IMG/VR virus record: IMGVR_UViG_2974511964_000001 | Location: 73,974 to 137,973 of that record | DNA: 64,000 bases | Source of the DNA: a virus | Taxonomy: Duplodnaviria; Caudoviricetes | Direction: 5' to 3' (one strand) | Part shown: positions 1-64,000 of the stretch, piece by piece | Layout: every line of letters starts with the position of its first letter | Numbering within the stretch: the first letter of the stretch is position 1 | Made by a program: the position numbers and the translations under genes | Notes under the pieces: model-generated | Databases searched by the model: none | Told to the model about the DNA's origin: nothing | Seen by the model: the letters and a program-made list of their open reading frames with translations, nothing else

Positions 1-90
1 GATGGTTCTAAGGCAGCTGCAACTACGACAACCACAACTACTAAAAAGGTAGCCCCAACTACAACCACTACAACTACAGCGAGCAAATGA
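1..90 (+). CDS. 3' end of a Thr-rich (probably virion/tail) protein, partial
   Basis: Frame 1 reads DGSKAAATTTTTTTKKVAPTTTTTTTASK then TGA at 88-90. Confidence 0.6.
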   Translation, partial: DGSKAAATTTTTTTKKVAPTTTTTTTASK

Positions 91-232
91 TAACCCTGAT
101 GGGGGCCCATTTAAGATTTCTAAATCTTCTGTTTCGAGAGCATATATTAGCCCATCTTTAGTGGGCAGTGTAAAAACAACAGAAGGCTCAGCAACAATTA
201 ATGTCACACTAGAATAATTATTAAGGAGAGAA

Positions 233-625
233 TTGTTTATGGCAACTAAATTTGATGTGTACAATGATAATGATACTTTAGTAGTATCTGCCCAAGAATC
301 TCCGGTTACAGTAACTGGATTATCTCCAGATACCACATATACCGGTTGGTATGTAACGGTATCAGGACAAACTGCTAAGACTATTATTCCTGATTTCACA
401 ACTAAGTCATCTACTACGACAACTACAAGCACTACTTTAGATGTAACGACAACTACTAGTACAACTACTGTAAAACCAACTACTACAACTACCAGTACGA
501 CAACGGTAAAACCAACTACTACAACTACTAGTACGACAACGGTAAAACCGACTACGACTACTACAACTAGTACGACAACGGTAAAACCAACTACGACTAC
601 TACTAGTACGACAACAGTAGCGTAA
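233..625 (+). CDS. Ig/FN3-like virion protein with mucin-like Thr/Ser-rich repeat tail
   Basis: FN3-like VTVTGLSPDTTY motif followed by tandem KPTTTTTSTTTV repeats; AAGGAG RBS. Confidence 0.65.
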   Translation: MFMATKFDVYNDNDTLVVSAQESPVTVTGLSPDTTYTGWYVTVSGQTAKTIIPDFTTKSSTTTTTSTTLDVTTTTSTTTVKPTTTTTSTTTVKPTTTTTSTTTVKPTTTTTTSTTTVKPTTTTTSTTTVA

Positions 626-629
626 TTAA

Positions 630-1517
630 ATGAAGTATCTAACAAGCCAGAACGCAACTGTTAAGTTTAAATGGCAATTGTCCGTTTATATCACTAGTTT
701 GTTAGAAATTGGGGTTAATCCCAATGACATTGTAGTGCTGTTCTCGGACAGTGATAGCCATATTCCTAAATATATTAGGGACCATTACCATGTAGATGTA
801 CATGTGTATGAGGATAATCGAGAAGACAAAAGCTATATTCCTAGTATAAAGCCTTACTTGGTTTATCGTTATTTAGATGAGAATCCTTCTGCTAGACTAG
901 AGGATTATGTCTATACAGATTCTGATATAATTATCAGGGAGCCACTTGATTTTAGTCTGCTACCAGCTGACTGTAAAAATTGGTATGGTTCAGATTGTGG
1001 TGGATACCTTGATATGGGATACCTAAGTTATGTTGATAATTCTGAAAAGATTATTAATGCTATGCTAGAAATAGTTGGAATTACAATTGATGATGTTAAG
1101 AGTATTGATGCTAATTGTATTGGTGCTCAATATATCCTATCAAACCCTAGTCCTGAATACTTTAAGAAAGTATATCAAGACTCTTACAAACTATACCACG
1201 CAACCACAAGGATTGAGTCTAATTTTCAAAATTGGGTAGCAGAGATGTATGCTACTTTATGGAATATGCCTCTATTTGGTATTAACCCCCATATTAGTGA
1301 TGAGTTGGCCTTCACGTGGGGAACTGATAGTGCAGAGACATTCAAAGAGAACAAGATTTATCATGATGCTGGAGTAGTTGATGGTAACCAAGGATTGTTC
1401 TACAAAGGTAATTATAATATGAGAGAGCCTTTTGATGATGATTTCAGTTTCATCAGCAAAGATAAAGCATCTTATTATTATACTCAGTATATTAAAGCAA
1501 CTAAGCAATACTCATAA
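630..1517 (+). CDS. Glycosyltransferase (GT-A fold, resembling peptidyl O-glycosyltransferases)
   Basis: DxD motif in YTDSDIII; GAQY and WVAEMYA motifs; KPYL upstream. Confidence 0.6.
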   Translation: MKYLTSQNATVKFKWQLSVYITSLLEIGVNPNDIVVLFSDSDSHIPKYIRDHYHVDVHVYEDNREDKSYIPSIKPYLVYRYLDENPSARLEDYVYTDSDIIIREPLDFSLLPADCKNWYGSDCGGYLDMGYLSYVDNSEKIINAMLEIVGITIDDVKSIDANCIGAQYILSNPSPEYFKKVYQDSYKLYHATTRIESNFQNWVAEMYATLWNMPLFGINPHISDELAFTWGTDSAETFKENKIYHDAGVVDGNQGLFYKGNYNMREPFDDDFSFISKDKASYYYTQYIKATKQYS

Positions 1518-1518
1518 T

Positions 1519-1545
1519 AGGCCACCTTCAATAGGTGGCCTTTTT
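1519..1545 (+). terminator. Rho-independent terminator
   Basis: AGGCCACC-ttcaata-GGTGGCCT hairpin followed by a T run. Confidence 0.8.
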
Positions 1546-1591
1546 ACTACAAATATGATACAATTAAAATAATTAAGAAAGAGGTAATAAT

Positions 1592-3298
1592 ATGGCATAT
1601 TATGATAAGGAAACAAGCGATGAATTGAAAGATAAATTTAAAGATTTAGCTAAGCCAAATGGAGCAGATTTTTCAGGGCTCATAGACTACTTTGACAAAG
1701 GATTACAGGGTATGGATGACAAAGGCGACAAAGGCGATACAGCGGTTATTGGTGAAAATTCAGTAAATACCATTAATTTAGTTGATAAAGCATCCACATA
1801 TGCAAAAAGAACCGTGCTTGGCAATATCACATCAGTTAATTGCACAAAAAAACCAGCTAATTACGATACGGCAGCAGGGACTTTAACCATTTATAAAGGT
1901 ACGATTGTTACTCACGGCAAGGGAAATTTCGAAACTTCAGCAGATGTTGTTTTAGATGTGATTGGTACTGGAAGCCGACAAAAAAAAATAATGTTTGACA
2001 CAATAACTAATACTTTTTTTGCTTTACCTTATAATGATTATACAAGCGTGAATGATGAAAATTGTTTGTTTTTAGGAACTGTTAATAGCTATCCAGATAA
2101 CCAAACAATAAACTTGGTTTTCGATTGCACAATTGACGGCATTTATCCTACAGTTTCAAAAGAGAAATCAATACCGACAAAGAGTTTAAATATAAATTCA
2201 AGAGTTTCACGTATTATTTTAAACTCAAACGGTCAATTCCCTAATATGGATACGTCTAATAGAACATTAACTTTTTACAATGATACTATTTTGGTTTTGT
2301 CAACTGGTGAATATTATATTTTGCCTGAGACAGTTGTGGACTTAACTATTGACCCGTCCAGTGCTTTAAAAATATATTATGACACTTTCAACAAGGTTTT
2401 TACGGTAAGAGCCTATGGAAAACTAGTAAACGAAGATAATTGGATATTCGTTTGTGCGGTTAGAACATCTATTGGAGCATTATCTATCCCTTGTGCATAC
2501 AACGTAAACGGAAAGCCTTTTGGACTTACGATTCCTGATAGTGTAGTTAAGAATCCTCTAAATGCTCATGTTAAAGCAGTTTTACACAGAGGATATAACA
2601 CGGTAGCACCAGAAAACACTATTCCTGCATACGAGTTAGCCAAAAAAATGGGTTTTAGTTATGTTGAAACAGATGTTAAATGGACGAGTGATGGCGTACC
2701 CATCTTACTACATGACGGCACGGTAGACCGCACGTCTGACGGAACAGGAGCAATCGCTGATTTAACTTTTAGTTATGCGCGTTCGTTGGATTTCGGAAGC
2801 TGGAAAGGTAGTGAGTATGTAGGAACATTAATTCCCACTTTTGAAGAATTTATTTTGAGTTGTAAAAAATTAAACTTGCATCCTTATATTCACATCAATG
2901 AACTTGTGACAGTTGAAAAAGCACAGGAATTAGTCGGTATAGTTAGAAAACAAGGAATGATAAGAAATGTATCGTGGATAAGTTTTACCACTGCCGCATT
3001 AACAAATATTTGTACAGCGTACCCAAAATCGAGAATAGGCATGTTGTCGGGTACTTTTGATGGGACTATCTTAGATGATGCGAGAGCGTTAAAAACAACT
3101 GAAAACGATGTTTTCCTAGATGTAGACACTCCAGCATTAACAAAAGAAATGATTGAAGCTGCTTTATCGGAAGACATCTACGTAGAAACATATACGGTGG
3201 ATTATAGTAATCTTGTGGAAGGTTATGTAAATATGGGGGTTAGTGGTATCACTACGAATAGCCTAAATATTGCCGAGATACTAGGCAACACATATTAA
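1592..3298 (+). CDS. Tail-associated glycerophosphodiester phosphodiesterase (GDPD)
   Basis: C-terminal HRG..APENT..ETDV..DGVPILLHD GDPD motifs; short GDKGDKGD collagen-like stub near the N-terminus. Confidence 0.85.
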   Translation: MAYYDKETSDELKDKFKDLAKPNGADFSGLIDYFDKGLQGMDDKGDKGDTAVIGENSVNTINLVDKASTYAKRTVLGNITSVNCTKKPANYDTAAGTLTIYKGTIVTHGKGNFETSADVVLDVIGTGSRQKKIMFDTITNTFFALPYNDYTSVNDENCLFLGTVNSYPDNQTINLVFDCTIDGIYPTVSKEKSIPTKSLNINSRVSRIILNSNGQFPNMDTSNRTLTFYNDTILVLSTGEYYILPETVVDLTIDPSSALKIYYDTFNKVFTVRAYGKLVNEDNWIFVCAVRTSIGALSIPCAYNVNGKPFGLTIPDSVVKNPLNAHVKAVLHRGYNTVAPENTIPAYELAKKMGFSYVETDVKWTSDGVPILLHDGTVDRTSDGTGAIADLTFSYARSLDFGSWKGSEYVGTLIPTFEEFILSCKKLNLHPYIHINELVTVEKAQELVGIVRKQGMIRNVSWISFTTAALTNICTAYPKSRIGMLSGTFDGTILDDARALKTTENDVFLDVDTPALTKEMIEAALSEDIYVETYTVDYSNLVEGYVNMGVSGITTNSLNIAEILGNTY

Positions 3299-3497
3299 AT
3301 AATGGTTAACCAAGGTGGTTTAGATTATCACGTTCATTGCAAAGAAACCACAGACATGCCGTATTCCATGGCGCCAGAAGACATGTTAAATTAGGAGGTA
3401 GACAATTGAATAAGCACAAATTAAAGGTACTGTTATATAGCCAATAACATTTACAGATGTTATTGAACAGTATGTATCTTCCTAAAGGAGAATAACA

Positions 3498-3995
3498 ATG
3501 GATATTTTAATTAATAAATGGTTCTTAATTGTAGAAATAACCTATATCTTAACAGTATTCTTTGAATACTTGTCTACAATTACTGCTATCAGAAATGCTG
3601 ATAGTTATGCTAGGCAAGTGGGTAATGAACTTACTAGTGATGTCATTAAGAAAGGTATCAAGTTTGGGTTTATAATGGAGGGACTAGTAGGAGCAATCCT
3701 ATCAGGTGGGTTAACTGCTTTTATTATTGCCGAGAAGGGTACCTTTACGTCTTTTGAATACGTGGTGTTTTACTTTGTTGGCTTATTTATATCATTATTT
3801 ATTCGTAACTATATCTATTCTTGGGTAACGAATGCTTATTCAGACAGACAAGTTAAGCGAATGAAGAATGCACAGGCTAAGATTATCAAGGAAGCCCAGA
3901 AAGACGTTGCTAATGGGTCTTTATCACCTGAACAGTTAGAACATCTTATGGACTTAACTTCTGGGAAGGCACGTGATAGCCAATGGCGGAAATAA
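3498..3995 (+). CDS. Membrane protein (about 3 TM segments)
   Basis: Hydrophobic segments; AAAGGAG RBS. Confidence 0.6.
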   Translation: MDILINKWFLIVEITYILTVFFEYLSTITAIRNADSYARQVGNELTSDVIKKGIKFGFIMEGLVGAILSGGLTAFIIAEKGTFTSFEYVVFYFVGLFISLFIRNYIYSWVTNAYSDRQVKRMKNAQAKIIKEAQKDVANGSLSPEQLEHLMDLTSGKARDSQWRK

Positions 3996-4561
3996 GTACA
4001 GTTAAAGCAGGAGTAGTAATGATAAATTCTAATCCTTACTATTATGTGGAGGAAATTAGTGTACAAGGTGCCAGTGTTCCCTATTTAGCAGTTTATGAAA
4101 TTAGTAAGGAGTCTTTGTCTCAATATGCCATAAGTAAAGACCTATCAGTGATATATAAGAAAGTTGTTCATCGTCAGGTTGACAAAACTAGAGTTATTGG
4201 CCTAACAAAATTATCAAAGTTAGTTACTAAGGGTAAAGATAAGATTACTGAAAAGCATACACAAACTCTGGTAGCAAAACCTCTTTTCCTAGCAGAGGAA
4301 GAACCCGGAATTGATTCATTTACTAATGAATATGGAATGGGATTTATGGAATACGTGAAGAACCCCGATGAAATTCTAAGAGCAAACATAAGTAATCAAA
4401 AAGATATGCCACCAGCAACAGTTCCTACTGGAGTATTTATCAGTGTAAAGCATATTGCATGGCAGAAGCAGTATATTCCAATTGCAGGACTAGTTGGCTA
4501 TCTGTCCGATTTAATTGATAATACTTTTGGGATGCCTTCAATTGATGTATTTGGGGGCTAG
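3983..4561 (+). CDS. Hypothetical phage protein
   Basis: 192-aa ORF in operon. Confidence 0.6.
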   Translation: MAEISTVKAGVVMINSNPYYYVEEISVQGASVPYLAVYEISKESLSQYAISKDLSVIYKKVVHRQVDKTRVIGLTKLSKLVTKGKDKITEKHTQTLVAKPLFLAEEEPGIDSFTNEYGMGFMEYVKNPDEILRANISNQKDMPPATVPTGVFISVKHIAWQKQYIPIAGLVGYLSDLIDNTFGMPSIDVFGG

Positions 4562-4564
4562 CTT

Positions 4565-5335
4565 ATGGCTCGTATTATGGAAGATGACGTCAAACAAGCT
4601 ATTCTTAGCAACCGTCATTTGTTATCTGGATTAGGTGATTTAGGAGATACCAAAGTTATATTTGAAAAGGGCATGAATTATGGTAACTTAATAGCTGATG
4701 CTATTGCTTTTACTCAAAAACAAGGAATCATTGGTTACGAGATTAAGACAGAGTATGACACGTTAAAAAGACTGCCAAAACAGTTGGATAGCTATGTTAG
4801 AGTATGCAACTATGTTATTGTTTTCTGTCATGATTCTAAGTTAGAGGAAGTAGAAAAGCTATTGGCTAGTAAGAACTATCCATTTGTCGGAATCATTAGT
4901 TATTCAGAATTTAATGATGATATCATTACTGGTATGTATCGGGCTCCTCAAATTAACCCTTTATTTAAGATGAAAGCCTGCCTGTCGATGCTTTGGAAAA
5001 ACGAAATATATGCCATTTTGTCGGCCTATGTTAATCATCCGAGCAACGTGGTTAAGAATACCTATAATGAGAAGGCTACTAATGTTCATACAGCTATGCT
5101 AAGTAGAAATTCTCAGTATGGCGTGTTAAGGCGTGATATGACTAAGAGAGCAATGATTTCACTGTACGATAACCTGATTCCAGAGAATGAAGGTATCCGA
5201 ATTATTTGTGAGATGTTTATCACTGAAAAGTTTGACCCTAATAAAAATTTACAGTTATACAATTATGGTGACCAGTTCACCCATGATGTAACCTTTAAAG
5301 ATGGCTACAATAAGCATAACAGGAGAAGACACTAA
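4565..5335 (+). CDS. PD-(D/E)xK nuclease-like protein (sce7726-like)
   Basis: IADAIAF..GYEIKTEYDTLKRLPKQLDSY motif. Confidence 0.65.
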   Translation: MARIMEDDVKQAILSNRHLLSGLGDLGDTKVIFEKGMNYGNLIADAIAFTQKQGIIGYEIKTEYDTLKRLPKQLDSYVRVCNYVIVFCHDSKLEEVEKLLASKNYPFVGIISYSEFNDDIITGMYRAPQINPLFKMKACLSMLWKNEIYAILSAYVNHPSNVVKNTYNEKATNVHTAMLSRNSQYGVLRRDMTKRAMISLYDNLIPENEGIRIICEMFITEKFDPNKNLQLYNYGDQFTHDVTFKDGYNKHNRRRH

Positions 5336-5428
5336 ATTGTCTTCTCTTTTTTATTTTAAATAAGTGTTGACATTGGTGTTATTGAACTGTATACTAAGCT
5401 TATTAAATAAAGGAAGAGGTAACATAAT

Positions 5429-7051
5429 ATGAAAAAATTTGATACCCAAAATAATAAGCGAGCATACATTGATTCATTGATTGAGCAACAAGACTACATT
5501 GACCCTAGGTACAATATTCATCTGTTTTCTAAGGAACGTGGTGTATACTCTGGGGTTGTTCGTTCGTTAGAGTCGCGTTCAGGCCAAGTAGACCGATTTA
5601 AGTATTACGGGTTTATTATTAACTTCCCAGAGACTTACTTTAGTTTAGAAGGTATCTCAGGTAAGAAATTAGCTAATAATGCTAAGAACTTAGGTGATGT
5701 ATTTAGTAACTCCGAAGCTTTATCAGAACAGGGGTTAAATATGCTAGTAGTTGTTGGTAATTGTCTGGCTAATATGGGTGATGAATACAGTGATAACTTA
5801 GGACGAGGCATCTATCGAGCAATTAAAAAATATCCAGCTTCTGAGCAAGTTTATATCAATTTTAAGGAACATACTAATTCTTACTTTATTCGTAGTGTAC
5901 AATCATTAGATAATGCTAAGCACCGTGAATATATTAGTGCCAATGGAAATGATGAGGGCTATACTTTTAATCTACGTAAGGCGTGGGGAGTTAGTAAAGG
6001 TAACTTCAAGTTGCTAAAGGACATGGGATACCGTGACGGTGTAGAGGTGTATGGTGACAGCAACAAGAACTTTAATCAACGGTTATCTTTACTACGATTA
6101 GCACGTACCTATGCTCATGAAGTAGATGATGAACGAGGTTATCATGACGCCGATAAGTGGTTCAAAAGTTTATACGAGGAGTTCATGGATAATCCTTATA
6201 GGACGGTAGACCAGCACGACGATGATTTCTTCTGGTATAGTGTGCCTAATATTTATCAAGCTTCGATGTTAGCTACTAATGATAAACAAGCGTGGATGCA
6301 TACGGTTAAATACTTTTATGGTAGCTTATACCACCAACAAGCAATTGATAGCGTTAGAGGGGCTGGGCGCTTGTATCTAGACTATGCTGACTTAGTTAAA
6401 GATTTCGATAGTTGGGTGCGTTACCCTCGTTACTTAAAAGTAGCTCATGATATTGCTATTCGTAATACACATGCTTTACACAACTTTGAAGATAATCATG
6501 GTATTATCAATAAGTACCACAAGTATAACCATCTTGAAGGCACTAATGGCGACTACAGCTTTATGCTAGCCTACGATGCGAAAGAAATTGTTGATGAAGG
6601 CCAACAACAAAGTAACTGTGTGGCAGGGTATGTTGATAGTGTTGCTACTGGTCAATCCTTGATTATGTTCTTACGTAAGGAGCAAGCTAAGTCATGGGTC
6701 ACTATTGAACTACGTCAGAATAATGATAATACGCTGACAATGTGTCAAGTGTTTGAACCATTTAATGCACCTTTGCATGATGAATCAAAACAGGCTTTAC
6801 ACGCATGGGCTAAGTTAAATAATATTAATATTGCTAAGAGCATTGGTGGTTGCAGTGATACTACTGGATGGGATAAGCAGTATAAGAAGCAATTCCGTGT
6901 AATGCAACCTCTAGCTGATAGCCCTCGTATGGATAAGGTTAAAAAAGAGATGGCTGAATACCAGAAGCAAGTAGAAGCTAATAAGGACGAAAAGGCTAAG
7001 TTAACCAGTAAGTTTGAAGAAGTCAATGCAAAAATTAAAAAAGCAGTTTAA
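5429..7051 (+). CDS. PcfJ-like domain protein
   Basis: C-terminal EGQQQSNCVAGY..IMFLRK..VTIEL motif; own TTGACA/TATACT promoter. Confidence 0.65.
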   Translation: MKKFDTQNNKRAYIDSLIEQQDYIDPRYNIHLFSKERGVYSGVVRSLESRSGQVDRFKYYGFIINFPETYFSLEGISGKKLANNAKNLGDVFSNSEALSEQGLNMLVVVGNCLANMGDEYSDNLGRGIYRAIKKYPASEQVYINFKEHTNSYFIRSVQSLDNAKHREYISANGNDEGYTFNLRKAWGVSKGNFKLLKDMGYRDGVEVYGDSNKNFNQRLSLLRLARTYAHEVDDERGYHDADKWFKSLYEEFMDNPYRTVDQHDDDFFWYSVPNIYQASMLATNDKQAWMHTVKYFYGSLYHQQAIDSVRGAGRLYLDYADLVKDFDSWVRYPRYLKVAHDIAIRNTHALHNFEDNHGIINKYHKYNHLEGTNGDYSFMLAYDAKEIVDEGQQQSNCVAGYVDSVATGQSLIMFLRKEQAKSWVTIELRQNNDNTLTMCQVFEPFNAPLHDESKQALHAWAKLNNINIAKSIGGCSDTTGWDKQYKKQFRVMQPLADSPRMDKVKKEMAEYQKQVEANKDEKAKLTSKFEEVNAKIKKAV

Positions 7052-7114
7052 GCTTGCATTATCCAAACTAGTATGTTATGATTAGTTCATCAAATGAAGA
7101 GGAGATTTTAAATT

Positions 7115-8437
7115 ATGAAATTTGTTAATCAAAGTGCACCAGTAACCACTAAGAAGTTGGCTGTAGGGTCATTAGTTATTGAAAATATTGGAAAACGTTT
7201 GTCACCGGATTCAGTAGCCGGGCTAAAGGTAGATGACTACCATGTACTAGCATTGGGCGATAATGAAGCTAAGTTAGTGAAAATTGAAGATGGCGTTGAC
7301 AATCACTTTAAGGTAACCGTAGACCCTAACCGAGTAGGTATCGGTTTAGAACCATCAGTTATGGATATTATCAATAATCGCATGGCAACGTCTACTTATA
7401 CAGACCATTCCTTAGATTTTCCAGACACTGATGATGACTTGTACACACAAGTAAAGGATTCAGTACCAATGCCGATTGATAAGGAACCCTCAACCTTAGA
7501 CCAGTTAGTAGCCATTGTTAGTGATTTTTCAGTTACAAAGTATGGTCGTTTATCTAAGTTGGCAAAATTACGAGATGTAGCTGATACCTCAGATGTAGCT
7601 GAATTGATTGATGGAGCTATCAAGGATTTAAAGGGTAAGCATATGAGTGCCAGTGATATTGCGGATAAGTACAAGGCACTAGCTAATGATTTACAAGCTA
7701 ATTGCAACGATGATGATAGTGATGACGAACCCGTAACTAAACCTAATTACAAGAGAGCTATTCACTCAGCAGGGGAAGCAATTGCTAAGGCGGTATCTAG
7801 TTTTAATACATCTAAGGTAAGCGAAACCTTATCTAAGCTAGCCGAAGAAGCCAAGACTACCAAATTAGACACTAAAGACCTAGAAAATGATGACTACTTA
7901 AAGTTCTTAGATAAGTATTTTTCAGAATTAAAGAATAGTAAGTTGTCTAATAGCGAAATTGTAGCCTACCTTGATAAGTTGCAATTAGATGATGAATACT
8001 TGCAAAAAGGTATTAGTAATCTAAAGGATAAAATTAAAGAAGGCACCGAAGACGCTGGTAAGATGCTAGAATTGGCTAAAGATGAATTGGACTCTCAATT
8101 CCAATTACGATTAGGGTTAGATAAGCTAATGTCATTATTAGGGTTTGAAAAAGAGGATGATTCCAAAGATGACGATGACGACCTCACTGATGATGATGAT
8201 GATACCTTATTAGAATTGTTTGATGAAGTTTTTGACTCATATTATAAAGAAGGTGCTCCTAGCGATGAAGAAGCTAAGTTGCTTGTTCGGGTACTAACGA
8301 CCGCTGGGTATATTGAAGATGACGACTTATACAAGTTCACTAAGAAAGTTATCTATAAGCTTACCGAAGATGATTATAAAGATAATGCTGAAAAAGTAAT
8401 GGCTGATTTAGCAGAAGAATACGAACAAAAGTTTTAA
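7115..8437 (+). CDS. Acidic hypothetical protein
   Basis: 440-aa ORF with Asp-rich tracts; terminator at about 8445-8467. Confidence 0.65.
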   Translation: MKFVNQSAPVTTKKLAVGSLVIENIGKRLSPDSVAGLKVDDYHVLALGDNEAKLVKIEDGVDNHFKVTVDPNRVGIGLEPSVMDIINNRMATSTYTDHSLDFPDTDDDLYTQVKDSVPMPIDKEPSTLDQLVAIVSDFSVTKYGRLSKLAKLRDVADTSDVAELIDGAIKDLKGKHMSASDIADKYKALANDLQANCNDDDSDDEPVTKPNYKRAIHSAGEAIAKAVSSFNTSKVSETLSKLAEEAKTTKLDTKDLENDDYLKFLDKYFSELKNSKLSNSEIVAYLDKLQLDDEYLQKGISNLKDKIKEGTEDAGKMLELAKDELDSQFQLRLGLDKLMSLLGFEKEDDSKDDDDDLTDDDDDTLLELFDEVFDSYYKEGAPSDEEAKLLVRVLTTAGYIEDDDLYKFTKKVIYKLTEDDYKDNAEKVMADLAEEYEQKF

Positions 8438-8536
8438 TTAAATTGAGCCTGATGAGGGCTCTTTTTATTACATATAATATTGACACTAACATCTTAGTAT
8501 GATATGATATACCTATAAACAATAGGAGGGATTAAT

Positions 8537-9133
8537 ATGAACTTGAATTTGGAAACTGAGGAGCTAAAAACATTATTACCACATTGCAAAGTAACTGATG
8601 ATTATGTTGCTTTCTTCTCAGATAAAAGTGTGTTTAGCAATGGGTATGATTGTGAGTTTAACTATGATGACAAGGGCGTACATAGCGCTCAACAAGCCTT
8701 AGTATATGGAAAAGCTTTATTGTTGGGAGATTACTCCATAGCAGAAAAGGTATTAGATACTAAGAATACCCCTATGGCTTATCACAACCTAAACAAGCAG
8801 ATTAATGGTGATGTTAACTTATGGGAAAATTATCGTAGTCGAGTAATGATTTCTATTTTAGACGATAAGTTTAATGATAGCGAACGTCTATACTTGCTTA
8901 AAGCTACTGGTAACCGTAAGCTGTTACTAGCATCCCCTTATGATAGCATTTGGGGTATTGGTGCCGGTCTTAGCAAGGTAGATACGGTATGGGATAGTTA
9001 TACTGGTAAAAACTTGTTGGGTGAGTCTTTGATGAAAGTACGCAACAATAACTACAAATCATGGCCGGTATTCACTGCTCAAACACAGGAAGCTGATATT
9101 TATAGTACCTCTGCTAGCTTGCTGTCATACTAA
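8537..9133 (+). CDS. NADAR (YbiA-like) family protein
   Basis: ASPYDSIWGIG and GKNLLGESLMKVR motifs. Confidence 0.85.
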   Translation: MNLNLETEELKTLLPHCKVTDDYVAFFSDKSVFSNGYDCEFNYDDKGVHSAQQALVYGKALLLGDYSIAEKVLDTKNTPMAYHNLNKQINGDVNLWENYRSRVMISILDDKFNDSERLYLLKATGNRKLLLASPYDSIWGIGAGLSKVDTVWDSYTGKNLLGESLMKVRNNNYKSWPVFTAQTQEADIYSTSASLLSY

Positions 9134-9143
9134 GGAGGGTACT

Positions 9144-9641
9144 ATGAAACCACTCATAATTGCGGTATTGATAACCTTTTACTGTATTGCCTTAGCACTT
9201 AGCTGGTGTACAGCCCTCGAACGTTTTGCTAATCCTAATAACGAGGTAGGACAGTCACTGTTAGACAGTTCAATAGCAATGCTCATAGCTACAGTAGCAA
9301 CACTGTATCTTCTAATTGGTGGCAGTGTGGTATCGTCAAGAACTGTGCATACTAGTTATCCAATTGATAGGGTTGCTAGAACGGGTGACTATGTAACTGT
9401 TGCTGCTAAGGGGCATAAGGATATTAGAATTGACCTAAGTAAAACTAAGTCGGAGCCCTATAGTGATAAGGATGTTGTTAGAATTACTGATGAACAATAT
9501 ATCACTAGTGTTAAACTGTTCCAAGCTATGTTTGGCAGCGAGGTACTCGGGCACGATAAACATTATTCAGTATACCTAGATGGTCCAGACACTATTAGAG
9601 ATTTATACAGCACAGGCAAGGGGTTCACACATACTAATTAA
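9144..9641 (+). CDS. Membrane protein (paralogue of 9654-10130)
   Basis: Two N-terminal TM segments; similar layout and C-terminal YSVYL motif to the next ORF. Confidence 0.6.
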   Translation: MKPLIIAVLITFYCIALALSWCTALERFANPNNEVGQSLLDSSIAMLIATVATLYLLIGGSVVSSRTVHTSYPIDRVARTGDYVTVAAKGHKDIRIDLSKTKSEPYSDKDVVRITDEQYITSVKLFQAMFGSEVLGHDKHYSVYLDGPDTIRDLYSTGKGFTHTN

Positions 9642-9653
9642 GGAGGTTAAATT

Positions 9654-10130
9654 TTGGCATTTATAATTGTAGTAGCTATGATTGCATATTGTATAGTTTT
9701 ATCGTTTAGTTGGTATAATGCTATTGGATATCTTAAGGACCCTCATAGTGGCGACTTTGAAGATATTCTGATTGGCTTAACAGTAGTTACATCAATAGTT
9801 TTAATGTTTGTTGTAAGTCTTTCAGTGCTTTATGACAGAGATGTTAGTACAAGCATCAGAATTACTGAGGTAGCTAAAGTTGGTAATCGAGTGACTGCTA
9901 TCCATAACGGCGCTGAAATAACTAAAGTTAATATTGACAAGGTTAAGATAAGTGAGAATAATCATGACTATGTAAAGGTTGAAAATAGCCAGAAAATCAT
10001 GCGGAGTAAAACGATGCAAGCTATAAAAGGTTCTAAAATACTAACACAGGATAAGGAATATACTGTTTATCTAGGTAATAGAAGTACCCTAAATGAATTA
10101 GGAATAAGGGTTCATAAAAGTAATAAATAA
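9654..10130 (+). CDS. Membrane protein (paralogue of 9144-9641)
   Basis: Two TM segments; YTVYL motif. Confidence 0.6.
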   Translation: MAFIIVVAMIAYCIVLSFSWYNAIGYLKDPHSGDFEDILIGLTVVTSIVLMFVVSLSVLYDRDVSTSIRITEVAKVGNRVTAIHNGAEITKVNIDKVKISENNHDYVKVENSQKIMRSKTMQAIKGSKILTQDKEYTVYLGNRSTLNELGIRVHKSNK

Positions 10131-10202
10131 GTATTGACAAAGGGTGCTTTAACTGGTACCCTTATATACATAAACAAATACAATGAGAGTAGATGACAAC
10201 TG

Positions 10203-10832
10203 ATGGGATTATCAAATCGAGACAAGCGGATTTTAGCAAGTAAACAAATTTACATGAGCAGATATAGCTTTCCATATCATGAGATGGCTGAGTTTCTGAA
10301 CTCCGATAAGTTTATTAATATGTCTATTGGAGACATTATTGAAACACCTCAGCTAGGAGAGGGGTTGTACGTAGACTACATTAAACGTCCCAAGTTAAAG
10401 AGTCACCTTGATAAAGAATTTGTAGAACTGTCTTTAACTAGTAAAAGACTAGACACTTTAAAATATTCTAACAAATGCATTTGTTGTGGGCTAGAAGGAG
10501 TAGCGTTTAATCCTAGTATGTCATCATGTACTAAAGGGTACAGAGGGCATATTAACCTTTACAGCAATAAAGGAGTATTATTTACAGTTGACCATTTAAA
10601 ACCCCACTCTCTGGGCGGACGAACAGAAGCAGATAATTTAGTAACTTGCTGTATTGAGTGTAATAACTTGAAGGGTTCAACCTACAAGCCGTGGAGCTGG
10701 ATTCGAGAACAGATTTTAAGAAGTAAAGGCGATATTAATAAACTATCCAACCAGCTAACTGGTGGGGGCCATTCAACTAACTACTTAACAAGCGTTTACG
10801 AAAGAATTTTATGGGAGGAGGATAACAAATGA
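10203..10832 (+). CDS. HNH endonuclease
   Basis: CICCG..TVDHLKPHSLGG..NLVTCCIECNNLKG. Confidence 0.85.
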   Translation: MGLSNRDKRILASKQIYMSRYSFPYHEMAEFLNSDKFINMSIGDIIETPQLGEGLYVDYIKRPKLKSHLDKEFVELSLTSKRLDTLKYSNKCICCGLEGVAFNPSMSSCTKGYRGHINLYSNKGVLFTVDHLKPHSLGGRTEADNLVTCCIECNNLKGSTYKPWSWIREQILRSKGDINKLSNQLTGGGHSTNYLTSVYERILWEEDNK

Positions 10833-11245
10833 GAGTTAAGGACACAAAAGTAGGTCAAAAATTATACCTTAATTACTATGATTCAGACAAGGACAAAGTG
10901 ATTCAGAAAGAAGTGTATGCTACTAAGGTAAACACTCAGAGGCTCTATTTCAGTACTAATCCCCATACTGATAACCTTTCTTATCAGTGGGTGAAATCTT
11001 CTGGTAAGTACCCTAAGATATACCGAGCAAACTTTTTAGAAATGTATTATTTATCGGATATTCCAGAGTTCACCGGATACTGGGAAAAACATATCGAGCA
11101 ACGAGCATACTACCATAAAACGTTGACAGAAAAGCTTAATGCTATGCTAATGGAAGGTAACACTAAGAAGCTAAGATTAGTAGCGGATAAACTAGATTAT
11201 ATTGACAGATATACAACAAAAGATTATTGGGAAGAAGGAAAATAA
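10829..11245 (+). CDS. Hypothetical protein
   Basis: ORF with GGAGG RBS. Confidence 0.6.
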   Translation: MRVKDTKVGQKLYLNYYDSDKDKVIQKEVYATKVNTQRLYFSTNPHTDNLSYQWVKSSGKYPKIYRANFLEMYYLSDIPEFTGYWEKHIEQRAYYHKTLTEKLNAMLMEGNTKKLRLVADKLDYIDRYTTKDYWEEGK

Positions 11246-11247
11246 TA

Positions 11248-11730
11248 ATGACAAATCAAAAGACAGCTTACTATGCCGGAGGTTGGTTTAATGATGTACA
11301 GTGTAAACTATTATCCGATGGAAAGAAAGCTTTAATTGCTAATTCTACAGTTGACTTTGACAACTCGTATGTACCATTAGAACATCAATATAAAGGGCTA
11401 GACGTTGATAGCCACCCTGAATTAATGCAAGACCAAGAATGGCAAGCTGGCACCTATCTAGGAGATGTATCAGGTATCTCTGGCACAGACTTAGTGGTAG
11501 CTTTTATTGACCCTGATGAAGTAGACCCCGGGACTACGTTTGAAATGGGATATGGTATGGCTATTCACAAGCCAGTGGTGGTTGTTATTCCAGATAAGCC
11601 AGAAGGAGAAGTTACCGAACTTAATCTAATGGTAGCCAAAGGATGTACCCAAGTAATCACAATGAGTGAATTAGTGACTTTTAACTTTAACCTTATTCCA
11701 GCTAAGCCATATTTAGGTAAAGTATTTTAA
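11248..11730 (+). CDS. Nucleoside 2-deoxyribosyltransferase
   Basis: YYAGGWF, DPGTTFEMGY and LNLMV motifs; start moved to ATG 11248 downstream of the RBS. Confidence 0.85.
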   Translation: MTNQKTAYYAGGWFNDVQCKLLSDGKKALIANSTVDFDNSYVPLEHQYKGLDVDSHPELMQDQEWQAGTYLGDVSGISGTDLVVAFIDPDEVDPGTTFEMGYGMAIHKPVVVVIPDKPEGEVTELNLMVAKGCTQVITMSELVTFNFNLIPAKPYLGKVF

Positions 11731-11792
11731 ATAAATATTGACAAAGCATATCAGAAATTGTATGCTTTTATTATAGAAAGAAGGAATAAAAT

Positions 11793-14183
11793 ATGAGAGT
11801 CATTTATTGTACAGTAGGAATGCCAGCATCTGGCAAGAGTACATTTTTGAAGCATTCACCATTAAAAGATTATGTGGTTGCTACTGATGAGTTACGTAAA
11901 CTGGTATCAACACCACAAATTAATTATACACCTGACACTGATGCAATTACTGTTGGGTTAAATAATGACATTAATAAAAAGATTTGGGATATGACTTATA
12001 CACTGGTTGAGGATAGAATGAAGAACGGTGAAACTATTGCAGTTGATGCAACTTTTCTGTTTAAGTCTCCCTTCTCAACTATTAAAAAGTTATGTAAGCT
12101 ATACAATTATCGTTTGATTACAATTGATTTTATTAATACCGGATTATCTTTTGAACAATTATTAGACCGAAATAATAATATTGACCGAGTGCAAGAGCAC
12201 AAGGATGTATCTTATGATACTATGAAGAAGTTCTGGAATCGCCAGCAGAATATCACTGTCCCTAACAACTGGAACATGATTAAACCCGAAGAGCTAGAAC
12301 AATCATTAGCTTGGCACTGCTCCAATGTTGACAACTATAAACAAGTTATCGTTATTGGGGATATTCACAGTAGCTACACAGTATTAACTGCTGCTCTTAA
12401 AGACAATGACCCAATTGATAACCCTGATAAGTTATATGTTTTCTTAGGGGACTACTTAGACCGAGGAACTAAACCAGCAGAAACATTCAAGTGGCTATAT
12501 GAACGCAAGGATTTACCTAATATGGTTCTACTACGAGGTAACCATGAGTATCATTTAGAACACCACTACCAAGGACTACCTATCACTAATAGTGGTGCTC
12601 GTAAGGAAACAATTCCAGCATTATATAAAGCAGGTATTACTAAGGAAGATATTCGTAAGTTTGTCCGTAAGCTACAAGATGTTTACTATATTGAATATCA
12701 TGGTCAAAAGTATTTATTCAGCCATGCTGGGGTTCCTACAACCCCTGAGTTTTTAAAGACAACCACAGGCATTCCACTATTTGTGGATACTAAAATTGGC
12801 TTAGAAGAAATTAACCTATTAGATGAATCTGTGTTTACTAAGGGTATTGGTGGTTTTAAAATTAATCTAGAACAATACAATCATGATTATAGTAATAGCA
12901 CGGTTTACCCAATTCAAATTCACGGCCACCGCAATGTTCAGCTTAACAAGGCTAAGTGGGATAATACCATCAACCTAGAACAACAAGTAGATACTGGGGG
13001 TAACTTAGCCATGGTAGTGCTAACGGGTGATAAGCATGAGATTAAGCTGGTTAAAAATAACGACTTTGACTATGCCTACGCTACTGACAAGGCCGATATT
13101 GATTTAAATATCCTTAGTAATGAACAGGTTAAAGACATTATGGAAAGAACCAAAGGGATTAGACAGAAACGTGATGCTAGTGGATTAACTGCTAACAACT
13201 TTACCCCAGAAGTTTTTTATGGTGATAATTTTAATAAGTTTAGTGTAACTGCCAGAGGTCTATTTACTGACAGCAATGGTGATGTGCAACTACGTGGGTT
13301 TAACAAGTTCTTTGTTCTCGACCAGCGTCCTGAAACCAAGCTAACCGCAGTGCTAAAGAATGCTAAATACCCTGTGGTTGCTGCTAAAAAGTACGATGGT
13401 CACTTATCCTTACTAGGGTGGTACGACGGGAAGCCCCGTATGTTTACCAAGAGTGGCTCGACTAATCTAGCCAAGGTTGACTGGCATAACTTTAGTCGGT
13501 ACCTGCACGATATTGATAGGTATACATTCATGGAAGACTGGCTAAAATTGCATCAGAATAAGACGATTTTAATGGAGTCTCTTAACGAAGCCGAAGATGC
13601 TCACTTAGTGGATACTCATGGTAAGGTTGGCTTTAGATTGTTAGAAGTAATTGAAAATAAGTATGAGCCTACTGGTGGACGTAATTTCACAGATACTAAC
13701 TTGCTAACCGCATTACTAGGGGAAACTGACAAATGCTACTTTAAGATGGCTGAACGGTATGAAATTGCTAATGACAGGGAATTAATGGAACTAATTAATA
13801 GTTCTAAACAAACTAACTACAAGTTGCCATTGGGTAGTTACTATCAAGGGATTGACCCAACTACTTATGAAGGTTGGGTATTGACATTTGCTGATGGTTT
13901 TAAGATTAAGGTTAAAAATGCCTATTTCTTAGCAATCAAAGAATTTCGTAATAAGCTAGAAGTGGCCTTAGATAACCCAATGTATTATAAGGGTAACGCT
14001 TGGAATAACCTAGTTGACCGCAGTTATAATGAACAAGCTAAGCGATTATTAAGAGCTGTTGCTGGTAAAGAGTTTGCACCTTTCTTTGAAAATCGAGATA
14101 AAATGAGTAATATTGACCTACCACAAGCTTTGAAAGCTACTGGGCTAGACCATAATAAGATTGTTGAAATTGTGAGTGACTAA
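11793..14183 (+). CDS. Pnkp-like trifunctional RNA repair enzyme: polynucleotide kinase + metallophosphatase + RNA ligase
   Basis: P-loop GMPASGKST; GDIH, GDYLDRG, GNHE and HGH phosphoesterase motifs; KYDG ligase motif I, EGWV and KIKVK. Confidence 0.85.
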   Translation: MRVIYCTVGMPASGKSTFLKHSPLKDYVVATDELRKLVSTPQINYTPDTDAITVGLNNDINKKIWDMTYTLVEDRMKNGETIAVDATFLFKSPFSTIKKLCKLYNYRLITIDFINTGLSFEQLLDRNNNIDRVQEHKDVSYDTMKKFWNRQQNITVPNNWNMIKPEELEQSLAWHCSNVDNYKQVIVIGDIHSSYTVLTAALKDNDPIDNPDKLYVFLGDYLDRGTKPAETFKWLYERKDLPNMVLLRGNHEYHLEHHYQGLPITNSGARKETIPALYKAGITKEDIRKFVRKLQDVYYIEYHGQKYLFSHAGVPTTPEFLKTTTGIPLFVDTKIGLEEINLLDESVFTKGIGGFKINLEQYNHDYSNSTVYPIQIHGHRNVQLNKAKWDNTINLEQQVDTGGNLAMVVLTGDKHEIKLVKNNDFDYAYATDKADIDLNILSNEQVKDIMERTKGIRQKRDASGLTANNFTPEVFYGDNFNKFSVTARGLFTDSNGDVQLRGFNKFFVLDQRPETKLTAVLKNAKYPVVAAKKYDGHLSLLGWYDGKPRMFTKSGSTNLAKVDWHNFSRYLHDIDRYTFMEDWLKLHQNKTILMESLNEAEDAHLVDTHGKVGFRLLEVIENKYEPTGGRNFTDTNLLTALLGETDKCYFKMAERYEIANDRELMELINSSKQTNYKLPLGSYYQGIDPTTYEGWVLTFADGFKIKVKNAYFLAIKEFRNKLEVALDNPMYYKGNAWNNLVDRSYNEQAKRLLRAVAGKEFAPFFENRDKMSNIDLPQALKATGLDHNKIVEIVSD

Positions 14184-14258
14184 ATTAAAATAATGTATTG
14201 ACAAAGGATACCATAGATGGTATCCTTTTATTATAGAAAAAGAAAGAAGGATACTAGT

Positions 14259-14690
14259 ATGAGTAAATATGTAATTGCGTTAAATGAAGACGTTGAAATT
14301 TTAGATGGTGAACAGTATGACACGCTAGATGATGCAAAGGGTGTTGCTACTTCAATTTTAAAACAGCTAAGTTCTGATACCTCCAAGACTCTTGATGACT
14401 ATGAAGACTTAGTATGCGAATATCTAGCTGATGAAGACGAAACTGTTGACAGTTTAACAATTTTAGAGATTACCCCAGCTTGTTTCCCTGATTTTGGGGA
14501 TATGATTTTAGATGGGCTAGCGGATTATAGTATCAGTGAAGGCAATATTGATGAGGAATACCCGGAAGCCACAAGTAAAGAACAAGATGAATTAAATGAA
14601 CTCGTAACCAAGTGGATGACTGAAAAAGGATATACCCCTAACTGGTATAACACAGAATCTGTATGTTTAGTAGAATTGGAGGAAAAATAA
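14259..14690 (+). CDS. Acidic hypothetical protein
   Basis: ATG at 14259 after GAAGGA; the track's upstream start lies inside the promoter. Confidence 0.6.
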   Translation: MSKYVIALNEDVEILDGEQYDTLDDAKGVATSILKQLSSDTSKTLDDYEDLVCEYLADEDETVDSLTILEITPACFPDFGDMILDGLADYSISEGNIDEEYPEATSKEQDELNELVTKWMTEKGYTPNWYNTESVCLVELEEK

Positions 14691-14691
14691 A

Positions 14692-15907
14692 ATGAAAATT
14701 AATGACAACCGTAATGATGACTGGAAGCTCGGGGATGTTTTATATGATAATATTTCTGAAAATTACTATTTAATTGCAAGCTACAAGCACGAAATAGGAT
14801 TAGTTAATTTAGAAAGCGGGATTTCTGTGCTATCCCATAATCATGATGAATATCGTACTATCATTAACTCAGATAATTCAAATAAAAATGTGGTAAAACA
14901 AATTTTGAAACATTACAATGGAAAAGAAGATTTAGTTAAGATTGACAATGCTTACTTGAATGTGGAGGATTAATAAAATGAAAATTGATTATGATAATGC
15001 TAAACACGATAATGATAAATATAATACTGCTAAACAGGATTGGAAAGTAGGGGACATAATCCAAGATGACCTCATTGGCGGCGGTTTGTTTATGGTAGCT
15101 GAGGTTCCTATTGATGACTATGTTCTCTATACGTTGATTAATTTAGAAGAAGGGCGTAGCTTGGTATGTACTAATACTGTTAGTGAACTACAACAAACCT
15201 ATCAGGAAAAGGGTGATAGGGTTCTTAACGGGACTTTTAAGTATATTGGTGGGGATGACAAGTAAGGAGTAATTTTATGTATAAAATTAGGATGACTGAT
15301 AAAGCTCATAAAGTGTTTGGTGAGGTTAAATAATGAGCTGGTTTAATAGAAATAAAAATTGTCCGTATTGTACTCAAACAATGCCTTTTATGAGTAGGGA
15401 AGGGATTGAGTTGAGGATTGTATATGGTAACCAACTATTTACAAGTTATGAAAGTAAACAGATTAATATCACTATTAACTATTGCCCAATGTGTGGTAGA
15501 AAGCTGATGGGAGTTAAATAATGGAACAGCTAGATTTATTTGATACAACAACTAGTACAACTACTAAGAAGGTTACCCGTAAGCGTAAACGTAAGGTTAA
15601 GGTAACCACTACCACCACCACTACCACTACACAGCCTATCAACCAGCTACTTGTTGATGAAGAGTCAAAGCTAAAAGAACTGTTATCTCAGCCCAAACAA
15701 TTCGATGCTCTGAGAGGGGCTATAAGCTGGTTTAAGTCCAAACAGTATACTTGGTACTGTAACACGGTAGAACGTCCTGAGCGAGCTCTGAGGGGTCTTC
15801 AAAGCCATTTGAACGTGTCTGACGATAAATTTTATAAGATGTTGCTTAATGACAAGGTAATGGTAGGGTTAGCAAAAGGAACCTATTTAGTTTATTATAA
15901 AAAATGA
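14692..15907 (+). CDS. Four small hypothetical genes (14692-14973, 14978-15265, 15333-15521 Zn-ribbon, 15521-15907 Thr-rich)
   Basis: Closely packed ORFs with RBSs; DWKxGD motif shared by the first two; CPYC/CPMC in the third. Confidence 0.55.
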
Positions 15908-15971
15908 GTTGACAAAGCATATCAGAAATGGTATGCTTAATACATAGATTAAATTGAAAAGAGGTGATAAA

Positions 15972-17108
15972 ATGTATAAAGCATATAAAATTAGAATTTA
16001 CCCTAATAGACAACAAGAAACACAAATATTATTAACATTTGGTCATACTAGATTTGTTTGGAACCAAATGTTAGCCATGCAACTAGAACGCTATAAGAAT
16101 GGTGGTAAGTTTGTTAATGCTTTTGGTATGAACTACCTATTGACGCAGTTAAAAAAGGAGTACTCGTGGCTAACTGAATCTCCTAATCAAAGCTTACAGC
16201 AGGTATGCAAAGACTTATCAGATGCTTTTAAAAATCTGTTTGGACATAGAGCGAATAAACCAAAGTATAAGAGTAGAAAATACCCAAAGCAGAGTTATAG
16301 GTGTAACCAGAGGATATCGTTAGTAGACGGTCACCATATCAAGCTACCAAAACTTAAGACTGTGTACTACCGTTCTGGTAAAGAAATTAAAGGAAAAATT
16401 AAAAGTGTAACTATTCGTAAATCACCAACAGGTAAATATTATGCTAGCGTTCTGACTGAAATAGAGATTAAACCTTTAGCGAAAACCAAACAAGAGGTTG
16501 GAATTGATATGGGAGTTAAGGATTTAGCAATTACTAGTGATGGTACTAAATACAGAACTATCCGCTTTGATAAGTTATTAGCTGATAAGAAGCATTATTG
16601 GGAAGTACGGTTAGCAAGACGCCAAGCGTTAGCTAAGAAAGAAATAGCATGGGATAAACACAATAGAGTATTAGAACCCAGAGAGTTATCAGATTTTAGC
16701 AACTATATGAAAGCCAAACTAATGGTAGCTAAGTACAGTGAGAAGATAGCTAATCAAAGGAAAGACTATCTTCATAAGATTAGTACTGAGTTAGTAAACC
16801 AGTATGATGTTATCAAGGTTGAAGATTTGAAAGCTAGCAATATGATGAAAAATCACAAGCTATCACGAGCGATTGCTAATCAATCATGGAGAGAGCTACG
16901 TTTGATGTTAGAATACAAGTGTGAGTGGTATGGTAAAAAATTAGTGGTTGTTAGCCCATACAAAACCAGTCAAATTTGTTCATCATGTGGATATGATGAT
17001 GGCAAACATACCCTAGATGTTAGAGAATGGGTTTGTCCTAATTGTGGAGCTAAGCATGATAGAGATATCAATGCAGCTAAGAACATTCTAAAAGCAGAAG
17101 CAAAGTAG
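15972..17108 (+). CDS. tnpB: TnpB RNA-guided nuclease, IS200/IS605 family (no tnpA)
   Basis: KAYKIRIYP N-terminus; RuvC GIDMG / VEDL / DRD; CSSC..CPNC zinc finger. Confidence 0.92.
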   Translation: MYKAYKIRIYPNRQQETQILLTFGHTRFVWNQMLAMQLERYKNGGKFVNAFGMNYLLTQLKKEYSWLTESPNQSLQQVCKDLSDAFKNLFGHRANKPKYKSRKYPKQSYRCNQRISLVDGHHIKLPKLKTVYYRSGKEIKGKIKSVTIRKSPTGKYYASVLTEIEIKPLAKTKQEVGIDMGVKDLAITSDGTKYRTIRFDKLLADKKHYWEVRLARRQALAKKEIAWDKHNRVLEPRELSDFSNYMKAKLMVAKYSEKIANQRKDYLHKISTELVNQYDVIKVEDLKASNMMKNHKLSRAIANQSWRELRLMLEYKCEWYGKKLVVVSPYKTSQICSSCGYDDGKHTLDVREWVCPNCGAKHDRDINAAKNILKAEAK

Positions 17109-17231
17109 AAACACAATGTAAGGCTAGGGACTAGCCGTGGTAAAATAGTTATAGCCTCTGTATACTGCTAGTTTAGGGTATATAAGTTGTAATGTTCCCA
17201 GAAGCTCGTTACTTTAGCAACGAGTAGTTCA
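17109..17231 (+). ncRNA. omega-RNA / IS605-type right end of tnpB copy 1
   Basis: GGCTAGGGACTAGCC hairpin, GGTAAA...GTTCCCAGAAGCTC, subterminal hairpin ending GTAGTTCA; near-identical to the sequence after copy 2. Confidence 0.75.
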
Positions 17232-17284
17232 TCAATCGTGCTATGCAGGAAGCTAATCACATCCGAAGAGAGGGTAGGGTAATT

Positions 17285-17620
17285 ATGCATAATTATGGTA
17301 GGACTAATAAATTTAAAACTGTTAAAACAAAGAGCCTTAAAAATTACACCGGTATTAATGATGCCACAGGTGAACCAATCTATGTTGGGGATGTCGTTGA
17401 AAGAGTGCTTGATATGAGGAATGCATACTCAGCAGGAGAAAATAGAGATAAAGAGAAATTCCCGGACTTTGATAAGATGGGTGAACCATTTAAGGTTAAG
17501 CGTGATTGCTACTTGTACGGCCATTGGATTGCTAAAAGTGTAGCTGATGGCGACAAATTTGGTGTAGATGGGTTCCACTTTGGTAAAGAATTACTAAAAG
17601 TAAATGGAGGAAACAAATAA
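17285..17620 (+). CDS. YopX-like protein
   Basis: YTGINDATGEPIYVGDVV motif. Confidence 0.5.
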   Translation: MHNYGRTNKFKTVKTKSLKNYTGINDATGEPIYVGDVVERVLDMRNAYSAGENRDKEKFPDFDKMGEPFKVKRDCYLYGHWIAKSVADGDKFGVDGFHFGKELLKVNGGNK

Positions 17621-18738
17621 TGAAAGTAATTAGTACAGATAAAGCGACCTTCCGATTAATGGCCGGGGATGACTTAGTAGTAACAGATAACTTACCAGTA
17701 GGAACATACGAAGTGCAATTTTCTATGCGGCAAGGATATTGGTTAACTAAGCGAGATAATTTTGCTATTGGTAACAAGAAAGTATATGGCAACCAGCCAG
17801 AACGGATTAAGAAGATTTTTCATAACTTTAATAAACGTGATTCTAACTTAGGCGTTATGCTATCAGGAACTAAAGGTATGGGTAAAACTTTGTTCTCTAA
17901 GATGGTAGCTCAGGAAGCTATTAAAGAAGGTATCCCAGTAATTAATGTGGGTAACAATTATCCCGGTATTACTGATTTCTTAGATTCGATTAAGCAGGAA
18001 GCATTGGTTTTAATTGATGAATTTGAAAAACGATTCCCAGCTGATAGTGATGATAGTGATGGTCCTACTCAAAATGACTTCTTAACATTGTTAGATGGGA
18101 CAGCATCTGCTAAGCATCTCTATGTAGCAACTGTGAACAATTTGCAACGGATTAATGAGTATCTAATTAACCGTCCGGGTCGTTTCTACTATCATTTTCG
18201 ATTCAACTATCCTAGCTATGAAGAAGTTACTGCTTTGTTAAATGATGCAATTTCTGATGAAAACAAGGATAAAATCCCTGAGGTTCAGCGGTTAACCTCT
18301 AGTGTTAGCCTAAACTATGATGCTTTGTTAGCAATTGCTAATGAAATTAACGAAGGCTACGGTGTTAAAGATACTATTAGTGACTTAAACATTCAAGCTG
18401 ATGGTAATTATGAAAGCTACAAAGCTATGGTTACTTTTAAGAATGGTGAAACCTTTACAGTAAAGGCTTCTAATTCTAATGATGAAAGCACCATGTCAGT
18501 GTACGGGAAAGGCAATCAAACACCTAGGGAATGGTCAGCTAAACTCGAATTAGGTAAAGGAACTGTTAAACCTGATGGGACTATTGTATTCCTAAACAAT
18601 GGTAAGGGTATTAGAAGTGCTAAGTATGACGATGTGGGTAATAGCGATGAATGGAACGATACCTCTGAAAACCCGATTACTAAGGTTTTATTAAAGCGAG
18701 ATGTTAAGGACAGTTATGCATTCAATCAGTTTTACTAG
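17620..18738 (+). CDS. AAA+ ATPase
   Basis: Walker A GTKGMGKT, Walker B LIDE, NRPGRF. Confidence 0.85.
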   Translation: MKVISTDKATFRLMAGDDLVVTDNLPVGTYEVQFSMRQGYWLTKRDNFAIGNKKVYGNQPERIKKIFHNFNKRDSNLGVMLSGTKGMGKTLFSKMVAQEAIKEGIPVINVGNNYPGITDFLDSIKQEALVLIDEFEKRFPADSDDSDGPTQNDFLTLLDGTASAKHLYVATVNNLQRINEYLINRPGRFYYHFRFNYPSYEEVTALLNDAISDENKDKIPEVQRLTSSVSLNYDALLAIANEINEGYGVKDTISDLNIQADGNYESYKAMVTFKNGETFTVKASNSNDESTMSVYGKGNQTPREWSAKLELGKGTVKPDGTIVFLNNGKGIRSAKYDDVGNSDEWNDTSENPITKVLLKRDVKDSYAFNQFY

Positions 18739-18809
18739 AATTTAAAATAAGTGTTGACAAGGGATACCAGAGATGGTATCCTTTTAATATAGAAGGAGGG
18801 TATTACTTA

Positions 18810-19556
18810 ATGTTTAAATGGGTTAAGAAAGTAATGAATATCGGTGACAATAATAGCAATAATGACTTAAATGACAAAGGCTTACAGAGTGATTTAAATG
18901 ACCTATATATTGTCTATGATAAAGTGATTAATGATAAGCGCTTTGGCACTTGGGAAGACTCTTATGACTACCTAGAATCGTATGAGATTAAGAACATTAT
19001 TTCTGATAGTATGAAGCTTACTAGCAATCACCCAGAACTATTATTGCATTTGGGTAAGCTTAATGAGTCTGTATTTCAACTAAAGATGGCTACTACTGCT
19101 TTACTAGACATTTATGATAATAAGGATAGCCTAGCTAAAGATGTGTATAAGCAACAGAAAAATGATGCAAAAGATGTTATTAACAAATTAGTACAGCGGA
19201 TTGTAGACATTAATAAGACACTTTCTGGTATGTATAGAGATGATAACTCGTCTACCATTAGCTTTTTAAAGAAACAGATGGGTATAACTGTTGACAATCC
19301 CCAAGAAGAATATGAGAAATTTTATGACTGGCTAGTTGTTGAGAAGTATCCCCGTCTGAACCCGGTCATTAAGTATTTATTGTTAGGAGCTAAGAAGGGT
19401 TACTATAGTGCAGATACACTAGAATCTGTCTTGTCAAATAACCCTACAATAGATGACCTAAAGAAAATAGTGGAATATCTTATTAATACTGATAATGACA
19501 ATGAATTACGTATTAAGCTAAGAGACAAGGATTATGACGAGATTGTAAATTTTTAA
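18810..19556 (+). CDS. Hypothetical protein upstream of telA (possibly XpaC-like)
   Basis: Helical ORF in the telA operon; family assignment from context only. Confidence 0.5.
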   Translation: MFKWVKKVMNIGDNNSNNDLNDKGLQSDLNDLYIVYDKVINDKRFGTWEDSYDYLESYEIKNIISDSMKLTSNHPELLLHLGKLNESVFQLKMATTALLDIYDNKDSLAKDVYKQQKNDAKDVINKLVQRIVDINKTLSGMYRDDNSSTISFLKKQMGITVDNPQEEYEKFYDWLVVEKYPRLNPVIKYLLLGAKKGYYSADTLESVLSNNPTIDDLKKIVEYLINTDNDNELRIKLRDKDYDEIVNF

Positions 19557-19627
19557 CTAAGGGAAGACGAGCTATCTTCACTAAGCTTAATGGTACTGGT
19601 GTATTCCCTACAGTAACGCCTACCTTA

Positions 19628-20413
19628 GTGCCGGATAGTTTCTTAGCCTTTGACGAGGCTAACAGTTACTTAGATAAACAGCAACGCTCATTAGACTATT
19701 TGGACCGTATTCAAAAATTGGCAGTGATTACTAAAACTAGTATTGACATTAATAATACAAATGGGTATAATAGAGCAGTATATATTAATAAATTAAATCA
19801 TCTTAGTAAGCTACCAACAACTAGTATTGTGTTTACTAAATCAGCTCTTAAAGAACATGTGGGTAAGCCTATAAGTGTAGCTGAGTTTAAAGACTTAGCT
19901 GATGAGCTGAATAGTGATGATGACAGTATGCAAGTGTCAGTTGAAAGTCAAGTTGGGCTACTAATAGTAGAACCACAATCCCAAGCAGAAGCTATGCGTA
20001 AACTTATTCGTAAATTTTGGGAACAAGGACATACCATGAATGGCGATTGGAAGGTTCCAATTGTTTCAGGTCAAGATGCTAAGTTTGTTAATATGAACAT
20101 AAGCATGGGTGAGTCGAAAGGTGTAACGAGTGACCAAGCCGAAGACCTTTATGAGCAAGTAAAGAAATTAACTAATGACCCAGAGTATGAAAGACAAATT
20201 GACAATAGGATTGAAAAAGCATACGCCAATAAACTGCGCTCTGATAAGTTTTTAAGAGAAGAAGACTTTACGGTATACCCTGAGTTCATGGATGGCACAA
20301 ATAAGCAGATAGAGCATGCAGCGCAACACAATATTGATGCTATTAATAGTGTATTTCATACTAATACTGCTAAATTTGTAAATACTAAAGAAGAAAAGGA
20401 TGAAGAATATTGA
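19628..20413 (+). CDS. Hypothetical protein; start uncertain, may be a frameshift continuation of 18810-19556
   Basis: No RBS before GTG 19628; the frame is open back to 19538. Confidence 0.5.
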   Translation: MPDSFLAFDEANSYLDKQQRSLDYLDRIQKLAVITKTSIDINNTNGYNRAVYINKLNHLSKLPTTSIVFTKSALKEHVGKPISVAEFKDLADELNSDDDSMQVSVESQVGLLIVEPQSQAEAMRKLIRKFWEQGHTMNGDWKVPIVSGQDAKFVNMNISMGESKGVTSDQAEDLYEQVKKLTNDPEYERQIDNRIEKAYANKLRSDKFLREEDFTVYPEFMDGTNKQIEHAAQHNIDAINSVFHTNTAKFVNTKEEKDEEY

Positions 20414-21498
20414 ATAATTTAATTATTAATGCTGATAACATGGAAAACTCAACAGTTGAGAATAATGAAGTTAGCACCCAAGTAGACAGCTTAGAATTAA
20501 CTGATGACAGTATTGCTAAGTTTGGCTTAGATGTCCAACGTGGCGTTGGTGAATTAACTAGTGAAATCACCCAAAGTACCAAGAATAAGAATGCGGGGGA
20601 AACTGGTGAAGCAATTACCGCCTTAATGAAAATTATTCGTGAAAACGGCAAAGAGGAAGACCAGGGTGGTAACATTATTACCCGTTTGTTCCGCAAAGGT
20701 AAGAACTCTGTATATAATATCCAAGCTAAGAATCAAGCGGTAGACAAATCTATTGATACTATTTCTACCAAACTATCAGATTCCCAGACTGAGCTGAGCC
20801 ATGACAATGAAACACTAGACAAGATGTATGAGCAGAACAAGCAACAGTTTCAAGCCTTAAATGAACTAGTTGATATTGCTCAGGCCAAATTAAATGAGCT
20901 AGAATCGTCTATTATTCCAGAGTTAGATAACTACATTAAAACGACTAAGGATAGCGAGGATAAAATTAATGAGGCCACAATTAAGCTTAATGAATACCAG
21001 AATATGCAGTCAGCTTTGAGCCGTAAACTTAATAATCTAATTGCTTCTCGCCAACTAGCGTTATTACGAGCGCCTAAGCTAAAGACTTTAAAGCAAACTA
21101 ACTTAACAGTCATTGATAACTTACAGAGCTCAATTAACTTTGCAATTCCACTGTGGAAACAGCAAGCAGCAGATGCTATCCTATCTAGTCGTCAACAGCA
21201 GGCTATTGAGGTTCAGAAGTTCATGACTGAGCAGACTAATAAGATGATTGTATCTGGGGCCAATAATGTTCGTAAGGCTACTTTAGAGGCTCAAAAGCAG
21301 AGCAATGAATCCTTTGTATCGGCATCTAAATTAACACAAGCTACTGATATCTTGCGAGATACTCTCGTACAAGTGCAAAGCTTACAAAAGCAAGGAGACT
21401 CTTTACGCAAACAGGAAGCTAAGGACTTGCTACAGTCTGGGGAACACATGAAAAGTGTGGCTTTAGACTTGATGAATAATAATAAACTAATTGAATAA
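20410..21498 (+). CDS. telA: Toxic anion resistance protein (TelA family)
   Basis: Coiled-coil with IDTISTKL..L..DN.TLDKMYEQN and AIPLWKQQ motifs. Confidence 0.8.
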   Translation: MNNLIINADNMENSTVENNEVSTQVDSLELTDDSIAKFGLDVQRGVGELTSEITQSTKNKNAGETGEAITALMKIIRENGKEEDQGGNIITRLFRKGKNSVYNIQAKNQAVDKSIDTISTKLSDSQTELSHDNETLDKMYEQNKQQFQALNELVDIAQAKLNELESSIIPELDNYIKTTKDSEDKINEATIKLNEYQNMQSALSRKLNNLIASRQLALLRAPKLKTLKQTNLTVIDNLQSSINFAIPLWKQQAADAILSSRQQQAIEVQKFMTEQTNKMIVSGANNVRKATLEAQKQSNESFVSASKLTQATDILRDTLVQVQSLQKQGDSLRKQEAKDLLQSGEHMKSVALDLMNNNKLIE

Positions 21499-21566
21499 AA
21501 TAATTGACAAAGCATACCAAAAATGGTATGTTTAATACATATATTAAATTGAAAGGAGGTGAAAGT

Positions 21567-22703
21567 ATGTATAAAGCGTATAAAATTAGAATTTACCCTA
21601 ATAAACAACAAGAAGCACAAATATTATTAACTTTTGGACAGACTAGATTTGTTTGGAATAAAATGTTAGATATGCAATTAGAACGATACAGGAATGGTGG
21701 TAAGTTTGTTAACGCTTTTAGTATGGACTACCTATTGAAGCCACTGAAAAAAGAATATCCGTGGTTAACGGAGGCGCCTGCGCAAAGTCTACAACAGATA
21801 TGTAAAGACTTATCAGATGCTTTTAAAAATCTGTTTGAACATAGGGCAGGCAAACCCAAGTATAAGAGCAAAAAGTACCCAAAGCAGAGTTATAGATGCA
21901 ACCAAAGGATAATGTTAGTAGATGACCACCATATCAAGTTACCTAAACTAGGTTCTGTGTACTATCGCTCTGGTAGAGAAATTAAAGGTAAGATTAAAAG
22001 CGTAACTATCCGTAAATCTGCTACCAATAAATATTATGTTAGTGTCCTAACTGAAATAGAGATAAAACCTCTAGCGAAAATCAAGCAAGAGGTAGGTATT
22101 GATATGGGTGTTGCAGATTTAGTAATCACTAGTGATGGTAATAAATATAAAACAGTTAGATTTGACAAATTATTAGCTGATAAAAAACACTACTGGGAAG
22201 TACGATTGGCTCGTAGAAGGGCTTTAGCTAAGAAAGAAATAGCTTGGGATAAACACAATAATGTGCTGGAACCGAGAGAGTTATCAGATTTTAGTAACTA
22301 TATGAAAGCCAAGCTTATGGTAGCTAAGTATTCTGAGAAGATAGCTAACCAAAGAAAAGACTATCTTCATAAGATTAGTACCGAGCTAGTAAACCAGTAT
22401 GATGTTATCAAGATTGAAGATTTGAAAGCTGGTAATATGATGCGGAATCATAAGCTTGCTAGAACAATTGTTAATCAATCATGGAGAGAGCTACGTTTAA
22501 TGTTAGAATACAAATGTGAATGGTATGGTAAAGAGCTAGTAATTGTTAATCCATATAAGACCAGTCAAATCTGTTCTGACTGTGGCTATGATGACGGAAA
22601 GCATACTCTAGACGTTAGAGAATGGATTTGTCCTAATTGTGGTGCTAAGCATGATAGAGACATTAATGCTGCTAAGAACATTTTAAAGGAAGAAGCAAAG
22701 TAG
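21567..22703 (+). CDS. tnpB: TnpB RNA-guided nuclease, IS200/IS605 family, copy 2
   Basis: Close paralogue of 15972-17108; intact D/E/D RuvC triad; start at MYKAY after GGAGG. Confidence 0.92.
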   Translation: MYKAYKIRIYPNKQQEAQILLTFGQTRFVWNKMLDMQLERYRNGGKFVNAFSMDYLLKPLKKEYPWLTEAPAQSLQQICKDLSDAFKNLFEHRAGKPKYKSKKYPKQSYRCNQRIMLVDDHHIKLPKLGSVYYRSGREIKGKIKSVTIRKSATNKYYVSVLTEIEIKPLAKIKQEVGIDMGVADLVITSDGNKYKTVRFDKLLADKKHYWEVRLARRRALAKKEIAWDKHNNVLEPRELSDFSNYMKAKLMVAKYSEKIANQRKDYLHKISTELVNQYDVIKIEDLKAGNMMRNHKLARTIVNQSWRELRLMLEYKCEWYGKELVIVNPYKTSQICSDCGYDDGKHTLDVREWICPNCGAKHDRDINAAKNILKEEAK

Positions 22704-22830
22704 AAACACAATGTAAGGCTAGGGACTAGCCGTGGTAAGATAGTTATGACCTCTGTATATTGCTAGCTTAGGATATATAAGTTGTGATGTTCCCAGAAAC
22801 TTCTTAAATTTAAAAGGAGAAATAGTCCAC
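22704..22830 (+). ncRNA. omega-RNA / right end of tnpB copy 2
   Basis: Homologous to 17109-17231; ends ATAGTCCAC. Confidence 0.7.
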
Positions 22831-22865
22831 CAATGTGGTATCCTTTTACCGTGGGGGTGAAGATA

Positions 22866-24254
22866 ATGAATGATGAACCATTAGTTAGAATTGGCGGTAG
22901 CCAATCAGACTGGAAGAAGTGGCTAACTAAGTCCAAGGGGTTCTATCTGCAAGGGTTTACCACTAAAATTAACCAAGCCACTGACTTAGATGTCAAACAG
23001 TCTCCCTTGTACCTTACTCAATTAATCAGTAGATATCATGACCTAGACCAGAAATTAATTGGCCTTTATCGCTCAGGAGTGGATTCAAGTGTCACTTCGG
23101 TTACGTATAATTACTGGGTTGGTATGGGTAAGATTGTTATAGGCAAAGCTACAGTGCTGATTCAATCACTCAATAATGTTAATACTATTAGTTTCACCTA
23201 TCAATATCGAGTAACAGCATCCGAGTATCGGGCCAAAAACACTAACATTAAGTCCAGACATGCTGGTGGTAATAGTTTGAATGGGCAACGCAAGACTATT
23301 GCTAGGTGGCGGGACTATGACAAAGAGCGCCACAACTAACGTTATATTATTAGAAGAAGAAAACATTACAAGAAAGTAGGAATTTCATCATGGGATATAT
23401 TCGTAAAGAAGCAGTTGAAAAGGTTCTTAAGGCACACTCTAATGATAAGGGATTTATGAACTTGTTAGAACTTGTTAGAAAAGGTAAAAATACTAACACG
23501 TTACCTCACCCAAGATTCTCTGTTAGAGACTTAAATAAGGAAATTGTTGACCTAGTAGTAGAATTTGCACAAGACGGTAAATCACTTAATGTATACGAAG
23601 AAAGTCGAGGGTCACGTAGTTTCATTTACCAGTTTCCCATTGAGGGAATTATTTCCAACAAGACGACAACAGCTACAACAACGACTAAAAAAGTGGTATC
23701 AACAACTACTACAACCAAGAAAGTAGTACGTAAACGCCGTACAACCACTAAGACAACCACTAAGTCACCTAAATAATAAACTATAAAGCAATCCTATATA
23801 AGGGTTGCTTTTACTTTATACATGTGTTAAAATGGTAATAACAAATTAATTAGGAGTGATACTATTGAAACAAGAAGAAGCGGAGAAGTTAGACAAGGAA
23901 GGAAAGTCAATTGTATATTCTAAGCATCTTAGTGAAGACCAATTGGCTAGTCTCAGCCAAGAGTTCCAATTAGCAGAGTTAGAAGAGGTAGCAATTTTCT
24001 CTGTGTTATCAGATGATGCCAAGAAGTTCTTATTAAAACTAGAACCAGCAACAGGGGTTATCGCTAACTCAATTGTGCTACAGGCTGAGGGGAAAGCTCC
24101 AAAAGAAATGATTAACATGGAAAATCCTTTACTAGCCAAGTTAGCTAAGGAGTATAATAACCGAGTTAAAAAGGATAAGTCTAATGCAACCGACTTGCTT
24201 AATGAACTTGCAGACCGATATGTAGACGAGTTATATCCAGATAGTGATGAATAA
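22866..24254 (+). CDS. Three hypothetical genes (22866-23339, 23390-23776 with Thr/Lys-rich tail, 23856-24254)
   Basis: ORF track plus RBSs; terminator at about 23787-23813. Confidence 0.55.
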
Positions 24255-24543
24255 TTAGTCTGTTTTTGATAGGTAAAACATAACAGTTTTGTGCATATTT
24301 TTAGATATAATATTGTAATATTCACTTTAGGAATAACAGAACGCCTACAATTGTTCATTATATTAATTGTGTAGCCCCAAGGAAACAACTTATAAAATTG
24401 ATTATACCAAGGGTTACATTAATATTCACAATTGTTAGCCTAATAAGGGATAACTATTCAAAAAAGACATGAATATTATGGATATTGAACAAAACTTTTA
24501 CTGGTTATCTATTAAAAATTTATATTGATTGGAGTTTTAAAAC

Positions 24544-27294
24544 ATGGCAAAACGCAACAGCTTACTGGATTTGTATGAGAATCACCTTCTATTTACAAAG
24601 GTATATTCTTTATTGCAAGAGCATAAGCCATATGACTATATACTAAAGTTTTTAGATTCAGAAGGGTTCAAGTTATCTAAAGGCAGTTTATCTAAGTTAA
24701 AAGCTAAGATTACCGAAGCTGAGGAAACGGGCGTACCTATTGATGACCTGTTAGACAAACGCCGTAAAACGAGTATTGATGATATTGATTCGGACAAGGT
24801 AGAGGGGTTTGTTGGCAACCCTAACACGGATAATCCTAGGAGCACTCGCAAGGCCAATAACCTACCTAAGGAAACTTATGACATCCCAGAAGAAGCAGTC
24901 CCAGTAGAACATGTGCATTCTAGTAGACAAGTCCTAGAAATGATAATGGATAAAGGATTTGCAACAGCACAGGCTACACGAGTAATCGACATGCCAACGC
25001 TATTAAAAGCAGTTGAGTTGTATAATAAATGGTATTTCCAAGAGTCAAAAGGATTAACAGCAGAATCGTTGAAACAGTATCAACTAATCAACTCATCTAT
25101 AGTATCAGCAATGATTGATGTTATTCCTAAGTATGTTGAGAAAGATAAACAAGACAAGATGATTGCTGAGATGAATGACAGAGCTGCCAAGATTATTGAT
25201 AATGCTGGTGCTACCCGAGAAGGTAAAGAATTACTGAAGCAATTAGAAAAGGAAGGTCTATCACTATGATTGATAAAGAAACAGTTATTCCTAGTATTGA
25301 TGTTGATAACCTAGAACAACCCAAGGTATATAAGAATGCCCAATTTAGTATTGCATATGCTACTAAGTATGGTGAGATTAAATTTTGGATTAATGACAAC
25401 TTTATGGTAGCAAACTATCGTGGTAAGGATTATGTTATTAGCCTACCTGTTGCAATGTTTAAACAAGCAAAGTTGGTTATTGGAGAAGTTAATCCAGAAT
25501 TAGTAGGATTTATTACACCTGCTGGTTTAGGTGCTAAGCGGCTAGAATTTGATAGTAATCGAGCTATTAATCAGTTAACTGATGCTTTAAATAAAACGGA
25601 TAATGTCGAACTACAGACTTCTGGAGTTGTCCAACGAGTTAGTCAGTTTATTAATTCTGGCGATTTTACAGTTGACGACAAAGCAGACTTTGATGACATT
25701 ACCGAAGCTGCTGGAGACTTAGCTTTAAACACTGACGAAGCAAAAGAAGAACTGGCTAACATTATAGGTGCTAAGGGATTTGGGAAGGTCATTTCACATT
25801 CTATTAGTGACTTGGTTATGCTATTACCACGACTACAACAGGACTTAGAGAAGAGTGGTCTATTCGATGTATTTTTGGATGGTGATAAGGTGTTTAAGGA
25901 GGCTGAGTAATGTTGGGATTATATATTATTTTAGGTGGTTTGTGTTTAGGACTATTTATCTACTTGATTCTATATGCTCGGATGGCTAATTTGGAAGTAC
26001 AATTATATGCTGACGTTGATGCTTTCCTATCAGACTGGGTAAAAGCACAAGCAGAAGTTAATCAAGTTATTAGTTCAGATTTAGATGATATCCGCGAACG
26101 AGTTAAAAATGACAATAAATTGTTATCAAAACTTGACGATATTGAGAAGAATATCAACTTAAAAACTCAAATTATTGAAGATTACAAGGAAAATGATAAA
26201 AAGGAATCTCCCACAGAATAGTAAGTTTATATTACTCTTTAGAGGGTGGGTGCTGATGAAATTATTGTGGATGGGAGTATTGCTAGTTACAGGGCTATCG
26301 TTTTACAACCCTGAGTTTATCCTATTGTTTTCAGTTATCCTATTTATTGATTGGGTAATGGGTAGTCGTAAGGACTTAATAAAACTAGTGAGATGCTTGA
26401 AGAACAAGCAACAGCTATTATCATTGAAAAGAATTAATGCTGACATTGAGAAAGAAATTAATACCTGCTACCTAAATGTCAGTAGAAATAGTAAGGACAA
26501 GTCTAAATAGGACTTGTCTTTTTGTTTACCATATGCTATACTAAAGATAAAGGACGTGAATTTTAATGAAATATACACAATACAAGGGCAATAATAGGTG
26601 GTTTAAGCACTTACAAGATATCAAGCAGACTAAGCCTATCAGAGCAAGCATTCAGGGGCTAGAGAGCAATCTAGTGGATACAATCGTTGTTATTGATAAA
26701 TTACACATGAATAAGGATTCGGCATCATGGGATATAGAGTTAAGCAAAGAGGTGTATAAGAACGTTCCGAACCCACTAAAGGAAATTGCTGGTCAAATTG
26801 AATTTGATGAAAATACAGATAGCAAGTTCTTTATGTGGACTACTAATCATAATCGTTTATATGACCTAAGTGAAGTAGGTCCTTATACCTTATTTGAATC
26901 AAAAACAGACAGCGGAGTAATTCTAAGAGTTCTCTTCACTAAAGAAACTAACATGTTGCTGCCTATCAATACCTTGACCTTGAACGAGCATGAGCTTGGC
27001 AGAAAAGAAAGAAACACAATTAATCATCTTATCCACCATCGGCTGGCTGGTAAACTATGGCGTGCAACTATCGTCACTAATACCACCTCACAGACAACTG
27101 AGCTATCCTATAATAATCTCAGTTTAAATACTGTATTTGGAGAAGCAATCTCCCTGGGAAATATATACGGAATGGTATCTTACAATGCTAAAGGTAAATA
27201 TAAAGTATATGTAGAAGATGATAGCGCTACTATCCAAATCGTTCAGCCATATCATACTGTTATTCTAATTAAGTTTCTACCACTAAGATTATAA
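24544..27294 (+). CDS. Five hypothetical genes (24544-25269, 25266-25910, 25910-26221, 26175-26510, 26566-27294)
   Basis: Overlapping operon-style ORFs; two carry TM segments; terminator at about 27305-27335. Confidence 0.6.
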
Positions 27295-27733
27295 CAATAA
27301 TATCAATGACTGTCTAATAGGCGGTCATTTTTATTATGCCTAAAAGGAGGTGGGTATAATACTAACCCCCACTAGGTTATTTTAAGAACTATAATACTTA
27401 GTTGTAAACTGTCCCGATTTATTAGTAATTTTTTCAAAAAGTTTCCCCGAAAATTTTACCCCCACCTCAGTATCTGAAATTTGCAAATAATAAGTATAAT
27501 CCTGTCCGGATTTATGAGTAATTTTTTCAAAAAGTTTCTTTTAAAAAATTTATGGGCGTGCTGGTGGGTGAGCAATGGGCGTGCTAGTGTTGTGCTTGAT
27601 TGAGATACAAATACAGTTTTAACACCTTATATAGTAGGAAAAATAATTGAAACGATTTTAATAAAAAGTGTTGACACTAACAACGCCTAGCTATATACTA
27701 TAGTCATTCAAGTAAAGGAGAGGGCGCTACATT

Positions 27734-30700
27734 ATGAACGATAGAGAACCAGCACCAAGCAAAAAGCATAAGTTACCTAAATGGATAAAGTTACTATTAT
27801 GGATTGCAGCCTTTTACATTCTATGGAATGCAGGCAAGATGATAGTTGTTTACATTCTATGGTACCCGGGACGAATGCTATTAATGATAGGGTTAGCGTT
27901 ATTATTAAGTGGACTATTCAACAGACACTAGAAAATATCGAAATAGGTATTGACATGATATGTAATTGATGATATTATAAAATAAAAAAGTAAAGGGGTC
28001 TTACATTATGTTATTCTTAATCAAAATGTTTATTATCGGAGCAATTATTGGGAGTGTCGCGGGAGTTATTGAAGGGCTGATTAATGCTAATGTAAAAAAT
28101 GATGAGACAGCTAAAACGTTAAACCGATATGTTACTGCAATAACTTGGCTTGTGTACATTTATGTATGTATCTTTTAAGGAGGTATAATGATGATTATCA
28201 ATAAAAACAATGTCAGTAGTTTTAAGTTTCAACCCTATGACAACCGAACATATAACCGGCCTAACATTCTATACCGGCAAGCCACCGAGTTATATAACAG
28301 GGGCTTACAGTACGTTTTGAGGGGCTATAAACCTCTTAATGATAACGGGGTTATAATTGCTTGCAATCCTACACCGGAACAAGTAGTGAACTACGTTGAT
28401 ACTACTAATTATAGTAGCTACTGGCTAGAGATTGCACGGCCATTAGGTGGGAAAATTAAGGTTAAAAAAGTTTCATTATATGGTTGACTATAAAATAGTA
28501 TAATGCTATGCTATACACGTGAGATAGTCAAGAAACAAAATACTATTGTTTCACGTGAAACAACTGAAAGGAAGTAATACATTGTGAAATTCAAAGAGTT
28601 TATGAACCATGGTAAAACTGAAAACGAGATTAAGCAAGATATTTACAAGTATGGTAAGCAACTAGACACAATTGGAAAGCCGGCGAACAGCCATATGCAA
28701 CTTTACAAGGTACAGCAGTACGACAGCGGACGCCGGGCAGTTAACCTTGGCACTTATGACATGTATTTTCAGAACATTGCAGAACTAAATTTATATCGCA
28801 AACCCTTGGTCAAGTTAGTGAGTGATGGAATTGACTATGTGTTATATTTTCAGATTATTCAGCAGGCTATTTTAATGGATAACAAGCGAAATGTAAAACT
28901 AGTAACAAAACCATCATTCTCGGACTTTTTGGGGGCTGATGATGATTTAACAAATTTATTTCAAAATACGCTTGACAAGTTGCGAGAATAACCGTATGCT
29001 ATAGTTATTCAAGTAAAGGAGGTTATAGAATATGGCTACATTAAAACTAGTATTTATTATTGTAATTGCTATCTATGCTTACAAAAAGTATAAAGACAAT
29101 CAGAAATAAAGTTTTAAAAAGTTCTTGACAGGTTATCAATTAAGATATATAATTAAGACATTAAATAAGAAAAGAGATAATACATTATGAAAATTTTAGA
29201 CACATTCGAATTACAACCACAATTAGACCATGCACAATCATTCTACCGCAAGGCGTTCACTTTGCATAATAATGATGAAACAATTGACTTAAAATCTTAT
29301 GATACTATTGTTGCAAAATGGAGCATGGGCGAAGTTATTGTTAACGGGACTTATTCGGCCACTACGTTGCGTCACATTAAGGAATTTATTTATCAGACTA
29401 CTGGCGTTAGTGGTTTGACTAAAAAGGATATTGAAACGGATTATTACTTGCCATATAATTAATTAAAAAGCTGTTGACACTCTGCAATAGATATGATAAG
29501 CTAACTATAACAAATTAAGAAAGAGGTTTTATATTATGAAATTAGGAACAGCGATTGAACTTTTACAAGATGATACTTTTGACATGCAGGAAGCCTTTTA
29601 CTCGGACCTAGCTGGTGATGTATATGCTGAATACACGCTTAGGGTAACTGATGCAGAAACCCTTTTGACCGAGCTAGAACTTGACTTGTCTGGTATTGAT
29701 GACTATGACGCGTTACACGATGCGGTTGAGGACGAACTTGCTAATAGTTTTGATGGTGGCGTTGATGGTGTAGAAACAGTATAGGGCGCAACGGACTAGC
29801 TTAATAGGCTAGTTTTTTTATTAAACTGATTGACATTCGTACAAGTCTATGCTTTCGGTTCTAGCTGTGATTGTGGCTAATTATACCGGACTAGTTTAAA
29901 ATGGCTTAAAACGGCTTATATAACCTTGTAGGCATATGGTATAAAAATACAATTATTTAAAAATAAGGGTTGACAGCTTAGACTATTAAATGATATATTT
30001 TAATCATTGATAAGCAAGGAACAAGCAATAATGTTTCACGTGAAACATTTAAAATAAACGCTTGACAAGCCCTCAACTATCATGTATACTTAAGTCATTC
30101 AATAAGGAAAGGACGTTATAACATGCTTATTATCAGTATGGAAACATTACCTAAAATCATTGAGCTAGCACTTGCAATCTATGGGGGTATTAAGCTAGCA
30201 GACAAGTTTTTCCCCAGCATTAAGCAATCAAAATTCTTTGAAAGTTTTTTCAATTAAGCTATTGACATTTAAAAATAACAAGCTTATAATTAAGACATTA
30301 AATAAGAAGAGGAGTTAATACATTATGAGCAATGAAATTAGAGATGGCCTAATGAACAACGTGACACGGTATGATGATATTCAGGAATACGGAAAGTATA
30401 ACGCAGGGGCAACAACGGAAGACCTACAAGAATTGATTTATAATGGTTGGATTGCTGAATTGACACCGGGAACTTACAATGGTGCACTTGATAAGTTTGA
30501 CCGGGTCACTAAGCTAACTGATAATGATATTATTGGCGCTATTAAGTTGAATATAGCGGAAGATGACACAATAATGGAAACAATCGAATCTTTTTATTCC
30601 GGTGATAGTACCTCTGATATGCAAGCATTAGCTTATACGGAAATTTATGATGTGTTTACAATTGGTCAACGATTATATGTTGACATGGATAAATAAACCT

Positions 30701-31625
30701 GATATACTGTATTCAGTTAATAAATAAGAAAAGGAAGTTATAAACATGACAGCAAGTGAAAAATTAACACAACTAATTGAAAACGATAAGTTAACGGACG
30801 ACCAACTAGATAACTTGAATAACTGGGGTATTCTAACCGTATCAGAGTTGAGAGAATATTTAATTGACTTGATTCATAAATTAAAAAATGAAACTTATAG
30901 CGTTGACTATGAGGAAGCAGTTGTAGCATTATATGATTTACTTGATTATAGTGATGATTATTTTGTGATTTATGATGAGGCCGACGTAAGCGAATTAGAT
31001 TTTGATACCTTGATGGACGCCCTAGACACTGCACTAGATGTTGACTAGAAAAGAGGAAATTAAAATGAAACTATATAAATTATTAATTGCTGTTGTTGCC
31101 GGGGTTACATTGTCACTAGTTACCGCATATAATGCGGATGCTAGCAGGCCGAATTATGCTTATACCTTAACACGGACTAAGCAACACGCTGTTAAGCTTA
31201 CCAATACCGGACGTACTGAAAACATGTACCGAGTAACCGTTAAGACTGGTAAAGCTGTAAGATGGTATTACATGGCTTTAAATGCTAAACAGTCATGGCT
31301 AGTTAAACAGCCTCGTAAGTATAGTGTTACTGTTCGGCGTGTATCTAAAAGTGATGAGAAGCGCAATGCAGACCCACGTAACCACTTTACACCATTAGGA
31401 ATTAGAAACACTCAACGAACCGTATGGAATCGTTAGAATAGGATAATTGGAGGAATTTAAAAAATGGGATTTACTGAAGTTTTAACAATTGTATTTGTAG
31501 TATGTAAGCTACTAGGTATTATTACTTGGTCATGGTGGCTTGTATTGTTACCTGAAATTATTGCCGGTGTACTTTATATCAGTTTTGTAGGAATTACATT
31601 ATTCGGAGTGTTTAAACGCTACTAG
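27734..31625 (+). CDS. Small early genes: 27734-27931, 28008-28178, 28188-28487, 28584-28991, 29032-29109, 29187-29462, 29536-29784, 30123-30257, 30325-30696, 30746-31048, 31065-31436, 31464-31625
   Basis: RBS and mostly a dedicated promoter; four ORFs under 60 aa were read manually; several are acidic or membrane peptides. Confidence 0.6.
28547..28562. promoter_or_regulatory. parS: parS site (ParB/Spo0J-binding palindrome)
   Basis: Perfect TGTTTCACGTGAAACA. Confidence 0.85.
30032..30047. promoter_or_regulatory. parS: parS site (ParB/Spo0J-binding palindrome)
   Basis: Perfect TGTTTCACGTGAAACA. Confidence 0.85.
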
Positions 31626-31677
31626 AGTAATTAAGGACTAGTCTATCATGGCTAGTCTTTTTGTATGGTCATTGAAT

Positions 31678-31966
31678 AGCGTGTATATAAGCGTGTATAT
31701 AAGCGTGTATACGAGCCGTTATAGGTGCATGGCAGTATATAGGGCAATAGGTAGTGGGATAGCAATATATAGACAATGTACATTAGTACATACATACGAG
31801 CCTACAATACATACATACCTAAGAGGTAGACAGTACATACATATATACGAGCCTAGCAATACACACATATAGATATATATACGAGCCTAGCAATACACAC
31901 ATATAGATATATATACGAGCCTACAATATATAGTCAATAGGTAGGCAATACATACATACGAGCCTA
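31678..31966. repeat. Direct-repeat cluster: 12-bp AGCGTGTATATA tandem and six ATACGAGCC cores, including a 34-bp tandem unit
   Basis: ATACGAGCC at 31709, 31794, 31845, 31879, 31913 and 31956. Confidence 0.85.
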
Positions 31967-32788
31967 AGGTTCACCTATCTTACTAATAATATTACAGTAC
32001 ACAGCCAGCCTAGTTAGTTGACCAGCTAACCAATCACGTATACAACTAGCCGATTGCTTAATCACTGTACTAGCTAACCAATATGCAATCATATCATGCT
32101 GGTTTATATCAACTTATTATGGCTACATGTATAGGCTACCTATATACGGCTTATATATGGGCGTGTATTAACAGTTAGCCGTATATAGGTGTAATTATAC
32201 TGGTGGCAATATAAACGGCTTAGAATGGCTGCTAGGGGGCTTATATAGGGCGCTTATATTGGTAGCCTATTGCTGCATACAAAAATAACCCTATATACTT
32301 TCATATAGGGGTTGACCAGTGGCTAAATACATGTTATAATTAGTTATACAATAAAAGAGGAGGTAAAGATAAAACTACATAGTACGGTTACCATGGCTAC
32401 ATAGTCCAAAAGCCTTACTAGTTCTGTACGAGGAGTGTATACTTTTTTAAAAATTAACTTAACAATTCCCTAATCATATCCGGTATAGCTTAGACCGTGT
32501 AGCTGTGGTGCTGGTACTATTGAGCTGTTATTAACCTCCTTTACTTTATATACTAAGTATACAGCTATATGGGGTAAATGTCAACCTTTTTAGCAAATTA
32601 ATTTAAGCTATACCAATTCTAAAATAGGTCAATACTCACCATAGGCTACATCGACTATAAACGCCGGTATAATAACATTCCTTAAAATAACGATAAAACC
32701 GTACCAATTTATTTTGAAATAGTTGTTGACAGGTTACAAACTAGGGTATATACTATAGTCAATCAATAAGAAAAGAGGAAATTACATT

Positions 32789-34990
32789 ATGAAATTAGAT
32801 ATTAACGTATTAAACCTATTACTCAACAAGGAAACCATCCGCTTTATTGCTCAACCTGATAAGAACGGCTTCAGCAAGTCGGTAGTTGTTGGCTCGGTTG
32901 GTCATGTATACTCATTAGAGAGAGTAAGTAGCTTTGAACCATGTAGCAGTCTTACGAACAACAACGTTATCTTAGATGGGGTTAATAAGGATTATAAAAC
33001 CTTGATGGCGTATCTCAAAGCTAATAAATACGAATTATTTTAAATAGTTCTTGACAAGCCCGAGTATAGGGCATATGATTAAGACATTAAATAAGGAAAA
33101 GGAGTATTACATTATGGAAAAACGTGAAGCATTTGCAAGCATTTCAATTACTAACACAACGGCGCTACTTATTACAGACATCGACGAAGCAGGTGAAAAC
33201 GTGACCTATTGCGTCAGTGTACTGGACGAAGCACAAGCGCCTAAAAGCCACCATGCTAAAATTAGTTACACTATTAAAGATAACGAACCATACTTTAATA
33301 GCATTCTAGGACGAATGCATTTGTCTGAAGCAATGAAGATTACACCAGTTGAAATTTAATTTTGAAAAGTAGTTGACAGGTAGCCATATACCTGCTATAC
33401 TATAATCAATAAATAAGGAAAGCAGGAATTACATTATGATTTTAACAAGCATATTAGACACGGTAAATAGCATTAACGAAGCATGGTTACGGGAATCGTT
33501 AAAACGAGAAGCAACCGCTATTAATAACAGCACCGATACCCATATGGAAGTTTATAATAACAAGCCTAATCATTTTACAATTGTGGTTGATGATTCGCTT
33601 GAATACATGTTAGATACTACCGACTATACAGCTGAACTAACACACCACCCATCAATCTTTAATGATGACACGTTGGAAACCTTACTAGTTGCTATCGTCG
33701 ATGACAGTGATGATTTTGAAGATAAGCTAGCATTTGAAGTTATCATGGCTATTTATCATACACTATAAAGCAATTAGGGTTATCCATGGGGGTAGCCCTT
33801 TTATATACATCCGTTTATACGCCACTATAAGCTTGTTACGGACGTTTTATATTAGGGGTAGTATAATTACACTAGGCATAGTCTAAAACGTCTCACAGGG
33901 CTTGTATGGACGTTATAGAGGTATTGACACCACCATTATACTATGTTATGCTATATTAGAGTTGAAAGCAGTTGAAAGGTGGTACACTAATGACTAATCA
34001 TAACAAGCAACAACAAGCATATGCAACACCAGTTAAGGACAAGCTACGGCTATTAACAGGTAAAGTTATCACGCTTAATACCTATAACACTAACTACCCA
34101 GTTGAATTTGTCGAACCATTGTTATTCTATATTGCTTATGGCTTACCTGATAAACTAGACACTAACACATTGACTAGCTATTTCAATCAACACTACACCA
34201 AGGGTACACCACTTAATAAAGTAGGACTGCACTTAATTAACCCTCACTAGGCTATTTTGATAGCTATAAATTAATTTCAATTAGGTGGTTGCATTCAATT
34301 GCCTAATATGGTATATTTAAAGAGTAGAAAAACAAGACATCAACCGGCAAAATAAAATAAATTAAATTCAATTAGTTGTTGACATGTTAGAATATGAGGT
34401 TTATACTTAAGTCATTCAATAAGCAAAGGGGTTTTATACATGATTAAATTAGAGAACACGATTAAAGTTTTTGTACCAGTAACTAACAATGACGGGGTAA
34501 AGGTTGACTTAAACCCTGAAATTAAAGCCGCCTTAACGGTTATCGGGGGCGCCACTACCTATACAGCCCGAGGCAATTGGACGGACAATAACAGGCTGTA
34601 CACCGATAACATTAACGTTATGCAGTTCAATACTATGGACTTTAACAAGGACACTACTCGGGTTATCAGTGACCTAATTCGTGCAATCTTTATTAAAGCC
34701 GAGCAACTAGCCGTTAGCGTTGAAATTAACGGGGTTCTATACATTTTAGAAAGTACTGAAGATATTAAAGAATTATTTTAAAATAGCTGTTGACAACTTA
34801 AAAAGTAGGGTATATACTTAAGTCATTAAATAAGAAAAGGAAGTTATACATTATGACATCACGCAAAAACAACTGCTCAACTATCAAGGCCACTAAGGGT
34901 AACCAAGTTCGTTACTTGTCTACACGGGACGAAACTAAAGGATTAGACATTCAATTAGACTTATTGGAGTGGACACTAACAGCTATCTAA
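32789..34990 (+). CDS. Small early genes: 32789-33043, 33114-33359, 33436-33768, 33990-34250, 34440-34781, 34853-34990
   Basis: Promoter + RBS cassettes, most with the TACATTATG leader; terminator at about 35007-35037. Confidence 0.6.
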
Positions 34991-35916
34991 CAATATTATA
35001 ATTATTAACGGCTATCCATTAGGACGGCCGTTTTTTGTTGTCTATAATAGCATATCATGCACAATGCTATATAACGCATTGTAAGCCGTTCTAATCCATT
35101 TTAAGCTAGGCCGGTGTAATTACACTAATATATAGATTAACACTCTTACACGCTATGTATGAAGCATACAGCTATACTAACGATATTATTAACACGTTAC
35201 AGCGTGCTACAATAAAATTATATTATAATTCGTGTATAAATTAACACGGTATATGCAATCCGCTATAATGTTACATTTATATTATTTTTATAAAATTCCC
35301 TTGACATTGTCGGCGTATAGTGTTATGTATCACACCCCCTCCCCCCTGTCAAGCCCCATACATAGGGGTACCTTGTCTACCTGCCTCGCTCAACCTTAGG
35401 CACAAATATTTTAGCCCAAAATTTTAGCATATTATACGGTATACTGAACACTATAATGAACTCCCATATGCACTGCCATATACCCTCCCCCCATTAAATA
35501 AATGAGCAGCTAATTCTAAATACCGGTATATAAACAAATCCTAAAAACGCCCCCATAAAATTTTTGGCCTAATCAAGGCTATCGTAAATAAAAAGACTGC
35601 TCAATTAAGAGTAGCCTTTAGAATACTAATATTGAATTGTACTTTTATCAGTATTATTACTCTGCAACTTTGGTTAGCAGCGGCATCCCATCTGAGTGAG
35701 ACATAATAACTAATTTATTAATACCTTCATAGTCAGAATTAATTGTAAATGGCCGGCTAATACAAAAAGTATTTCCATCCATATTCTTAACCATAGCAAA
35801 TTTATCTTTACTATCTTTACCAACGATTTTAGCAACAGTGTCTGAACTACAAATGTTCTCTTTTGTGTAATAATCCTTAAATGTCATAATTACTCTCCTT
35901 TTGTGTCTTTAACAAA

Positions 35917-36270
35917 TTATTTAACTAATGTGAACCCTAAGCTATCCACAAGATAGCCTAACTTCTTTATTTCGATATCTTTATTAACAACAGTCCAATC
36001 ATCTGTGTTAACAATTGAAACGAACGAGGGACTTTCTTGGATTACTATAAAGTAAGCATCCCCTTTTCGTAATTTACTCCCAACCCCCAGTTCAGAATAC
36101 TCTTCCCAACTTTGAGTCATATCCGCCCTGCATGGCAGGTAGTATTTGCCGTTGTTATAAACAGCCTGGTTAAAAGCATCTAAATGAATATAAGAACCTT
36201 TAGGCCAATTAACCCCACGTACTCTTGTACCATTCATTAATACCATTTCTAGAGCTTCATCAAATTCCAT
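35917..36270 (-). CDS. Tad2/DUF2829-like anti-defence protein, paralogue 1
   Basis: MEFDEALEMV..G.RVRG.NW...ADMTQSWE. Confidence 0.6.
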   Translation of the reverse strand: MEFDEALEMVLMNGTRVRGVNWPKGSYIHLDAFNQAVYNNGKYYLPCRADMTQSWEEYSELGVGSKLRKGDAYFIVIQESPSFVSIVNTDDWTVVNKDIEIKKLGYLVDSLGFTLVK

Positions 36271-36272
36271 AA

Positions 36273-36713
36273 CTAGTTATCCCCCTCTGTATTAGCTAAT
36301 CTATTGTGATGCTTCCTAGCAACATTCCAAACCTCATCAAGTTCATTCTTGTCAGACTTACTAGCTATCGAAAGGCTCTGAAAATTCAACATACTAACAA
36401 GTTGTCCCTCATCAATACCTTTGGCTATTTCAACGAATGTTTTATCATCTAGGATTGCATAAGTACCGTCAGCTTCCTTAATCAACCGATACTTACTGGT
36501 GCTACCATATTGAGTTAATAGTGCACCTGCTGATGGAATATCAGCAATTTCCCAATCTGCAATAAAATCTTTCTTACTGAGACTAAACGGACTTCCAGTA
36601 TTACCTACAACATCACCATCATCATTTAGCATAATATAACCATATCCTGTTGAGTTTACTCGTGTTACCTTTTTACCGTCTAACATAGCTTGTAATGCTT
36701 CACTAAATTTCAT
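36273..36713 (-). CDS. Tad2/DUF2829-like protein, paralogue 2
   Basis: MKFSEALQAMLDGKKVTR...DFIADWE. Confidence 0.65.
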   Translation of the reverse strand: MKFSEALQAMLDGKKVTRVNSTGYGYIMLNDDGDVVGNTGSPFSLSKKDFIADWEIADIPSAGALLTQYGSTSKYRLIKEADGTYAILDDKTFVEIAKGIDEGQLVSMLNFQSLSIASKSDKNELDEVWNVARKHHNRLANTEGDN

Positions 36714-37001
36714 AGTTAATCCTCCTAGATTAGTTTTATTCTTTACAAGTCCGGCCATGAAACCACATGAGCGTATCCATTTCCTCGTGAGGGCTGTCTA
36801 GCTTGGTTTCAACTATACGGATTCCAAAATATTCAGCATCTTCAAAGCAAGAAATATAACGACTTGCCTTTTCCTTCGTAGAAAACACACCTAGAATACC
36901 ACACATTAGGTTTGTATGGTCTTCGTTGTAACTTTCATATTCACATTCTTGATAAACAAGGTATACTGTCATATTGGACCCTCCGTTATTAATTATAGAT
37001 T

Positions 37002-37730
37002 CTAGTCACCCACGTTTAGGAGAGTGTACCCCTCAACCCTAAGCAGTATCTTGAGCATATCTTCTCTAATGTGTTCCCTTACTACCATATAGGTTTCTGT
37101 ATTAACAATCGAATAGGTGTTATCCGGGGAAACAACTATCTTATAGAAGTTGCCGTTATTATGCTTTAAAACAGTACCCGCCATAGAGTAACTGTAGTGC
37201 CAATCATGGTACGTACTAGAATCGCTAAAAAGATAGGTGTCTCCATTTTCATCAATAAAGTCGTTGTTATCAGCATCTAGCATAATATATTCATTCGGTT
37301 CCCAGCAGTCGGCTCTAACTTTTTTGCCCTTCAGCATAGCGCGCAACGCCTCATTAAAATTCATACTAATTTCTCCTTGTACTGTAGGACTGTCTGCTAT
37401 GAATCCCAGCCCATATACTACATCATCTACATAAGTATTAGGAATATCCTCAATTAAAGTTGCCCAACATGACATACTAACAATAGAATAGGTGTGGTCG
37501 TCTGCTAGTACAATAATAAAATCATTGCTGTTGCAGTGCAATATCATCCCAGACTTATCGACTACTCCCATACCCGTTCCAAGCTCATATGTGCTTCTCT
37601 CTACTAGCTTAGGTCCAGAAGAAGTCTTAATACCTAAAGGATTTTTGAAGGAATCAATAGGATGGTCGCAATGCTTGTTCAATACCTTGTCAAAATTCAG
37701 CTTATTACTAGTAATTTCATTTAACTTCAT
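37002..37730 (-). CDS. ORF whose C-terminal half (from ATG 37364) is Tad2/DUF2829-like paralogue 3
   Basis: MNFNEALRAMLKGKKVRADCW with its own AAGGAG RBS inside the ORF. Confidence 0.6.
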   Translation of the reverse strand: MKLNEITSNKLNFDKVLNKHCDHPIDSFKNPLGIKTSSGPKLVERSTYELGTGMGVVDKSGMILHCNSNDFIIVLADDHTYSIVSMSCWATLIEDIPNTYVDDVVYGLGFIADSPTVQGEISMNFNEALRAMLKGKKVRADCWEPNEYIMLDADNNDFIDENGDTYLFSDSSTYHDWHYSYSMAGTVLKHNNGNFYKIVVSPDNTYSIVNTETYMVVREHIREDMLKILLRVEGYTLLNVGD

Positions 37731-37748
37731 GGCTTATCCTCCTATTGA

Positions 37749-38108
37749 CTAATTACTATATTTAATTACTTTCATACCATACGATTTAATAACATCATCA
37801 AGTCTATCCTTATAGATATCACCAATAAATACTCTCCAAGTTTTAATATCAACAAGGTCTAACCTGCCACGGTTATTCCAAACAACCCGATACCGGTCTT
37901 CTAGATGGCTTAGCAGCGCTCCTACAGTAACTTTAGGCTGGTATAGGTTCCACTCTGCTTCATATAGTCTATCACCAATAGAATATGGAAAACCCTGTTC
38001 ATCTACAATTTTGTTATCAACCAACTCAATATAGTCATGTCCAGCCCAGGTTTTACAACAAACCCTTTTACCTTCCAACAGGCATTGCAATGCTTCACTA
38101 AAAGTCAT
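37749..38108 (-). CDS. Tad2/DUF2829-like protein, paralogue 4
   Basis: MTFSEALQCLLEGKRVCCKTW...EAEW. Confidence 0.6.
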   Translation of the reverse strand: MTFSEALQCLLEGKRVCCKTWAGHDYIELVDNKIVDEQGFPYSIGDRLYEAEWNLYQPKVTVGALLSHLEDRYRVVWNNRGRLDLVDIKTWRVFIGDIYKDRLDDVIKSYGMKVIKYSN

Positions 38109-38418
38109 AATAATTCCTCCTTGATAGTATTATCGCTAACATAGATGTTTGAAGAAAGCAGTGTTGGCGAATACGTTCTAGCTAGCTGAGTAAGTGTGTT
38201 CCTTACTACTGAGACATCAATAGCAGAGACCACTGCGACATCTAGTGTAATGTCATAAACAGTATCTCCATTTTTAGGAAATGAATAAGAAGTTAAATAA
38301 TGCGGGTGGAACCTTACAATAGTGTCTAAAATGCTTGTAAATTGGCTTTCGGTTAAATTAATAAACCCTAAAGACGCATGTACTAAAAATTTTGATTTTA
38401 CTTCACTTGTTTTCATGC

Positions 38419-38595
38419 TTAGCTCTCCTTTGACTTATTGTCTTTCTTGTATGCTCTGTACTCTTCTTGACTTAAGCCTAGTTTAACTCGTTCAGCTAGA
38501 TTAGTCAACTCCTTTTTAAACTCGTCACTTTCGTTATACGCTAGTACCTTTCTGGCAAGTGGGTCGTTCTTATTGACCATGTCTTTTAAACTCAT
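38419..38595 (-). CDS. 58-aa hypothetical protein (paralogue of 42722-42886; not in ORF track)
   Basis: MSLKDMVNKNDPLARKVLAYNESDEFKKELTNLAERVKLGLSQEE. Confidence 0.7.
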   Translation of the reverse strand: MSLKDMVNKNDPLARKVLAYNESDEFKKELTNLAERVKLGLSQEEYRAYKKDNKSKES

Positions 38596-39552
38596 AGGGA
38601 TTTATCCTTGTTATATAACGCTTCACGAGCTTCATCTGCCAGTTTAATTTGATTAGTCAAAACTTTATCTTTGACATCCGGATTGTCAGGTCTAATGCCT
38701 GCCTTTAAAGCCATCTCAATAATACCGCCCATATCTTCTGAGCTAAACTCCCACGGTTCATAGACGTCTTCCATGGTATACTTAGCAAAGTCAGCCATAT
38801 ACTCGTAAAATTCCTGCATACTAACAGGGACCCATTCTTTTAAATCTTTCTCATGCTGCTGTTCTGCAAGTTCATTATTAACTTTGTCTAGCTGTTTGTT
38901 TAACTTCCTCTTTTGCTCTAATAGTTCACTATCCGTTTTAGTCATTATTGATTTCTCCTTTACCAAAGTCCTAGGTATTCCCGATAGGGATATGGGCTAT
39001 CCTTGTGTTTTGAAACATCAACAGATTCTCCAAACTTTTCACAGGCTCTATTAACACTATCTTTTAAGAATTTCTCAAAAGACCCATCCCTCAAAGTAAA
39101 GTCACTAGCTGGGAACTCTGAGGGTATATCATAACTATTTAGCTTCTTCAAGTAATTAATAACCTGTCTAAAGTTTTCACATTTATATATGTCATCTTTA
39201 AGCTTGTTTAAATATGCTACTTGGGATTCGTGAGCCTGAAACGCTATATGCTTTAATTCTGGGATAGTCCATACATTCATAATTAAACCGTATTCATCTC
39301 TAATGTATAAGTAGGTGACCGTACTATTATGCCTATTCATAAAATCTAAATATTTCTCATTCTTGTCACCTTGATACCAGTCTTTAGCTAGTTCTTCGTT
39401 ATATCCCTGGTCAAAGTTATATATAACCCCTTGCGCAGCATTCGACCAAAGACACTCTTCCCCAAATTTAGAGCGCCCTAGTACCTTTTCACCCCAATAA
39501 TTTAAACCATTAATAAGTGCTTCTTCATCTATTTGCTTCATTTTTAGTCCTC

Positions 39553-39921
39553 CTAGTCAGTAGAGCCATCATTGATAACTTCCATACCCAATGATTTAAT
39601 AGTGTCATCAATTTTATCCATATGAATATCTCCGATAAATACTCCCCAAGTCTTAGTATTAACAATGTCTAGTTTGCCCTTTTTATTGAAAACAACCCGA
39701 TATTGGCTTCCGTAATAGCTTAGCAGTGTTCCTACAGTAACTTTAGACTGATATAGTTCCCAACTAAGCATAAGGTCTGTCTTGTCAATAGTGTAGATGT
39801 TCCCAAGGCTATCAATAATATGGTCATGGGAACCTATCATGATATAATAATTGTCCCACCAGTAAATTTGTCTAACTTTATTGCCATCTAATAATGCATC
39901 CATTGCTTCACTAAATTCCAT
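39553..39921 (-). CDS. Tad2/DUF2829-like protein, paralogue 5
   Basis: MEFSEAMDALLDGNKVRQIYW...TDLMLSWE; C-terminal domain close to that of 37749-38108. Confidence 0.65.
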   Translation of the reverse strand: MEFSEAMDALLDGNKVRQIYWWDNYYIMIGSHDHIIDSLGNIYTIDKTDLMLSWELYQSKVTVGTLLSYYGSQYRVVFNKKGKLDIVNTKTWGVFIGDIHMDKIDDTIKSLGMEVINDGSTD

Positions 39922-41398
39922 AATAATCTCCTAATCAACATCCTCTAAAGCTACTTTGTTCCAGTCAATCGCGACGTCATCACGACTTTTTAGTTGTTCA
40001 ATTTGTTCGGGCGAAAAATCATCTATAACAGAAGTTAAATCCTCATCTACTAAACGTCCTAAATATGCCCGTTGACCCCAACTAAAAACATCAACATGAA
40101 GGTAACTGTTTTCATCCGTTGAAACTACCTTTACTCGCTTTCTAATAACGCCCTTACGCTCTGAAATAGGGGTTTTAGCATAGGCTACAATAGCATCAAA
40201 CAAGTCGTCACTTACACCAGACATATAGTGTAAGTCAACCATATTCTGATATTCTTCACTAATTGCTGCAACTGTATCACCGCCGATTTCACCAGATACC
40301 CTAGTTTCACATTCTCCTACTTTTACAATATAACCCGGCGTCTTGGTTACTATTTTAATAAATTCTTCTGTCTTCATACTAATCCTCCTTACCTTTCCTA
40401 AGTAACTTGGTTGCATCTACAAAATCCACATTGATTGTCTCTGGGATTATCCTAAGTCTGACGAAATTAGTAATAGTCCATACTGTTCAAACTGTTTAAT
40501 AAGTTCTTCAAGTGTGTTCTCATTATAGTCAGCAGCATTAATCAGCGTATTCCAAGCATAGGGAGATGACACTTCTTTACACGAAGCGTCATCATCATAG
40601 TCTTTACCTACTACATCCTCATAATAATCAGCCCATGCTTCTCCCTGACTATTAGCTGCTATTAAGGCATAGTAGTCGTTTTCTGGTTCATTAAACTCAT
40701 AATACTTATGTTTAATTTCTGTTGTCATTTTCATATCCGTCTATCCTTATTAAATAATAATAGTATATTAAAAATTGTTTGTCAAGTCTAAAATAACTTT
40801 CTACCACACTTAGGGCAATAGTTAGCTGGAGTACTAGCGAACCCCTTGCTAGTAGACATTACTAGGTCAAAGTATTTAATTCCACAACTTGTATCTGAGT
40901 CTATCCCAAGGTCCCAGCCTGCTTCATCAACCATGTTCTTATAAGGCATATGACAATACTCACATGTTTCTTGTTCTAGAACATTCAATTGTTTTATCAA
41001 AAGAGACTTATATGGGTTATCATCATTAGTGGCTTCAATCTTAGCTTTTAAATCAGTAATACTACTTGTCATTTTCTTACACCCCTAGTTTGTATATTAT
41101 TCAGTAAGATAGTTTCATTTTCGTCCCTAGTACCATTTAGCTTCCCCAAAGATAAGTTCTTTTGGTGCTATTAAATCTAGTTCAACATTTTGAGTCTTAG
41201 CATATTCCTCGTAGTATTTATAGTTAGCCGTAATATGCTTAATTTCATCAGTAGTAAAGCCACTACAGAACAATAGCGCTGAGTGTTTGCCTTGATAGGC
41301 ACTAGTTTGCATCACCTTAAACATCTTATTCCATAATTCAGGCTTAACCTGCCGTTCTCGGTAAGTCTTAGCAATTATTCTTAGTTGTTCTCCGCTTG

Positions 41399-41710
41399 TC
41401 AACATGAACTATCCTCCAAATCGCTGTTCTTAACAAACACGCCGTCAACCATCTTGCCAGTTCGATTCTTAATTGTGTTGTATGCTTCTTTGACACATTC
41501 ATCTAAATGCAAACCATTTTGCAATGCATAGATTGTCAATACCACGAAAATGTCGCCAATGCTATCAATCTGTTTGTCTCGATAACCTTTATTGTGAGCT
41601 TCGGCAAGCTCACCCATCTCTTCTACTAGTTTAATTAACTGTTTATCAGGGTTCGTTTTATCTAGACCACGATGAGTGGCCCATGATTCGATTGATTTAT
41701 AATAATCCAT
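41399..41710 (-). CDS. MazG-like nucleotide pyrophosphohydrolase
   Basis: KLVEEMGELA..DSIGD..AYNTIKNRTGKMVDGVFVK. Confidence 0.85.
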   Translation of the reverse strand: MDYYKSIESWATHRGLDKTNPDKQLIKLVEEMGELAEAHNKGYRDKQIDSIGDIFVVLTIYALQNGLHLDECVKEAYNTIKNRTGKMVDGVFVKNSDLEDSSC

Positions 41711-42024
41711 TACTTATTTACCTCTTTACTTGTAGTTTTTAATAATTCTAGCTTTTTAATAATATCTTCATAACCTATATAGTTTAAAGAGTTACCCTGT
41801 TCATAGTCTAAAAATCTTGATAAGCTTAATCCTGTATACCTAGCTGCTTGCTTCTGGCTAATAGATAACTCTGTTTCTAGCTGAATTATATGCTGTGAAT
41901 AAACAAATTGTTTACTGTTAGCATACATACCACTATCATTTAGAAACTTAGCAAGTCTCTTGGCTGCCTTTCTATCACGCTTGCGCTCACTATTCATTGG
42001 TATCACTATCCACATTATAGCCAT
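41710..42024 (-). CDS. HTH DNA-binding protein
   Basis: ISQKQAARYTGLSLSRFLDYEQG. Confidence 0.6.
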   Translation of the reverse strand: MAIMWIVIPMNSERKRDRKAAKRLAKFLNDSGMYANSKQFVYSQHIIQLETELSISQKQAARYTGLSLSRFLDYEQGNSLNYIGYEDIIKKLELLKTTSKEVNK

Positions 42025-42349
42025 GCTTCTTAACTAGTTCAATATCATTAGCATCATACAATTCATAGCCTTTAGCTAGTAAGCGTGAAACGTAGATATA
42101 GTTATAGAATACTGCCACAGCGATTTGAATAATCAATACTGTAATTGGACTAACAGCATAACCGGCTACACTTAATACACAGAATACGCCAAATGCCCCT
42201 AACCAATCTCCCCGGAATAGTGGTGCAAATACTCCAAAAAAGAATGTCGTCCATGAAATACCTAGTGGGGATGATTTAATCTTACCGTTCTTCTTGTCAA
42301 TAAATTTAACCTTGTGTCCTGCGTCTTGAAATAATGTTGTAAAGTTCAT
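41990..42349 (-). CDS. Membrane protein (DUF2628-like)
   Basis: GISWTTFFFGVFAPLFRGDW..YNYIY..LLAKGY. Confidence 0.6.
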   Translation of the reverse strand: MNFTTLFQDAGHKVKFIDKKNGKIKSSPLGISWTTFFFGVFAPLFRGDWLGAFGVFCVLSVAGYAVSPITVLIIQIAVAVFYNYIYVSRLLAKGYELYDANDIELVKKHGYNVDSDTNE

Positions 42350-42721
42350 AATGTTTTGCCTCTTTCTTTATTTAATGGCCTAATTTTATACCTATTGTTA
42401 CTGCTTGTCAACCAATATATGGCTTTCCTGTAAAAAGTTGTCCTAGTACATACAGAGTAAACAGTGCAAATGCAAGCACAACCAATAGTAGTATAATATC
42501 ATTTAGCTTGCTTATCCACCTCTGACTAGCTAGCCAACTCCTAATCTTAACAATACCTGAATGTGGCACAATGTACCTAAATGCCATCCCCAGTAACTTT
42601 AACATCCATGCGAAAGCCCAGAATAAAAATGCTGCCCCGGCTATAGCTAGGATTCCAACAAATATATCTATAATAATTATCATGGTTACAATATAACCCC
42701 CTTGTTAATCATTTTGTAGAT

Positions 42722-42886
42722 TCATTTTTCATTAGACTTTTTATACTTTTTAAAATCTTCTTGGCTTAACCCTAGTCTAACTCTTTCTGCTAAAAGGTCT
42801 AACTCCTTCTTAAACTCTTTGCTGTCTTGATAAGCTAATACTTTCTTAGCTACGGGGTCGTTTTTATTAACCATATCTCTAAACAT
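42722..42886 (-). CDS. 54-aa hypothetical protein (paralogue of 38419-38595; not in ORF track)
   Basis: MFRDMVNKNDPVAKKVLAYQDSKEFKKELDLLAERVRLGLSQED. Confidence 0.7.
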   Translation of the reverse strand: MFRDMVNKNDPVAKKVLAYQDSKEFKKELDLLAERVRLGLSQEDFKKYKKSNEK

Positions 42887-43235
42887 CTAACCATCCTCTA
42901 TTATTTAACAGAAATCCATAGTCCATGATTACTAAGCTCAACTAAATAGCCTAATGCATGAAATATGCTAACAATCCATTTTATATTAGTTTTAGAGTTC
43001 AATTTATCAATATCTACTAATGTCACAGGGTTACCACGAAAAACAGCATTATCAATAACCTTTTTCATGATGTAGCTAAAGTCAGACTTAGTTTCGTCAC
43101 AAGGACTTTTATCAATTAGGCGCTTAGCATCTTTAGCCAGATACTCACGAGCCTCAGCATTAGACATGATTGAACTAATTCCCTTATAAAGTACACTATT
43201 GTCAAACTCGACTTCTTTGTATTCTCGCATATGTC

Positions 43236-43694
43236 TTAGCCCTCCTCAATTTGATAACCATCTAGCCACGCACGGACAAACGTTTCAGAATTGTCTTCCA
43301 TATACTCAGCTAGATTGTCGTCTCTAATGAAATGATGCGTAGCGTCCCAAATGTCATCACCTTGTGACTTCATGTCAGCAATATATTCAGCAACATAATG
43401 TGGAATTACTGGTAACTCGGCATACTGTTGTTTGAACTCTTTATCGGCCATAACTTTAATCTCGTCTGTTTCATTAACAACCCAATCACCAATTTCAAAT
43501 GAAACTTCATTATCGTCTGGAAAGGCATCAGGTTCTGGTTCAAAATCGTCAATCAATATTGAATAATAAGCTGGCTCACCTGTTAGTGCATCAACTAAGG
43601 AATCTGGCATAACTTCATAGCCAAATAGACTTGTCTGACTCCCATCAAATTTTAGGGCTTCTATTGGTTTGTCATTTCTACGATAAGCTCTCAT
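43236..43694 (-). CDS. DUF1642-containing protein
   Basis: PVIPHYVAEYI...FVRAWLDGY. Confidence 0.7.
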   Translation of the reverse strand: MRAYRRNDKPIEALKFDGSQTSLFGYEVMPDSLVDALTGEPAYYSILIDDFEPEPDAFPDDNEVSFEIGDWVVNETDEIKVMADKEFKQQYAELPVIPHYVAEYIADMKSQGDDIWDATHHFIRDDNLAEYMEDNSETFVRAWLDGYQIEEG

Positions 43695-43696
43695 TT

Positions 43697-44131
43697 TTAT
43701 TTGCCACCCTTCATAAGACTAGAATTTTTATAAATATTACCAATAACTTCAAATTGAAAGCTCCAAGAGTCATACAGGCATGGTTCAAGTACATGTGCCC
43801 TTACTGGTTTTAAAAACACACCTGGTCGCCCAAGTGAATCTTATGAAACTACTTCATTAACCATTGGCTCCATTGTTAATTCACTTGCATCAGACCACAC
43901 ATTGACGATATCGCCAATATAAATTCCCTTACCATTAACATCTCTCAGTCCGGTAAACTGTAACAGTTCAACATCATCGTTCTTAATGTCCCAAGTTTCG
44001 TTTTTCCTATTTACAATAACGTTAACAGAGCTTGGTGTCCCTTGGGTATCGCCATTCTGGATTGCTGATACATAGTCAGCCATTATCTTCCTGTACCCGT
44101 TCCAAGCTTTGAACCTAATTACTCTCGTCAT
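43697..44131 (-). pseudogene. YopX family gene with an internal in-frame stop
   Basis: IRFKAW and QFTGLRD..IYIGDIV, then TAA at 43841-43843; the same frame continues to FEVIGNIYKN and stops at 43697. Confidence 0.75.
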
Positions 44132-44193
44132 ATTAAACGCCTCTTTCCTTTCTATAATAAAATTATATCACCACTGGTATGTTCTTGTCAAGT

Positions 44194-45048
44194 TTATTTT
44201 ATGTTGTTTGTTTTTCTCTTCATCAACTTTTCAACTTTGGAGGCCACAATGTCGCCTAGTTTGTCTCTGGTGGTCTCTACTGCCTTGTTATCGGCGTTTG
44301 TGAACCAGTAACCCTTGGTTTGGCTTAGTCTGTCTTTAATAACGCTGTTAATATTCCCTAAGTTAACCTCAAGTTCCCGACTCGCTTCACTCTGCGATTC
44401 AAACCGTGAAGCCTCTTGTGTCTTCAAATTGATTGCAAACACGCCACCTTTGAAATTAATATCAGCCTTGATTTTTCGTAATTTATCTTTGTCGGCTTCA
44501 ACGCCGTTGCCATTGTCTTCTGTGAACCAATAGCCACCAGCCGTTTTATATTGGCCTTTAATAACTTTAGTAATATCTGGTTGGCTAACCTCAAGTTCCC
44601 GACTCGCTTCACTTTGCGACTTGAACCTAAACACTTCTAATGTGTTTAAGTTGATTGCATACAAGGAATGGCCTCTCGATTCTGTGCTTGACACTCCGTA
44701 TTTTTCTGTGTATTGGCGATTGTACGAAGCGTCACACCATTCAAGATTATCAACATTATTGTTAGTTCTATTGCAATCCTTATGGTTCACCTGTGGCAAA
44801 TTATCAGGGTTCGGAATGAACGTTTGGGCAACGAGACGGTGGACTTTTATAGTGACCGTTTTACCGTTTGCGTTGAACGATACTTGCATATAGCCATCTT
44901 TATTACGCCATTGTTTTAGAATATGACCTTGTATGATACGTGTTCCTCTTTTAGTTGTAACCACTCTATCTAGCGTACGAACATCACCGAACGGACTAAC
45001 CTCGATAAACGAAAACTCCGGATAAGTTTTCCAAACTTCAATTTTCAT
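44194..45048 (-). CDS. NUMOD4-HNH homing endonuclease with C-terminal NUMOD1-like repeats
   Basis: EVWK..VS..G.VR; VHRLVAQTF..VNHKD.NRTNN.VDNLEW; twice F.SQSEASREL. Confidence 0.9.
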   Translation of the reverse strand: MKIEVWKTYPEFSFIEVSPFGDVRTLDRVVTTKRGTRIIQGHILKQWRNKDGYMQVSFNANGKTVTIKVHRLVAQTFIPNPDNLPQVNHKDCNRTNNNVDNLEWCDASYNRQYTEKYGVSSTESRGHSLYAINLNTLEVFRFKSQSEASRELEVSQPDITKVIKGQYKTAGGYWFTEDNGNGVEADKDKLRKIKADINFKGGVFAINLKTQEASRFESQSEASRELEVNLGNINSVIKDRLSQTKGYWFTNADNKAVETTRDKLGDIVASKVEKLMKRKTNNIK

Positions 45049-45397
45049 ACAACTATCCTTCTTTCCTCTTCTATAATAAAAGCATACCCTTTTCTAGTAT
45101 GCTTTGTCAATACTTTATTTATAAACTGTTAATACTTGGTAGGCGCCTTTTGAGATAACTAAGGGTGAGCTTAAATGAAGATAATTTGTACCATCCTTTA
45201 GTTCATCCTTAGTAAACTCTCTAGATACCCAAATAAGGTGCTGTTCGTTTTCTAGCGTGCTGAACACAACCAGCTTAATGCCAGTTAATAAATTGTTATT
45301 GTTAAAGTCAACCTTAAAAGGGATAGCAATTACCCCAGTGTTTCCATCACTACGCCTTGAAGCTAACTCCGTTTTATCATTCATTATGCTAACCTCG

Positions 45398-46357
45398 CTA
45401 AATCATATTCTTAACTTTTAGTGCTACATACTTACGAGCTTGTGCCCGTGATACCCGAATTAATTGTTTAATCTCTGCTGGTAACTCCGGCGATTCTTCA
45501 ATAGCATCCAGCAGCACCTCAGTCGCCACCTTATTAGTATTACCATTACGCATCCAGTCAAATGACAACTCACTAGGAAGTTCGCCCTCATCCTGACCTT
45601 CTAATACCTTCTTAGATACTCGGGCTAAGGTTACATTATTATTAATCCACTCAGTTAAGCTAATAGACTCTGAGTGTTCCTTAACGTGCTTGGACTCTTT
45701 AAAGGTAGCATTGACTAGCTTAATCCGCAAGGGGCCTGTAGTAGTCTGTGAAGTAGGTACTGTCTTGCTTAAATCAGTAACTACAATACCTTCCATATTA
45801 CCACTGGCTGAGTAATTAGACTTATCAGAATATTTAGCTTGAATCTTAGGTAAGTCATTGAACCCAATTCCAGTAACGTTATCCTCTAATAAAGGTGCCA
45901 TTTCAATTCCATCTACACCATATAATACATCCTTATATAGCTTTTCAGCCTCATGATATCCTAGATACTTATGAGACGCTTTATCGTACACGTCAAACAG
46001 ATACCACTTGTGATAGTATTCATCCTTATACTGTACTCGGTGCTTAGTTAACCATTCGCCAAACACAATGTAGTTATCTCCAATGTGCTTTAAATAATCT
46101 GCGTTATCATTAACGAATCCATAGAATCCATTTAGTTTTTTATCAGCGTCTAATTCCCCTTTATGAGAGTAAGACTTAACCTCGCCATCAAGTACCTCTA
46201 CAGATGCATTAGAACCATCCAGCTTTTCAGTAATAACTAAAGTGTCTTCCGGTTCAATAGTAATAACTTCTTTGTTCTCATTAGATAACTTATTTTCAAA
46301 CAATTGTTCATTTTCATAAGCATTAATCTTTTGGAATTTACGCATATTGGCATTCAC
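45398..46357 (-). CDS. RNA ligase (Rnl2-like nucleotidyltransferase)
   Basis: TEKLDGSN, FGEW, LFDV, EGIVV. Confidence 0.8.
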   Translation of the reverse strand: MNANMRKFQKINAYENEQLFENKLSNENKEVITIEPEDTLVITEKLDGSNASVEVLDGEVKSYSHKGELDADKKLNGFYGFVNDNADYLKHIGDNYIVFGEWLTKHRVQYKDEYYHKWYLFDVYDKASHKYLGYHEAEKLYKDVLYGVDGIEMAPLLEDNVTGIGFNDLPKIQAKYSDKSNYSASGNMEGIVVTDLSKTVPTSQTTTGPLRIKLVNATFKESKHVKEHSESISLTEWINNNVTLARVSKKVLEGQDEGELPSELSFDWMRNGNTNKVATEVLLDAIEESPELPAEIKQLIRVSRAQARKYVALKVKNMI

Positions 46358-46944
46358 CTACTTTTCTAGTAGTCCATTAACATACTTGATATTTACCTTT
46401 AATTGGTCAATATAATCTTGTACACTAATAACTTTATCTTTGTTCTTAGCAATTACTTCTTCCTTAGCATAGTTACTTAAAGCATTACCTAGACTCGGAT
46501 AGTATCCAACTGTAGCTGGACTTGGCTTAACCTCTTTAGTCTTAGAGTCAACCGTAGTGAACACTTTACCTTTATTGTCCAATCTGCGTTGTAACATCCA
46601 GTTACTATGATTAGACACAACAACTTGGTAATTTCCATCAATATCAATAGTGGTAGCCATTATTAAGCGCCTCCCTTTCAATTTGTTTATAGTTAACAGT
46701 GTCGACAGTATAACTTCCGTTAATAACAACTAGCATCCCACCAAACATACTCATTAACTTATTGGCAACTTCAATTTCGCTGTCAGTCAGTGACTTTAAC
46801 CTAATTGCATCCAGCGGGTTATTAGATAGATATTCAGAACACAGCGTAGACGTATAAATTGCTTGCACCTCTGATAGATAGCCTCCCGGGAACTTAATAG
46901 CGTATCTCATAATAGCACTCTTGTCATAGTGAGAATCATTAAAC

Positions 46945-47184
46945 TCATTCATTGTCATCACTCTTTTCCAATAGTTTAATCCATCGTTCTAAATACCATT
47001 TAGCCTTATTCAAATCTTCTATCTTGTTTTTCTTATAAGGTGCTCGCAAAATGTATTTAACAACGTTAAAGAATAGGCCGCCTTCAAATGGCTTAATAGG
47101 GGCTCCTTCTAGCTGGTCTTCAATAATATTAATTACTTCTAGCTTCCCATGATTATAATGCTCTGGGTGGTTTACCATGCTCAT
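46945..47184 (-). CDS. DUF3310 family protein
   Basis: VNHPEHY..EVI..NVVKYILRA..K..EDLNKAKWYL. Confidence 0.85.
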   Translation of the reverse strand: MSMVNHPEHYNHGKLEVINIIEDQLEGAPIKPFEGGLFFNVVKYILRAPYKKNKIEDLNKAKWYLERWIKLLEKSDDNE

Positions 47185-48622
47185 GACTTATTCTCCTTCT
47201 CCAGATTCAATAATACTTGTCATTGCTTCAATTTTGTTTTTTAGTGAATTGATACTTAGTGCTTGCTCTCGCTTAGAATCACTACTTCGTGGTCGATGGC
47301 GTTGTACGTCTACTAATTGCCACTCAGTCAATTTTAGTAGTACCTTAGCTTGACCAATATTGTCAAAAACTACTTGACCATTTTTAATCAAACTGTTTTC
47401 ATATTTAGCCATATAGTCCATATAGTTAATTACCATTTGTTTGTGTCCCTCTTTCGGTTTCGAGTTACAACTAATGTAATACTGTTTGGAATTGTTACTA
47501 GCTCAGTTATTACTATTAGTTCCCAGACAAAATTAGTTTTCATAAATAGGAGAAATAGAACTAACATAATAATTAAATTAATACCAATAACCTCTCCTAA
47601 TAATGATAAAGGCCCCTGATACCTTTTGCGCTTATACTTCTTAATATATTTATCCATAATTAGTACCCGTATACATTACTGATAAACAGCTTATTTGACA
47701 GATTTACTCGGCTTTCATTAATATTCTTTAAGTAGTAGTCCTTGATAGTAGATAATAATGGTTCTAAATTTTCAAGCTTGTCAAAACGAGTTACAGCCGA
47801 ACCCAGCATACGGTGGTTGTAAACACTAACCTGTACCTTACCTTTTGACTGATGAACTTTTAGTCCTTCATAATTAGGGTCAACGCTTAGTAAGTCTGAC
47901 AAGTTAGCACATTGTTTAATGCTATCAAGGGACAATCCAGTCGTTTCCATGTATCGTTTACTTTCCTTACCGTTAACAGATTTTGATAATTTACTTAATT
48001 TAATCATATTGATATCTCCTTTTATATTTGATGAGTTCATGTTATCACGTTTTATTATGGCTGTCAACACTTATTTCTAGAGTTTGCTGGTACAAATTAT
48101 TAATAAAAATGTCAATCCCACCACTAGAGCATTTACTAATACCATAAGCATCAACGTTCCCCATCCTAGGTTAGTGAATAACATCAGTAACACCATCAAA
48201 ATAATAGCTAAAATTACAATAGTTTCCATAGCATGTGCCTCTTTCCTTTTCTATATTAAAAAGGATACCATTTCTGGTATCCTATGTCAACATATTATCT
48301 AAATGTTTTTAAAAGTATTTTATCAATCATCTGTGGAGAAGGTTTATCATCTAGTATTCTGACAATTACATATGGTAGCTGTCTACGCTTTTCAATGTTT
48401 GGAATATTAAGGTTAGCTCTAAAGGGGTCTAAGCATAAATCATAATAAGTTTCTGTACAATAGAACACCTTCTCTAATTCATCTTTATCATCACTATAGT
48501 TAGTTGGTAAATCATTTACATAGGTATCAAATGGTTCAATCTTGCCAAAATAAGCTCTTAATGCTGGCAATGCCACATCGCCAGTAGTTAATACTAGAAT
48601 AGGTTTCATCACTTGGCCTCCT

Positions 48623-50419
48623 TTACTTAACTTCAAATTTTTGGTCCTTATAATATTTAACACGTTGTTTAGCCTGATTAAATAAATATTCAGCGTTCCT
48701 ATCAATGATATCAAATATATATACTTCATGTTTATCTGCTGATATACGGAGTAAACGACCAATTCTTTGAAGAGTCTGAACAAATGATTTTCCGGCACTA
48801 GCATAAATCATATAACGAATATTTGGAATGTCGATACCTTCGTCCATTACTTTAGTACCAATAAGAACTTTTAATTCTCCAGAGCGAACCCGGTTTAATA
48901 TGTCGGTGCGCTCCTCTGTAGTATTTTTCCCTTGAATGAAAGCATACTCGGTATCAGTTTTTCCTAAATATTCAGCGATGTTCTCTCCGTGTTCAATAGA
49001 GTTAACTACAATAAGTACAGCTCCGTTATCAAGGCTAGACAACTTACTTCCTAGTTCAGCTATCAGCTTATTCCTGTCTTCATTATTAGTTATACCTATT
49101 TGGTAAGTCAGCTGGTATTTAACTAGACTCTCTTGGTTGCTTGGGGTCCCTTTTGGAATGCTGCGATTGACTTGTTTTTCTAAATCGACTGGTTTATTAA
49201 AGTCAACTAGCTTGATATGAGGTCTTGCAGATACCCCTTGCTCAATCATTTGGTGATTATCAATATCATATATAATATCCCCAAGAACGCTTTTAATCTT
49301 AGCCATCTCTACCTTTTTACCTTTATCTAAGGTACCGGTCAACCCAATTCTCAAACGAGCATTAGGTAAGAATTTAAAGGCTTCCTGATATGAGTCAGAT
49401 GAAGCGTGTTGGCATTCGTCAACCATAACAATCTTTACATGTGATAAGTATTCTACTGCCACATTATATTTGTCAAATCCTTTGGCGTTCTTCTTAGAAA
49501 TTAGTTTATTGTATCGCTTTTTAAAGTTTTCAAAATATTTGATGACAGCTTTATCAGAATCCAAAGAAACTGCAAGTGAAGCTAGCTCTTGTTTGTCATC
49601 TATTTCATACTTATACTTAGGTTTAAAATTCTTAGCATACCCTTTTAACGACTGCCTAGGATTAACCGAATCAAGAATATCTTTAGCATATACAGTTGCC
49701 ATTCGCTTTAGTAGCTTATCTTTGGCAGAAGTTAGCTTAACAGCATCCTCAGGGTTCTTAAGGGCTTTGTTAAGCGTCTGAATAGTGGCACAGGTAACTT
49801 GCTTAAGGTCACGATTACCGTCTCCCCATAGACCCACAGGCACTCCTAAATACCCTTCCATATTCTTGTGAACTTGATTCATAATAGAAGTATTAGGTGC
49901 AATAAACAAAACATTGTCAGTGCTATCTAATTCTGGTAAAACTTTAGCAATAGATGTAATAGAAATTAATGTCTTACCGGCGTTAGTTGCAGCTAGTACA
50001 ATCCCTGTTTGATTAGCATAAACAGACTTAATTGCTTCTAGCTGATAATCACGAATAGTTACTTTTCTAACCCCTTCACCCTGCATCACAACTTCTTCTG
50101 GTAGAGATTTGCTAGGTGCAATCTTTATTCCTCTAACATCCTCTAATGAATACTTGATATAGGCATTCTTATTCTGTTCCCGTTGTAATAGCAATAGTAG
50201 GTCGCTTACTAGTCCCGTAGGTACTAAGTTATTATCTAAATCACATAAGTTAACCCGACCATCCCATGTATGATACTTTCTAAAAGAAGCCTTCCTAAAC
50301 CGGTTAGGGTCTAATGGGTCTAACTCTTCATGGATTCTATCTTTTATATATTTTATAAATCTATCAGTTTCAGTATCAAAATAAATTTTGGCATAGCTAT
50401 TACCTATGGTTATTTTCAA
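48623..50419 (-). CDS. Superfamily 2 DNA helicase
   Basis: RDYQ, ATNAGKT, DECQH, GLTGT, EGIDIP, QRIGR. Confidence 0.9.
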   Translation of the reverse strand: MKITIGNSYAKIYFDTETDRFIKYIKDRIHEELDPLDPNRFRKASFRKYHTWDGRVNLCDLDNNLVPTGLVSDLLLLLQREQNKNAYIKYSLEDVRGIKIAPSKSLPEEVVMQGEGVRKVTIRDYQLEAIKSVYANQTGIVLAATNAGKTLISITSIAKVLPELDSTDNVLFIAPNTSIMNQVHKNMEGYLGVPVGLWGDGNRDLKQVTCATIQTLNKALKNPEDAVKLTSAKDKLLKRMATVYAKDILDSVNPRQSLKGYAKNFKPKYKYEIDDKQELASLAVSLDSDKAVIKYFENFKKRYNKLISKKNAKGFDKYNVAVEYLSHVKIVMVDECQHASSDSYQEAFKFLPNARLRIGLTGTLDKGKKVEMAKIKSVLGDIIYDIDNHQMIEQGVSARPHIKLVDFNKPVDLEKQVNRSIPKGTPSNQESLVKYQLTYQIGITNNEDRNKLIAELGSKLSSLDNGAVLIVVNSIEHGENIAEYLGKTDTEYAFIQGKNTTEERTDILNRVRSGELKVLIGTKVMDEGIDIPNIRYMIYASAGKSFVQTLQRIGRLLRISADKHEVYIFDIIDRNAEYLFNQAKQRVKYYKDQKFEVK

Positions 50420-50893
50420 CAGATGCTACCTCCAATTCTAATCCTAAATCATTAATGATAGTTGTAGCTTGGCTATCTGATAAGTATAAAACTTTATCCA
50501 TTAACTTCTTCTTAAGATTGATGCGTTTAGCTACCATTAAATTTAACCCAATATACGTTCGTGCCGAGCTGTACTTGTCTTGCTCAAACTTATAACCCTC
50601 AAAAGGCCAATTATTATAAATTTCCTGTTTGTTAACACTTTGGCTTACTATTAATGGAACTATTATATTAACTATCAAATCCTCAGGGTCCGAGGAAGCT
50701 CCTATGAATTTATCTGATAGTCCATCTCGATTACAATATAGTAATTTATTAGGAGTATCTGTAAAATAATACTCACCTGCATGGTCTTTATATAAATAAA
50801 ACAACTTGGCTACACCCCACATTTTAATCAATACTATATTATAACACAGTATTAGCAGGTTTGCAACCAAATTGTTTAATTTTAACTAAATTT

Positions 50894-51232
50894 TTATAAA
50901 GCTAAGCATACTTTTAAAGTATGTTCCATCTTACTTTCTTCCTCTTTGCTAATATGACCAATATATTCAACTAAATCAGCTTTATTAACGGTAACAATAG
51001 CTTCAGTTAGCCCTAAACTTTTTCTAGGTGTTTCCTTAACAATAAAATGTGTTGGCAACGGTACTTTGTGTTGGGTTGTTAGTGGTACTACAATTGTGTT
51101 GGGGCTATGCAGATTTCCTAAATTATTTTGCACAACTACACAAGGCCGTCTCCCAGATTGGATATGGCTCCATGATGGTTGTTCTGGTAAATTAATGTAG
51201 TAAATATCCCCACGTTCTAAATCGTTATTCAT
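50894..51232 (-). CDS. PemK/MazF-family endoribonuclease (orphan)
   Basis: RGDIYYINL..IQSGRRPCVVVQNN.GN..SP.TIVVPLTT. Confidence 0.85.
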   Translation of the reverse strand: MNNDLERGDIYYINLPEQPSWSHIQSGRRPCVVVQNNLGNLHSPNTIVVPLTTQHKVPLPTHFIVKETPRKSLGLTEAIVTVNKADLVEYIGHISKEEESKMEHTLKVCLAL

Positions 51233-51665
51233 TATGATAACTTCCTTTCTTTTTCTATAATAAAAGGATACCATTTCTGGTATCCTTTGTCAACACTTAA
51301 TCGTGAGTTTCTTCATCGTAATGTTCGTATTCTTCCATGATATCCATAGTTTCATAAGCATCTTCAAGTTCACTATTTAGATAATCGTTTTCTTCCTCTA
51401 GTTCCTCCACTCGGTGTTCCAAATAGTTGATACGGTCATACATCTCCTGATTACTTGAGAATGGTTCCTTATTATTCATTAGTATTGCCCCCTAAGATAT
51501 AATTAATTGGTTTTGTTGCGGTTTCGCTGGTAAGCTTGATTTCCTTAGTCTTAGCCAAATTAAGATAGACAAACTCTTTGCTATTCCATATTAAAAATCT
51601 CCTTATCGTTTTATACACATAGTATACTATTAGATAAGGAGATTGTCAATAATTTTATTTAATTA

Positions 51666-52430
51666 TTATTTAGCGTTGGCTTTAGAGAACCATTTGCTGT
51701 CAAAGAACGCAACCAAGTCATTCATAATATATAACATATAAGTGAAGAACAGAACCCAAACAGCTTCTCCTTGCATTGCAGTTACAAGCCACAGAACGAC
51801 TGAGCTAAGCCCCTGTGCAAACCAGAAGTAGTAAGAAGCACGGAAACGGCGAACGGTTAAGATTGCCCCCGTAAGACCGATAGTAGCGGCAAATGCGTCA
51901 ATAAACGGACGAGGACTCGTTAAGATAACCGTATCAAGACCATATGTCACGATAAAGAAACCAACGAAAGTTAATGCCGTCTGCAAAGCGAACTTGGAGT
52001 TCATCTTACGAGGTTCTAAATCTTTACCATTATTCCAAGTCTTATTAAATAGCACCGGCAAGTCCAACAGAAAGATATAGAAGCCTTGCATAACAATATC
52101 AGAGAAGTTCCCTGTCTTTAATGCCACGTAAATCAGCATAGCCGCAGAAACGAAGCCCAGAACACCGTTGATAGGACGTCCGTTCGTGATACTTAAAGTA
52201 CAAGTAAAACCAATCAACCCGGCAACCGTTGAAGTTACTCCCAAACCAGTAATTCCATGACCAAGACCAACGTATAACAGGAACAGCCAACCAATTACCA
52301 GCAAGACATAGCTGGACTTTGTCCAGCCGGTCATCTGGTCTTTGTACCAACGCCAATTAAATACCCGACTAACTGATTCCGGGTTATATCCTAAATCCAC
52401 CACTGTATTACCTTGTGTTTCTTGCTGCAA
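51666..52430 (-). CDS. pnuC: PnuC-family nicotinamide riboside/nucleoside transporter
   Basis: Multi-TM protein with PFIDA..IG..L..RF..SY.FW motif; visibly more GC-rich than its neighbours. Confidence 0.8.
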   Translation of the reverse strand: MQQETQGNTVVDLGYNPESVSRVFNWRWYKDQMTGWTKSSYVLLVIGWLFLLYVGLGHGITGLGVTSTVAGLIGFTCTLSITNGRPINGVLGFVSAAMLIYVALKTGNFSDIVMQGFYIFLLDLPVLFNKTWNNGKDLEPRKMNSKFALQTALTFVGFFIVTYGLDTVILTSPRPFIDAFAATIGLTGAILTVRRFRASYYFWFAQGLSSVVLWLVTAMQGEAVWVLFFTYMLYIMNDLVAFFDSKWFSKANAK

Positions 52431-53996
52431 AATAAAAACTTCCTTCTATATTTATTTAGGTCAATCTATGCTTAGACTGCCTTGTCCGCCTATAATGGCA
52501 TCTTTCCTATATTAATCTAACCTCTTAATCAAATCACTATATGAATAACTACCACGCAATTCTTTGTATGCATCCATGTTAGCCTTAATCCAATTACTAG
52601 CATCACCAATAGCTATATCTGATTGGTGGTCTAATATCTCTAATTGGCTGTTATACGTTTTTAGCCATAGTTCCATATCAATAATCAACTTCAACTGCTT
52701 ATCTGTCGCTAGTTTCAATAGGTTCACCCCAATCTATTCTGAATATTGGTTCTCATCATTAGTTCTAATAATAGACTTGATTACTGGTGAATCCATACAA
52801 TCTTCTAACACATGTACTGCATTTTGGTCAACGTAATATAACTCTTTAACTTTGTCAATATCTTTGCTCCAGAACACATTCATCATAGCTAACGATTTTT
52901 CTAGTTCTGGATGACCAGTTCCTAATGCAATTCCATAATCATCAGATAATCCAGTATCAATTAAGTCAACTGCCTGTTCCATCATTGTTTCATACAAATG
53001 GTTAAGTACACTTGATGAACTAGCCTTGCAAAAGCCAATTAGAGCGAACCCACCAGAATTAGTTTTTCCTAATTTTCGTTTTCCTTCGCTACTTTGGCTC
53101 ATGACATAATCTTTAATCTGATTATACTGAGCAGCAGTGACATACTTATTACGAACTACCATATGTGCCGGAAACTCTGGGTTTAACAACAGTGTCATCT
53201 CAACATATGGATAGACGTCTTTACTACGCTTGATAGGACTCACCTCTAGTCTTCTTTTACATCAACTGTAGCTGTAGTATCAGTAGTATCTTCCGCCGTA
53301 GCATCTACTGACTTATCTTCGAGCTTCTTAACTCTATCTGACAGAGTTGCTAATACCGCTTCTACATCAACCTTAGGCTTTGGTTCTCCTACTGTGTAAT
53401 AGATATCTAAATACCCTTGTTGAGGTGTGTCAGGTTCAATCAAGCGTGGGTCAATGAAGGTAGATGGATTACTAGTATCATCTGATAAGTGTACCGTTAC
53501 ATAATCCGTATTGAATCGCTTAGCTACTGATTCAATAACCTTTTCTACTAATGCATCAGACTTAATAGCATCTTCTCCATAGTTATTGTCATACAAGTTA
53601 CGTTTTAAGTCTGTTACTAGCTGTTTATCAAAGATAATACGCAAGTTACCAGTATTGCCATATCGGTGTTCTACTCGATTATCAAAGGCATTTGAGGTTA
53701 AGATAGTAGTTACTAAACCCTTTGCAATATCATCAAGCGGGTTAATATCTACTTGCTTACCTAATTCCTTTTTAGTAAATAATCCTACTCCTAATTCTGT
53801 AATCTTTGAGTATCCTTTATCAGATATCGTAGCCGTTAACCCTGAATCCGTAATTGTCAGCCCTTTGAAATGGATTAAATTAGCCCCATCAATAATTCCT
53901 TCTTTGTCGTCATACATTATAATATTACTTCCTTTCCTTAACATGTTAAGGATAACATGTATAGTATTCATTGTCAACACTTACTTAAAATTAATT

Positions 53997-54479
53997 TTAG
54001 GAGTTGTCATGTGTTACTTTAGCAGCCGCCGCACTAGCAATGGCACCAACTAAATCATCAACAAAAGTATTAATTCTGGTGTCGTCTGTATCCAAGTCTT
54101 TGATGACGCCCGTTTTTACTTTATCTACCATTCCAAAGGAACTCACACCAATTAATCCATATAGTTGACTAATTGATACGCCCAATACTTCATCTACAGC
54201 AAAGACACCTAGGTCATTACGAATGATAGATAATAGTGGTTCCTTAATCAAGTTATCCTGTGCTAATCGGTCTAATTCTAAGCCAGTCATAGCTAAATTT
54301 AGTATATCACGCTTGTGCATTACTGTAGTAACTGCTGTTAAACACTCATCTACAGTCAAAGTAGGGATATACTTGTATTCTAATTGGTAGGATATTTCAG
54401 CAATGTCATTTAAAGACACACCTAGTTCGCTTAGCCTTCCTACTACAAACTTATATGCTTTTGAATCTGGATATTTCAT
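53997..54479 (-). CDS. pgpA: Phosphatidylglycerophosphatase A (YutG-like)
   Basis: DEVLG..I..LYG.IG...FG.VDK.K.G.I..LD...TFVDDLVGAIASAAA. Confidence 0.8.
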   Translation of the reverse strand: MKYPDSKAYKFVVGRLSELGVSLNDIAEISYQLEYKYIPTLTVDECLTAVTTVMHKRDILNLAMTGLELDRLAQDNLIKEPLLSIIRNDLGVFAVDEVLGVSISQLYGLIGVSSFGMVDKVKTGVIKDLDTDDTRINTFVDDLVGAIASAAAAKVTHDNS

Positions 54480-54483
54480 GCCT

Positions 54484-54963
54484 CTATCCATTATTATCAC
54501 CAGTTGCTGGCTTATCAAGTTCTGCATTAAGCATCCAAATTGTCTTTTCAACATAACCGAGATATTGTTCTACCTGACTAGTAGTAACCACATCGCCGGC
54601 ATCGCTTGCTCCGCTATGCAAGTTATTATAAGTGTCATCCAACGCTTCAAAGATATCTACTAATTGCTTTACTGAATCATTTGTGTCATCATTATATACT
54701 GATGGCACATCATTAATAGTTGTATTCTGAATAACTTGGTTTAAGCTAGTAAGAGGCATTCCCCCAACTTGAATAATCCGTTCGGCAATCCAGTCCGTTT
54801 CTTCAAATAATTCTTCCAACATCCCATCAATTAATGGGTGGTCAGTCAAGAAACGAGAACCACGCATTAGCCAATGAATAGCCCAAGCCGTTTCATGTGC
54901 CTGTTGAAGGTTGGCTTGGGTTACTTGTAGCATATTAATATATTCATTACTATAACTTTTCAT
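54484..54963 (-). CDS. dps: Dps / ferritin-like DNA-protection protein
   Basis: HWLMRG..FL..H...D..AERI.QVGG.P..EKTIWML. Confidence 0.85.
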   Translation of the reverse strand: MKSYSNEYINMLQVTQANLQQAHETAWAIHWLMRGSRFLTDHPLIDGMLEELFEETDWIAERIIQVGGMPLTSLNQVIQNTTINDVPSVYNDDTNDSVKQLVDIFEALDDTYNNLHSGASDAGDVVTTSQVEQYLGYVEKTIWMLNAELDKPATGDNNG

Positions 54964-55950
54964 TGATTATTTTCTCCAATCTTTTAACTCTGTTCATTAA
55001 ATCATTATTCTCTTGCTGTAACTTGTCTATTAAATTTAGTTTGTCTACAACTTCTTTTGATAGGACTTTTTCTCCGATAATCCCATCTTCAAAAATGGTA
55101 CTTTTGTCTATTACAGTTTGTTCTGGAATATCAGCAGTTCTTGTCGCTGCAATAATCCGTTCTGGAATACCAGCAGTTCTTGATGATATTAGTTTATTGT
55201 CCATAATAACACCCCTTTTTATATCTATATGTATATAAATAGCACTTAATATGTGTATGCTATTTATATGACCAAGGTTTAGATGAGAACTGGCTAATAG
55301 TTAATTAGTTGTTGTGAATTTGATTATATGGATTATATCCAGAAAGTAAGTCTGAAATCATTTCCTTCATACCTTCTATATTACTGATAACATAGTCCAT
55401 ATTCATGTTATCCTTAGGTTTTAAGCTATTAACTCCTACTGATGAGAGCACAGTATATATACTAATTTTAACCATATCTGCATACTTCTTAATCGGCTCC
55501 AGTAGCTCTGATTCACCAGCATCTAGCTTGTATTCCTTTGAATAGCTAAACATATTGTAAATAATATCCGACAGCCGATTCTTCTCACTGTCAGTAAAAG
55601 TAATATCATATTGACTATCAGATGTTTTCGTGTTATATGCTACTAGTGTTCTTTGCACTAGCCACCCAAAATTATAGTACAGAGCCTTCAAGATGTTACA
55701 AGCACTATTTGCTTGGTCGTCGGACCTAGAGGCAACTTTGATTGCGTCTAGCTGAATATCTCTTTTTCTCGCCATCTTAAATTGAAGACCCTCTAGAACC
55801 ACTACTTCTTGCTTATTTAATTTACTCATACTTACATTACCTACCTTTTATTTTTATATGCGGTACAACTCCGCTATATGTACCCTCGGCATAAAAGAAC
55901 ATGGGAAGAAAACGCCGAGGAACGTTTTACTTTATTGTAATTAAGCTACA

Positions 55951-56021
55951 AGCGGATAGTCGGATTTGAACCGGCGACAGCTGCTTGGAGGGCAGTTATG
56001 TTACCACTACACCATATCCGC
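55951..56021 (-). tRNA. tRNA-Gly(TCC)
   Basis: Cloverleaf; anticodon loop CCTCCAA (C at 33); no encoded CCA. Confidence 0.8.
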
Positions 56022-56174
56022 ATTAAACGTAAGGAAAAGCGTCCAAACCCTTTAAGTTATGTCAAACATAAAATCCTAATAAGGTTTATGTCTCATAATC
56101 CGTTATGCCACTTACACTGGTTAGGTTGGGCGTTTACACTTAGTCTATGGTAACCAACCATAACACGCATATTA

Positions 56175-56245
56175 TGCCTCGTACTAGAATTGAACTAGTG
56201 ACTTCTGTTTACAAGACAGATGTTTTACCACTGAACTAACAAGGC
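56175..56245 (-). tRNA. tRNA-Thr(TGT)
   Basis: Anticodon arm TCTGT-CTTGTAA-ACAGA. Confidence 0.85.
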
Positions 56246-56286
56246 GTTACACTAGAAATAATCTAGTATACAGTATGTTGGCGCTA

Positions 56287-56402
56287 TGTGCTTGGTAGGG
56301 ATTTGCACCCTACATGGTATCTTGACTTCAGGGTTGCGACCCCTGTCTACGCCATTGAAATACCGCTACGCCCGCTATGTCTACCTATTCCATCACAAGC
56401 AC
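56287..56402 (-). ncRNA. tRNA-like RNA with an expanded, non-canonical anticodon/variable domain
   Basis: Acceptor GTGCTTG/CAAGCAC-A, Leu-type D arm and T arm intact; about 60 nt nested insert between them. Confidence 0.6.
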
Positions 56403-56662
56403 ACGTTAGAGTGCTAAATATCCTTTGACTGTCGCTGGCCCTGCCGTCTTTTCATCGCTCTCAAACTACTATTGATAGCTTCCTACACTATCTCACTAAC
56501 TATAATTCGGCTTCGCAGATATATAACTGGTAGTTTATTGACTTGCCTAGGTCAATTACTAATCTTTGGTACACTTATTTATCGACCTGAATTACTCCTC
56601 CATCCATTTCAATTTCGCCTTCTTGATGTTCATTGTAAAACAAGCTTTCTAATGAAGGATAA

Positions 56663-56801
56663 GTTCCATAGATATGTCATATGGTTAATGCATACCTTTC
56701 GGGGGAACTACAGAATTTGTTATAAAAACTTCTTATAATAGTGACTCCAGTATATTTACCCCGCTTTTTTAATGACTTCCGCAATGGATTTACGTAATGT
56801 C
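56663..56801 (-). ncRNA. Third copy of the omega-like scaffold plus a single repeat (guide at about 56633-56662), abutting the tRNA-Leu 3' end
   Basis: 56763-56801 is near-identical to 59069-59107 and 60613-60651; repeat GTTCCATAGATATGTCAT at 56663. Confidence 0.75.
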
Positions 56802-56803
56802 TA

Positions 56804-56877
56804 TGCTCTCGGTGAGATTCGAACTCACACTGTGTGGCTTCTAAGACCACTATCTCTGCCAATTGGATTACGAGAGC
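56804..56877 (-). tRNA. tRNA-Leu(TAG) with short variable loop
   Basis: GTGGT-CTTAGAA-GCCAC; 5-nt variable region. Confidence 0.8.
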
Positions 56878-56884
56878 AATATAA

Positions 56885-57450
56885 GTGTCCGCATTGGTTT
56901 GCGTAGTATACTTTAACTTTTACGATATATTCTGCCATACACTAGTCAGCGCCTACTAGCAAGGAGCTACCAAGCTAGCTGTTGACCCATTATAATGTGT
57001 AATCCAGCACAATGACTGATAACTTTCAGGCGTCATTAGGCATATAATATTTATATAGTTATTTTTATATTTGTATTCCTAGATTTACCCTACTAATACT
57101 CAACTAGTTACTTATAGGAGGAGTTACCTCTATCAACTAGAAAATAGCTTACTGATTTCCCTACTTGGTTCTGCCAGTTATCACACTAACATTAGCTTAG
57201 GGTCTGCGTATTGCGCTACCGTAACCGTTGATGCATTTATCGACAAACTTGTATCTAGCACTGAATCCGTGATGGCTTTCTTTCACCACAACCTTTGTCA
57301 CTACAACAATAGGTTTATTAAATCTACTAGCTATCACTATATAGACGTAATACACATTATGACAGCGCTGCTAGGCGAGATTGACAGTCTCTTATACACT
57401 AGCTTGACACTATGTATAGTTATGGTTGTAATTCTTTCAAATTATCAACC
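56885..57450 (-). ncRNA. Candidate large structured ncRNA (ROOL/GOLLD-like)
   Basis: About 570 nt between tRNAs without a credible ORF; nested long-range helices 56971-56978/57399-57406 and 56992-57001/57351-57360; local hairpins. Confidence 0.5.
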
Positions 57451-57467
57451 TAAAATATATGATGATA

Positions 57468-57539
57468 CTGCCCGAGCTGGGTTCGAACCAGCGACCTCTT
57501 GATTAACAGTCAATTATTCTACCGCTGAACTACCGGGCA
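57468..57539 (-). tRNA. tRNA-Asn(GTT)
   Basis: Anticodon loop CTGTTAA; GGTTCGAAC T arm. Confidence 0.85.
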
Positions 57540-57574
57540 ATGTAAGTTGGTAAATATTATTACTAATATTTCTA

Positions 57575-57657
57575 CACAGGATACCGGAGTTGAACCGGTT
57601 CGATTAGGTCAGTTTTACTGTGCGCACCCTAACGTTCTACCGTTAAACTAATCCCGT
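57575..57657 (-). ncRNA. tRNA-like RNA with a 19-nt anticodon loop
   Basis: Intact acceptor, D and T arms; TTAGG-(GTGCGCA CAGTAAAACTG A)-CCTAA. Confidence 0.6.
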
Positions 57658-57675
57658 AATATAAACATTTGTTAA

Positions 57676-57747
57676 TACTCGTAGGTGGGTTCGAACCACC
57701 GACCCCTCAATTATAAGTTGAATGCTCTGCCTCTGAGCTATACGAGT
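57676..57747 (-). tRNA. tRNA-Ile(TAT)
   Basis: TTCAA-CTTATAA-TTGAG. Confidence 0.85.
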
Positions 57748-57772
57748 GTATTTATATGAATAATGCTGTTAA

Positions 57773-57860
57773 CACTCTTAGTAGGATTTGAACCTACATC
57801 GTTAAGTAGATTTGCTACTTACCGGGTATTCCGGCCACACTACCATTGTGCTATAAGAGT
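57773..57860 (-). ncRNA. tRNA-like RNA (Ser-like long variable arm, 5-nt anticodon loop)
   Basis: ACTCTTA/TAAGAGT acceptor; GCCGG-AATAC-CCGGT; AAGTAG-CAAAT-CTACTT arm; GTAGG-TTCAAAT-CCTAC. Confidence 0.6.
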
Positions 57861-57902
57861 AAATTATGAAGGATGCCACCCGCAAGCTGGTGTATCCTTC
57901 AA

Positions 57903-57975
57903 TGCCTCCCGTTGGACTTGAACCAGCGACCTTCCCCGCTTCAAGGGGACGCTCTACCTACTGAGCTAGAGGGGC
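57903..57975 (-). tRNA. tRNA-Phe(GAA)
   Basis: TCCCC-TTGAAGC-GGGGA. Confidence 0.85.
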
Positions 57976-58176
57976 ATATTAAGTGGCTAGGAAGACTTGT
58001 AGAAGGAACCACTAATAATAGTTGTTACACAAGAGGAGCTCGTGTCAGGTGGTCGGCCTTATCTTATGCACCCCGCTAATAAGCGGGCGTCAACAACTAT
58101 TCCTTTAGTCTCATTTTCAATACCCCGACCAGGAGGTAGAGACATCAATATTTTGCCTTTTTGAAAGGGGTGGCAA

Positions 58177-58249
58177 TGTGTCCTGACAGAATCGGACTGT
58201 CATCTACGGTTTAGGAGACCATTATTCTATCCAATTGAACTAAAGACAC
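58177..58249 (-). tRNA. tRNA-Arg(CCT)
   Basis: ATGGT-CTCCTAA-ACCGT. Confidence 0.8.
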
Positions 58250-58344
58250 ATATAGGAGGTATACCCCCTATAGAGTAATAACAACAACATATCACTTAGT
58301 TAATTAAAAAATAAAATTACCAACTATAGCTTATTAGTTAGTAA

Positions 58345-58416
58345 TGCGTCCTGACAGAATCGAACTGTCATCGTAGAGGTAGAGGCTCCATGTCTTATCC
58401 ATTAGACCAAAGACGC
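58345..58416 (-). tRNA. tRNA-Arg(TCT)
   Basis: TGGAG-CCTCTAC-CTCTA; atypical loop; acceptor and T arms nearly identical to tRNA-Arg(CCT). Confidence 0.7.
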
Positions 58417-58457
58417 TTGATATAGGCTAACTTGGTTTTCGCTAACCTATACTTATT

Positions 58458-58485
58458 ATTATACCACACTTTTTAGTATTTGCAA
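58458..58485 (-). promoter_or_regulatory. Promoter of the tRNA cluster
   Basis: TTGCAA-N16-TATAAT with TG extension. Confidence 0.6.
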
Positions 58486-58515
58486 CACTTTTTTAGAATT
58501 TATTTTTATTAATTT

Positions 58516-59003
58516 TATCTAAAAGTATGCCATTTCAATCATGTATACACCTTTAGCAGTTAGACTGTTTTTGAGGCTTTAGACCCATAGATATGTCATT
58601 TAAAGCATACACATACATTTCTCAATTATCCTTCGCATGAGAGACAAACTCCAGAGGTATGTCATTTATATCATGTACATGCCTACCGTTGAAACAGATT
58701 ATCAAGACTCCTTGCTCCAAAGATATGTCATTTAGAACATTTAAATACCGTACCGGACAAGCGCCATCGTGGGAGGATAGCTCCATAGGTATGCCATTTA
58801 GAGCATGTACATACCTATTCTAAGCAATCTGCTTGAGTATTATCAGTCCCGTAGGTATGTCATTTAGAGCAGGTACCTTCACGGTATACTCTTCTAAACA
58901 TTTCTATGCTCCAGAGGCATGTAATTTAGAACACGTACATACCTATTGCGTCCTGCCATAATAGCAGCGGTGTGCTCCACAGACATGTCATTTAATGCAT
59001 ACC
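58516..59003 (-). CRISPR. Degenerate CRISPR array 1: 8 repeats, 7 spacers of exactly 30 bp
   Basis: Repeats (+ strand consensus GCTCCATAGGTATGTCATTTAGAGCATGTACATACC) start at 58516, 58582, 58648, 58714, 58780, 58846 (32 bp), 58908 and 58974 (fused to scaffold); all spacers unique. Confidence 0.9.
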
Positions 59004-59117
59004 CTTCGAGGGAACTACAAGACTTGTATTTAAGGCTCTAAATATAGAGGTCTCAGTATATTTACCTTGCTTTTTTAATGACTTCCGCAATGGATTTACG
59101 TAATGTCATTTGCTTAT
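59004..59117 (-). ncRNA. omega-RNA/tracr-like scaffold leading into array 1
   Basis: Conserved in three copies; GGTAAA..hairpin..TGTAGTTCCC core; TCCAT..GTCATT is complementary to the repeat. Confidence 0.75.
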
Positions 59118-59123
59118 GTATAA

Positions 59124-59152
59124 AGAATACCATGATTGGTATTCTTTGTCAA
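59124..59152 (-). promoter_or_regulatory. Palindromic promoter driving scaffold + array 1
   Basis: TTGACA-N17-TATTCT with TG extension; AAAGAATACCA..TGGTATTCTTT inverted repeat. Confidence 0.75.
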
Positions 59153-59175
59153 CACTTATTTATAATTTATTTTAA

Positions 59176-60303
59176 TTATTTTTTGAAAGCTTCATCTCTA
59201 ATGTTTTTAGCCGCATTGATATCACGGTCATGAATAACACCACAGTTAGGGCACGCCCATTCACGGTCTCCCAAAGTAAGTTTATCCGCTCCTTCTAACC
59301 GATATCCACAGTCATTGCACGTCTGAGATGAAGGATAGAATCTATCAATCTTCTTGACTTCTTTATCATACCAATCAGCCTTGTACTGTAGTTGACGAGT
59401 AAACTCATATAGTGATACATCCCCAACAGCTTTAGCTAGCTTATGGTTAGCCATCATTCCCTTAACATTCAGGTCTTCAATGGCAATTTTATCATAATTA
59501 ACAATAAGATACTTGCTAATATTATGCAGATATGCCTTGCGTTGGTTTTGTAAACGTTCATATACTTTAGCACGCTTAATCTTAGCTTTAACCCTACCCA
59601 TACTACCATTTTGTTTACGGGCTAAAGCTCTATCAGCTTTAATAAGCTTCTTTTCACTCTTTTTGATAGCGTGCATATTAGAAAACTTTTTACCATCACT
59701 AGTAATGACAAAGTCTTTAATTCCCAAGTCTAATCCAATGGCTTTATCAGTGTGATAATCAACATTCTTAAAATGGTCATCAGGTACTTCAAAGCCGATT
59801 GATACATAGTATTCACCAGACTTTGTCATTGAGACAGTTGCTGAGATAATTCGGCAATCATCTGGTAATGGCCTATGCAGCACAATCTTAATTGGTGAAA
59901 TCTTAGGAAGTTTAATATGGTCATCCTCTAGTCTAATACTTTTTTCACCTTTGTGAACTCTAGTCTTATAAGACCATGCACATTTATGATAGTTTTTAAA
60001 CTTGGGGAATCCTACCTTTTGATGTTTCTTAATTCCTCTAAAGAAGTTTTGATATGCTTGGCTTAAATTTGTTCTTGCATAGTCCAAACAATTGTTATCG
60101 CAATCTTTTAAAAAGTAGTTTTCTGGCTTGTTTTTAACCCAAGTAACTAGCTTTAATTTAGACTTTCCTGTTTCTTCATATTGCTGTTTGGCATCAGCTA
60201 ATAAAGCGTTATAAACAAATCTAGCTCCATTGATGTTTTTCCAAATTAGTTCTTGTTGCTCCTTATTCGGATAAATTCTATATTTATGTGCATAATTAAT
60301 CAT
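59176..60303 (-). CDS. tnpB: CRISPR-associated TnpB-like (Cas12f-sized) RNA-guided nuclease, 375 aa
   Basis: HKYRIYP; RuvC GLDLG / IEDL / DRD intact; CNDC..CPNC; start ATG 60303 (the track's start at 60366 lies inside a repeat). Confidence 0.9.
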   Translation of the reverse strand: MINYAHKYRIYPNKEQQELIWKNINGARFVYNALLADAKQQYEETGKSKLKLVTWVKNKPENYFLKDCDNNCLDYARTNLSQAYQNFFRGIKKHQKVGFPKFKNYHKCAWSYKTRVHKGEKSIRLEDDHIKLPKISPIKIVLHRPLPDDCRIISATVSMTKSGEYYVSIGFEVPDDHFKNVDYHTDKAIGLDLGIKDFVITSDGKKFSNMHAIKKSEKKLIKADRALARKQNGSMGRVKAKIKRAKVYERLQNQRKAYLHNISKYLIVNYDKIAIEDLNVKGMMANHKLAKAVGDVSLYEFTRQLQYKADWYDKEVKKIDRFYPSSQTCNDCGYRLEGADKLTLGDREWACPNCGVIHDRDINAAKNIRDEAFKK

Positions 60304-60359
60304 GTAATTTCCACTCTTTTCTTTTATTATTAGCCTTATTCTATAGTTATTCCAACATT

Positions 60360-60547
60360 GCTCCATAGATATATCATTTAGAGCATGTACATGCCTTTTG
60401 AGGCTTTAGTTCCATAGTTATGTCATTTCAATCATGTACATACCAATCTAACCTGGAATCATTATTTTGATGTTGTTCCATAGATATGTCATTTATAAGT
60501 GTATACCCTCCAAGCTCCAGAAGTATGTCATACGGCTAATGCACGCC
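60360..60547 (-). CRISPR. Degenerate CRISPR array 2: 4 repeats with spacers of 13, 30 and 6 bp
   Basis: Repeats at 60360, 60409, 60475 and 60514; same consensus as array 1. Confidence 0.85.
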
Positions 60548-60661
60548 TTTCAAGGGAACTACAGAATTTGTTATAAAGTTTCTTATAATAGTGATTCCAG
60601 TATATTTACCTCGCTTTTTTAATGACTTCCGCAATGGATTTACGTATTGTCATTTGCTTAT
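60548..60661 (-). ncRNA. omega-RNA/tracr-like scaffold leading into array 2
   Basis: Homologous to 59004-59117 and 56697-56801. Confidence 0.75.
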
Positions 60662-60667
60662 GTATTA

Positions 60668-60696
60668 AGAATACCATGATTGGTATTCTTTGTCAA
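60668..60696 (-). promoter_or_regulatory. Palindromic promoter driving scaffold + array 2
   Basis: Identical to 59124-59152. Confidence 0.75.
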
Positions 60697-60716
60697 CACT
60701 TATTTATACTTTATTT

Positions 60717-61322
60717 TTACTTGTGATTTAAGTCACCCTCAAATAAATCTTTTGAATATAGAAGTTTGGTAGCTAGTGTAGCTACTTTAGTATTAGCTAA
60801 ACTAACTTCGGCATCAACTGATTTAAGTTGGCCTTCTAATCCAGACTTCTTAATAGCAAGCAAATCAATCTGTTTCCGATAACTATTAATCTCTGAATTA
60901 ACTTGAGAAATATCGTTCTTGATACGCTTAGTTTCTACCCCAGACTTAGATTTAACCTCTTGCTGGTCATCAACCGCTCGTTGTAACGCCGTAATTAGTG
61001 ACCTCTTTATCGTCTCGTTCAAGTCTTCATATTCGATTCCAAAATCAACTTTAAATAATGTTATGATGGTCCCTTTCTCAAATACAAACACTAAATCGTT
61101 TAACATATAATAATCAGACGTTGAATGGCCCTTCCCTAACTGGCCCCTAAATACAAAATCAGCATTATCAAAGCTAGTCAAGATATCCTTAGTTACCTTA
61201 TCAGAGTTGCTTACTAAATACCTTTTGATTTCTCTATCGTCAGTAATACCATTCATTCGTTCTACCCAGCGTGACTTTGCATGTTGGGATACAGTTACTT
61301 CTACAGCTTCTTCATTTGCCAT
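60717..61322 (-). CDS. Hypothetical protein with C-terminal coiled coil
   Basis: SQHAKSRWVER N-terminal motif; own promoter. Confidence 0.6.
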   Translation of the reverse strand: MANEEAVEVTVSQHAKSRWVERMNGITDDREIKRYLVSNSDKVTKDILTSFDNADFVFRGQLGKGHSTSDYYMLNDLVFVFEKGTIITLFKVDFGIEYEDLNETIKRSLITALQRAVDDQQEVKSKSGVETKRIKNDISQVNSEINSYRKQIDLLAIKKSGLEGQLKSVDAEVSLANTKVATLATKLLYSKDLFEGDLNHK

Positions 61323-61464
61323 AATAATTACCTCTTTCCTTATTGAATAAACTTAGTTTACTACAACCTGAGCAGGCTGTCAATATTTATTTAAGATTAA
61401 TTTTATAGTCATTTATGTATTAAAAAAGAGAGCTATTATGCTCTCTTTTAAGATGGTTTTATAT

Positions 61465-62196
61465 TTAGTAATTAGTTAACGCCCATGGTGACATAGAATC
61501 GCCAGCATTGTGATATAATTTAACAGCATTGTCAATTTGTGATTGCACGCTACCTGTACCACCATATAATTGCTGGAATAATCCCCGAGCTGTTGAGGAT
61601 GGGTTAGCAGCATCAACTTGCCAGTTTGATTCACGAGTAATAATTGCATCCCATGTTGATGCAGGGACTCCTGTGCGTGACTGCATCTGGCTCAATACTG
61701 CTTGCTTTTCACTGTCTGCTAGTGTTCCGTTAGACGTAGTTACACTAGACCCAGTATAACTAGACTGGGATGTGCTTGAAACGCTCTGAGTAGCCTGTAC
61801 AGAGCTCTGAGAAGATTGTGTGGCCTGTGAAGCTGAGCTAGAACTGGATTGTACTGGCTGGCTCACCGCTGAGCTCGATTGGCTTTCCTTGGTAGCTTGA
61901 TTAGCCTGACTAACCGGTTGTGTATTTTCTTGTTTAACTTGTGCTGATTGAGTATTAACTACCTTACCAGCTTCATTAACCTTAAGTTTATCCCCAACAA
62001 AAATAAGATTAACATTGTCTAAATTGTTATCTTTTTCAATTTGACTAACGGTCGTCCCATTAGCTAAAGCAATTTCTGAAACGGTATCGCCAGCATTAAC
62101 GGTAACGGTGGATGCTTCTGCAACCGCTCCTAATGATAAACCAGCTACTACAGCACCGACTAAGCTAAGGGACTTGATACTTTTTCCAATTTTAAT
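61465..62196 (-). CDS. Secreted LysM + lysozyme-like transglycosylase, ATT start
   Basis: Frame open to 62196: signal peptide (..GAVAEA), LysM VTVNAGDTVSEIA..NLIFVGDKL, Ser/Gln linker, IITRESNW...A.NPSS.ARGLFQ; AGAGGT RBS 8 nt upstream. Confidence 0.85.
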   Translation of the reverse strand: MKIGKSIKSLSLVGAVVAGLSLGAVAEASTVTVNAGDTVSEIALANGTTVSQIEKDNNLDNVNLIFVGDKLKVNEAGKVVNTQSAQVKQENTQPVSQANQATKESQSSSAVSQPVQSSSSSASQATQSSQSSVQATQSVSSTSQSSYTGSSVTTSNGTLADSEKQAVLSQMQSRTGVPASTWDAIITRESNWQVDAANPSSTARGLFQQLYGGTGSVQSQIDNAVKLYHNAGDSMSPWALTNY

Positions 62197-63160
62197 AATA
62201 AAAGACCTCTTTCTTTACTTATATTCGAGCACATACCTGTGCCCTTTCAACTTAATGTAACCATCTTACCACAGAAACCAATACAATGGTATAACAATAT
62301 GATTACAAATGTGTTACATATGCCACAATGCTGTTAAAGCCACATAGCAGCTCATACAATGCATTATAATAAGTTATGGTATAAATACCATAGAGATGTT
62401 GTAAAACTCTCATATAGACCTATATGGAGCTCACAGACACATTGTAGAGCTAACAAACGTCTATGTGTGCTAATAAAACATCTAGTATATGTCGTTTACA
62501 AGTGTAAACCAGTGCCATACCTTAATATTAGTCCATATAAAAGCATATAAGTATACTATTAGGGTTAACCCTTATTTGATACCATTATACTTTACTAAAA
62601 ATAATGGATATTGTTCTAATGCTATCAGCTGAAAAGCTGACAGCGCACGAGAGCGGTGCAGTCCGCTCGACTCAGGAGGCTGAAAGCCGGGGCTCTAGAG
62701 CCCAGATAAGTGGTTTTCTTATCTATTATATACTTTCATATAGGATGAAGAAAACCACTTTATCAAATCAAAACCTATGTATTGAAGAAAACCACTTCAA
62801 TCCACCAGCGAGCCAGCGCTGGAGCTGGTTACCTCCAAAGACCGGAGGCAACACATCCATAACTTTGTGATAATAAATATTCTCAAATTGGTACTTAATT
62901 TATATAAAGTTTACACAGGGTTAGCTAAGGGCTGTAGCCCGTGCTATCACTGGGTTTTGATGTATCCCAATCTACAGATAAATCAGTAGACTGTAATACA
63001 TACAGTTCACTGAAAAAAGTCTTGTTTCACCTACTACAAACGTTTTAATATCAACGTTTACAGCACATTGGTACCCTGTGATTACTGTTTGTTATAAATT
63101 TGTTGGTAATCACAGGTATCCGTGATATAATGAAGTCATAGGAAGTGAGGAATCCAACAA

Positions 63161-64000
63161 ATGGAAAACTATATAGAGAACAATATTAAGCTTATCACCA
63201 ATTCAAAGGCTACTCCTTTTGCAACTCCTCTTAGGACGGTTAAAGGGCTAGTAACTGTGCTAAAAACGTTGCACCATGAAGCATTAACAAATCCTTCTCA
63301 TCAGTATATAGATGAGTCAATGGTAACAATCCAGATAAGTCCAGAAGAAATTTGGAATATTTCGCCTAGGCGCTTCAAAAAGGATTATTCACTTAATGAT
63401 ACTCGTAATGCAATTCGTATGTTGTCTCTCGCAGGAATGTTGGTTCCATGCACATGGACTCTTCTTAGCTACGGTGCCAAGGATGAAAAGATGGCTATTG
63501 TCCATAAAAACAATGATGAGTCGGGCTACATTGGTTTGCCATCTGTTTATATGATTCCAGATTTATCATACTATGATAATCTTCATTGTGATAGAATAAC
63601 CCGTAGTTTCAATATTAAGACACCTCTGACATACTTATCACTCAGTGCCGCCTATGACTACAATACTGCTAATTTTGTCTATGGCAATCTAAACAACTGG
63701 GGCATCCCGTCTCCTACTGTTAACCAAGCCGAAAAGTTAGTCCATTTAGTTGATGTAAAGGGTGTAGTTACACTAGAAGAATCTAAGAAGTATCTAGTTC
63801 CGTCTAAGTTTCCCAAAGGGTATGTACCACCAACTAGCAACTCCTATTTTATTTCTCAGCTAAATGCACTAAAAATGACGGGATGGCTTCATAGCCAGGG
63901 AGTGTTCTTTGACACCGCTAGCAAAGTTAATCCTGTGTTGACGAAAGATATATCTAGGAACAGTAAGGTTTTATATACTCGTTCGTCAATTAAAAGATAA
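63161..64000 (+). CDS. Hypothetical protein (possible DNA-binding/replication protein)
   Basis: 279-aa ORF after a structured intergenic region; function inferred from context only. Confidence 0.5.
   Translation: MENYIENNIKLITNSKATPFATPLRTVKGLVTVLKTLHHEALTNPSHQYIDESMVTIQISPEEIWNISPRRFKKDYSLNDTRNAIRMLSLAGMLVPCTWTLLSYGAKDEKMAIVHKNNDESGYIGLPSVYMIPDLSYYDNLHCDRITRSFNIKTPLTYLSLSAAYDYNTANFVYGNLNNWGIPSPTVNQAEKLVHLVDVKGVVTLEESKKYLVPSKFPKGYVPPTSNSYFISQLNALKMTGWLHSQGVFFDTASKVNPVLTKDISRNSKVLYTRSSIKR

Follow-up and report, generated by a model that had tools for sequence, protein, structure and literature searches.

The genome of Lactobacillus phage Iacchus (Herelleviridae), a phage of Lactobacillus plantarum, carries on the minus strand at positions 35917-39921 five genes that have one two-domain module in common; positions refer to the window, the whole 64,000-nt stretch of DNA analysed here. 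We interpret these genes as old, non-redundant paralogues of two-domain, non-enzymatic binding proteins (PHROG 6670) that are probably expressed early and are candidate signal sponges, a function that is plausible for the five proteins and to which we assign a probability of roughly 40%. Tad2, with which they are compared below, ranks among the principal families of sponges that phages direct against bacterial immune signals, and many ligand specificities have evolved within it. Should the paralogues be sponges, the four to six copies found per genome would form a natural panel for learning how a pocket is retuned and whether a minimal Tad2 core works, as well as a tool for finding the signalling molecules of defence in lactic acid bacteria, including those of food fermentation and probiotic strains; should they be structural or protein-binding instead, they would show that “DUF2829” cannot always be taken to mean “sponge.”

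The five genes, here called paralogues A to E, differ in what surrounds the module. Paralogue A (35917..36270, minus strand, 117 aa), preceded by the Shine-Dalgarno sequence GGGGGA, is an ORF made up of a minimal Tad2-like N-terminal domain and a predicted beta-barrel C-terminal domain, whereas paralogue B (36273..36713, minus strand, 146 aa) adds a C-terminal tail of 27 aa. The start of B was placed at the ATG at 36713, which is preceded by an AGGAGG Shine-Dalgarno sequence; 36758, to which the listed ORF extends, is not. Paralogue C (37002..37730, minus strand, 242 aa) begins with an N-terminal extension of 122 aa and continues with the module (residues 123-242; nt 37002-37364, minus strand), with AGGAGG ahead of 37730 and a further AAGGAG ahead of the internal Met123. 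Paralogue D (37749..38108, minus strand, 119 aa), the copy chosen for modelling, is divided into an N-domain (residues 1-57; nt 37938-38108, minus strand) and a C-domain (residues 58-119; nt 37752-37937, minus strand), and paralogue E (39553..39921, minus strand, 122 aa) consists of the same two-domain module. The interval also holds five genes unrelated to the module, namely a DUF7336 gene between B and C (36736..36972, minus strand, 78 aa; PF24024, E 1.4e-15; phrog_15305, E 8.6e-26) and four ORFs without family assignment (38105-39541). Directly downstream of A lies a 76-aa ORF (35657..35887, minus strand), for which neither a relation to the C-domain nor a Pfam or NCBIfam match was detected; in another phage, a homologue of it forms the C-terminal part of a family member, P0013 (203 aa).

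The paralogues can be aligned across the entire module at pairwise identities of 22-31%, with M1, F3, E5, A6, G14, V17, Y27, I28, G41, W55, G64, L67, and I99 invariant, and the sharing of the module is far beyond chance. A profile built from the five sequences picks out just these five loci in the 138-kb genome (E 2.9e-47 to 4.7e-53). All five are members of PHROG 6670, which they match over 117-119 of its 120 positions with E values from 1.6e-34 to 5.5e-41 (A, 3.9e-40; B, 1.6e-34; C, 2.3e-39, in 2 stretches; D, 5.5e-41; E, 1.8e-40); this group has no functional annotation, and membership therefore says nothing on function. The original prediction, made from the sequence by eye, of five ORFs or domains with a common module is thus borne out for all five copies on the minus strand, over the whole module and the full length of PHROG 6670. 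The tryptophan that it placed after the GxxV motif is found in four of the five copies but is replaced by serine in paralogue B. Its assignment of the N-domain to DUF2829 held in part: at the gathering cut-off of PF11195 (25 bits), paralogues C (27.4 bits) and D (26.0 bits) are above the threshold, but B (21.5 bits), A (19.2 bits), and E (13.3 bits) fall beneath it, and the matches, all beginning at profile position 1, reach no further than positions 31 to 61 of 73. Alignment to SPO1 Tad2 with hhalign gave a probability of 83% (E 8.5e-6) for the stretch from helix alpha1 to the Trp loop. The automatic UniProt name of protein C already equates DUF2829 with a sponge. Scanning the genome with PF11195 revealed no additional Tad2 genes beyond the array.

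The relationship to Tad2 is considerably clearer at the level of the predicted structure. In the AlphaFold2 model of paralogue D (pLDDT 93.4), residues 1-57 superpose on SPO1 Tad2 (8wje_A) with a Z score of 10.0 and an rmsd of 1.3 Å over 57 aligned residues (26% identity), and the comparison supports the Tad2-type fold that had been anticipated for the array. ModTad2 and HgmTad2 both scored 9.9 (9.9 for the chains 9eib_A and 8kbi_A), and the solved Tad2 structures spanned Z scores of 9.3-10.0 and rmsd values of 1.3-1.8 Å over 56-58 residues; for those of SPO1, Myroides, and Hgm, the superposition covered all 57 residues at rmsd values of 1.3-1.5 Å. All 24 PDB chains with a Z score of at least 8 to this domain are Tad2 entries, the next match being at 6.1, and Foldseek returned a probability of 1.00 for nearly all of the Tad2 chains listed. 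As modelled, residues 1-57 of the module are a minimal Tad2 (DUF2829/PF11195) core comprising helix alpha1, the Trp loop, a short antiparallel sheet, helix alpha3, and the terminal “DW” strand. It has no beta2-beta3 insertion: the roughly 25 residues that form it in SPO1 Tad2 stand opposite a gap in all five aligned paralogues, the model of D has a tight hairpin there (strands 27-30 and 33-36), and the 57 aligned residues of D stretch over 85-103 residues of the Tad2 chains. In Tad2, this insertion carries helix alpha2, through which the V-shaped dimer is formed, and the pocket for cyclic dinucleotides in HgmTad2 is built from it as well. The N-domain is not a canonical Tad2, and given the missing insertion, a Tad2-type tetramer is not to be assumed.

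Positions equivalent to the residues of SPO1 Tad2 that contact gcADPR (Trp25, Asn26, Trp73, Ser76, Thr78, and Asp79; SPO1 numbering) were compared in a MAFFT sequence alignment, which is not a residue-level structural alignment, and this set is conserved only in part. In the order A to E, the Trp25 position is occupied by W, S, W, W, W (four of five retained) and the Trp73 position by Y, F, Y, Y, Y (aromatic throughout). The Asn26 position (P, T, E, A, W) is retained in none; in SPO1 and Hgm Tad2, this asparagine contacts phosphate and hydroxyl groups. Ser76 (C, S, S, G, D) and Thr78 (A, K, S, R, T) are mostly replaced, and Asp79 (D, D, S, L, D) is kept in three paralogues and missing from C and D. 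Across the wider family, at least 90% of members have the equivalent of Trp25, and the basic “GKKVR” stretch is conserved together with the Trp at the ligand-contacting position, while the positions of the pocket rim vary between the paralogues. The suggestion of a diversified array is upheld, in that the copies are old, diverged, and unlike one another at the positions lining the Tad2 pocket.

The shared extra C-terminal domain proved equally real, being present in all five paralogues, with a sixth copy inside the extension of C. In the model of D, residues 58-119 fold into a small, helix-capped, Tudor/KOW-like beta-barrel, for which the best structural match is phage 37 ORF041 (Z 5.3), followed by Spindlin, Spt5-KOW, and Tudor barrels (Z 4-5); these scores lie inside the background range of the tool and assign the domain to no family. 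Neither a Pfam or NCBIfam family match nor a usable ESM Atlas match was obtained for it. The additional copy in the extension of C (residues ~60-111; 37398..37553, minus strand) was recognized by the C-domain HMM (E 2.9e-8) and by the own-genome profile (E 1.7e-5), and beta strands are predicted at residues 61-85 of the extension; in the model of protein C, pLDDT exceeds 90 in the module and is below 50 in the N-terminal extension. No orthologue of this extension was found in four related phages. We considered P0123 as a stand-alone C-domain, but it resembles a two-domain protein that has been truncated. Fusions of Tad2 to further sponge domains are frequent, as in Tad2-Acb4 and Tad2-Sequestin/PF21825 (10.1101/2025.07.12.664507). 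The profiles of Acb4 (PF13876) and Sequestin (PF21825) matched none of the five proteins at E values up to 1; in the whole genome, PF13876 had no match, and the sole match to PF21825, at 13.7 bits, is below threshold and outside the five proteins.

Related phages possess similar arrays, with 5 copies in Iacchus, 6 in Semele, and 4 each in Bacchae, Lpa804, and LP65, and every copy contains both domains. The paralogue tree resolves old orthologue groups that are common to two phage genera: group B has a member in each of the five phages compared, group A also in Semele and Bacchae (95-96% identity), and group E also in Semele, Bacchae, and LP65. These groups are under purifying selection, with dN/dS ratios of 0.14-0.63 (A, 0.14-0.38; B, 0.31-0.37; D, 0.21 versus Semele; E, 0.39-0.63). 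With paralogue D as the tblastn query (E up to 1e-3), the phage collection yielded relatives in L. plantarum phages only, including siphoviruses that encode single copies. The large repeat protein P0142, which has only weak beta-repeat Pfam matches, and P0150 were also matched in the representative search and are unproven relatives. Many relatives with the minimal domain are tandem duplications (four inspected), and the minimal Tad2-like domain is also found joined to ResT/TelK and Clp_N domains, in proteins for which a sponge role is unlikely. Upstream of the array, the nearest near-consensus sigma-70-type promoter (40757..40785, minus strand) consists of TTGACA, a 17-nt spacer, and TATTAT, and three more start at 41402, 42411, and 44191; the window contains 27 promoter sites that agree with the consensus at 11 or more of 12 positions, compared with 3.8 expected from Markov simulations. 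Host sigma-70-type promoters at this location suggest early rather than late expression.

Several of these observations together favour the sponge reading, namely the Tad2 fold, the sequence matches to PF11195 and SPO1 Tad2, the retained pocket aromatics, the fusions known for Tad2, the old and diverged copies under purifying selection, the promoter context, and the restriction of relatives to L. plantarum phages, along with the breadth of known Tad2 ligands, which include 3'cADPR, His-ADPR, N7-cADPR, cUMP/cCMP, and cyclic dinucleotides (10.1101/2025.08.24.671296; 10.1101/2023.11.15.567273). The occurrence of TIR_2 domains in 22 of 251 Lactobacillaceae species genomes, and of CD-NTase (SMODS) domains in 10 of them, is a further point in its favour. 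Under this reading, the proteins would assemble into oligomers in which a pocket between protomers, placed as in Tad2, combines a floor of the conserved aromatic equivalents of Trp25 and Trp73 with the conserved basic “GKKVR” stretch and with a polar rim differing by paralogue group. Each paralogue might then sequester a different nucleotide-derived immune signal of the host, and the C-domain might stand in for the lost alpha2 dimer interface or supply a second binding site. An extended form of the proposal, which we regard as rather unlikely, holds that the array is a multi-specificity sponge battery in which the Tad2 pocket has been retuned in each paralogue, in some cases for signals new in Lactobacillaceae, and in which the barrel is a new oligomer-building or second sponge module; that the barrel could be a sponge module follows the “guilt by fusion” logic of the Sequestin discovery.

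Other results weaken the sponge reading. Asn26 is lost from all paralogues, Ser76 and Thr78 are mostly changed, B lacks the Trp and C and D the Asp79, the insertion is gone, the minimal domain is also part of the ResT/TelK and Clp_N fusions, and a virion protein of like build, gp164, is known from another phage. The only insertion-less member of the panel of Hadary et al., homologue no. 80 (73 aa, with a “WP” loop), inhibited none of the 4 testable systems (Table S2, 10.1101/2025.08.24.671296), and its inactivity likewise counts against the reading. The available part of the supplements to that study (10.1101/2025.08.24.671296) contains neither the five sequences nor Lactobacillus. Moreover, the host family seldom has TIR or CD-NTase systems, which counts against sponge function.

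The paralogues may instead be early host-takeover or accessory proteins that bind protein or nucleic acid and reuse the Tad2 fold after loss of the sponge function, an alternative that we consider somewhat unlikely. It would account for gcADPR pocket residues that are only partly kept and for the lost insertion, for the inactivity of the minimal homologue no. 80 in published screens (10.1101/2025.08.24.671296), for the presence of the minimal domain alongside ResT/TelK or Clp_N domains in large multidomain proteins, and for a genomic context of early type; the likeness of the C-domain to the peptide- or nucleic acid-binding barrels of the Tudor, Spindlin, and KOW types points the same way, though only at Z scores of 4-5. 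However, the pocket Trp and the basic “GKKVR” stretch are still conserved across the family, the tandem duplications among minimal-domain relatives fit a pocket between two copies, and no data point to a target. A decorating or cementing role in the virion, such as gp164 has at the stopper of Staphylococcus phage 812, is quite improbable: 8qkh_S is the best Foldseek PDB match of the whole D model (E 0.057, 125 columns, TM 0.32) and aligns with the N-domain (Z 6.1, rmsd 2.2 Å, 57 residues), gp164 has the same order of an alpha/beta and a beta-barrel domain and forms homodimers (PMC12886913), and its gene, too, is surrounded by small genes, well away from the structural module, but the Z score of 6.1 is inside the stated background range of the tool, against approximately 10 for Tad2, sequence homology is lacking (hhalign of the family against the gp164 alignment, probability 1.8%, E 0.028), gp164 homologues were found in Staphylococcus phages only and not in the Iacchus genome, four to six diverged paralogues would be unusual for a protein that decorates the neck, L. 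plantarum siphoviruses, whose neck differs, encode single copies, and the upstream sigma-70-type promoters suggest early, not late, expression. The published virion mass spectrometry of Dionysus, in which four virion proteins and twelve others were detected, is too shallow to decide the matter.

Among known systems, gp164 shares with the Iacchus paralogues an N-terminal domain of Tad2-like topology followed by a beta-barrel, and phage 812 also belongs to the Herelleviridae. [quoted passage not shown] Unlike the paralogues, it is a proven virion component of 152 aa, and it has no Trp opposite the pocket Trp in a profile alignment that is itself non-significant. The Tad2 proteins (SPO1 gp34.65, HgmTad2/AcrIIA7, ModTad2, and SptTad2) have the core fold and the N-terminal sequence motif in common with the paralogues; both are small phage proteins, and SPO1, like Iacchus, is a Herelleviridae phage. 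Canonical Tad2 possesses the beta2-beta3 insertion, whereas the five paralogues lack it and hence have neither alpha2 nor a cyclic-dinucleotide site of the HgmTad2 type; they carry instead an appended beta-barrel domain of about 60 aa, and there are 4-6 paralogues per genome compared with one Tad2 gene. The Tad2-Acb4 and Tad2-Sequestin fusions likewise are single phage proteins in which a Tad2-type domain is linked to another small domain (10.1101/2025.07.12.664507), but the partner domain in the Iacchus paralogues is a predicted beta-barrel that neither the Acb4 nor the Sequestin profile matches.

The five minus-strand genes of the array, designated A (35917-36270), B (36273-36713), C (37002-37730), D (37749-38108), and E (39553-39921), have in common a module of ~118 residues, with pairwise identities of 22-31% and 13 invariant columns in the alignment of the five. 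When the whole genome (record of 137,973 bp, 98% complete, bases 73974-137973 of which make up the window) was scanned with a profile built from the five copies, exactly these loci were recovered (E-values of 2.9e-47 to 4.7e-53), along with one additional partial match, which lies within C. Furthermore, every copy matched PHROG 6670 end to end (E-values of 1.6e-34 to 5.5e-41). The invariant columns, the genome scan, and the full-length PHROG matches thus confirm the original prediction of five paralogues sharing one module. The loop tryptophan of the proposed motif is present in A, C, D, and E, whereas B carries a serine at this place. The start codon of B is most likely the ATG at 36713, rather than 36758, since an AGGAGG Shine-Dalgarno sequence precedes the former. 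Protein C, with 242 aa, includes an extra copy of the C-terminal domain within its first 122 residues (domain HMM, domain E-value of 2.9e-8), a region for which no orthologue was found in four related phages. Five unrelated small genes are interspersed in the array, including a DUF7336 (PF24024) gene between B and C (36736-36972, minus strand); a 237-bp gene of phage Semele, annotated as “hypothetical protein,” occupies the corresponding place, the match being by position alone. Directly downstream of A lies an ORF of 76 aa (35657-35887, minus strand), a homologue of which is fused C-terminally to a family member in another phage (P0013, 203 aa), hinting at a functional link between this ORF and the family; the ORF itself could be placed in no family or fold.

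In the BFVD structure library, the matching proteins are listed under Lactobacillus phage Iacchus. The nearest relatives of this phage are Herelleviridae that infect Lactobacillus plantarum, namely, Semele, Bacchae, Lpa804, and LP65, in which a domain HMM scan identified 6, 4, 4, and 4 copies, respectively, all with both domains. In the maximum-likelihood tree, the Iacchus copies fall into separate, well-supported orthologue groups common to Harbinvirus and Salchichonvirus, and the duplications are therefore old, with each copy having been retained. The dN/dS values of orthologue pairs range from 0.14 to 0.63, marking A-E as genuine genes on which purifying selection acts, though in a fairly relaxed form. 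A tblastn search of the phage collection with D (E-value ≤ 1e-3) returned relatives in L. plantarum phages only, including single copies in six siphoviruses, and the family comprises only 33 clusters at 90% identity in a collection of 5.8 billion proteins. The wider search yielded 852 matches at E < 1e-3, in which the minimal N-terminal domain also occurs as a stand-alone protein of ~60 aa, as tandem duplicates (four inspected), and in fusions to ResT/TelK or Clp_N domains.

Near-consensus sigma-70 promoters (TTGACA, 17-nt spacer, TATxxT) number 27 in the window, compared with ~3.8 expected. Fifteen of these are concentrated on the plus strand within ~8 kb (27671-35269), ahead of many small ORFs, and four are located on the minus strand upstream of the array (40757-44191), with no convincing terminator between them and the array, which suggests that the array is transcribed early by the host polymerase. 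Together, these two sets of promoters give the impression of an early region of the host-takeover type that converges at ~35.5 kb. Elsewhere in the window, a 796-aa protein (11793-14183, plus strand) combines an AAA_33 kinase, a Metallophos phosphoesterase, and a T4-type RNA ligase domain and thereby resembles RNA repair enzymes of the Pnkp type. Together with a second RNA ligase (PF09414; 45398-46357, minus strand), it suggests that host defence is countered by the repair of tRNA or RNA. Three TnpB/IS605 OrfB-type genes (15954-17108 and 21504-22703 on the plus strand; 59176-60366 on the minus strand) carry HTH_OrfB_IS605, OrfB_IS605, and Cas12f1-like TNB domains and have their nearest relatives in Lactobacillaceae genomes (59-72% identity). 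ARAGORN identified a cluster of nine tRNAs (Gly, Thr, Leu, Asn, Ile, Pro, Phe, and two Arg; 55951-58416, minus strand), the published count for Iacchus being 7 (PMC6669764). Accessory genes encode a TelA-like protein (20410-21498, plus strand), a MazG/PRA-PH-like pyrophosphohydrolase (41399-41710, minus strand), an HNH/NUMOD homing endonuclease (44194-45048, minus strand), and a protein of 568 aa that contains a glycerophosphodiester phosphodiesterase domain (1592-3298, plus strand).

The sequence evidence is in accord with a Tad2-like fold, but thin. The original prediction of DUF2829 relationship held at the profile level for C and D, the only copies to pass the PF11195 cut-off, whereas A, B, and E did not; hhalign against SPO1 Tad2 gave a probability of 83% over the first 32 residues, and a PDB sequence search reached an E-value of ~0.1. 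The expected structural likeness to Tad2 was borne out by the AlphaFold2 model of D (33-sequence family alignment; mean pLDDT of 93.4), which consists of two domains. The first (residues 1-57; helix 3-11, strands 16-18, 27-30, and 33-36, helix 46-50, and strand 53-55) is predicted to adopt the Tad2 fold and superposes on every solved Tad2, namely, SPO1 Tad2 (8wje_A; Z = 10.0, rmsd of 1.3 Å over 57 aligned residues, 26% identity), ModTad2 (9eib_A; Z = 9.9), HgmTad2/AcrIIA7 (8kbi_A; Z = 9.9), and SptTad2 (Z = 9.6) among them. All 24 chains with Z ≥ 8 are Tad2 entries, the next match having a Z-score of 6.1. Foldseek probabilities were 1.00 for nearly all listed Tad2 chains, with weak E-values, the domain being short. 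In the model, the second domain (residues 58-119) is a small barrel, in which four longer strands (65-98) precede a helix and one short terminal strand. Its best matches, to phage 37 ORF041 (Z = 5.3) and to Spindlin, Tudor, and KOW barrels (Z = 4-5), lie inside the background range stated for the tool, and hence no family was assigned. Family alignments revealed no conserved polar residues suggestive of catalysis in this domain. Some group-B members, such as LP65 orf5 (L011, 3523-4071) and protein P0007, possess a long C-terminal tail, which in P0007 resembles another barrel-type repeat. This tail and the extra C-terminal domain in protein C suggest that, within the family, the barrel behaves as a mobile module.

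The top Foldseek PDB match of the whole D model was gp164, the stopper decoration protein in the neck of Staphylococcus phage 812 (8qkh, chain S), which likewise combines an N-terminal α/β globular domain with a C-terminal β-barrel and forms homodimers on the Herelleviridae virion neck (PMC12886913). A comparable structural role for A-E is nevertheless unlikely. The match to the N-terminal domain of gp164 (Z = 6.1) is far weaker than that to Tad2, profile–profile comparison indicated no homology (probability of 1.8%), and gp164 homologues were found in Staphylococcus phages only, with none in the Iacchus genome. Further points against such a role are the number and divergence of the Iacchus paralogues, the presence of copies in siphoviruses, and promoters of the early type. 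The virion proteome published for phage Dionysus is shallow.

The Iacchus copies differ from canonical Tad2 in being minimal: the 57 aligned residues of the D model span 85-103 residues in Tad2 chains, and the β2-β3 insertion of SPO1 Tad2 falls opposite a gap in the sequence alignment. This insertion harbors the α2 helix, which makes the V-shaped dimer of SPO1 Tad2 (10.1101/2023.05.01.538930), and in HgmTad2 makes the cyclic-dinucleotide pocket (10.1101/2023.11.15.567273). We mapped the gcADPR contacts named in these two studies (SPO1 numbering) by sequence alignment, which is consistent with the structural ranges and is not a residue-level superposition. Trp25 is conserved in all copies except B (Ser), and Trp73 is replaced by Tyr, or by Phe in B. 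The remaining positions read, from A to E, as Pro, Thr, Glu, Ala, and Trp for Asn26; Cys, Ser, Ser, Gly, and Asp for Ser76; Ala, Lys, Ser, Arg, and Thr for Thr78; and Asp, Asp, Ser, Leu, and Asp for Asp79. Therefore, an aromatic floor has been retained, in three copies together with the Asp. The polar rim of the predicted pocket has not, and its residues differ between the paralogues.

The reading with the best support makes A-E early binders without enzymatic activity that descend from the sponge family of Tad2. Whether they have kept a sponge function, taking up host immune signals in retuned pockets, is a matter of inference, and we assign this function a probability of roughly 0.4. In its favor, Tad2 proteins have evolved binding of 3'cADPR, His-ADPR, N7-cADPR, cUMP/cCMP, and cyclic dinucleotides (10.1101/2025.08.24.671296; 10.1101/2023.11.15.567273), the active homologue no. 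79 of a published panel has “WS” instead of “WN” in the loop (Table S2 of 10.1101/2025.08.24.671296), and fusions of Tad2 domains to further sponge domains are frequent (10.1101/2025.07.12.664507). The case is weakened by the missing insertion and Asn26, by the occurrence of the minimal domain in large enzymes, and by homologue no. 80, the sole insertion-less one in that screen, which was inactive in every system testable (Table S2, same study). Beyond the array, profile scans of the genome detected no gene for PF11195, Acb4, or Sequestin, and among 251 species genomes of the host family, TIR_2 domains are present in 22 and CD-NTase (SMODS) domains in 10. In the literature searched, we found no description of the minimal-core-plus-barrel architecture, of 4-6 old paralogues per genome, or of a paralogue-specific pocket rim. 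The family itself already exists as PHROG 6670, the automatic UniProt name of at least protein C already reflects its Tad2-like nature, and Kyrkou et al. reported that these phages contain paralogous families of hypothetical proteins, which they left unnamed.

What the first reader, a model, noticed from the sequence alone, without database searches (positions are those of the whole stretch)
56633..60696. Phage-encoded TnpB-CRISPR hybrid: compact RuvC nuclease between two scaffold-led CRISPR arrays
Seen: a 375-aa TnpB-like gene (59176-60303, D/E/D triad and Zn finger intact), clearly divergent from the two IS605 tnpBs in this window. It has no tnpA and no IS right end. Both flanks instead carry the same unit on the - strand: promoter -> ~110-nt scaffold -> 36-bp repeats with unique spacers (8 repeats with seven exact 30-bp spacers downstream; 4 repeats upstream). 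No cas1/2/9 is in the window. Known: TnpB is the ancestor of Cas12, uses a 3' guide, and has been recruited to CRISPR arrays several times. Inference: this is a domesticated, multi-guide TnpB-to-Cas12 intermediate used by a lytic phage, probably against competing phages/MGEs or host genes. The repeats differ from each other at several positions, so standard array finders could miss them.
Basis: partly seen in the sequence, partly recalled or inferred. Interest (0 to 1): 0.97.

Follow-up and report, generated by a model that had tools for sequence, protein, structure and literature searches.

The report
Phage TnpB with plasmid-targeting guide arrays
A virulent Lactiplantibacillus plantarum phage carries a tiny transposon-type RNA-guided DNA cutter (TnpB) flanked by CRISPR-like guide arrays whose guides match plasmids and resident phages of its host, so it looks like a minimal phage-owned weapon caught between a jumping gene and a CRISPR system.

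Summary
A 375-aa TnpB gene (59176-60303, minus strand) has an intact RuvC triad and zinc finger. On each side lies a promoter, a ~115-nt scaffold and 36-nt repeats with 30-nt spacers. A third scaffold follows tRNA-Leu.

New evidence:
- Six of eight full-length spacers in the window match Lactobacillaceae plasmids or phage-like circular replicons. A control stretch of the same phage gave no such matches.
- All 12 target sites found for this nuclease and its close (>=94%) relatives carry CC at -3/-2 on the 5' side (chance about 1e-17). That fits a TnpB/Cas12-type target-adjacent motif.
- The scaffold is a structured RNA. 13 of 32 pairs show compensatory change, including a pseudoknot between a scaffold loop and the repeat's 3' tail.
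- Relatives down to about 70% identity keep the architecture; homologues at <=47% have no arrays.
- Single scaffold-guide units have matching "empty sites" in sister phages, a homing footprint.

No TnpA, Cas1 or Cas2 is encoded.

The closest known kind is TranC (transposon-CRISPR intermediates, 2025). No paper in the library describes this system. This scan has already reported the same kind in another Lactobacillus phage genome (e1-4038959). Transcription, cleavage, benefit to the phage and spacer uptake are all untested.

The parts
60668..60696 (-). Promoter-like site driving upstream scaffold, array 1 and probably tnpB
   Evidence: The consensus scan scores it 10/12 with an extended TG. It is conserved in Bacchae, Lpa804, L024 and L025. 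Transcription was not measured.
60514..60651 (-). Upstream scaffold (omega-RNA-like), core 60537-60651 plus own repeat-like tail
   Evidence: Repeat family D3/D4. It belongs to the alignments with compensatory pairs.
60360..60510 (-). Array 1: three repeats (60475-60510, 60409-60444, 60360-60395), a 30-nt spacer (60445-60474) and a 13-nt spacer (60396-60408)
   Evidence: Parsed. The 30-nt spacer matches Lactiplantibacillus plasmids 29/30 with a CTCCT flank. The 13-nt spacer equals the start of spacer 7 of array 2.
59176..60303 (-). tnpB, 375 aa, RNA-guided nuclease candidate
   Evidence: Family and structure matches. The protein is 99% identical in Bacchae and Lpa804, 94% in L024 and 86% in L025.
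59124..59152 (-). Promoter-like site driving downstream scaffold and array 2
   Evidence: It has the same hexamers as the upstream site.
58974..59107 (-). Downstream scaffold fused to a repeat-like tail (single-guide form)
   Evidence: The P1 loop at about 59091-59094 pairs with the tail at about 58976-58979 (pseudoknot).
58516..58973 (-). Array 2: seven 30-nt spacers (sp1 58944-58973, sp2 58878-58907, sp3 58816-58845, sp4 58750-58779, sp5 58684-58713, sp6 58618-58647, sp7 58552-58581) and seven repeats; the last repeat is degenerate
   Evidence: Plasmid or phage-like targets were found for sp1, sp2, sp3, sp5 and sp7. None was found for sp4 and sp6.
56803..56878 (-). tRNA-Leu(TAG), directly upstream of the solo scaffold; likely gives its 5' end by tRNA processing
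   Evidence: ARAGORN and Rfam call the tRNA. The processing step is inferred.
56633..56801 (-). Solo scaffold (56663-56801) with a single guide (56633-56662)
   Evidence: The guide has a GTCCA-flanked 'empty site' in Lpa804, and homology between the phages breaks exactly at the scaffold-guide junction.
55872..55906 (-). Empty target site for a solo scaffold that Bacchae carries here (guide match 55872-55901, TCCCA flank 55902-55906)
   Evidence: Bacchae has a roughly 251-nt insertion ending in scaffold plus tail at this point. Its guide matches the window 29/30.

Best explanation
This is a phage-owned RNA-guided nuclease system of the TranC type, that is, a TnpB that has left its transposon and uses CRISPR-like arrays.

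Proposed mechanism:
1. Sigma-70-type promoters, and for the solo unit the tRNA operon, transcribe the minus strand.
2. The ~115-nt scaffold folds into three helices. The loop of its first hairpin pairs with the 3' tail of a repeat (pseudoknot), which places the 30-nt spacer as a 3' guide.
3. The 375-aa TnpB, with an intact RuvC site, binds this RNA, recognises a 5' N-C-C-W motif next to a matching sequence, and cuts DNA.
4. The array guides point at small rolling-circle plasmids, larger mobilizable or conjugative plasmids and temperate-phage-like replicons of Lactobacillaceae. In a sister phage one points at a plasmid restriction gene beside TIR/SIR2 genes. The phage therefore probably destroys rival or defence-carrying replicons during infection.
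5. Solo scaffold-guide units point at the unoccupied allele in sister phages and probably spread by cut-and-repair homing in co-infections.
6. The arrays are protected from self-cutting because each spacer is preceded by the repeat end, which lacks the CC motif.

Shown from sequence: the anatomy, RNA covariation, target matches, the target-adjacent motif, conservation and intact catalytic residues. Inferred: transcription, processing, cleavage and the benefit to the phage. Unknown: how spacers are added.
For: Protein: end-to-end match to ISDra2 TnpB with the catalytic D/E/D and zinc finger conserved; 99% identical across three phages although the flanking DNA is only about 90% identical.

Targets:
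- Array 2 hits 103 plasmid records, 67 of them Lactiplantibacillus and nearly all Lactobacillaceae, with E down to 3e-3.
- sp5 is 28/28 identical in 35 plasmids.
- The array 1 spacer is 29/30 in Lactiplantibacillus plasmids.
- Spacers of sister arrays hit phage-like 'plasmids' 30/30 in TerL and in head genes, and hit a plasmid hsdR.
- A 495-bp control from the same phage gave no Lactiplantibacillus hit and a best E of 0.5.

Target-adjacent motif: 12 of 12 independent sites have CC at -3/-2, against a background CC frequency of 0.038 (P about 8e-18).

RNA: 9 of 28 pairs are compensatory in 15 scaffolds. With the pseudoknot, 99% of cells are paired, 13 of 32 pairs are compensatory, and slid controls give 33-45%. 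Loop and tail co-vary as UCCA:UGGA, UCCG:CGGA and CCGG:CCGG.

Linkage: the architecture is kept in L024 (94%), L025 (86%) and L113/L114 (~70%) and is absent at <=47% identity.

Homing footprints.

Spacer conservation: shared spacers differ less than their repeats (17/540 against 79/648 mismatches; this comparison is biased by how shared spacers were picked).
Against: - No expression or cleavage data exist.
- The scaffold's single-sequence folding energy is ordinary (z = -0.42).
- sp4 and sp6 have no target in the collections searched.
- All three scaffolds in this window carry their own tail and guide, so it is unclear which RNA serves the downstream repeat-spacer units. The candidate anti-repeat in the linker of split scaffolds is no better than shuffled sequence.
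- One spacer of a more distant relative (L025) has 30/30 targets with a TTTAA flank.
- A Bacchae spacer resembles the phages' own DNA, with 2 mismatches and no CC flank.
- Cutting plasmids that carry toxin-antitoxin genes could harm the infected cell, so the benefit to the phage is not obvious.
- No adaptation genes are present.
Confidence: 0.8

Rival explanations
1. The main role is selfish homing. TnpB and the scaffold units form a gene drive that spreads among co-infecting phages, as homing endonucleases do. The plasmid-matching spacers are by-products of how spacers arise and give the phage little or no benefit.
For: Three solo units (this window, Bacchae, Gut-P1) have guides equal to their own 3' flank, with CC-flanked empty sites in sister phages. 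The locus is a hot spot for mobile nucleases: Semele carries a GIY-YIG-like ORF there. This is the known function of TnpB in transposons (reviewed in PMC13565253).
Against: Array spacers are shared and well conserved among phages from Denmark and China. They sit on conserved plasmid backbone regions and phage packaging and head genes, with the correct motif. Two promoters are devoted to the arrays. The two roles do not exclude each other.
Confidence: 0.1
2. The complex binds DNA without cutting, or cutting is not the point. It would silence genes or block replication of plasmids and prophages, like TldR or Cas12c/Cas12m.
For: TnpB relatives have repeatedly become RNA-guided repressors, some of them phage-encoded (bioRxiv 2023.11.30.569447). 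Several targets lie in intergenic plasmid regions.
Against: The RuvC D/E/D residues and the zinc finger are all conserved, and the protein aligns over its whole length with active ISDra2 TnpB. Other targets lie inside coding genes, far from promoters (TerL, head genes, hsdR).
Confidence: 0.06
3. These are decaying leftovers of IS605-type insertions. The 'arrays' are tandem duplications of a transposon right end with no present function.
For: The repeats are degenerate. Array 1 has truncated spacers of 3-6 and 13 nt. Semele has lost the cassette, leaving a scar. There is no TnpA.
Against: The protein is 99% conserved. The RNA shows compensatory changes. The period is strict. Spacers have taxon-specific targets with a uniform flanking motif. 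The architecture is kept at about 70% protein identity.
Confidence: 0.03
4. On origin only: the array was captured from a host type II-A CRISPR locus, which has the same 36+30 geometry. New spacers are still inserted by the host's Cas1-Cas2 in trans, and TnpB merely reads them.
For: The strict 36+30 geometry with no adaptation genes in the phage. Other reports of this scan describe phage TnpBs with borrowed host arrays.
Against: The repeat is the same sequence as the 3' end of the scaffold in the fused units. Its tail co-varies with the scaffold loop, also in the ~70% relatives whose repeats differ. No repeat homologue was found outside these phages in the phage or plasmid collections. Host chromosomes could not be searched.
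Confidence: 0.15

Closest known systems
TranC, transposon-CRISPR intermediates (Jin et al., Cell 2025, pmid 41027434; known here through PMC13565253 and bioRxiv 10.64898/2026.03.27.714800; LaTranC structures 9JFO/9JFQ)
   Same: A TnpB-derived effector outside a transposon, next to a short CRISPR-like array with 32-38-nt repeats and no adaptation or accessory cas genes. The guide RNA is derived from the transposon right-end RNA and split into scaffold and repeat parts. The motif lies 5' of the target.
   Different: LaTranC matches only the C-terminal third of this protein (E 6e-31), whereas ISDra2 TnpB matches end to end. Fused (single-guide) and split scaffolds coexist within one lineage. Scaffolds occur in 3-4 copies per genome, each with its own promoter or linked to a tRNA. 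Solo units keep a homing footprint. Whether this lineage is one of the published clades could not be checked, because the paper and its tables are not held.
CauTranC9 (bioRxiv 10.64898/2026.03.27.714800)
   Same: TnpB-sized with no expanded REC/WED domains and no ISDra2-type C-terminal tail. It is encoded in a Caudoviricetes genome, has a small array, and has a compact motif.
   Different: It is reported with 38-bp repeats, 5 repeats and spacers against phages. Here the repeats are 36 bp and most targets are plasmids.
ISDra2 TnpB with its omega RNA (PDB 8BF8, 8EXA, 8H1J)
   Same: Same domain order and catalytic residues over the full length (E 1.5e-69). The guide lies 3' of a structured scaffold. 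The scaffold has a pseudoknot next to the guide (established knowledge of TnpB/Cas12f RNAs, restated in the paper read).
   Different: There is no TnpA and there are no transposon ends around the gene. The scaffold does not overlap the 3' end of the gene but has its own promoter. There are many guides per locus, and the motif is short (CC-based) rather than the TTGAT type.
Cas12r of Thermus Lalka phages (bioRxiv 10.64898/2026.04.20.719267)
   Same: A phage-encoded type V system whose spacers mostly target other mobile elements of the host, which the authors read as conflict between mobile elements.
   Different: It is a different, larger effector with a canonical array in temperate-type Thermus phages, and its targets are integrative elements at tRNA genes.
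TldR, nuclease-dead TnpB relatives, some phage-encoded (bioRxiv 2023.11.30.569447; PMC13418256)
   Same: A TnpB taken out of its transposon, with a neighbouring guide RNA gene, on phages.
   Different: TldR has lost its catalytic residues and uses one guide to repress a host gene. Here the catalytic site is intact and there are many guides.

Membership tests
TnpB (RNA-guided endonuclease of IS200/IS605 elements) | HTH/WED-REC, split RuvC and zinc-finger domain order, with family-level sequence match | tested here: met
   Three Pfam domains match. NCBIfam guided_TnpB scores 331 bits against a cut-off of 100. The match to ISDra2 TnpB is end to end.
TnpB (RNA-guided endonuclease of IS200/IS605 elements) | Catalytic D/E/D of RuvC and CxxC..CxxC | tested here: met
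   The residues are aligned with D191, E278 and D361 of 8BF8, and both cysteine pairs are present.
TnpB (RNA-guided endonuclease of IS200/IS605 elements) | Lies in a transposon with TnpA, or at least with left and right ends, and the omega RNA overlaps the 3' end of the gene | tested here: not met
   No Y1 transposase in the genome. The scaffold starts about 70 nt after the stop, behind its own promoter. In Semele the locus holds other genes plus a scar, not a clean empty site.
TnpB (RNA-guided endonuclease of IS200/IS605 elements) | Structured scaffold RNA with a 3' guide and a 5' target-adjacent motif | tested here: met
   Covariation. All targets have the motif on the 5' side of the guide-sense strand. 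RNA binding was not tested.
TranC (transposon-CRISPR intermediate) | TnpB-like effector linked to a CRISPR-like array, conserved across relatives | tested here: met
   Arrays lie next to the gene in this phage, Bacchae, Lpa804, L024, L025 and L113/L114.
TranC (transposon-CRISPR intermediate) | Right-end RNA functionally split into a scaffold (tracr-like) and a repeat-spacer RNA | tested here: inconclusive
   Split scaffolds without a tail exist in sister loci, and their loop co-varies with the repeat tails of their own array. The anti-repeat candidate is not above chance, and no RNA data exist.
TranC (transposon-CRISPR intermediate) | Works with both array-derived and transposon-type single guides | not testable with these tools
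   Both forms are encoded (fused units and arrays). Use of them needs experiments.
TranC (transposon-CRISPR intermediate) | Belongs to one of the published clades | not tested
   The clade sequences are not held. Only LaTranC could be compared, and it is distant.
Canonical type V CRISPR-Cas (Cas12) | Adaptation module (Cas1/Cas2), or at least an array with uniform repeats and a leader | tested here: not met
   No Cas1 or Cas2. The repeats differ at several positions. Cas12f2 and C2c8 models score far below their cut-offs.

The most novel reading that the evidence does not exclude
Guide-RNA units move and act independently of the nuclease gene. A different phage, the siphovirus Gut-P1, has no tnpB at all. 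It carries one tRNA-flanked scaffold whose guide is a perfect, motif-flanked match to a site in the TnpB-bearing rival phage Lpa804. In a mixed infection the rival's own nuclease would then be reprogrammed to cut the rival's genome. That would be an RNA-only 'Trojan' weapon, or at least a guide-only gene drive that parasitises a nuclease supplied in trans. Together with the plasmid-directed arrays, this would make the locus a three-way conflict system built on one 375-aa enzyme.
Probability: 0.2. Interest if true: 0.92.

Novelty: new variant of a known kind. Interest (0 to 1): 0.78.

Why it matters
This may be one of the clearest natural snapshots of how a transposon nuclease becomes a CRISPR effector. 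Within one phage lineage there are single-guide omega-type units that still home like transposon ends, split scaffolds, and regular multi-spacer arrays, all served by an unexpanded 375-aa TnpB.

It also shows a virulent phage aiming most of its guides at host plasmids and resident phages rather than at the host chromosome or at lytic rivals. That bears on how phages deal with plasmid-borne defence and with competitors in food fermentations.

The short CC-based motif and the tiny protein make it a candidate compact genome-editing tool.

The strict 36+30 geometry without adaptation genes makes the question 'who adds the spacers?' directly testable in a culturable, safe phage-host pair.

Tried and rejected
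- Rfam: no family matches the scaffold. Only tRNAs and ROOL are found in 55800-61000.
- Single-sequence folding of the scaffold is not better than shuffles. The evidence for structure comes from covariation only.
- Anti-repeat in the linker of split scaffolds: an 8-bp duplex with the repeat's 5' end is predicted but is no better than shuffled linkers.
- A repeat-internal hairpin (positions 1-7 with 22-28) is not kept in several repeats, so it is not claimed.
- The scaffold motif is found in IMG/VR only in Bacchae and Lpa804. In 185,579 species genomes there was one chance-level hit in a Binataceae MAG.
- Spacers against isolated phages: no hit outside the arrays themselves. sp4 and sp6 have no exact hit in IMG/VR.
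- Host chromosomes could not be searched.
L113/L114 from IMG/VR served instead.
- Periodic repeats near distant homologues (L142, L152) are coding tandem repeats, not arrays.
- The Bacchae array-1 spacer as an anti-rival guide is rejected as evidence. The same 2-mismatch site without a CC flank is in Bacchae itself.

Full report
WHAT THE WINDOW IS. The 64-kb window is the right part of a 138-kb virus record estimated 98% complete. Over the region of interest it is 90-95% identical to the virulent Lactiplantibacillus plantarum myophages Bacchae and Lpa804 (Herelleviridae, Harbinvirus). All genes around the finding lie on the minus strand. In transcription order they are: a transglycosylase-like ORF, a 201-aa ORF, the cassette, a tRNA operon that also holds a ROOL RNA, and further small ORFs.

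THE OBSERVATION. It is correct in every main point.
- The gene at 59176-60303(-) encodes 375 aa with the three TnpB Pfam domains. It passes NCBIfam's TnpB subfamily cut-off.
- It aligns from residue 3 to 373 with ISDra2 TnpB, with the RuvC D/E/D and both CxxC pairs in place.
- It is only 39-40% identical to the two other tnpB genes of the genome.
- Direct-repeat analysis and my own parsing give three copies of a ~115-nt scaffold. Two sit behind identical promoter-like sites (10 of 12 consensus positions, extended TG). One sits 2 nt after tRNA-Leu.
- Each scaffold ends in a repeat-like tail followed by unique sequence.
- The downstream copy continues with seven more repeats and seven 30-nt spacers at a 66-nt period. 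The upstream copy continues with three more repeats and partly truncated spacers.
- The genome has no Y1 transposase, Cas1 or Cas2.

THE SCAFFOLD IS A STRUCTURED RNA THAT PAIRS WITH THE REPEAT TAIL.
- Fifteen scaffold copies from six sources align with 89% mean identity. They fall into two sequence classes whose differences are compensatory: 9 of 28 predicted pairs change on both sides and stay paired.
- I added the diverged scaffolds of IMG/VR contig L114 and a pseudoknot between the loop of the first hairpin and the last nucleotides of the repeat. With these, 99% of cells are paired, 13 of 32 pairs are compensatory (0 of 500 shuffles reach this), and slid controls give 33-45% paired. Three of the four pseudoknot pairs change on both sides.
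- Loop and tail occur as UCCA with UGGA, UCCG with CGGA, and CCGG with CCGG.
- The second class is found in 'split' scaffolds of Lpa804 and L024. These lack a tail of their own, so that pairing can only be with the repeats of their array. This is the contact expected for TnpB/Cas12f-type guide RNAs, where the scaffold forms a pseudoknot with the 3' end of the repeat (stated in the paper read).
- The core of the scaffold resembles the sequence just after the stops of the phage's two other tnpB genes, which supports its origin from an omega RNA (lead from e1-5838717).
- Single-sequence folding energy is unremarkable.

THE SPACERS HAVE TARGETS, WITH ONE FLANKING MOTIF. Array 2, used as a BLAST query against 72,556 plasmids, gave 103 records. 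Of these, 67 are Lactiplantibacillus and almost all the rest are other Lactobacillaceae. Each match is confined to one spacer.
- sp1 hits TerL of a 34.5-kb circular phage-like 'plasmid'.
- sp2 hits 2-kb plasmids.
- sp3 hits an intergenic backbone region of 17-72-kb plasmids.
- sp5 hits 35 mobilizable or conjugative plasmids at 28/28.
- sp7 hits a hairpin region of many 2-4-kb rolling-circle-type plasmids, with mismatches only at guide positions 15-18.
- The 30-nt spacer of array 1 hits Lactiplantibacillus plasmids 29/30.
- Spacers specific to sister loci hit TerL 30/30 and head genes of phage-like replicons. One hits a plasmid type I restriction gene lying beside TIR and SIR2 genes, at 24/25, which is weak on its own.
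- A control stretch of the same phage, of the same length and searched with the same settings, gave scattered weak hits (best E 0.5) and none in Lactiplantibacillus.
- Isolated phages in INPHARED hold no target.
- In all 12 independent sites belonging to this nuclease and its close (>=94%) relatives, the two bases at -3/-2 on the 5' side of the guide-sense strand are CC. T is commonest at -4 and T or A at -1. The background CC frequency is 0.038, which gives about 8e-18 by chance.
- In the arrays themselves each spacer is preceded by the repeat end, which lacks CC. This explains self-tolerance.

TRANSPOSON-LIKE BEHAVIOUR OF SOLO UNITS.
- Bacchae has a roughly 251-nt insertion ending in scaffold plus tail, at a point where this window and Lpa804 have an uninterrupted TCCCA-flanked site. 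The 'guide' is simply the flank.
- The solo unit of this window has a GTCCA-flanked empty site in Lpa804, and homology between the phages breaks exactly at the scaffold-guide junction.
- The unrelated siphovirus Gut-P1 has no tnpB. It carries one scaffold between two tRNAs, and its guide matches 30/30 a CTCCT-flanked site found only in Lpa804.
- These are the footprints expected if TnpB cuts the empty allele and repair copies the unit in.
- Placement right after tRNAs, also seen in L114, suggests that tRNA processing defines the RNA ends.

CONSERVATION AND LOSS.
- The protein is 99% identical in three phages isolated in different countries.
- Many spacers are shared in the same order, with gain or loss mainly at the scaffold-proximal end. 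The most degenerate repeat is at the far end.
- Shared spacers differ less than their repeats (with ascertainment bias).
- Metagenome contigs with 94% and 86% identical proteins, and IMG/VR contigs at about 70%, keep the order promoter, scaffold, repeats, tnpB, scaffold, repeats.
- Homologues at <=47% have no arrays.
- Semele has lost the cassette and keeps a scar.
- The 2019 genome paper describes the gene only as a mobile element protein upstream of the tRNA module and does not mention arrays.

COMPARISON WITH WHAT IS KNOWN.
- The kind is TranC: TnpB-derived effectors with arrays and a split right-end RNA. It was published in 2025 and extended in 2026 to a TnpB-sized phage example.
- Phage type V systems that target other mobile elements are also on record.
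- The system here works like these. Membership in a published clade could not be tested.
- It differs in five ways. Fused and split guide forms coexist. There are several scaffold genes with their own promoter or tRNA linkage. Solo units keep homing footprints. A guide unit sits in a phage that lacks the nuclease. The target set is dominated by plasmids.
- I found no paper on it.
- This scan has reported the same kind of locus in another Lactobacillus phage genome (e1-4038959). I did not use that report beyond noting agreement.

VERDICT. This is a real, conserved and very probably functional phage TnpB guide-array system directed against plasmids and resident phages. It is a new variant of a recently described kind. 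Activity, RNA processing, benefit to the phage and spacer uptake remain to be shown.

Noticed in passing
window 56872-57427 (-): ROOL RNA (RF03087) at 144 bits against a gathering score of 99. It lies inside the tRNA operon, directly upstream of tRNA-Leu and the solo scaffold.
   Followed up: partly
window 57575-57657 (-): The Rfam tRNA model matches here (46 bits), but ARAGORN calls no tRNA. This may be an odd or degenerate tRNA in the operon.
   Followed up: no
L003 (Gut-P1, ON117106) 3002-3136 (-), guide 2972-3001: A siphovirus without any tnpB carries one scaffold-guide unit between two tRNAs. Its guide matches 30/30 a CC-flanked site in Lpa804 and no site in this phage, Bacchae or Semele.
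   Followed up: partly
L157 (Semele, NC_047926) about 6290-6390 (-): Semele lacks tnpB and the arrays but keeps the promoter, a mutated first hairpin of the scaffold and a remnant of the terminal repeat (a deletion scar). Next to this lie two extra ORFs, one with a GIY-YIG-like motif.
   Followed up: partly
window 15981-17093 (+) and 21576-22697 (+): Two further tnpB genes (39-40% identical to the array-linked one) have an omega-like core right after their stops. They have no tnpA anywhere in the genome and no arrays.
   Followed up: partly
L025 1511-1540 (+): A spacer of the 86%-identical relative matches 12 Lactobacillaceae plasmids 30/30 but with a TTTAA flank instead of CC. The target-adjacent motif may have shifted in that lineage.
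   Followed up: no
L110 (pLB1-2A, NZ_CP025992) 1121-6025: The plasmid region hit by a truncated Lpa804 spacer holds type I restriction genes followed by TIR-domain and SIR2-family genes, which is a likely defence island.
   Followed up: no
L114 about 3800-3880 (+): In the ~70% relative, a tRNA-like element behind its own promoter directly precedes the downstream scaffold. This repeats the tRNA-scaffold linkage seen in the window.
   Followed up: no

Follow-up and report, generated by a model that had tools for sequence, protein, structure and literature searches.

We report that a 64,000-nt stretch of phage DNA (hereafter the window), the right half of a 138-kb virus record, encodes a TnpB/omega-RNA system in which one guide cassette is coupled to a tRNA and probably acts in trans. 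On the minus strand, tRNA-Leu(UAG), the dinucleotide UA, a 139-nt scaffold and a guide follow one another, and this arrangement is probably a promoterless guide-RNA gene for a 375-aa TnpB, whose transcript would mature through tRNA processing, load onto that nuclease in trans and direct it against rival phages without the cassette. Sequence comparison and RNA structure support the reading of a tRNA-processed, trans-acting guide, and it is from these that we infer RNase Z cleavage and binding by the nuclease.

The window shares ~90% identity with Bacchae and Lpa804, two Lactiplantibacillus plantarum phages of the Herelleviridae (genus Harbinvirus), and its source is a lytic Lactiplantibacillus phage. 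All elements of the locus lie on the minus strand, in the order scaffold copy 2 with a mini-array, tnpB, scaffold copy 1 with an array, a tRNA operon with a ROOL RNA, tRNA-Leu, and scaffold copy 3. The covariance model and a promoter scan placed a promoter (60668-60696), a leader and scaffold copy 2 (60514-60651) at 60514-60696, followed by an irregular mini-array upstream of tnpB (60330-60513). The gene for the TnpB-type RNA-guided nuclease (375 aa; 59176-60303) was assigned by Pfam, translation and structure match, and it lies 2.4 kb from copy 3, the distance given in the initial annotation. Behind it stand a further promoter (59124-59152), leader and scaffold copy 1 (58974-59107), located in the same way and spanning 58974-59152, and a repeat-spacer array of 36-nt repeats and 30-nt spacers (58516-58973), four spacers of which have Lactobacillaceae plasmid matches. 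A TG-extended promoter-like site, TTGCAA-16-TATAAT, heads the tRNA operon at 58458-58485. The ROOL RNA (56872-57427; Rfam RF03087, 144 bits) is found directly upstream of tRNA-Leu in the same direction of transcription; its model match overlaps the 5' end of the tRNA by 6 nt, and the matching 10-kb loci of Bacchae and Lpa804 yielded no ROOL.

A 52-nt repeat family, with members in the window at 51264-51315, 53948-53999, 59123-59174, and 60667-60718, includes the promoter of copies 1 and 2 and also stands ahead of other phage genes; therefore, the scaffolds use a standard phage promoter type. Three RNAs of the window (56287-56402, 57575-57657, and 57773-57860) are tRNA-shaped, with normal acceptor and T arms and enlarged or rebuilt anticodon arms. 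In Lpa804, Rfam calls a 117-nt tRNA (L002 1964-2080).

Inspection of the junction between tRNA-Leu and copy 3 placed its elements at single-nucleotide resolution. The tRNA-Leu, our proposed 5' processing handle (56804-56877; Rfam 57.1 bits; 56803-56878 in ARAGORN), ends in the discriminator A at 56804, after which the strand continues with TA (56803-56802) and not with CCA. The homology of copy 3 to copies 1 and 2 begins at G 56801 (GACATTACG...), and the two bases between discriminator and scaffold nucleotide 1 form the UA linker (56802-56803). These positions bear out two claims of the initial annotation, namely that a third scaffold copy starts 2 nt past the tRNA-Leu discriminator and that this tRNA encodes no CCA. 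Directly upstream of copies 1 and 2 are TTGACA-17-TATTCT and a 16-nt leader, whereas copy 3 has neither, and a scan of the minus strand from 57336 to 56801, covering 535 nt upstream of copy 3, disclosed no promoter-like site. With this upstream scan empty, a promoter of its own was rejected for copy 3, as had been claimed from the outset. The 2-nt junction, the shared orientation and the 535 nt free of promoter-like sites also support the proposal that copy 3 is likely co-transcribed with the tRNA operon. This is the anatomy of a tRNA-gRNA cassette: a promoterless guide RNA gene that adjoins a tRNA 3' end in the same orientation.

The scaffold of copy 3 (omega-RNA/tracr-like; 56663-56801, by model match) comprises a structured core (56684-56801) and a repeat-like 3' module (...CTATGGAAC, last base 56663) that resembles the 36-nt array repeat at ~26/36 positions. 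Directly past the scaffold, TTATCCTTCATTAGAAAGC... starts at 56662 and opens a single guide (56633-56662), whose length of 30 nt is set by analogy with the 30-nt spacers. The original description of copy 3 as ending in one repeat followed by one guide is accurate at these positions.

The tRNA-scaffold junction recurs in other phages. Among scaffolds of the L. plantarum-phage type, ten loci carry the conserved promoter (TTGACA-17-TATTCT) and leader, and the remaining ones begin 2-4 nt past a tRNA 3' end, with the exception of L018, in which one promoterless copy has no recognisable tRNA upstream. The partners and their linkers are tRNA-Leu(UAG) with TA in this window, tRNA-Met (Rfam 45 bits) with ATA in Bacchae, tRNA-Ile(UAU) with TT and tRNA-Trp with TTTT in Lpa804, a type-II tRNA with a perfect 7-bp acceptor stem and the linker TA in contig L014, and a 117-nt tRNA-like RNA with TT in Gut-P1. 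The last of these, located upstream of the Gut-P1 scaffold, gave no ARAGORN or Rfam match and came to light only through its fold and its acceptor and T arm. The 3' part of this RNA type (T arm and acceptor strand) is found ahead of three more copies (two in L015, one in Bacchae), and an intact member without a scaffold is present in the window (56402-56287). Within the three complete genomes, 4/5 promoterless copies start 2-4 nt after a tRNA (chance ~1e-7). Across all phages and contigs compared, each of the eight copies linked to a tRNA is built as a single guide, in which the scaffold runs through the repeat module into the guide. The same cassette and guide stand behind different tRNAs in the window and in Bacchae (98.6% identity between copy 3 and the tRNA-Met-fused copy), and the shared homology begins at the discriminator. 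Copy 3 and its flank share 98% identity with Bacchae, a degree of conservation that by itself does not tell selection apart from a recent common origin.

Positions 1061-1412 of Gut-P1 (L005, ON117106.1) hold the tRNA-like RNA, TT, the scaffold, a 26-nt guide and tRNA-Trp. The guide of this phage is flanked by tRNA-type elements on both sides.

The ARAGORN-called tRNAs of the window, Bacchae, and Lpa804 all lack an encoded CCA. In the Firmicutes, CCA-less tRNA precursors are the substrate class of RNase Z; the B. subtilis enzyme reportedly cuts after the discriminator and is stimulated by a downstream U. The CCA-less tRNAs of these phages would fit RNase Z as the maker of the copy 3 5' end, and the suggested role of tRNA 3' processing gains support from the recurrence of the junction, at 2-4 nt, behind five other tRNA or tRNA-like partners.

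One could instead suppose that the guide is active and that the tRNA supplies transcription alone, with TnpB or another RNase, and not RNase Z, making the 5' end. The tRNA operon is a strongly read place, TnpB reportedly processes its own RNA, and the promoter-driven copies have ~12-16 nt of leader before G1. Either this extra leader does no harm, in which case an exact 5' end might be dispensable, or it is cut away by some other activity. Relatives in L. brevis phages have a hairpin and a conserved 16-nt leader, or a tRNA and 19 nt, before the scaffold, which is in line with this account. We nevertheless consider it unlikely, since read-through alone leaves the fixed junction distance unexplained (P ~1e-7): the 3' ends of six different tRNA or tRNA-like partners all lie 2-4 nt from the start of the scaffold, and tRNA-like 3' end remnants travel with the scaffold. 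Cleavage by a tRNA 3' processing enzyme is the reading that we prefer for the 5' end. As for the other end, no tRNA stands close behind the guide of copy 3; the tRNA-like RNA at 56287-56402, the next possible RNase P site, is 260 nt past the guide, compared with 26 nt in Gut-P1, so the 3' end would need other nucleases.

To describe the scaffold, we aligned 25 copies from the window phage, Bacchae, Lpa804, Gut-P1, L. brevis phages, and metagenome contigs. The consensus has 28 pairs, of which 13/28 show compensatory changes and, judged from this alignment, the scaffold is a structured RNA. Stem P1 uses nucleotides 1-3, which are the exact start of the tRNA-fused copies. All consensus stems are intact in copy 3, and a covariance model built from the 24 other copies, with copy 3 left out, recovered it at full length with 128.6 bits; the promoter-driven copies scored 135.3 and 131.4. 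In the 64-kb window, the covariance model gave no match beyond copies 1-3.

Some scaffolds are devoid of the repeat-like 3' module (L001 7251-7390; L002 4170-4309 and 5760-5899; L012). These are all promoter-driven and continue via a 38-nt linker into ordinary repeats. In sequence, they look like separate tracr-type RNAs, and the other copies look like natural single guides; the two scaffold forms coexist in one genome.

The guide of copy 3 matches record positions 104045-104074 of Lpa804 at 30/30 nucleotides, there behind TCCA and without a scaffold; the target search with 56633-56662 that the initial annotation had proposed as a check thus returned a motif-flanked target in a sister phage. 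All 60 nt past the copy 3 scaffold recur at 100% in Lpa804, where no scaffold accompanies them, and homology between the window and Lpa804 starts exactly at the first base past the scaffold. In Lpa804, the site is preceded by ...CAGTCCA and sits within an intact, unannotated 79-codon gene (P0122) with a good ribosome-binding site. In the window, the cassette replaces the 5' part of this gene, and only the last 29 codons are left (56575-56662). The exact breakpoint together with the 29-codon remnant identifies the guide as the insertion flank and Lpa804 as the empty site; the copy 3 guide is flanking DNA, as in TnpB omega-RNAs, rather than an acquired spacer. Identity of guide and flank holds by construction for any insertion, and only the exact breakpoint and the TCCA motif are informative. 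Against phages, the guide matched only Bacchae, which has the same cassette, and Lpa804, which has the empty site; against plasmids, it had no match.

In three cassettes, the homology breakpoint coincides exactly with the end of the scaffold. The single-guide cassette that lies downstream of tRNA-Gly in Bacchae matches window positions 55901-55872 behind CCCA, and also Lpa804; its empty site in the window (55872-55905) consists of CCCA and 30 nt, 29/30 of which agree. To the left of this insertion, Bacchae has a second, diverged target copy. The Gut-P1 guide, 26 nt long and directly followed by tRNA-Trp, matches Lpa804 behind TCCT. The flank downstream of the copy 3 guide is 98% identical in the window, Bacchae, and Lpa804 and is not specific to carriers of the cassette; hence, it was not counted as evidence of homing.

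Array spacers point to a second class of targets, since five of them match plasmids of Lactiplantibacillus and other Lactobacillaceae. Spacer 58878-58907 matches pLF24 and an L. brevis plasmid (29/30, 5' flank TCCA), spacer 58816-58845 matches L. plantarum plasmids (29/30, TCCT), and spacer 58684-58713 matches many rep_cluster_707 plasmids (27/30, the first 27 nt exact, TCCC). Spacer 58552-58581 has an imperfect match, over 28/31 aligned nt, to ~60 small plasmids including pWCFS101 (TCCT), and spacer 60445-60474 of the mini-array matches 133 plasmid records (29/30, TCCT). Both small rolling-circle types (pWCFS101) and larger MOBP rep_cluster_707 plasmids are among the plasmid targets. In a search of 50,697 phage records, the array spacers matched only the arrays of Bacchae and Lpa804, with no protospacers. 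The guide of the Lpa804 tRNA-Trp cassette gave no match to plasmids.

The eight independent targets, comprising three empty sites and five plasmid protospacers, have CC at -3/-2 in 8/8 cases and TCC in 7/8 (P < 1e-10, about 1e-11 or less); the putative target-adjacent motif, 5'-(T/C)CCN, is present at 8/8 targets. Repeats and scaffolds end in GAGC or GAAC, which leaves the phage's own loci without the target motif. Spacer 60445-60474, carried in the window by a promoter-driven mini-array, is the first guide of the tRNA-Ile-fused cassette of Lpa804; the tRNA-fused scaffold there consequently carries a guide with real targets. Such spacers common to different arrays indicate recombination. From these matches, the lytic phage appears to aim its RNA-guided nuclease at host plasmids.

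The signs of recombination raise the question of whether copy 3 is an inert scar, left when scaffold copies recombined with each other in a rearrangement-prone tRNA region and this one lost its promoter. The tRNA region is a mosaic among the three phages, spacers are exchanged between arrays, one Bacchae cassette stands behind a decayed tRNA-like remnant, and the TnpB-less phages Gut-P1 and SAC12B retain scaffold copies. A scar would not be expected, however, to match the promoter-driven copies in full-length model score with every stem intact, to have its junction position repeated in other phages, or to carry a guide with a correct TCCA-flanked target in a sister phage, and the tRNA-fused copy of Lpa804 bears a plasmid-matching spacer. 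We regard this explanation as improbable and retain copy 3 as a guide-RNA gene.

The nuclease that copy 3 would serve was characterized from its protein sequence. The 375-aa protein contains the Pfam domains HTH_OrfB_IS605, OrfB_IS605, and Cas12f1-like_TNB and the motifs GLDLG, IAIEDL, HDRD, and CxxC...CxxC, with the RuvC D/E/D triad and the zinc finger present. It aligned over its full length with the ISDra2 TnpB structures (E 1.5e-69). By these features, it is a canonical TnpB whose catalytic triad is intact. The same TnpB is found at 99% identity in Bacchae and Lpa804 and at 72% in L. brevis phage 3-521. Copy 3 is 80-89% identical to the scaffolds flanking this gene, with base pairs kept.

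Two further IS605-type TnpB genes are located in the window (15954-17108 and 21504-22703); they are 39-40% identical to the 375-aa TnpB, have 3' RNA regions of their own, and are both absent from Bacchae and Lpa804. Bacchae and Lpa804 have tRNA-fused cassettes but the 375-aa TnpB as their sole TnpB. The RNAs of the IS605-type genes align only distantly with copy 3, and together with the sole TnpB of Bacchae and Lpa804 this places copy 3 with the 375-aa nuclease. The claim that copy 3 acts in trans with this nuclease is thereby strengthened, in that scaffold identity, kept pairs and the gene content of the two relatives all suggest it.

It is very improbable that the cassette serves one of the IS605-type TnpBs or acts as a decoy soaking up the nuclease of a rival phage: two such genes are present, a short core is common to the scaffold and their 3' regions, orphan scaffolds occur in TnpB-less phages, and 2026 preprints describe phage guide-RNA mimics against Cas9, but copy 3 is close to the scaffolds of the 375-aa gene, the covariance model has no match at the IS605 elements, and the tRNA-fused copies of Bacchae and Lpa804 coexist with just one TnpB. 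An assignment of copy 3 as omega-RNA of the two IS605-type TnpBs was rejected on the distant alignment and the missing model match. A protein-less IS200/IS605 mini-element (PATE) was also rejected, as the copies have no left end in common and the left junction lacks a target motif: the bases before scaffold nucleotide 1 are ATA, ATT, TTT or AAT, not TCCN. A Cas12 'hacker' (Cas12p, bioRxiv 10.1101/2025.01.20.633832) was rejected because that protein has 500-700 aa and a different RNA, and tRNA is not mentioned. The phage system also differs from members of IS200/IS605: its scaffold starts past the tnpB stop codon behind its own promoter, and its left boundary varies between tRNA and promoter. 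Neither TnpA (Y1 transposase) nor Cas1 was detected in the phage genome.

A mechanism can be proposed for the cassette. The transcript of the tRNA operon would include it, as suggested by its anatomy, and host RNase Z, the trimmer of CCA-less tRNA precursors, would cut past the discriminator and leave a scaffold RNA with a 2-nt overhang (UA) before stem P1. Going by work on B. subtilis, so short an overhang in front of a stem should also protect the 5'-monophosphate end of this RNA from RNase J1. The 3' side of the guide would be trimmed to the protein-protected part, like other omega-RNAs, and, given the scaffold identity, copy 3 RNA likely loads in trans onto the TnpB encoded 2.4 kb away. 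The complex would then recognise cassette-free genomes at the TCCA-flanked site in the 79-codon gene, which is seen in the sequence of Lpa804-type phages. In a mixed infection, cutting could exclude the rival allele or copy the cassette into the rival, which would amount to RNA-guided homing. The phage's own copy would be safe because the scaffold end (GAAC) takes the place of the target-adjacent motif.

A wider scenario is plausible, if somewhat doubtful, in which a lineage of lytic Lactobacillaceae phages maintains an exchangeable pool of guides for one TnpB nuclease in the tRNA operon that host tRNA enzymes mature, in the manner of a natural polycistronic tRNA-gRNA gene, with homing into rivals, including the nuclease-less Gut-P1, and arrays that destroy plasmids. 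No TnpB homologue was found in Gut-P1 or SAC12B (L006), although a scaffold cassette is present in both; these cassettes fit spread by homing, or a decoy role.

If the proposed reading holds, the engineered trick of placing a guide behind a tRNA would gain a natural precedent; no natural tRNA-guide fusion was found for any RNA-guided nuclease in a full-text literature search. The locus also suggests a route from a transposon nuclease to a multi-guide system, with scaffolds freed from the gene, driven by a promoter or a tRNA, and used in trans. It offers a small nuclease (375 aa) with a TCCN motif deduced from sequence, natural single-guide RNAs, and natural targets. RNA-guided marker exclusion is predicted between co-infecting phages of dairy and vegetable fermentations, as is phage attack on Lactiplantibacillus plasmids, which bears on the stability of starter cultures.

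Comparison with known systems disclosed a close resemblance to ISDra2-type TnpB/omega-RNA (IS200/IS605 OMEGA; PDB 8bf8, 8exa, 8h1j), with which the phage protein shares the full-length alignment. In both, a structured scaffold is followed directly by a guide equal to the DNA flanking the element, and the target-adjacent motif lies 5'. Homing by TnpB is known, with empty sites as the natural targets (Meers et al., PMC10055086), and empty sites likewise appear to be natural targets of the phage cassette. In contrast to OMEGA, the phage scaffold does not overlap the tnpB 3' end and is preceded by either a promoter of its own or a tRNA; TnpA and a left end are both missing; several scaffold copies per phage genome would serve one nuclease in trans, with repeat-spacer arrays attached; and the motif is TCCN, compared with TTGAT.

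TnpB relatives linked to arrays are known as the V-U groups (Altae-Tran et al. 2023, PMC10691335) and TranC (LaTranC, PDB 9jfo/9jfq). As in these, the phage has an effector of TnpB size beside arrays whose repeats derive from the 3' part of the scaffold, its spacers match plasmids, and it is without an adaptation module, as no Cas1 is present; the adaptation genes cas1/cas2 are likewise missing from many V-U systems (PMC10691335). Unlike TranC, only the C-terminal third of the phage protein matches LaTranC (E 5.8e-31), and the protein is closer to a plain TnpB. The presence of single-guide cassettes inside a tRNA operon is a further difference from TranC and V-U systems, and tRNA is not mentioned in PMC10691335.

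A functional parallel is provided by SegB of T4, a free-standing homing endonuclease in a phage tRNA region (PMC2330249, as cited in PMC13565253). According to that citation, a nuclease of this type cuts the tRNA region of co-infecting relatives, and its own region is preferentially inherited (PMC2330249 via PMC13565253). As SegB is presented there, the phage TnpB resembles it in being encoded beside a phage tRNA cluster. On the same account, SegB owes its specificity to protein-DNA contacts, whereas that of the phage TnpB would reside in exchangeable RNA cassettes.

Polycistronic tRNA-gRNA genes (PTG) have reportedly been engineered. A second engineered device is the Haloferax icrRNA, which is flanked by tRNA-like elements (PMC4326828). 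Like both, the phage cassette has its guide RNA directly past a tRNA, such that cellular tRNA-processing enzymes would make the 5' end, and the Gut-P1 guide (26 nt) is, as in PTG, also directly followed by a tRNA. The phage cassette differs from PTG and icrRNA in being natural, in its effector, TnpB instead of Cas9 or Cascade, and in having no close downstream tRNA in the window. Among natural units, the tRNA-miRNA units of MHV68 and the tRNA-snoRNA genes of plants are released by RNase Z. There, too, a tRNA transcript carries a small functional RNA, which tRNA 3' processing sets free, as proposed for copy 3; these units differ in being eukaryotic and transcribed by polymerase III, and their cargo is no guide for a DNA nuclease. 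Overall, the cassette appears to be the natural counterpart of the engineered tRNA-gRNA design.

What the first reader, a model, noticed from the sequence alone, without database searches (positions are those of the whole stretch)
59004..59117. Scaffold is an omega-RNA derivative carrying an anti-repeat (RNA splitting in progress)
Seen: on the - strand the scaffold reads ..GACATTACGTAAATCCATTGCGGAAGTCATTAAAAAAGC..GGTAAATATACTG..hairpin..TGTAGTTCCC and then runs into the first repeat. The GGTAAA-hairpin-GTTCCC core of about 60 nt also occurs in the IS605 omega-RNAs at about 17139-17199 and 22734-22794. TCCAT-N7-GTCATT is complementary to the most conserved part of the repeats (AATGAC-N6-ATGGA). 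The internal hairpin covaries between copies (TTATAA/TTATAA versus TATTTA/TAAATA). Inference: scaffold + first repeat forms a natural single guide, and the scaffold could act in trans as a tracrRNA for the downstream repeat-spacer units.
Basis: partly seen in the sequence, partly recalled or inferred. Interest (0 to 1): 0.85.

Follow-up and report, generated by a model that had tools for sequence, protein, structure and literature searches.

The report
Phage TnpB guide scaffold, split omega-RNA
This 113-base stretch of a Lactobacillus phage encodes the helper RNA of a very small CRISPR-like nuclease (a 375-aa TnpB); it is the front part of a transposon guide RNA, and it appears to dock onto each CRISPR repeat through a four-base-pair knot to aim the nuclease at the host's plasmids.

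Summary

- **The locus.** Window 59005-59117 (- strand) is one of three copies of a about 107-nt scaffold RNA gene in a Lactiplantibacillus phage of the Harbinvirus group. A 375-aa ISDra2-like TnpB gene lies between two units of promoter, scaffold and array.
- **Homology to omega-RNA.** A covariance model of 22 scaffold copies hits the RNA directly after the stop codon of the nearest ordinary tnpB genes (E 2.5e-4 and 2.2e-3). It also hits the window's two solo tnpB genes, weakly.
- **The contact with the repeat.** A 4-nt hairpin loop, TCCA, pairs with repeat nucleotides -6 to -3, TGGA. The pair covaries as TCCA:TGGA, TCCG:CGGA, CCGG:CCGG and GTTG:CAAC. Of 38 combinations, 33 are fully paired; none is in any shifted register. 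This matches the ISDra2 omega-RNA pseudoknot.
- **The correction.** It is not an anti-repeat.
- **The repeat.** Each repeat has the layout of the omega-RNA 3' module: hairpin, TA, pseudoknot strand, two nucleotides, then the guide.
- **Targets.** Eight spacers match Lactobacillaceae plasmids, with a 5' TCYN-like motif.

The kind is known (TranC, RNA splitting); this is a new variant. The scan has noted related phage TnpB-array loci on other DNA.

The parts
59124..59152 (-). Promoter of scaffold unit B (TTGACA, 17 nt, TG-n-TATTCT)
   Evidence: Joint best consensus match in the region (10 of 12, with TG). The same cassette precedes scaffold A and is conserved in related phages.
59005..59117 (-). 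Scaffold B, the finding itself. Outer stem P1 is 59110-59105 with 59082-59077. Inner hairpin P1b is 59100-59096 with 59090-59086, and its loop ATCCA is 59095-59091. The long hairpin domain P3/P2 is 59069-59007.
   Evidence: Alignment A1 and RNAalifold, pair counts, model R1 at 123.9 bits.
59091..59094 (-). Loop 4-mer TCCA, the 5' strand of the pseudoknot.
   Evidence: It covaries with repeat nt 31-34 in four allelic states. 33 of 38 combinations are fully paired and 0 of 38 in slid registers.
58974..59004 (-). Repeat 1, joined in cis to the scaffold. It has a shortened hairpin, then TG, then TGGA (58979-58976), then GC.
   Evidence: the fold leaves the last 8 nt unpaired. It is collinear with stem 4 plus the pseudoknot strand of the window's solo-tnpB omega-RNAs.
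58944..58973 (-). Spacer 1 (30 nt)
   Evidence: 29 of 30 match to a terminase gene on L. plantarum 'plasmid' NZ_CP143882; 5' flank ..ACCT.
58516..58943 (-). Rest of array B: repeats 2-8 (36 nt, the last one degenerate) and spacers 2-7 (30 nt, period 66)
   Evidence: Spacers 2, 3, 5 and 7 match Lactobacillaceae plasmids.
59176..60303 (-). tnpB-like effector gene (375 aa, P0001)
   Evidence: Pfam HTH_OrfB_IS605, OrfB_IS605 and Cas12f1-like_TNB. D191, E275 and D358 are present. Full-length match to ISDra2 TnpB, E 1.5e-69.
60549..60696 (-). Promoter A (60696-60668) and scaffold A (60655-60549)
   Evidence: model R1 at 125 bits.
60360..60548 (-). Array A: four repeats with spacers of about 6, 30 and 13 nt. 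The transcript would read on into the tnpB-like gene.
   Evidence: The 30-nt spacer matches most of the 210 plasmid records hit by the array A query.
56633..56805 (-). Scaffold C (56805-56698), starting 2 nt after tRNA-Leu, plus one repeat (56697-56663) and one spacer (56662-56633)
   Evidence: model R1 at 117.2 bits.
17122..17232 (+). Complete omega-RNA of solo tnpB 15954-17108. The 5' hairpin has loop GGGAC, followed by the GGTAAA..GTTCCC core, stem 4, TA, GTTC and AT.
22717..22830 (+). Complete omega-RNA of solo tnpB 21504-22703. The layout is the same. Stem 4 differs from the other copy by compensatory changes, and the pseudoknot strand is GTCC.

Best explanation
The element is the gene for the 5' about 107 nt of an omega-RNA that has become a separate, promoter-driven scaffold RNA. 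The scaffold serves a phage-encoded, ISDra2-like TnpB of 375 aa.

**The scaffold.** It folds into an outer stem P1 that encloses a small hairpin P1b, followed by an A-rich linker and a long hairpin domain.

**The repeat.** Each 36-nt CRISPR repeat is the counterpart of the omega-RNA 3' module. It has a hairpin ('stem 4'), then two nucleotides, a 4-nt pseudoknot strand, two more nucleotides, and then the 30-nt guide.

**The contact.** The P1b loop (TCCA) pairs with that 4-nt strand (TGGA). This rebuilds, between two RNA segments, the pseudoknot that ordinary omega-RNAs form within one molecule. The guide is thereby placed in the nuclease.

**Two modes.** Repeat 1 is still joined to the scaffold, so scaffold plus repeat 1 plus spacer 1 is a natural single guide. 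Units further down must pair with a scaffold that is not adjacent to them.

**Likely function.** The RNP most likely cuts Lactobacillaceae plasmids and phage-like plasmids next to a 5' TCYN-like motif.

**Shown here:** homology to omega-RNA, the scaffold fold, the loop-repeat covariation, and the targets with their flanking motif.

**Inferred:** RNP assembly, action in trans, RNA processing, and cleavage.
For: **Homology to omega-RNA**
- Model R1, built from 22 scaffolds, hits positions 1471-1567 of L168 (31 bits, E 2.5e-4) and 1955-2047 of L170 (25.7 bits, E 2.2e-3).
- Both hits lie right after the stop codons of tnpB genes 51% and 46% identical to P0001.
- R1 also aligns to both window omega-RNAs in register.

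**Fold**
- 97.6% of cells are paired against 85.8% in shuffles; 13 pairs changed on both sides.
- Many G-U pairs would be A-C on the other strand, so the - strand is the RNA sense.

**Pseudoknot**
- The scaffold loop and repeat nt 31-34 occur as TCCA:TGGA, TCCG:CGGA, CCGG:CCGG and GTTG:CAAC/CGAC.
- 33 of 38 distinct combinations are fully paired. None of 38 is fully paired when the repeat 4-mer is slid (2 of 38 at one scaffold-site offset, +4).
- Seven ordinary relatives show the same rule within a single RNA. The 5' hairpin loop is complementary to nt -6 to -3, which follow a stem-loop.
- ISDra2 has -6..-2 paired with -102..-106 (PMC10097598).

**Pairing with non-adjacent repeats**
- In Lpa804 unit A and L099 unit A the first repeat is degenerate.
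- All 7 downstream repeats nevertheless carry CGGA, matching their own scaffold's TCCG.

**Function**
- Eight independent spacers match Lactobacillaceae plasmids at 27-29 of 30.
- Every mismatch but one lies at spacer position 15 or later.
- C at -3 occurs in 7 of 8, and a pyrimidine at -2 in 8 of 8.
- Two lineages hit the same small plasmid at different sites.
- The array's own repeat ends (GAGC, GAAC) lack the motif.
- The RuvC triad is intact.
Against: - No RNA ends, RNP or cleavage have been shown.
- The helix is only 4 bp (5 in some units), and the predicted fold of scaffold plus repeat 1 is not unusually stable (z = -1.26).
- Relatedness inflates covariation counts. The four loop alleles represent about three independent changes.
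- Repeats within one array could be kept alike by gene conversion, so complementarity in downstream repeats might be inherited rather than selected.
- The phage has no Cas1, so how spacers are gained is unexplained.
- The P3 helix and any role of the invariant GGAA and TTCCC are not supported by covariation.
- Guide start points in the ordinary relatives are inferred by analogy with ISDra2.
Confidence: 0.72

Rival explanations
1. The scaffold is a tracrRNA with a bipartite anti-repeat, TCCAT-N7-GTCATT, that forms two helices with AATGAC-N6-ATGGA of each repeat.
For: Both halves are complementary in this phage and its close relatives. In tRNA-fused copies the scaffold's own 5' arm is cut down to GAC, which leaves GTCATT free to pair elsewhere.
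Against: GTCMTT covaries with the scaffold's own 5' AAKGAC. TGAC/GTCA becomes GGAC/GTCC in five copies. In the lineages with GTCC the repeats carry TTGAC, TTGTC or TTGAT, so only 3 bp could form. In the repeats, AATGAC overlaps the 3' arm of the repeat's own hairpin.
Confidence: 0.08
2. The pseudoknot forms only in cis. The scaffold serves only the guide joined to it (repeat 1). The downstream repeat-spacer units are either stand-alone crRNAs or dead cargo, and they carry the complementary 4-mer only because they are copies of repeat 1.
For: Single-unit cassettes exist: copy C, G002 downstream, G001 and the M lineage. Repeats fold on their own into a hairpin followed by a free tail, as Cas12a-type crRNAs do. 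The helix is very short.
Against: In several units repeat 1 is degenerate and is followed by a roughly 10-nt remnant. The downstream repeats in those units still match the loop of their own scaffold, including the TCCG:CGGA variant. Downstream spacers have plasmid matches with the flanking motif and an intact 5' seed. A 375-aa TnpB without REC expansions is expected to need the large RNA scaffold (established knowledge of ISDra2 TnpB, PMC10097598).
Confidence: 0.13
3. The array is a host type II-A (Cas9) array captured by the phage. Either it is read on the + strand by host Cas9, or it acts as a decoy, and the scaffold is unrelated to its use. A milder form of this rival is that host type II-A adaptation proteins supply the spacers, which the TnpB then reads antisense.
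For: The 36-nt repeat and 30-nt spacer geometry fits type II-A. The flanking CC at -3 and -2 is NGG on the other strand in 5 of 8 protospacers. The phage has no Cas1. The scan's notes on other phages report TnpB scaffolds fused to host-like type I-E arrays (not checked here).
Against: An exact-pattern scan of one genome per species found no Lactobacillaceae array with this repeat core. No paper holds the repeat. Promoters, all neighbouring genes and the G-U pairs point to the - strand. Scaffold and array are always linked in one orientation with the tnpB-like gene. The repeat layout equals the omega-RNA 3' module of relatives. Three of 8 flanks are not NGG.
Confidence: 0.07

Closest known systems
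ISDra2 TnpB with its omega-RNA (OMEGA system of IS200/IS605; PDB 8H1J, 8EXA; PMC10097598)
   Same: P0001 aligns over its full length (E 1.5e-69). The RNA architecture is shared: a 5' hairpin segment pairs with nt -6 to -3 just before the guide to form a pseudoknot, and a stem-loop precedes it. Scaffold B plus repeat 1 plus spacer 1 is a complete omega-RNA analogue.
   Different: There is no transposase and no transposon ends. The scaffold has its own promoter downstream of the stop codon instead of overlapping the gene. It occurs in 3-4 copies per genome. There are many guides from arrays instead of one flank-derived guide. The pseudoknot is formed with repeats that are not adjacent to the scaffold. 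The ISDra2 C-terminal tail is missing (375 aa against 408 aa).
TranC, transposon-CRISPR intermediates (Jin et al., Cell 2025, known here only through PMC13565253 and bioRxiv 10.64898/2026.03.27.714800; LaTranC PDB 9JFO)
   Same: A TnpB-sized effector next to a cas1-less CRISPR array. The guide RNA is functionally split into a scaffold and a crRNA, and a single-molecule form coexists. One clade (CauTranC9) comes from a tailed phage.
   Different: P0001 matches LaTranC only in the RuvC part (E 6e-31). At 375 aa it is smaller than the roughly 414-aa average reported for clade 9. The split lies upstream of stem 4, so the only contact is a 4-bp pseudoknot. The preprint could not find a consistent tracrRNA for several clades by anti-repeat search. 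The targets here are host plasmids rather than phages. Membership of a published clade could not be tested.
Cas12f tracrRNA:crRNA (type V-F)
   Same: The repeat:anti-repeat 1 helix of Cas12f is the structural equivalent of the omega-RNA pseudoknot (PMC10097598). The loop:TGGA helix here takes the same place.
   Different: Cas12f has a second, longer repeat:anti-repeat duplex that corresponds to stem 4. Here stem 4 is formed within the repeat itself, and no long duplex with the scaffold exists.
Engineered tRNA-gRNA cassettes
   Same: Copy C starts 2 nt after tRNA-Leu with no promoter of its own, so tRNA processing would define its 5' end.
   Different: It is natural, and it is one of several ways in which this phage expresses the scaffold.

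Membership tests
TnpB / omega-RNA (OMEGA, IS200/IS605) | TnpB protein with a RuvC D-E-D triad and zinc finger | tested here: met
   Pfam domains; D191, E275 and D358 in the alignment; ISDra2 TnpB E 1.5e-69.
TnpB / omega-RNA (OMEGA, IS200/IS605) | Structured RNA at or after the 3' end of tnpB that is homologous to omega-RNAs of relatives | tested here: met
   The scaffold model hits the post-stop RNA of relatives at 51% and 46% identity (E 2.5e-4 and 2.2e-3). Hits to the window's own solo tnpB RNAs are weak. No Rfam family matched.
TnpB / omega-RNA (OMEGA, IS200/IS605) | Pseudoknot between a 5' segment and the nucleotides just before the guide | tested here: met
   Covariation of loop and repeat; the same rule holds in 7 ordinary relatives.
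TnpB / omega-RNA (OMEGA, IS200/IS605) | A single guide taken from the DNA flanking the transposon right end; a mobile element with TnpA and transposon ends | tested here: not met
   There are arrays of 30-nt spacers. No TnpA family was found in the neighbouring ORFs. The locus sits at the same position in Bacchae and Lpa804.
TranC / tracrRNA-dependent type V CRISPR-Cas | TnpB-derived effector linked to a CRISPR array across relatives | tested here: met
   Window, Bacchae, Lpa804, G002/G003 (71% identity) and metagenome contigs.
TranC / tracrRNA-dependent type V CRISPR-Cas | Guide RNA split into a scaffold (tracr) and a crRNA that base-pair | tested here: inconclusive
   Complementarity with compensatory changes is shown, including with non-adjacent repeats. 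Two separate RNA molecules have not been shown.
TranC / tracrRNA-dependent type V CRISPR-Cas | Spacers match mobile elements next to a conserved 5' motif | tested here: met
   Eight protospacers in Lactobacillaceae plasmids with 5' TCYN-like flanks.
TranC / tracrRNA-dependent type V CRISPR-Cas | Placement in one of the published TranC or V-U clades | not testable with these tools
   The Cell 2025 paper is not held. Only LaTranC is in the PDB, and the match to it is partial.
Classical tracrRNA | Long anti-repeat:repeat duplex (about 10 bp or more) | tested here: not met
   Only 4-5 bp covary. The proposed second helix is a stem within the scaffold.
Type II-A CRISPR array | 36-nt repeats with 30-nt spacers | tested here: met
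   Period of 66.
Type II-A CRISPR array | cas9, cas1, cas2 and csn2 nearby, or a host array with the same repeat | tested here: not met
   No Cas1 in the phage. No Lactobacillaceae hit for the repeat core (exact pattern only, one genome per species).

The most novel reading that the evidence does not exclude
This may be a living transition series from omega-RNA to CRISPR inside one phage genome. Ordinary one-piece omega-RNAs (two solo tnpB genes), a scaffold still joined to its first repeat, and repeat-spacer units that reach the scaffold only through a 4-bp pseudoknot all coexist. The split would lie upstream of stem 4, a point not described for tracrRNA systems and invisible to anti-repeat searches. 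The CRISPR repeat would then be the duplicated 3' module of the omega-RNA. A lytic phage would use the whole system, with a 375-aa nuclease, against its host's plasmids.
Probability: 0.5. Interest if true: 0.85.

Novelty: new variant of a known kind. Interest (0 to 1): 0.74.

Why it matters
How type V CRISPR systems arose from TnpB transposon nucleases is an open question. The leading idea is that the omega-RNA split into a tracrRNA and a crRNA.

**A natural case with all stages.** This locus shows the stages side by side, and the contact between the two halves can be read from covariation. It is the conserved pseudoknot, just four base pairs. The repeat is the omega-RNA's own 3' module.

**Anti-repeat searches.** This may explain why anti-repeat searches fail for some compact TnpB-like CRISPR systems. 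It also gives a simple search rule: look for a hairpin loop complementary to repeat nt -6 to -3.

**A test system.** The locus offers a very small nuclease (375 aa) with a short motif and a defined two-part guide for testing.

**Phage biology.** It points to a lytic phage that aims an RNA-guided nuclease at host plasmids and phage-like plasmids, an under-studied kind of conflict between mobile elements.

Tried and rejected
- **Rfam.** There was no match to the scaffold or arrays at gathering scores or at E up to 1.
- **Protospacers outside plasmids.** None were found in the phage collection or in the phage's own genome.
- **Array B spacers 4 and 6.** These had no plasmid match.
- **Host array with the same repeat.** An exact-pattern scan gave only single chance hits in unrelated phyla, and the full-text search found nothing. 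The test is weak because diverged repeats would be missed. Lactobacillaceae genomes could not be reached with the genome search, because a virus record has no relatives.
- **RNA evidence.** Contigs from four RNA libraries cover the scaffold and array of related phages, with different spacer content. Contigs show neither strand nor ends, DNA can be present in such libraries, and the scaffold is multi-copy. This is therefore not evidence of transcription.
- **Thermodynamics.** The minimum-energy fold of scaffold plus repeat 1 is not more stable than shuffles (z = -1.26).
- **My early idea that GTAGTTCCC is the ancestral omega-RNA 3' end.** I dropped this. The two solo-tnpB RNAs continue about 35-45 nt further, with a compensating stem 4. 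The nearest relatives align to the scaffold through ..CCYYGAA and then continue.
- **A pseudoknot between GGAA and TTCC within the scaffold.** Four copies have GAAA with no compensating change, so there is no support.
- **The P3 helix.** Its variable pairs fit independent transitions, so it has no covariation support.
- **More distant relatives.** Those from IMG/VR (36-44% identity, L005-L008) have no arrays and are not hit by the model.
- **Left ends and target motif of the two solo tnpB copies.** Their similarity starts at a phage promoter cassette, not at a transposon end.

Full report
**Setting.** The window belongs to a 138-kb phage about 94% identical over this locus to Lactobacillus phage Bacchae and about 96% to Lpa804. 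Both are Herelleviridae of the genus Harbinvirus and infect L. plantarum.

On the - strand the order is as follows:
- promoter A (60696-60668)
- scaffold A (60655-60549)
- array A (60548-60360)
- a 375-aa tnpB-like gene (60303-59176, P0001)
- promoter B (59152-59124)
- scaffold B (59117-59005, the finding)
- array B (59004-58516; eight 36-nt repeats and 30-nt spacers)
- a tRNA cluster

A third scaffold copy (56805-56698) begins 2 nt after tRNA-Leu and carries one repeat and one spacer. Two further tnpB genes on the + strand (15954-17108 and 21504-22703) are 87% identical to each other and 35% identical to P0001.

The sequence reads as described. The GGTAAA..GTTCCC core is present after both solo tnpB genes. 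The hairpin differs between copies A and B by compensatory changes.

I collected 24 distinct scaffold copies. They come from Bacchae (4 copies), Lpa804 (3), a 136.6-kb phage that has a scaffold but no tnpB-like gene, phage contigs whose effector is 71% identical, and metagenome contigs.

The alignment of 22 copies gives the following consensus fold:
- an outer stem P1 (TGAC/GTCA)
- an inner hairpin P1b (CGTAA/TTGCG) with a 5-nt loop
- an A-rich linker
- a long hairpin domain

On this fold 97.6% of cells are paired, against 85.8% in shuffles (0 of 500 reach it). Thirteen pairs changed on both sides, and slid registers give 36-44%. Many pairs are G-U, which would be A-C on the opposite strand. 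Together with the promoters, this fixes the - strand as the RNA sense.

**Is it an omega-RNA derivative?** P0001 is an ISDra2-type TnpB. It matches PDB 8H1J and 8EXA at E 1.5e-69 over the full length, and LaTranC only in the RuvC part. The catalytic D, E and D are present.

In the large protein collection the array-linked proteins form a small clade at 68% identity or more. There is then a gap down to 51%, followed by thousands of ordinary TnpBs at 44-50%.

A covariance model of the scaffold gave these hits:
- the RNA immediately after the stop codon of the 51% relative (L168 1471-1567, 31 bits, E 2.5e-4)
- the same region of a 46% relative (L170 1955-2047, 25.7 bits, E 2.2e-3)
- the window's own solo-tnpB RNAs only weakly: 13.2 and 9.0 bits, E 3.5 in 86 kb, and 0.014 and 0.082 in the 351-nt regions. 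Both hits sit in the same register and at the expected place.

The homology claim therefore rests mainly on the nearer relatives.

The GTCATT half fails. It covaries with the scaffold's own 5' end: TGAC/GTCA in the window lineage and GGAC/GTCC in five other copies (column pair 4:34 is UA 6, UG 6, GC 5). The repeats of the GTCC lineages carry TTGAC, TTGTC or TTGAT and cannot pair with it.

The TCCA half holds, and strongly. TCCA is the P1b loop. In every lineage the loop 4-mer is complementary to repeat nucleotides 31-34, that is -6 to -3 from the spacer:

| Scaffold loop | Repeat nt 31-34 | Where |
|---|---|---|
| TCCA | TGGA | window lineage |
| TCCG | CGGA | unit A of Lpa804 and of contig L099, 7 of 7 repeats |
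| CCGG | CCGG | second lineage |
| GTTG | CAAC or CGAC | third lineage |

Of 38 distinct scaffold-repeat combinations, 33 are fully paired. None is when the repeat 4-mer is slid; sliding the scaffold site gives 2 of 38 at one offset (+4) and none at the others. A hairpin between TCCA and the nearby CGGA inside the scaffold cannot explain this, because it fails in the second and third lineages.

**Meaning of that helix.** In the ISDra2 omega-RNA, nucleotides -6 to -2 just before the guide pair with -102 to -106 near the 5' end. This forms a pseudoknot that stacks on stem 1. Stem 4 lies directly upstream, and the guide-pseudoknot-stem unit is conserved in Cas12 guide RNAs (PMC10097598).

I found the same rule within single RNAs in seven ordinary relatives of P0001. 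Each has a 5' hairpin whose loop is complementary to the 4 nt at -6 to -3, and those 4 nt follow a stem-loop:

| Relative | Loop : strand |
|---|---|
| L168 | GAAC:GTTC |
| L169 | GAAT:ATTC |
| L170 | TGTC:GACA |
| window solo tnpB, first copy | GGAC:GTTC |
| window solo tnpB, second copy | GGAC:GTCC |
| L006 | GAAC:GTTC |
| L007 | GAAT:GTTC |

Their 3' layout is stem 4, TA, 4 nt, 2 nt, then the guide. The CRISPR repeat has the same layout: hairpin, TA, TGGA, GC, then the spacer. Most repeats are predicted to fold into that hairpin with the last 8 nt left free.

Three conclusions follow:
- The repeat corresponds to the 3' module of the omega-RNA.
- The scaffold corresponds to the 5' about 107 nt.
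- The break lies upstream of stem 4, not in the stem 4 loop as in Cas12f-type tracrRNA:crRNA pairs.

Scaffold B plus repeat 1 plus spacer 1 is collinear with the full omega-RNA of the first solo tnpB:
- first solo tnpB: ..GTTCCCAGAA-G-stem 4-TA-GTTC-AT
- scaffold B: ..GTTCCCTCGAA-G-hairpin-TG-TGGA-GC

**Cis or trans.** The joined first unit is a natural single guide in window units B and C. In Bacchae unit A, both Lpa804 units and both L099 units, the first repeat has decayed (..CCAATGGTTACC) and is followed by about 10 nt. Canonical repeats with full spacers follow and still match their own scaffold's loop, including the TCCG:CGGA variant. This argues for pairing with non-adjacent repeats. 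Whether that happens within a long precursor or between separate molecules cannot be told from sequence.

**Function.** Spacers match Lactobacillaceae plasmids:

| Spacer | Target |
|---|---|
| array B spacer 1 | terminase gene on a 34.5-kb phage-like 'plasmid' |
| array B spacer 2 | 2-kb plasmids of the pLF24 type |
| array B spacer 3 | 17-72-kb plasmids |
| array B spacer 5 | more than 35 plasmids of 28-75 kb, 28 of 28 aligned |
| array B spacer 7 | many small plasmids such as pWCFS101, at an inverted repeat outside annotated genes |
| array A, the 30-nt spacer | most of the 210 plasmid records hit by the array A query, next to replication genes |
| a spacer of the 71% relative | pLF24 again, at another site |
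| an L099 spacer | phage-like plasmids |

Identity is 27-29 of 30. All mismatches but one lie at spacer position 15 or later. The 5' flank reads ACCT, TCCA, TCCT, TCCC, TCCT/TCCC, TCTT, ATCT and ACTT. C is at -3 in 7 of 8, and a pyrimidine is at -2 in 8 of 8.

The array's own repeat ends lack this motif, which would spare the phage. There are no matches in phage records or in the phage itself. The phage has no Cas1, so how spacers are gained is unknown.

**Origin of the array.** The module correspondence favours duplication of the omega-RNA 3' end. On the other side, the 36/30 geometry and the CC motif (GG on the other strand) keep a host type II-A contribution alive. I found no host array with this repeat, but the test was weak.

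**Comparison and novelty.** Omega-RNA splitting and TnpB-CRISPR intermediates (TranC) are published (Jin et al., Cell 2025, via PMC13565253 and bioRxiv 10.64898/2026.03.27.714800). That work includes a phage-borne compact clade.

This locus is a new variant for these reasons:
- The effector is smaller.
- The split point differs, leaving only a 4-bp contact.
- The scaffold genes are multi-copy, and some are fused to tRNAs.
- The spacers are aimed at plasmids.
- One-piece, joined and split forms coexist in one genome.

Membership of a published clade could not be tested. The scan has noted related phage TnpB-array loci on other DNA. I did not check those notes.

Noticed in passing
window 56872-57427 (-): ROOL RNA (Rfam RF03087, 144 bits, full length) inside the tRNA cluster, directly upstream of tRNA-Leu and scaffold copy C.
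   Followed up: no
window 15901-15960 and 21497-21560 (+): Both solo tnpB genes have no TnpA neighbour. Each is preceded by the same phage promoter cassette (TTGACAAAGCATA..TGGTATG.TTAATACATA) that drives the scaffolds. The similarity between the two copies starts at that promoter, not at a transposon end. They look like fixed phage genes rather than mobile IS605 copies.
   Followed up: partly
window 17205-17232 and 22800-22830 (+): The two solo-tnpB omega-RNAs differ in stem 4 by compensatory changes (CTCGTT/AACGAG against CTTCTT/AAGGAG) and in the pseudoknot strand (GTTC against GTCC). After that their guides both begin with CAAT and then differ.
   Followed up: partly
L013 (IMG/VR 136.6-kb phage, G001): A complete related phage keeps a promoter, a scaffold and one repeat, but no tnpB-like gene was found anywhere in the record. 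It is an orphan scaffold.
   Followed up: partly
L021 and L163 (plasmid pLF24, NC_011798.1): Two effector lineages (the window phage and the 71% relative) carry different spacers against the same 2.4-kb plasmid family, at sites about 360 bp apart.
   Followed up: partly
L143 and L158 (metagenome contigs): In the third lineage the single repeat after the scaffold runs straight into a TTGACA..TACAAT promoter. The 'guide' there would be the next promoter.
   Followed up: no
window 60396-60408 and 58569-58581: The 13-nt spacer of array A equals the first 13 nt (RNA sense) of array B spacer 7. That is the end next to the flanking motif.
   Followed up: partly
window 20410-21498 (+): TelA-like (toxic anion resistance) gene directly upstream of the second solo tnpB.
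   Followed up: no
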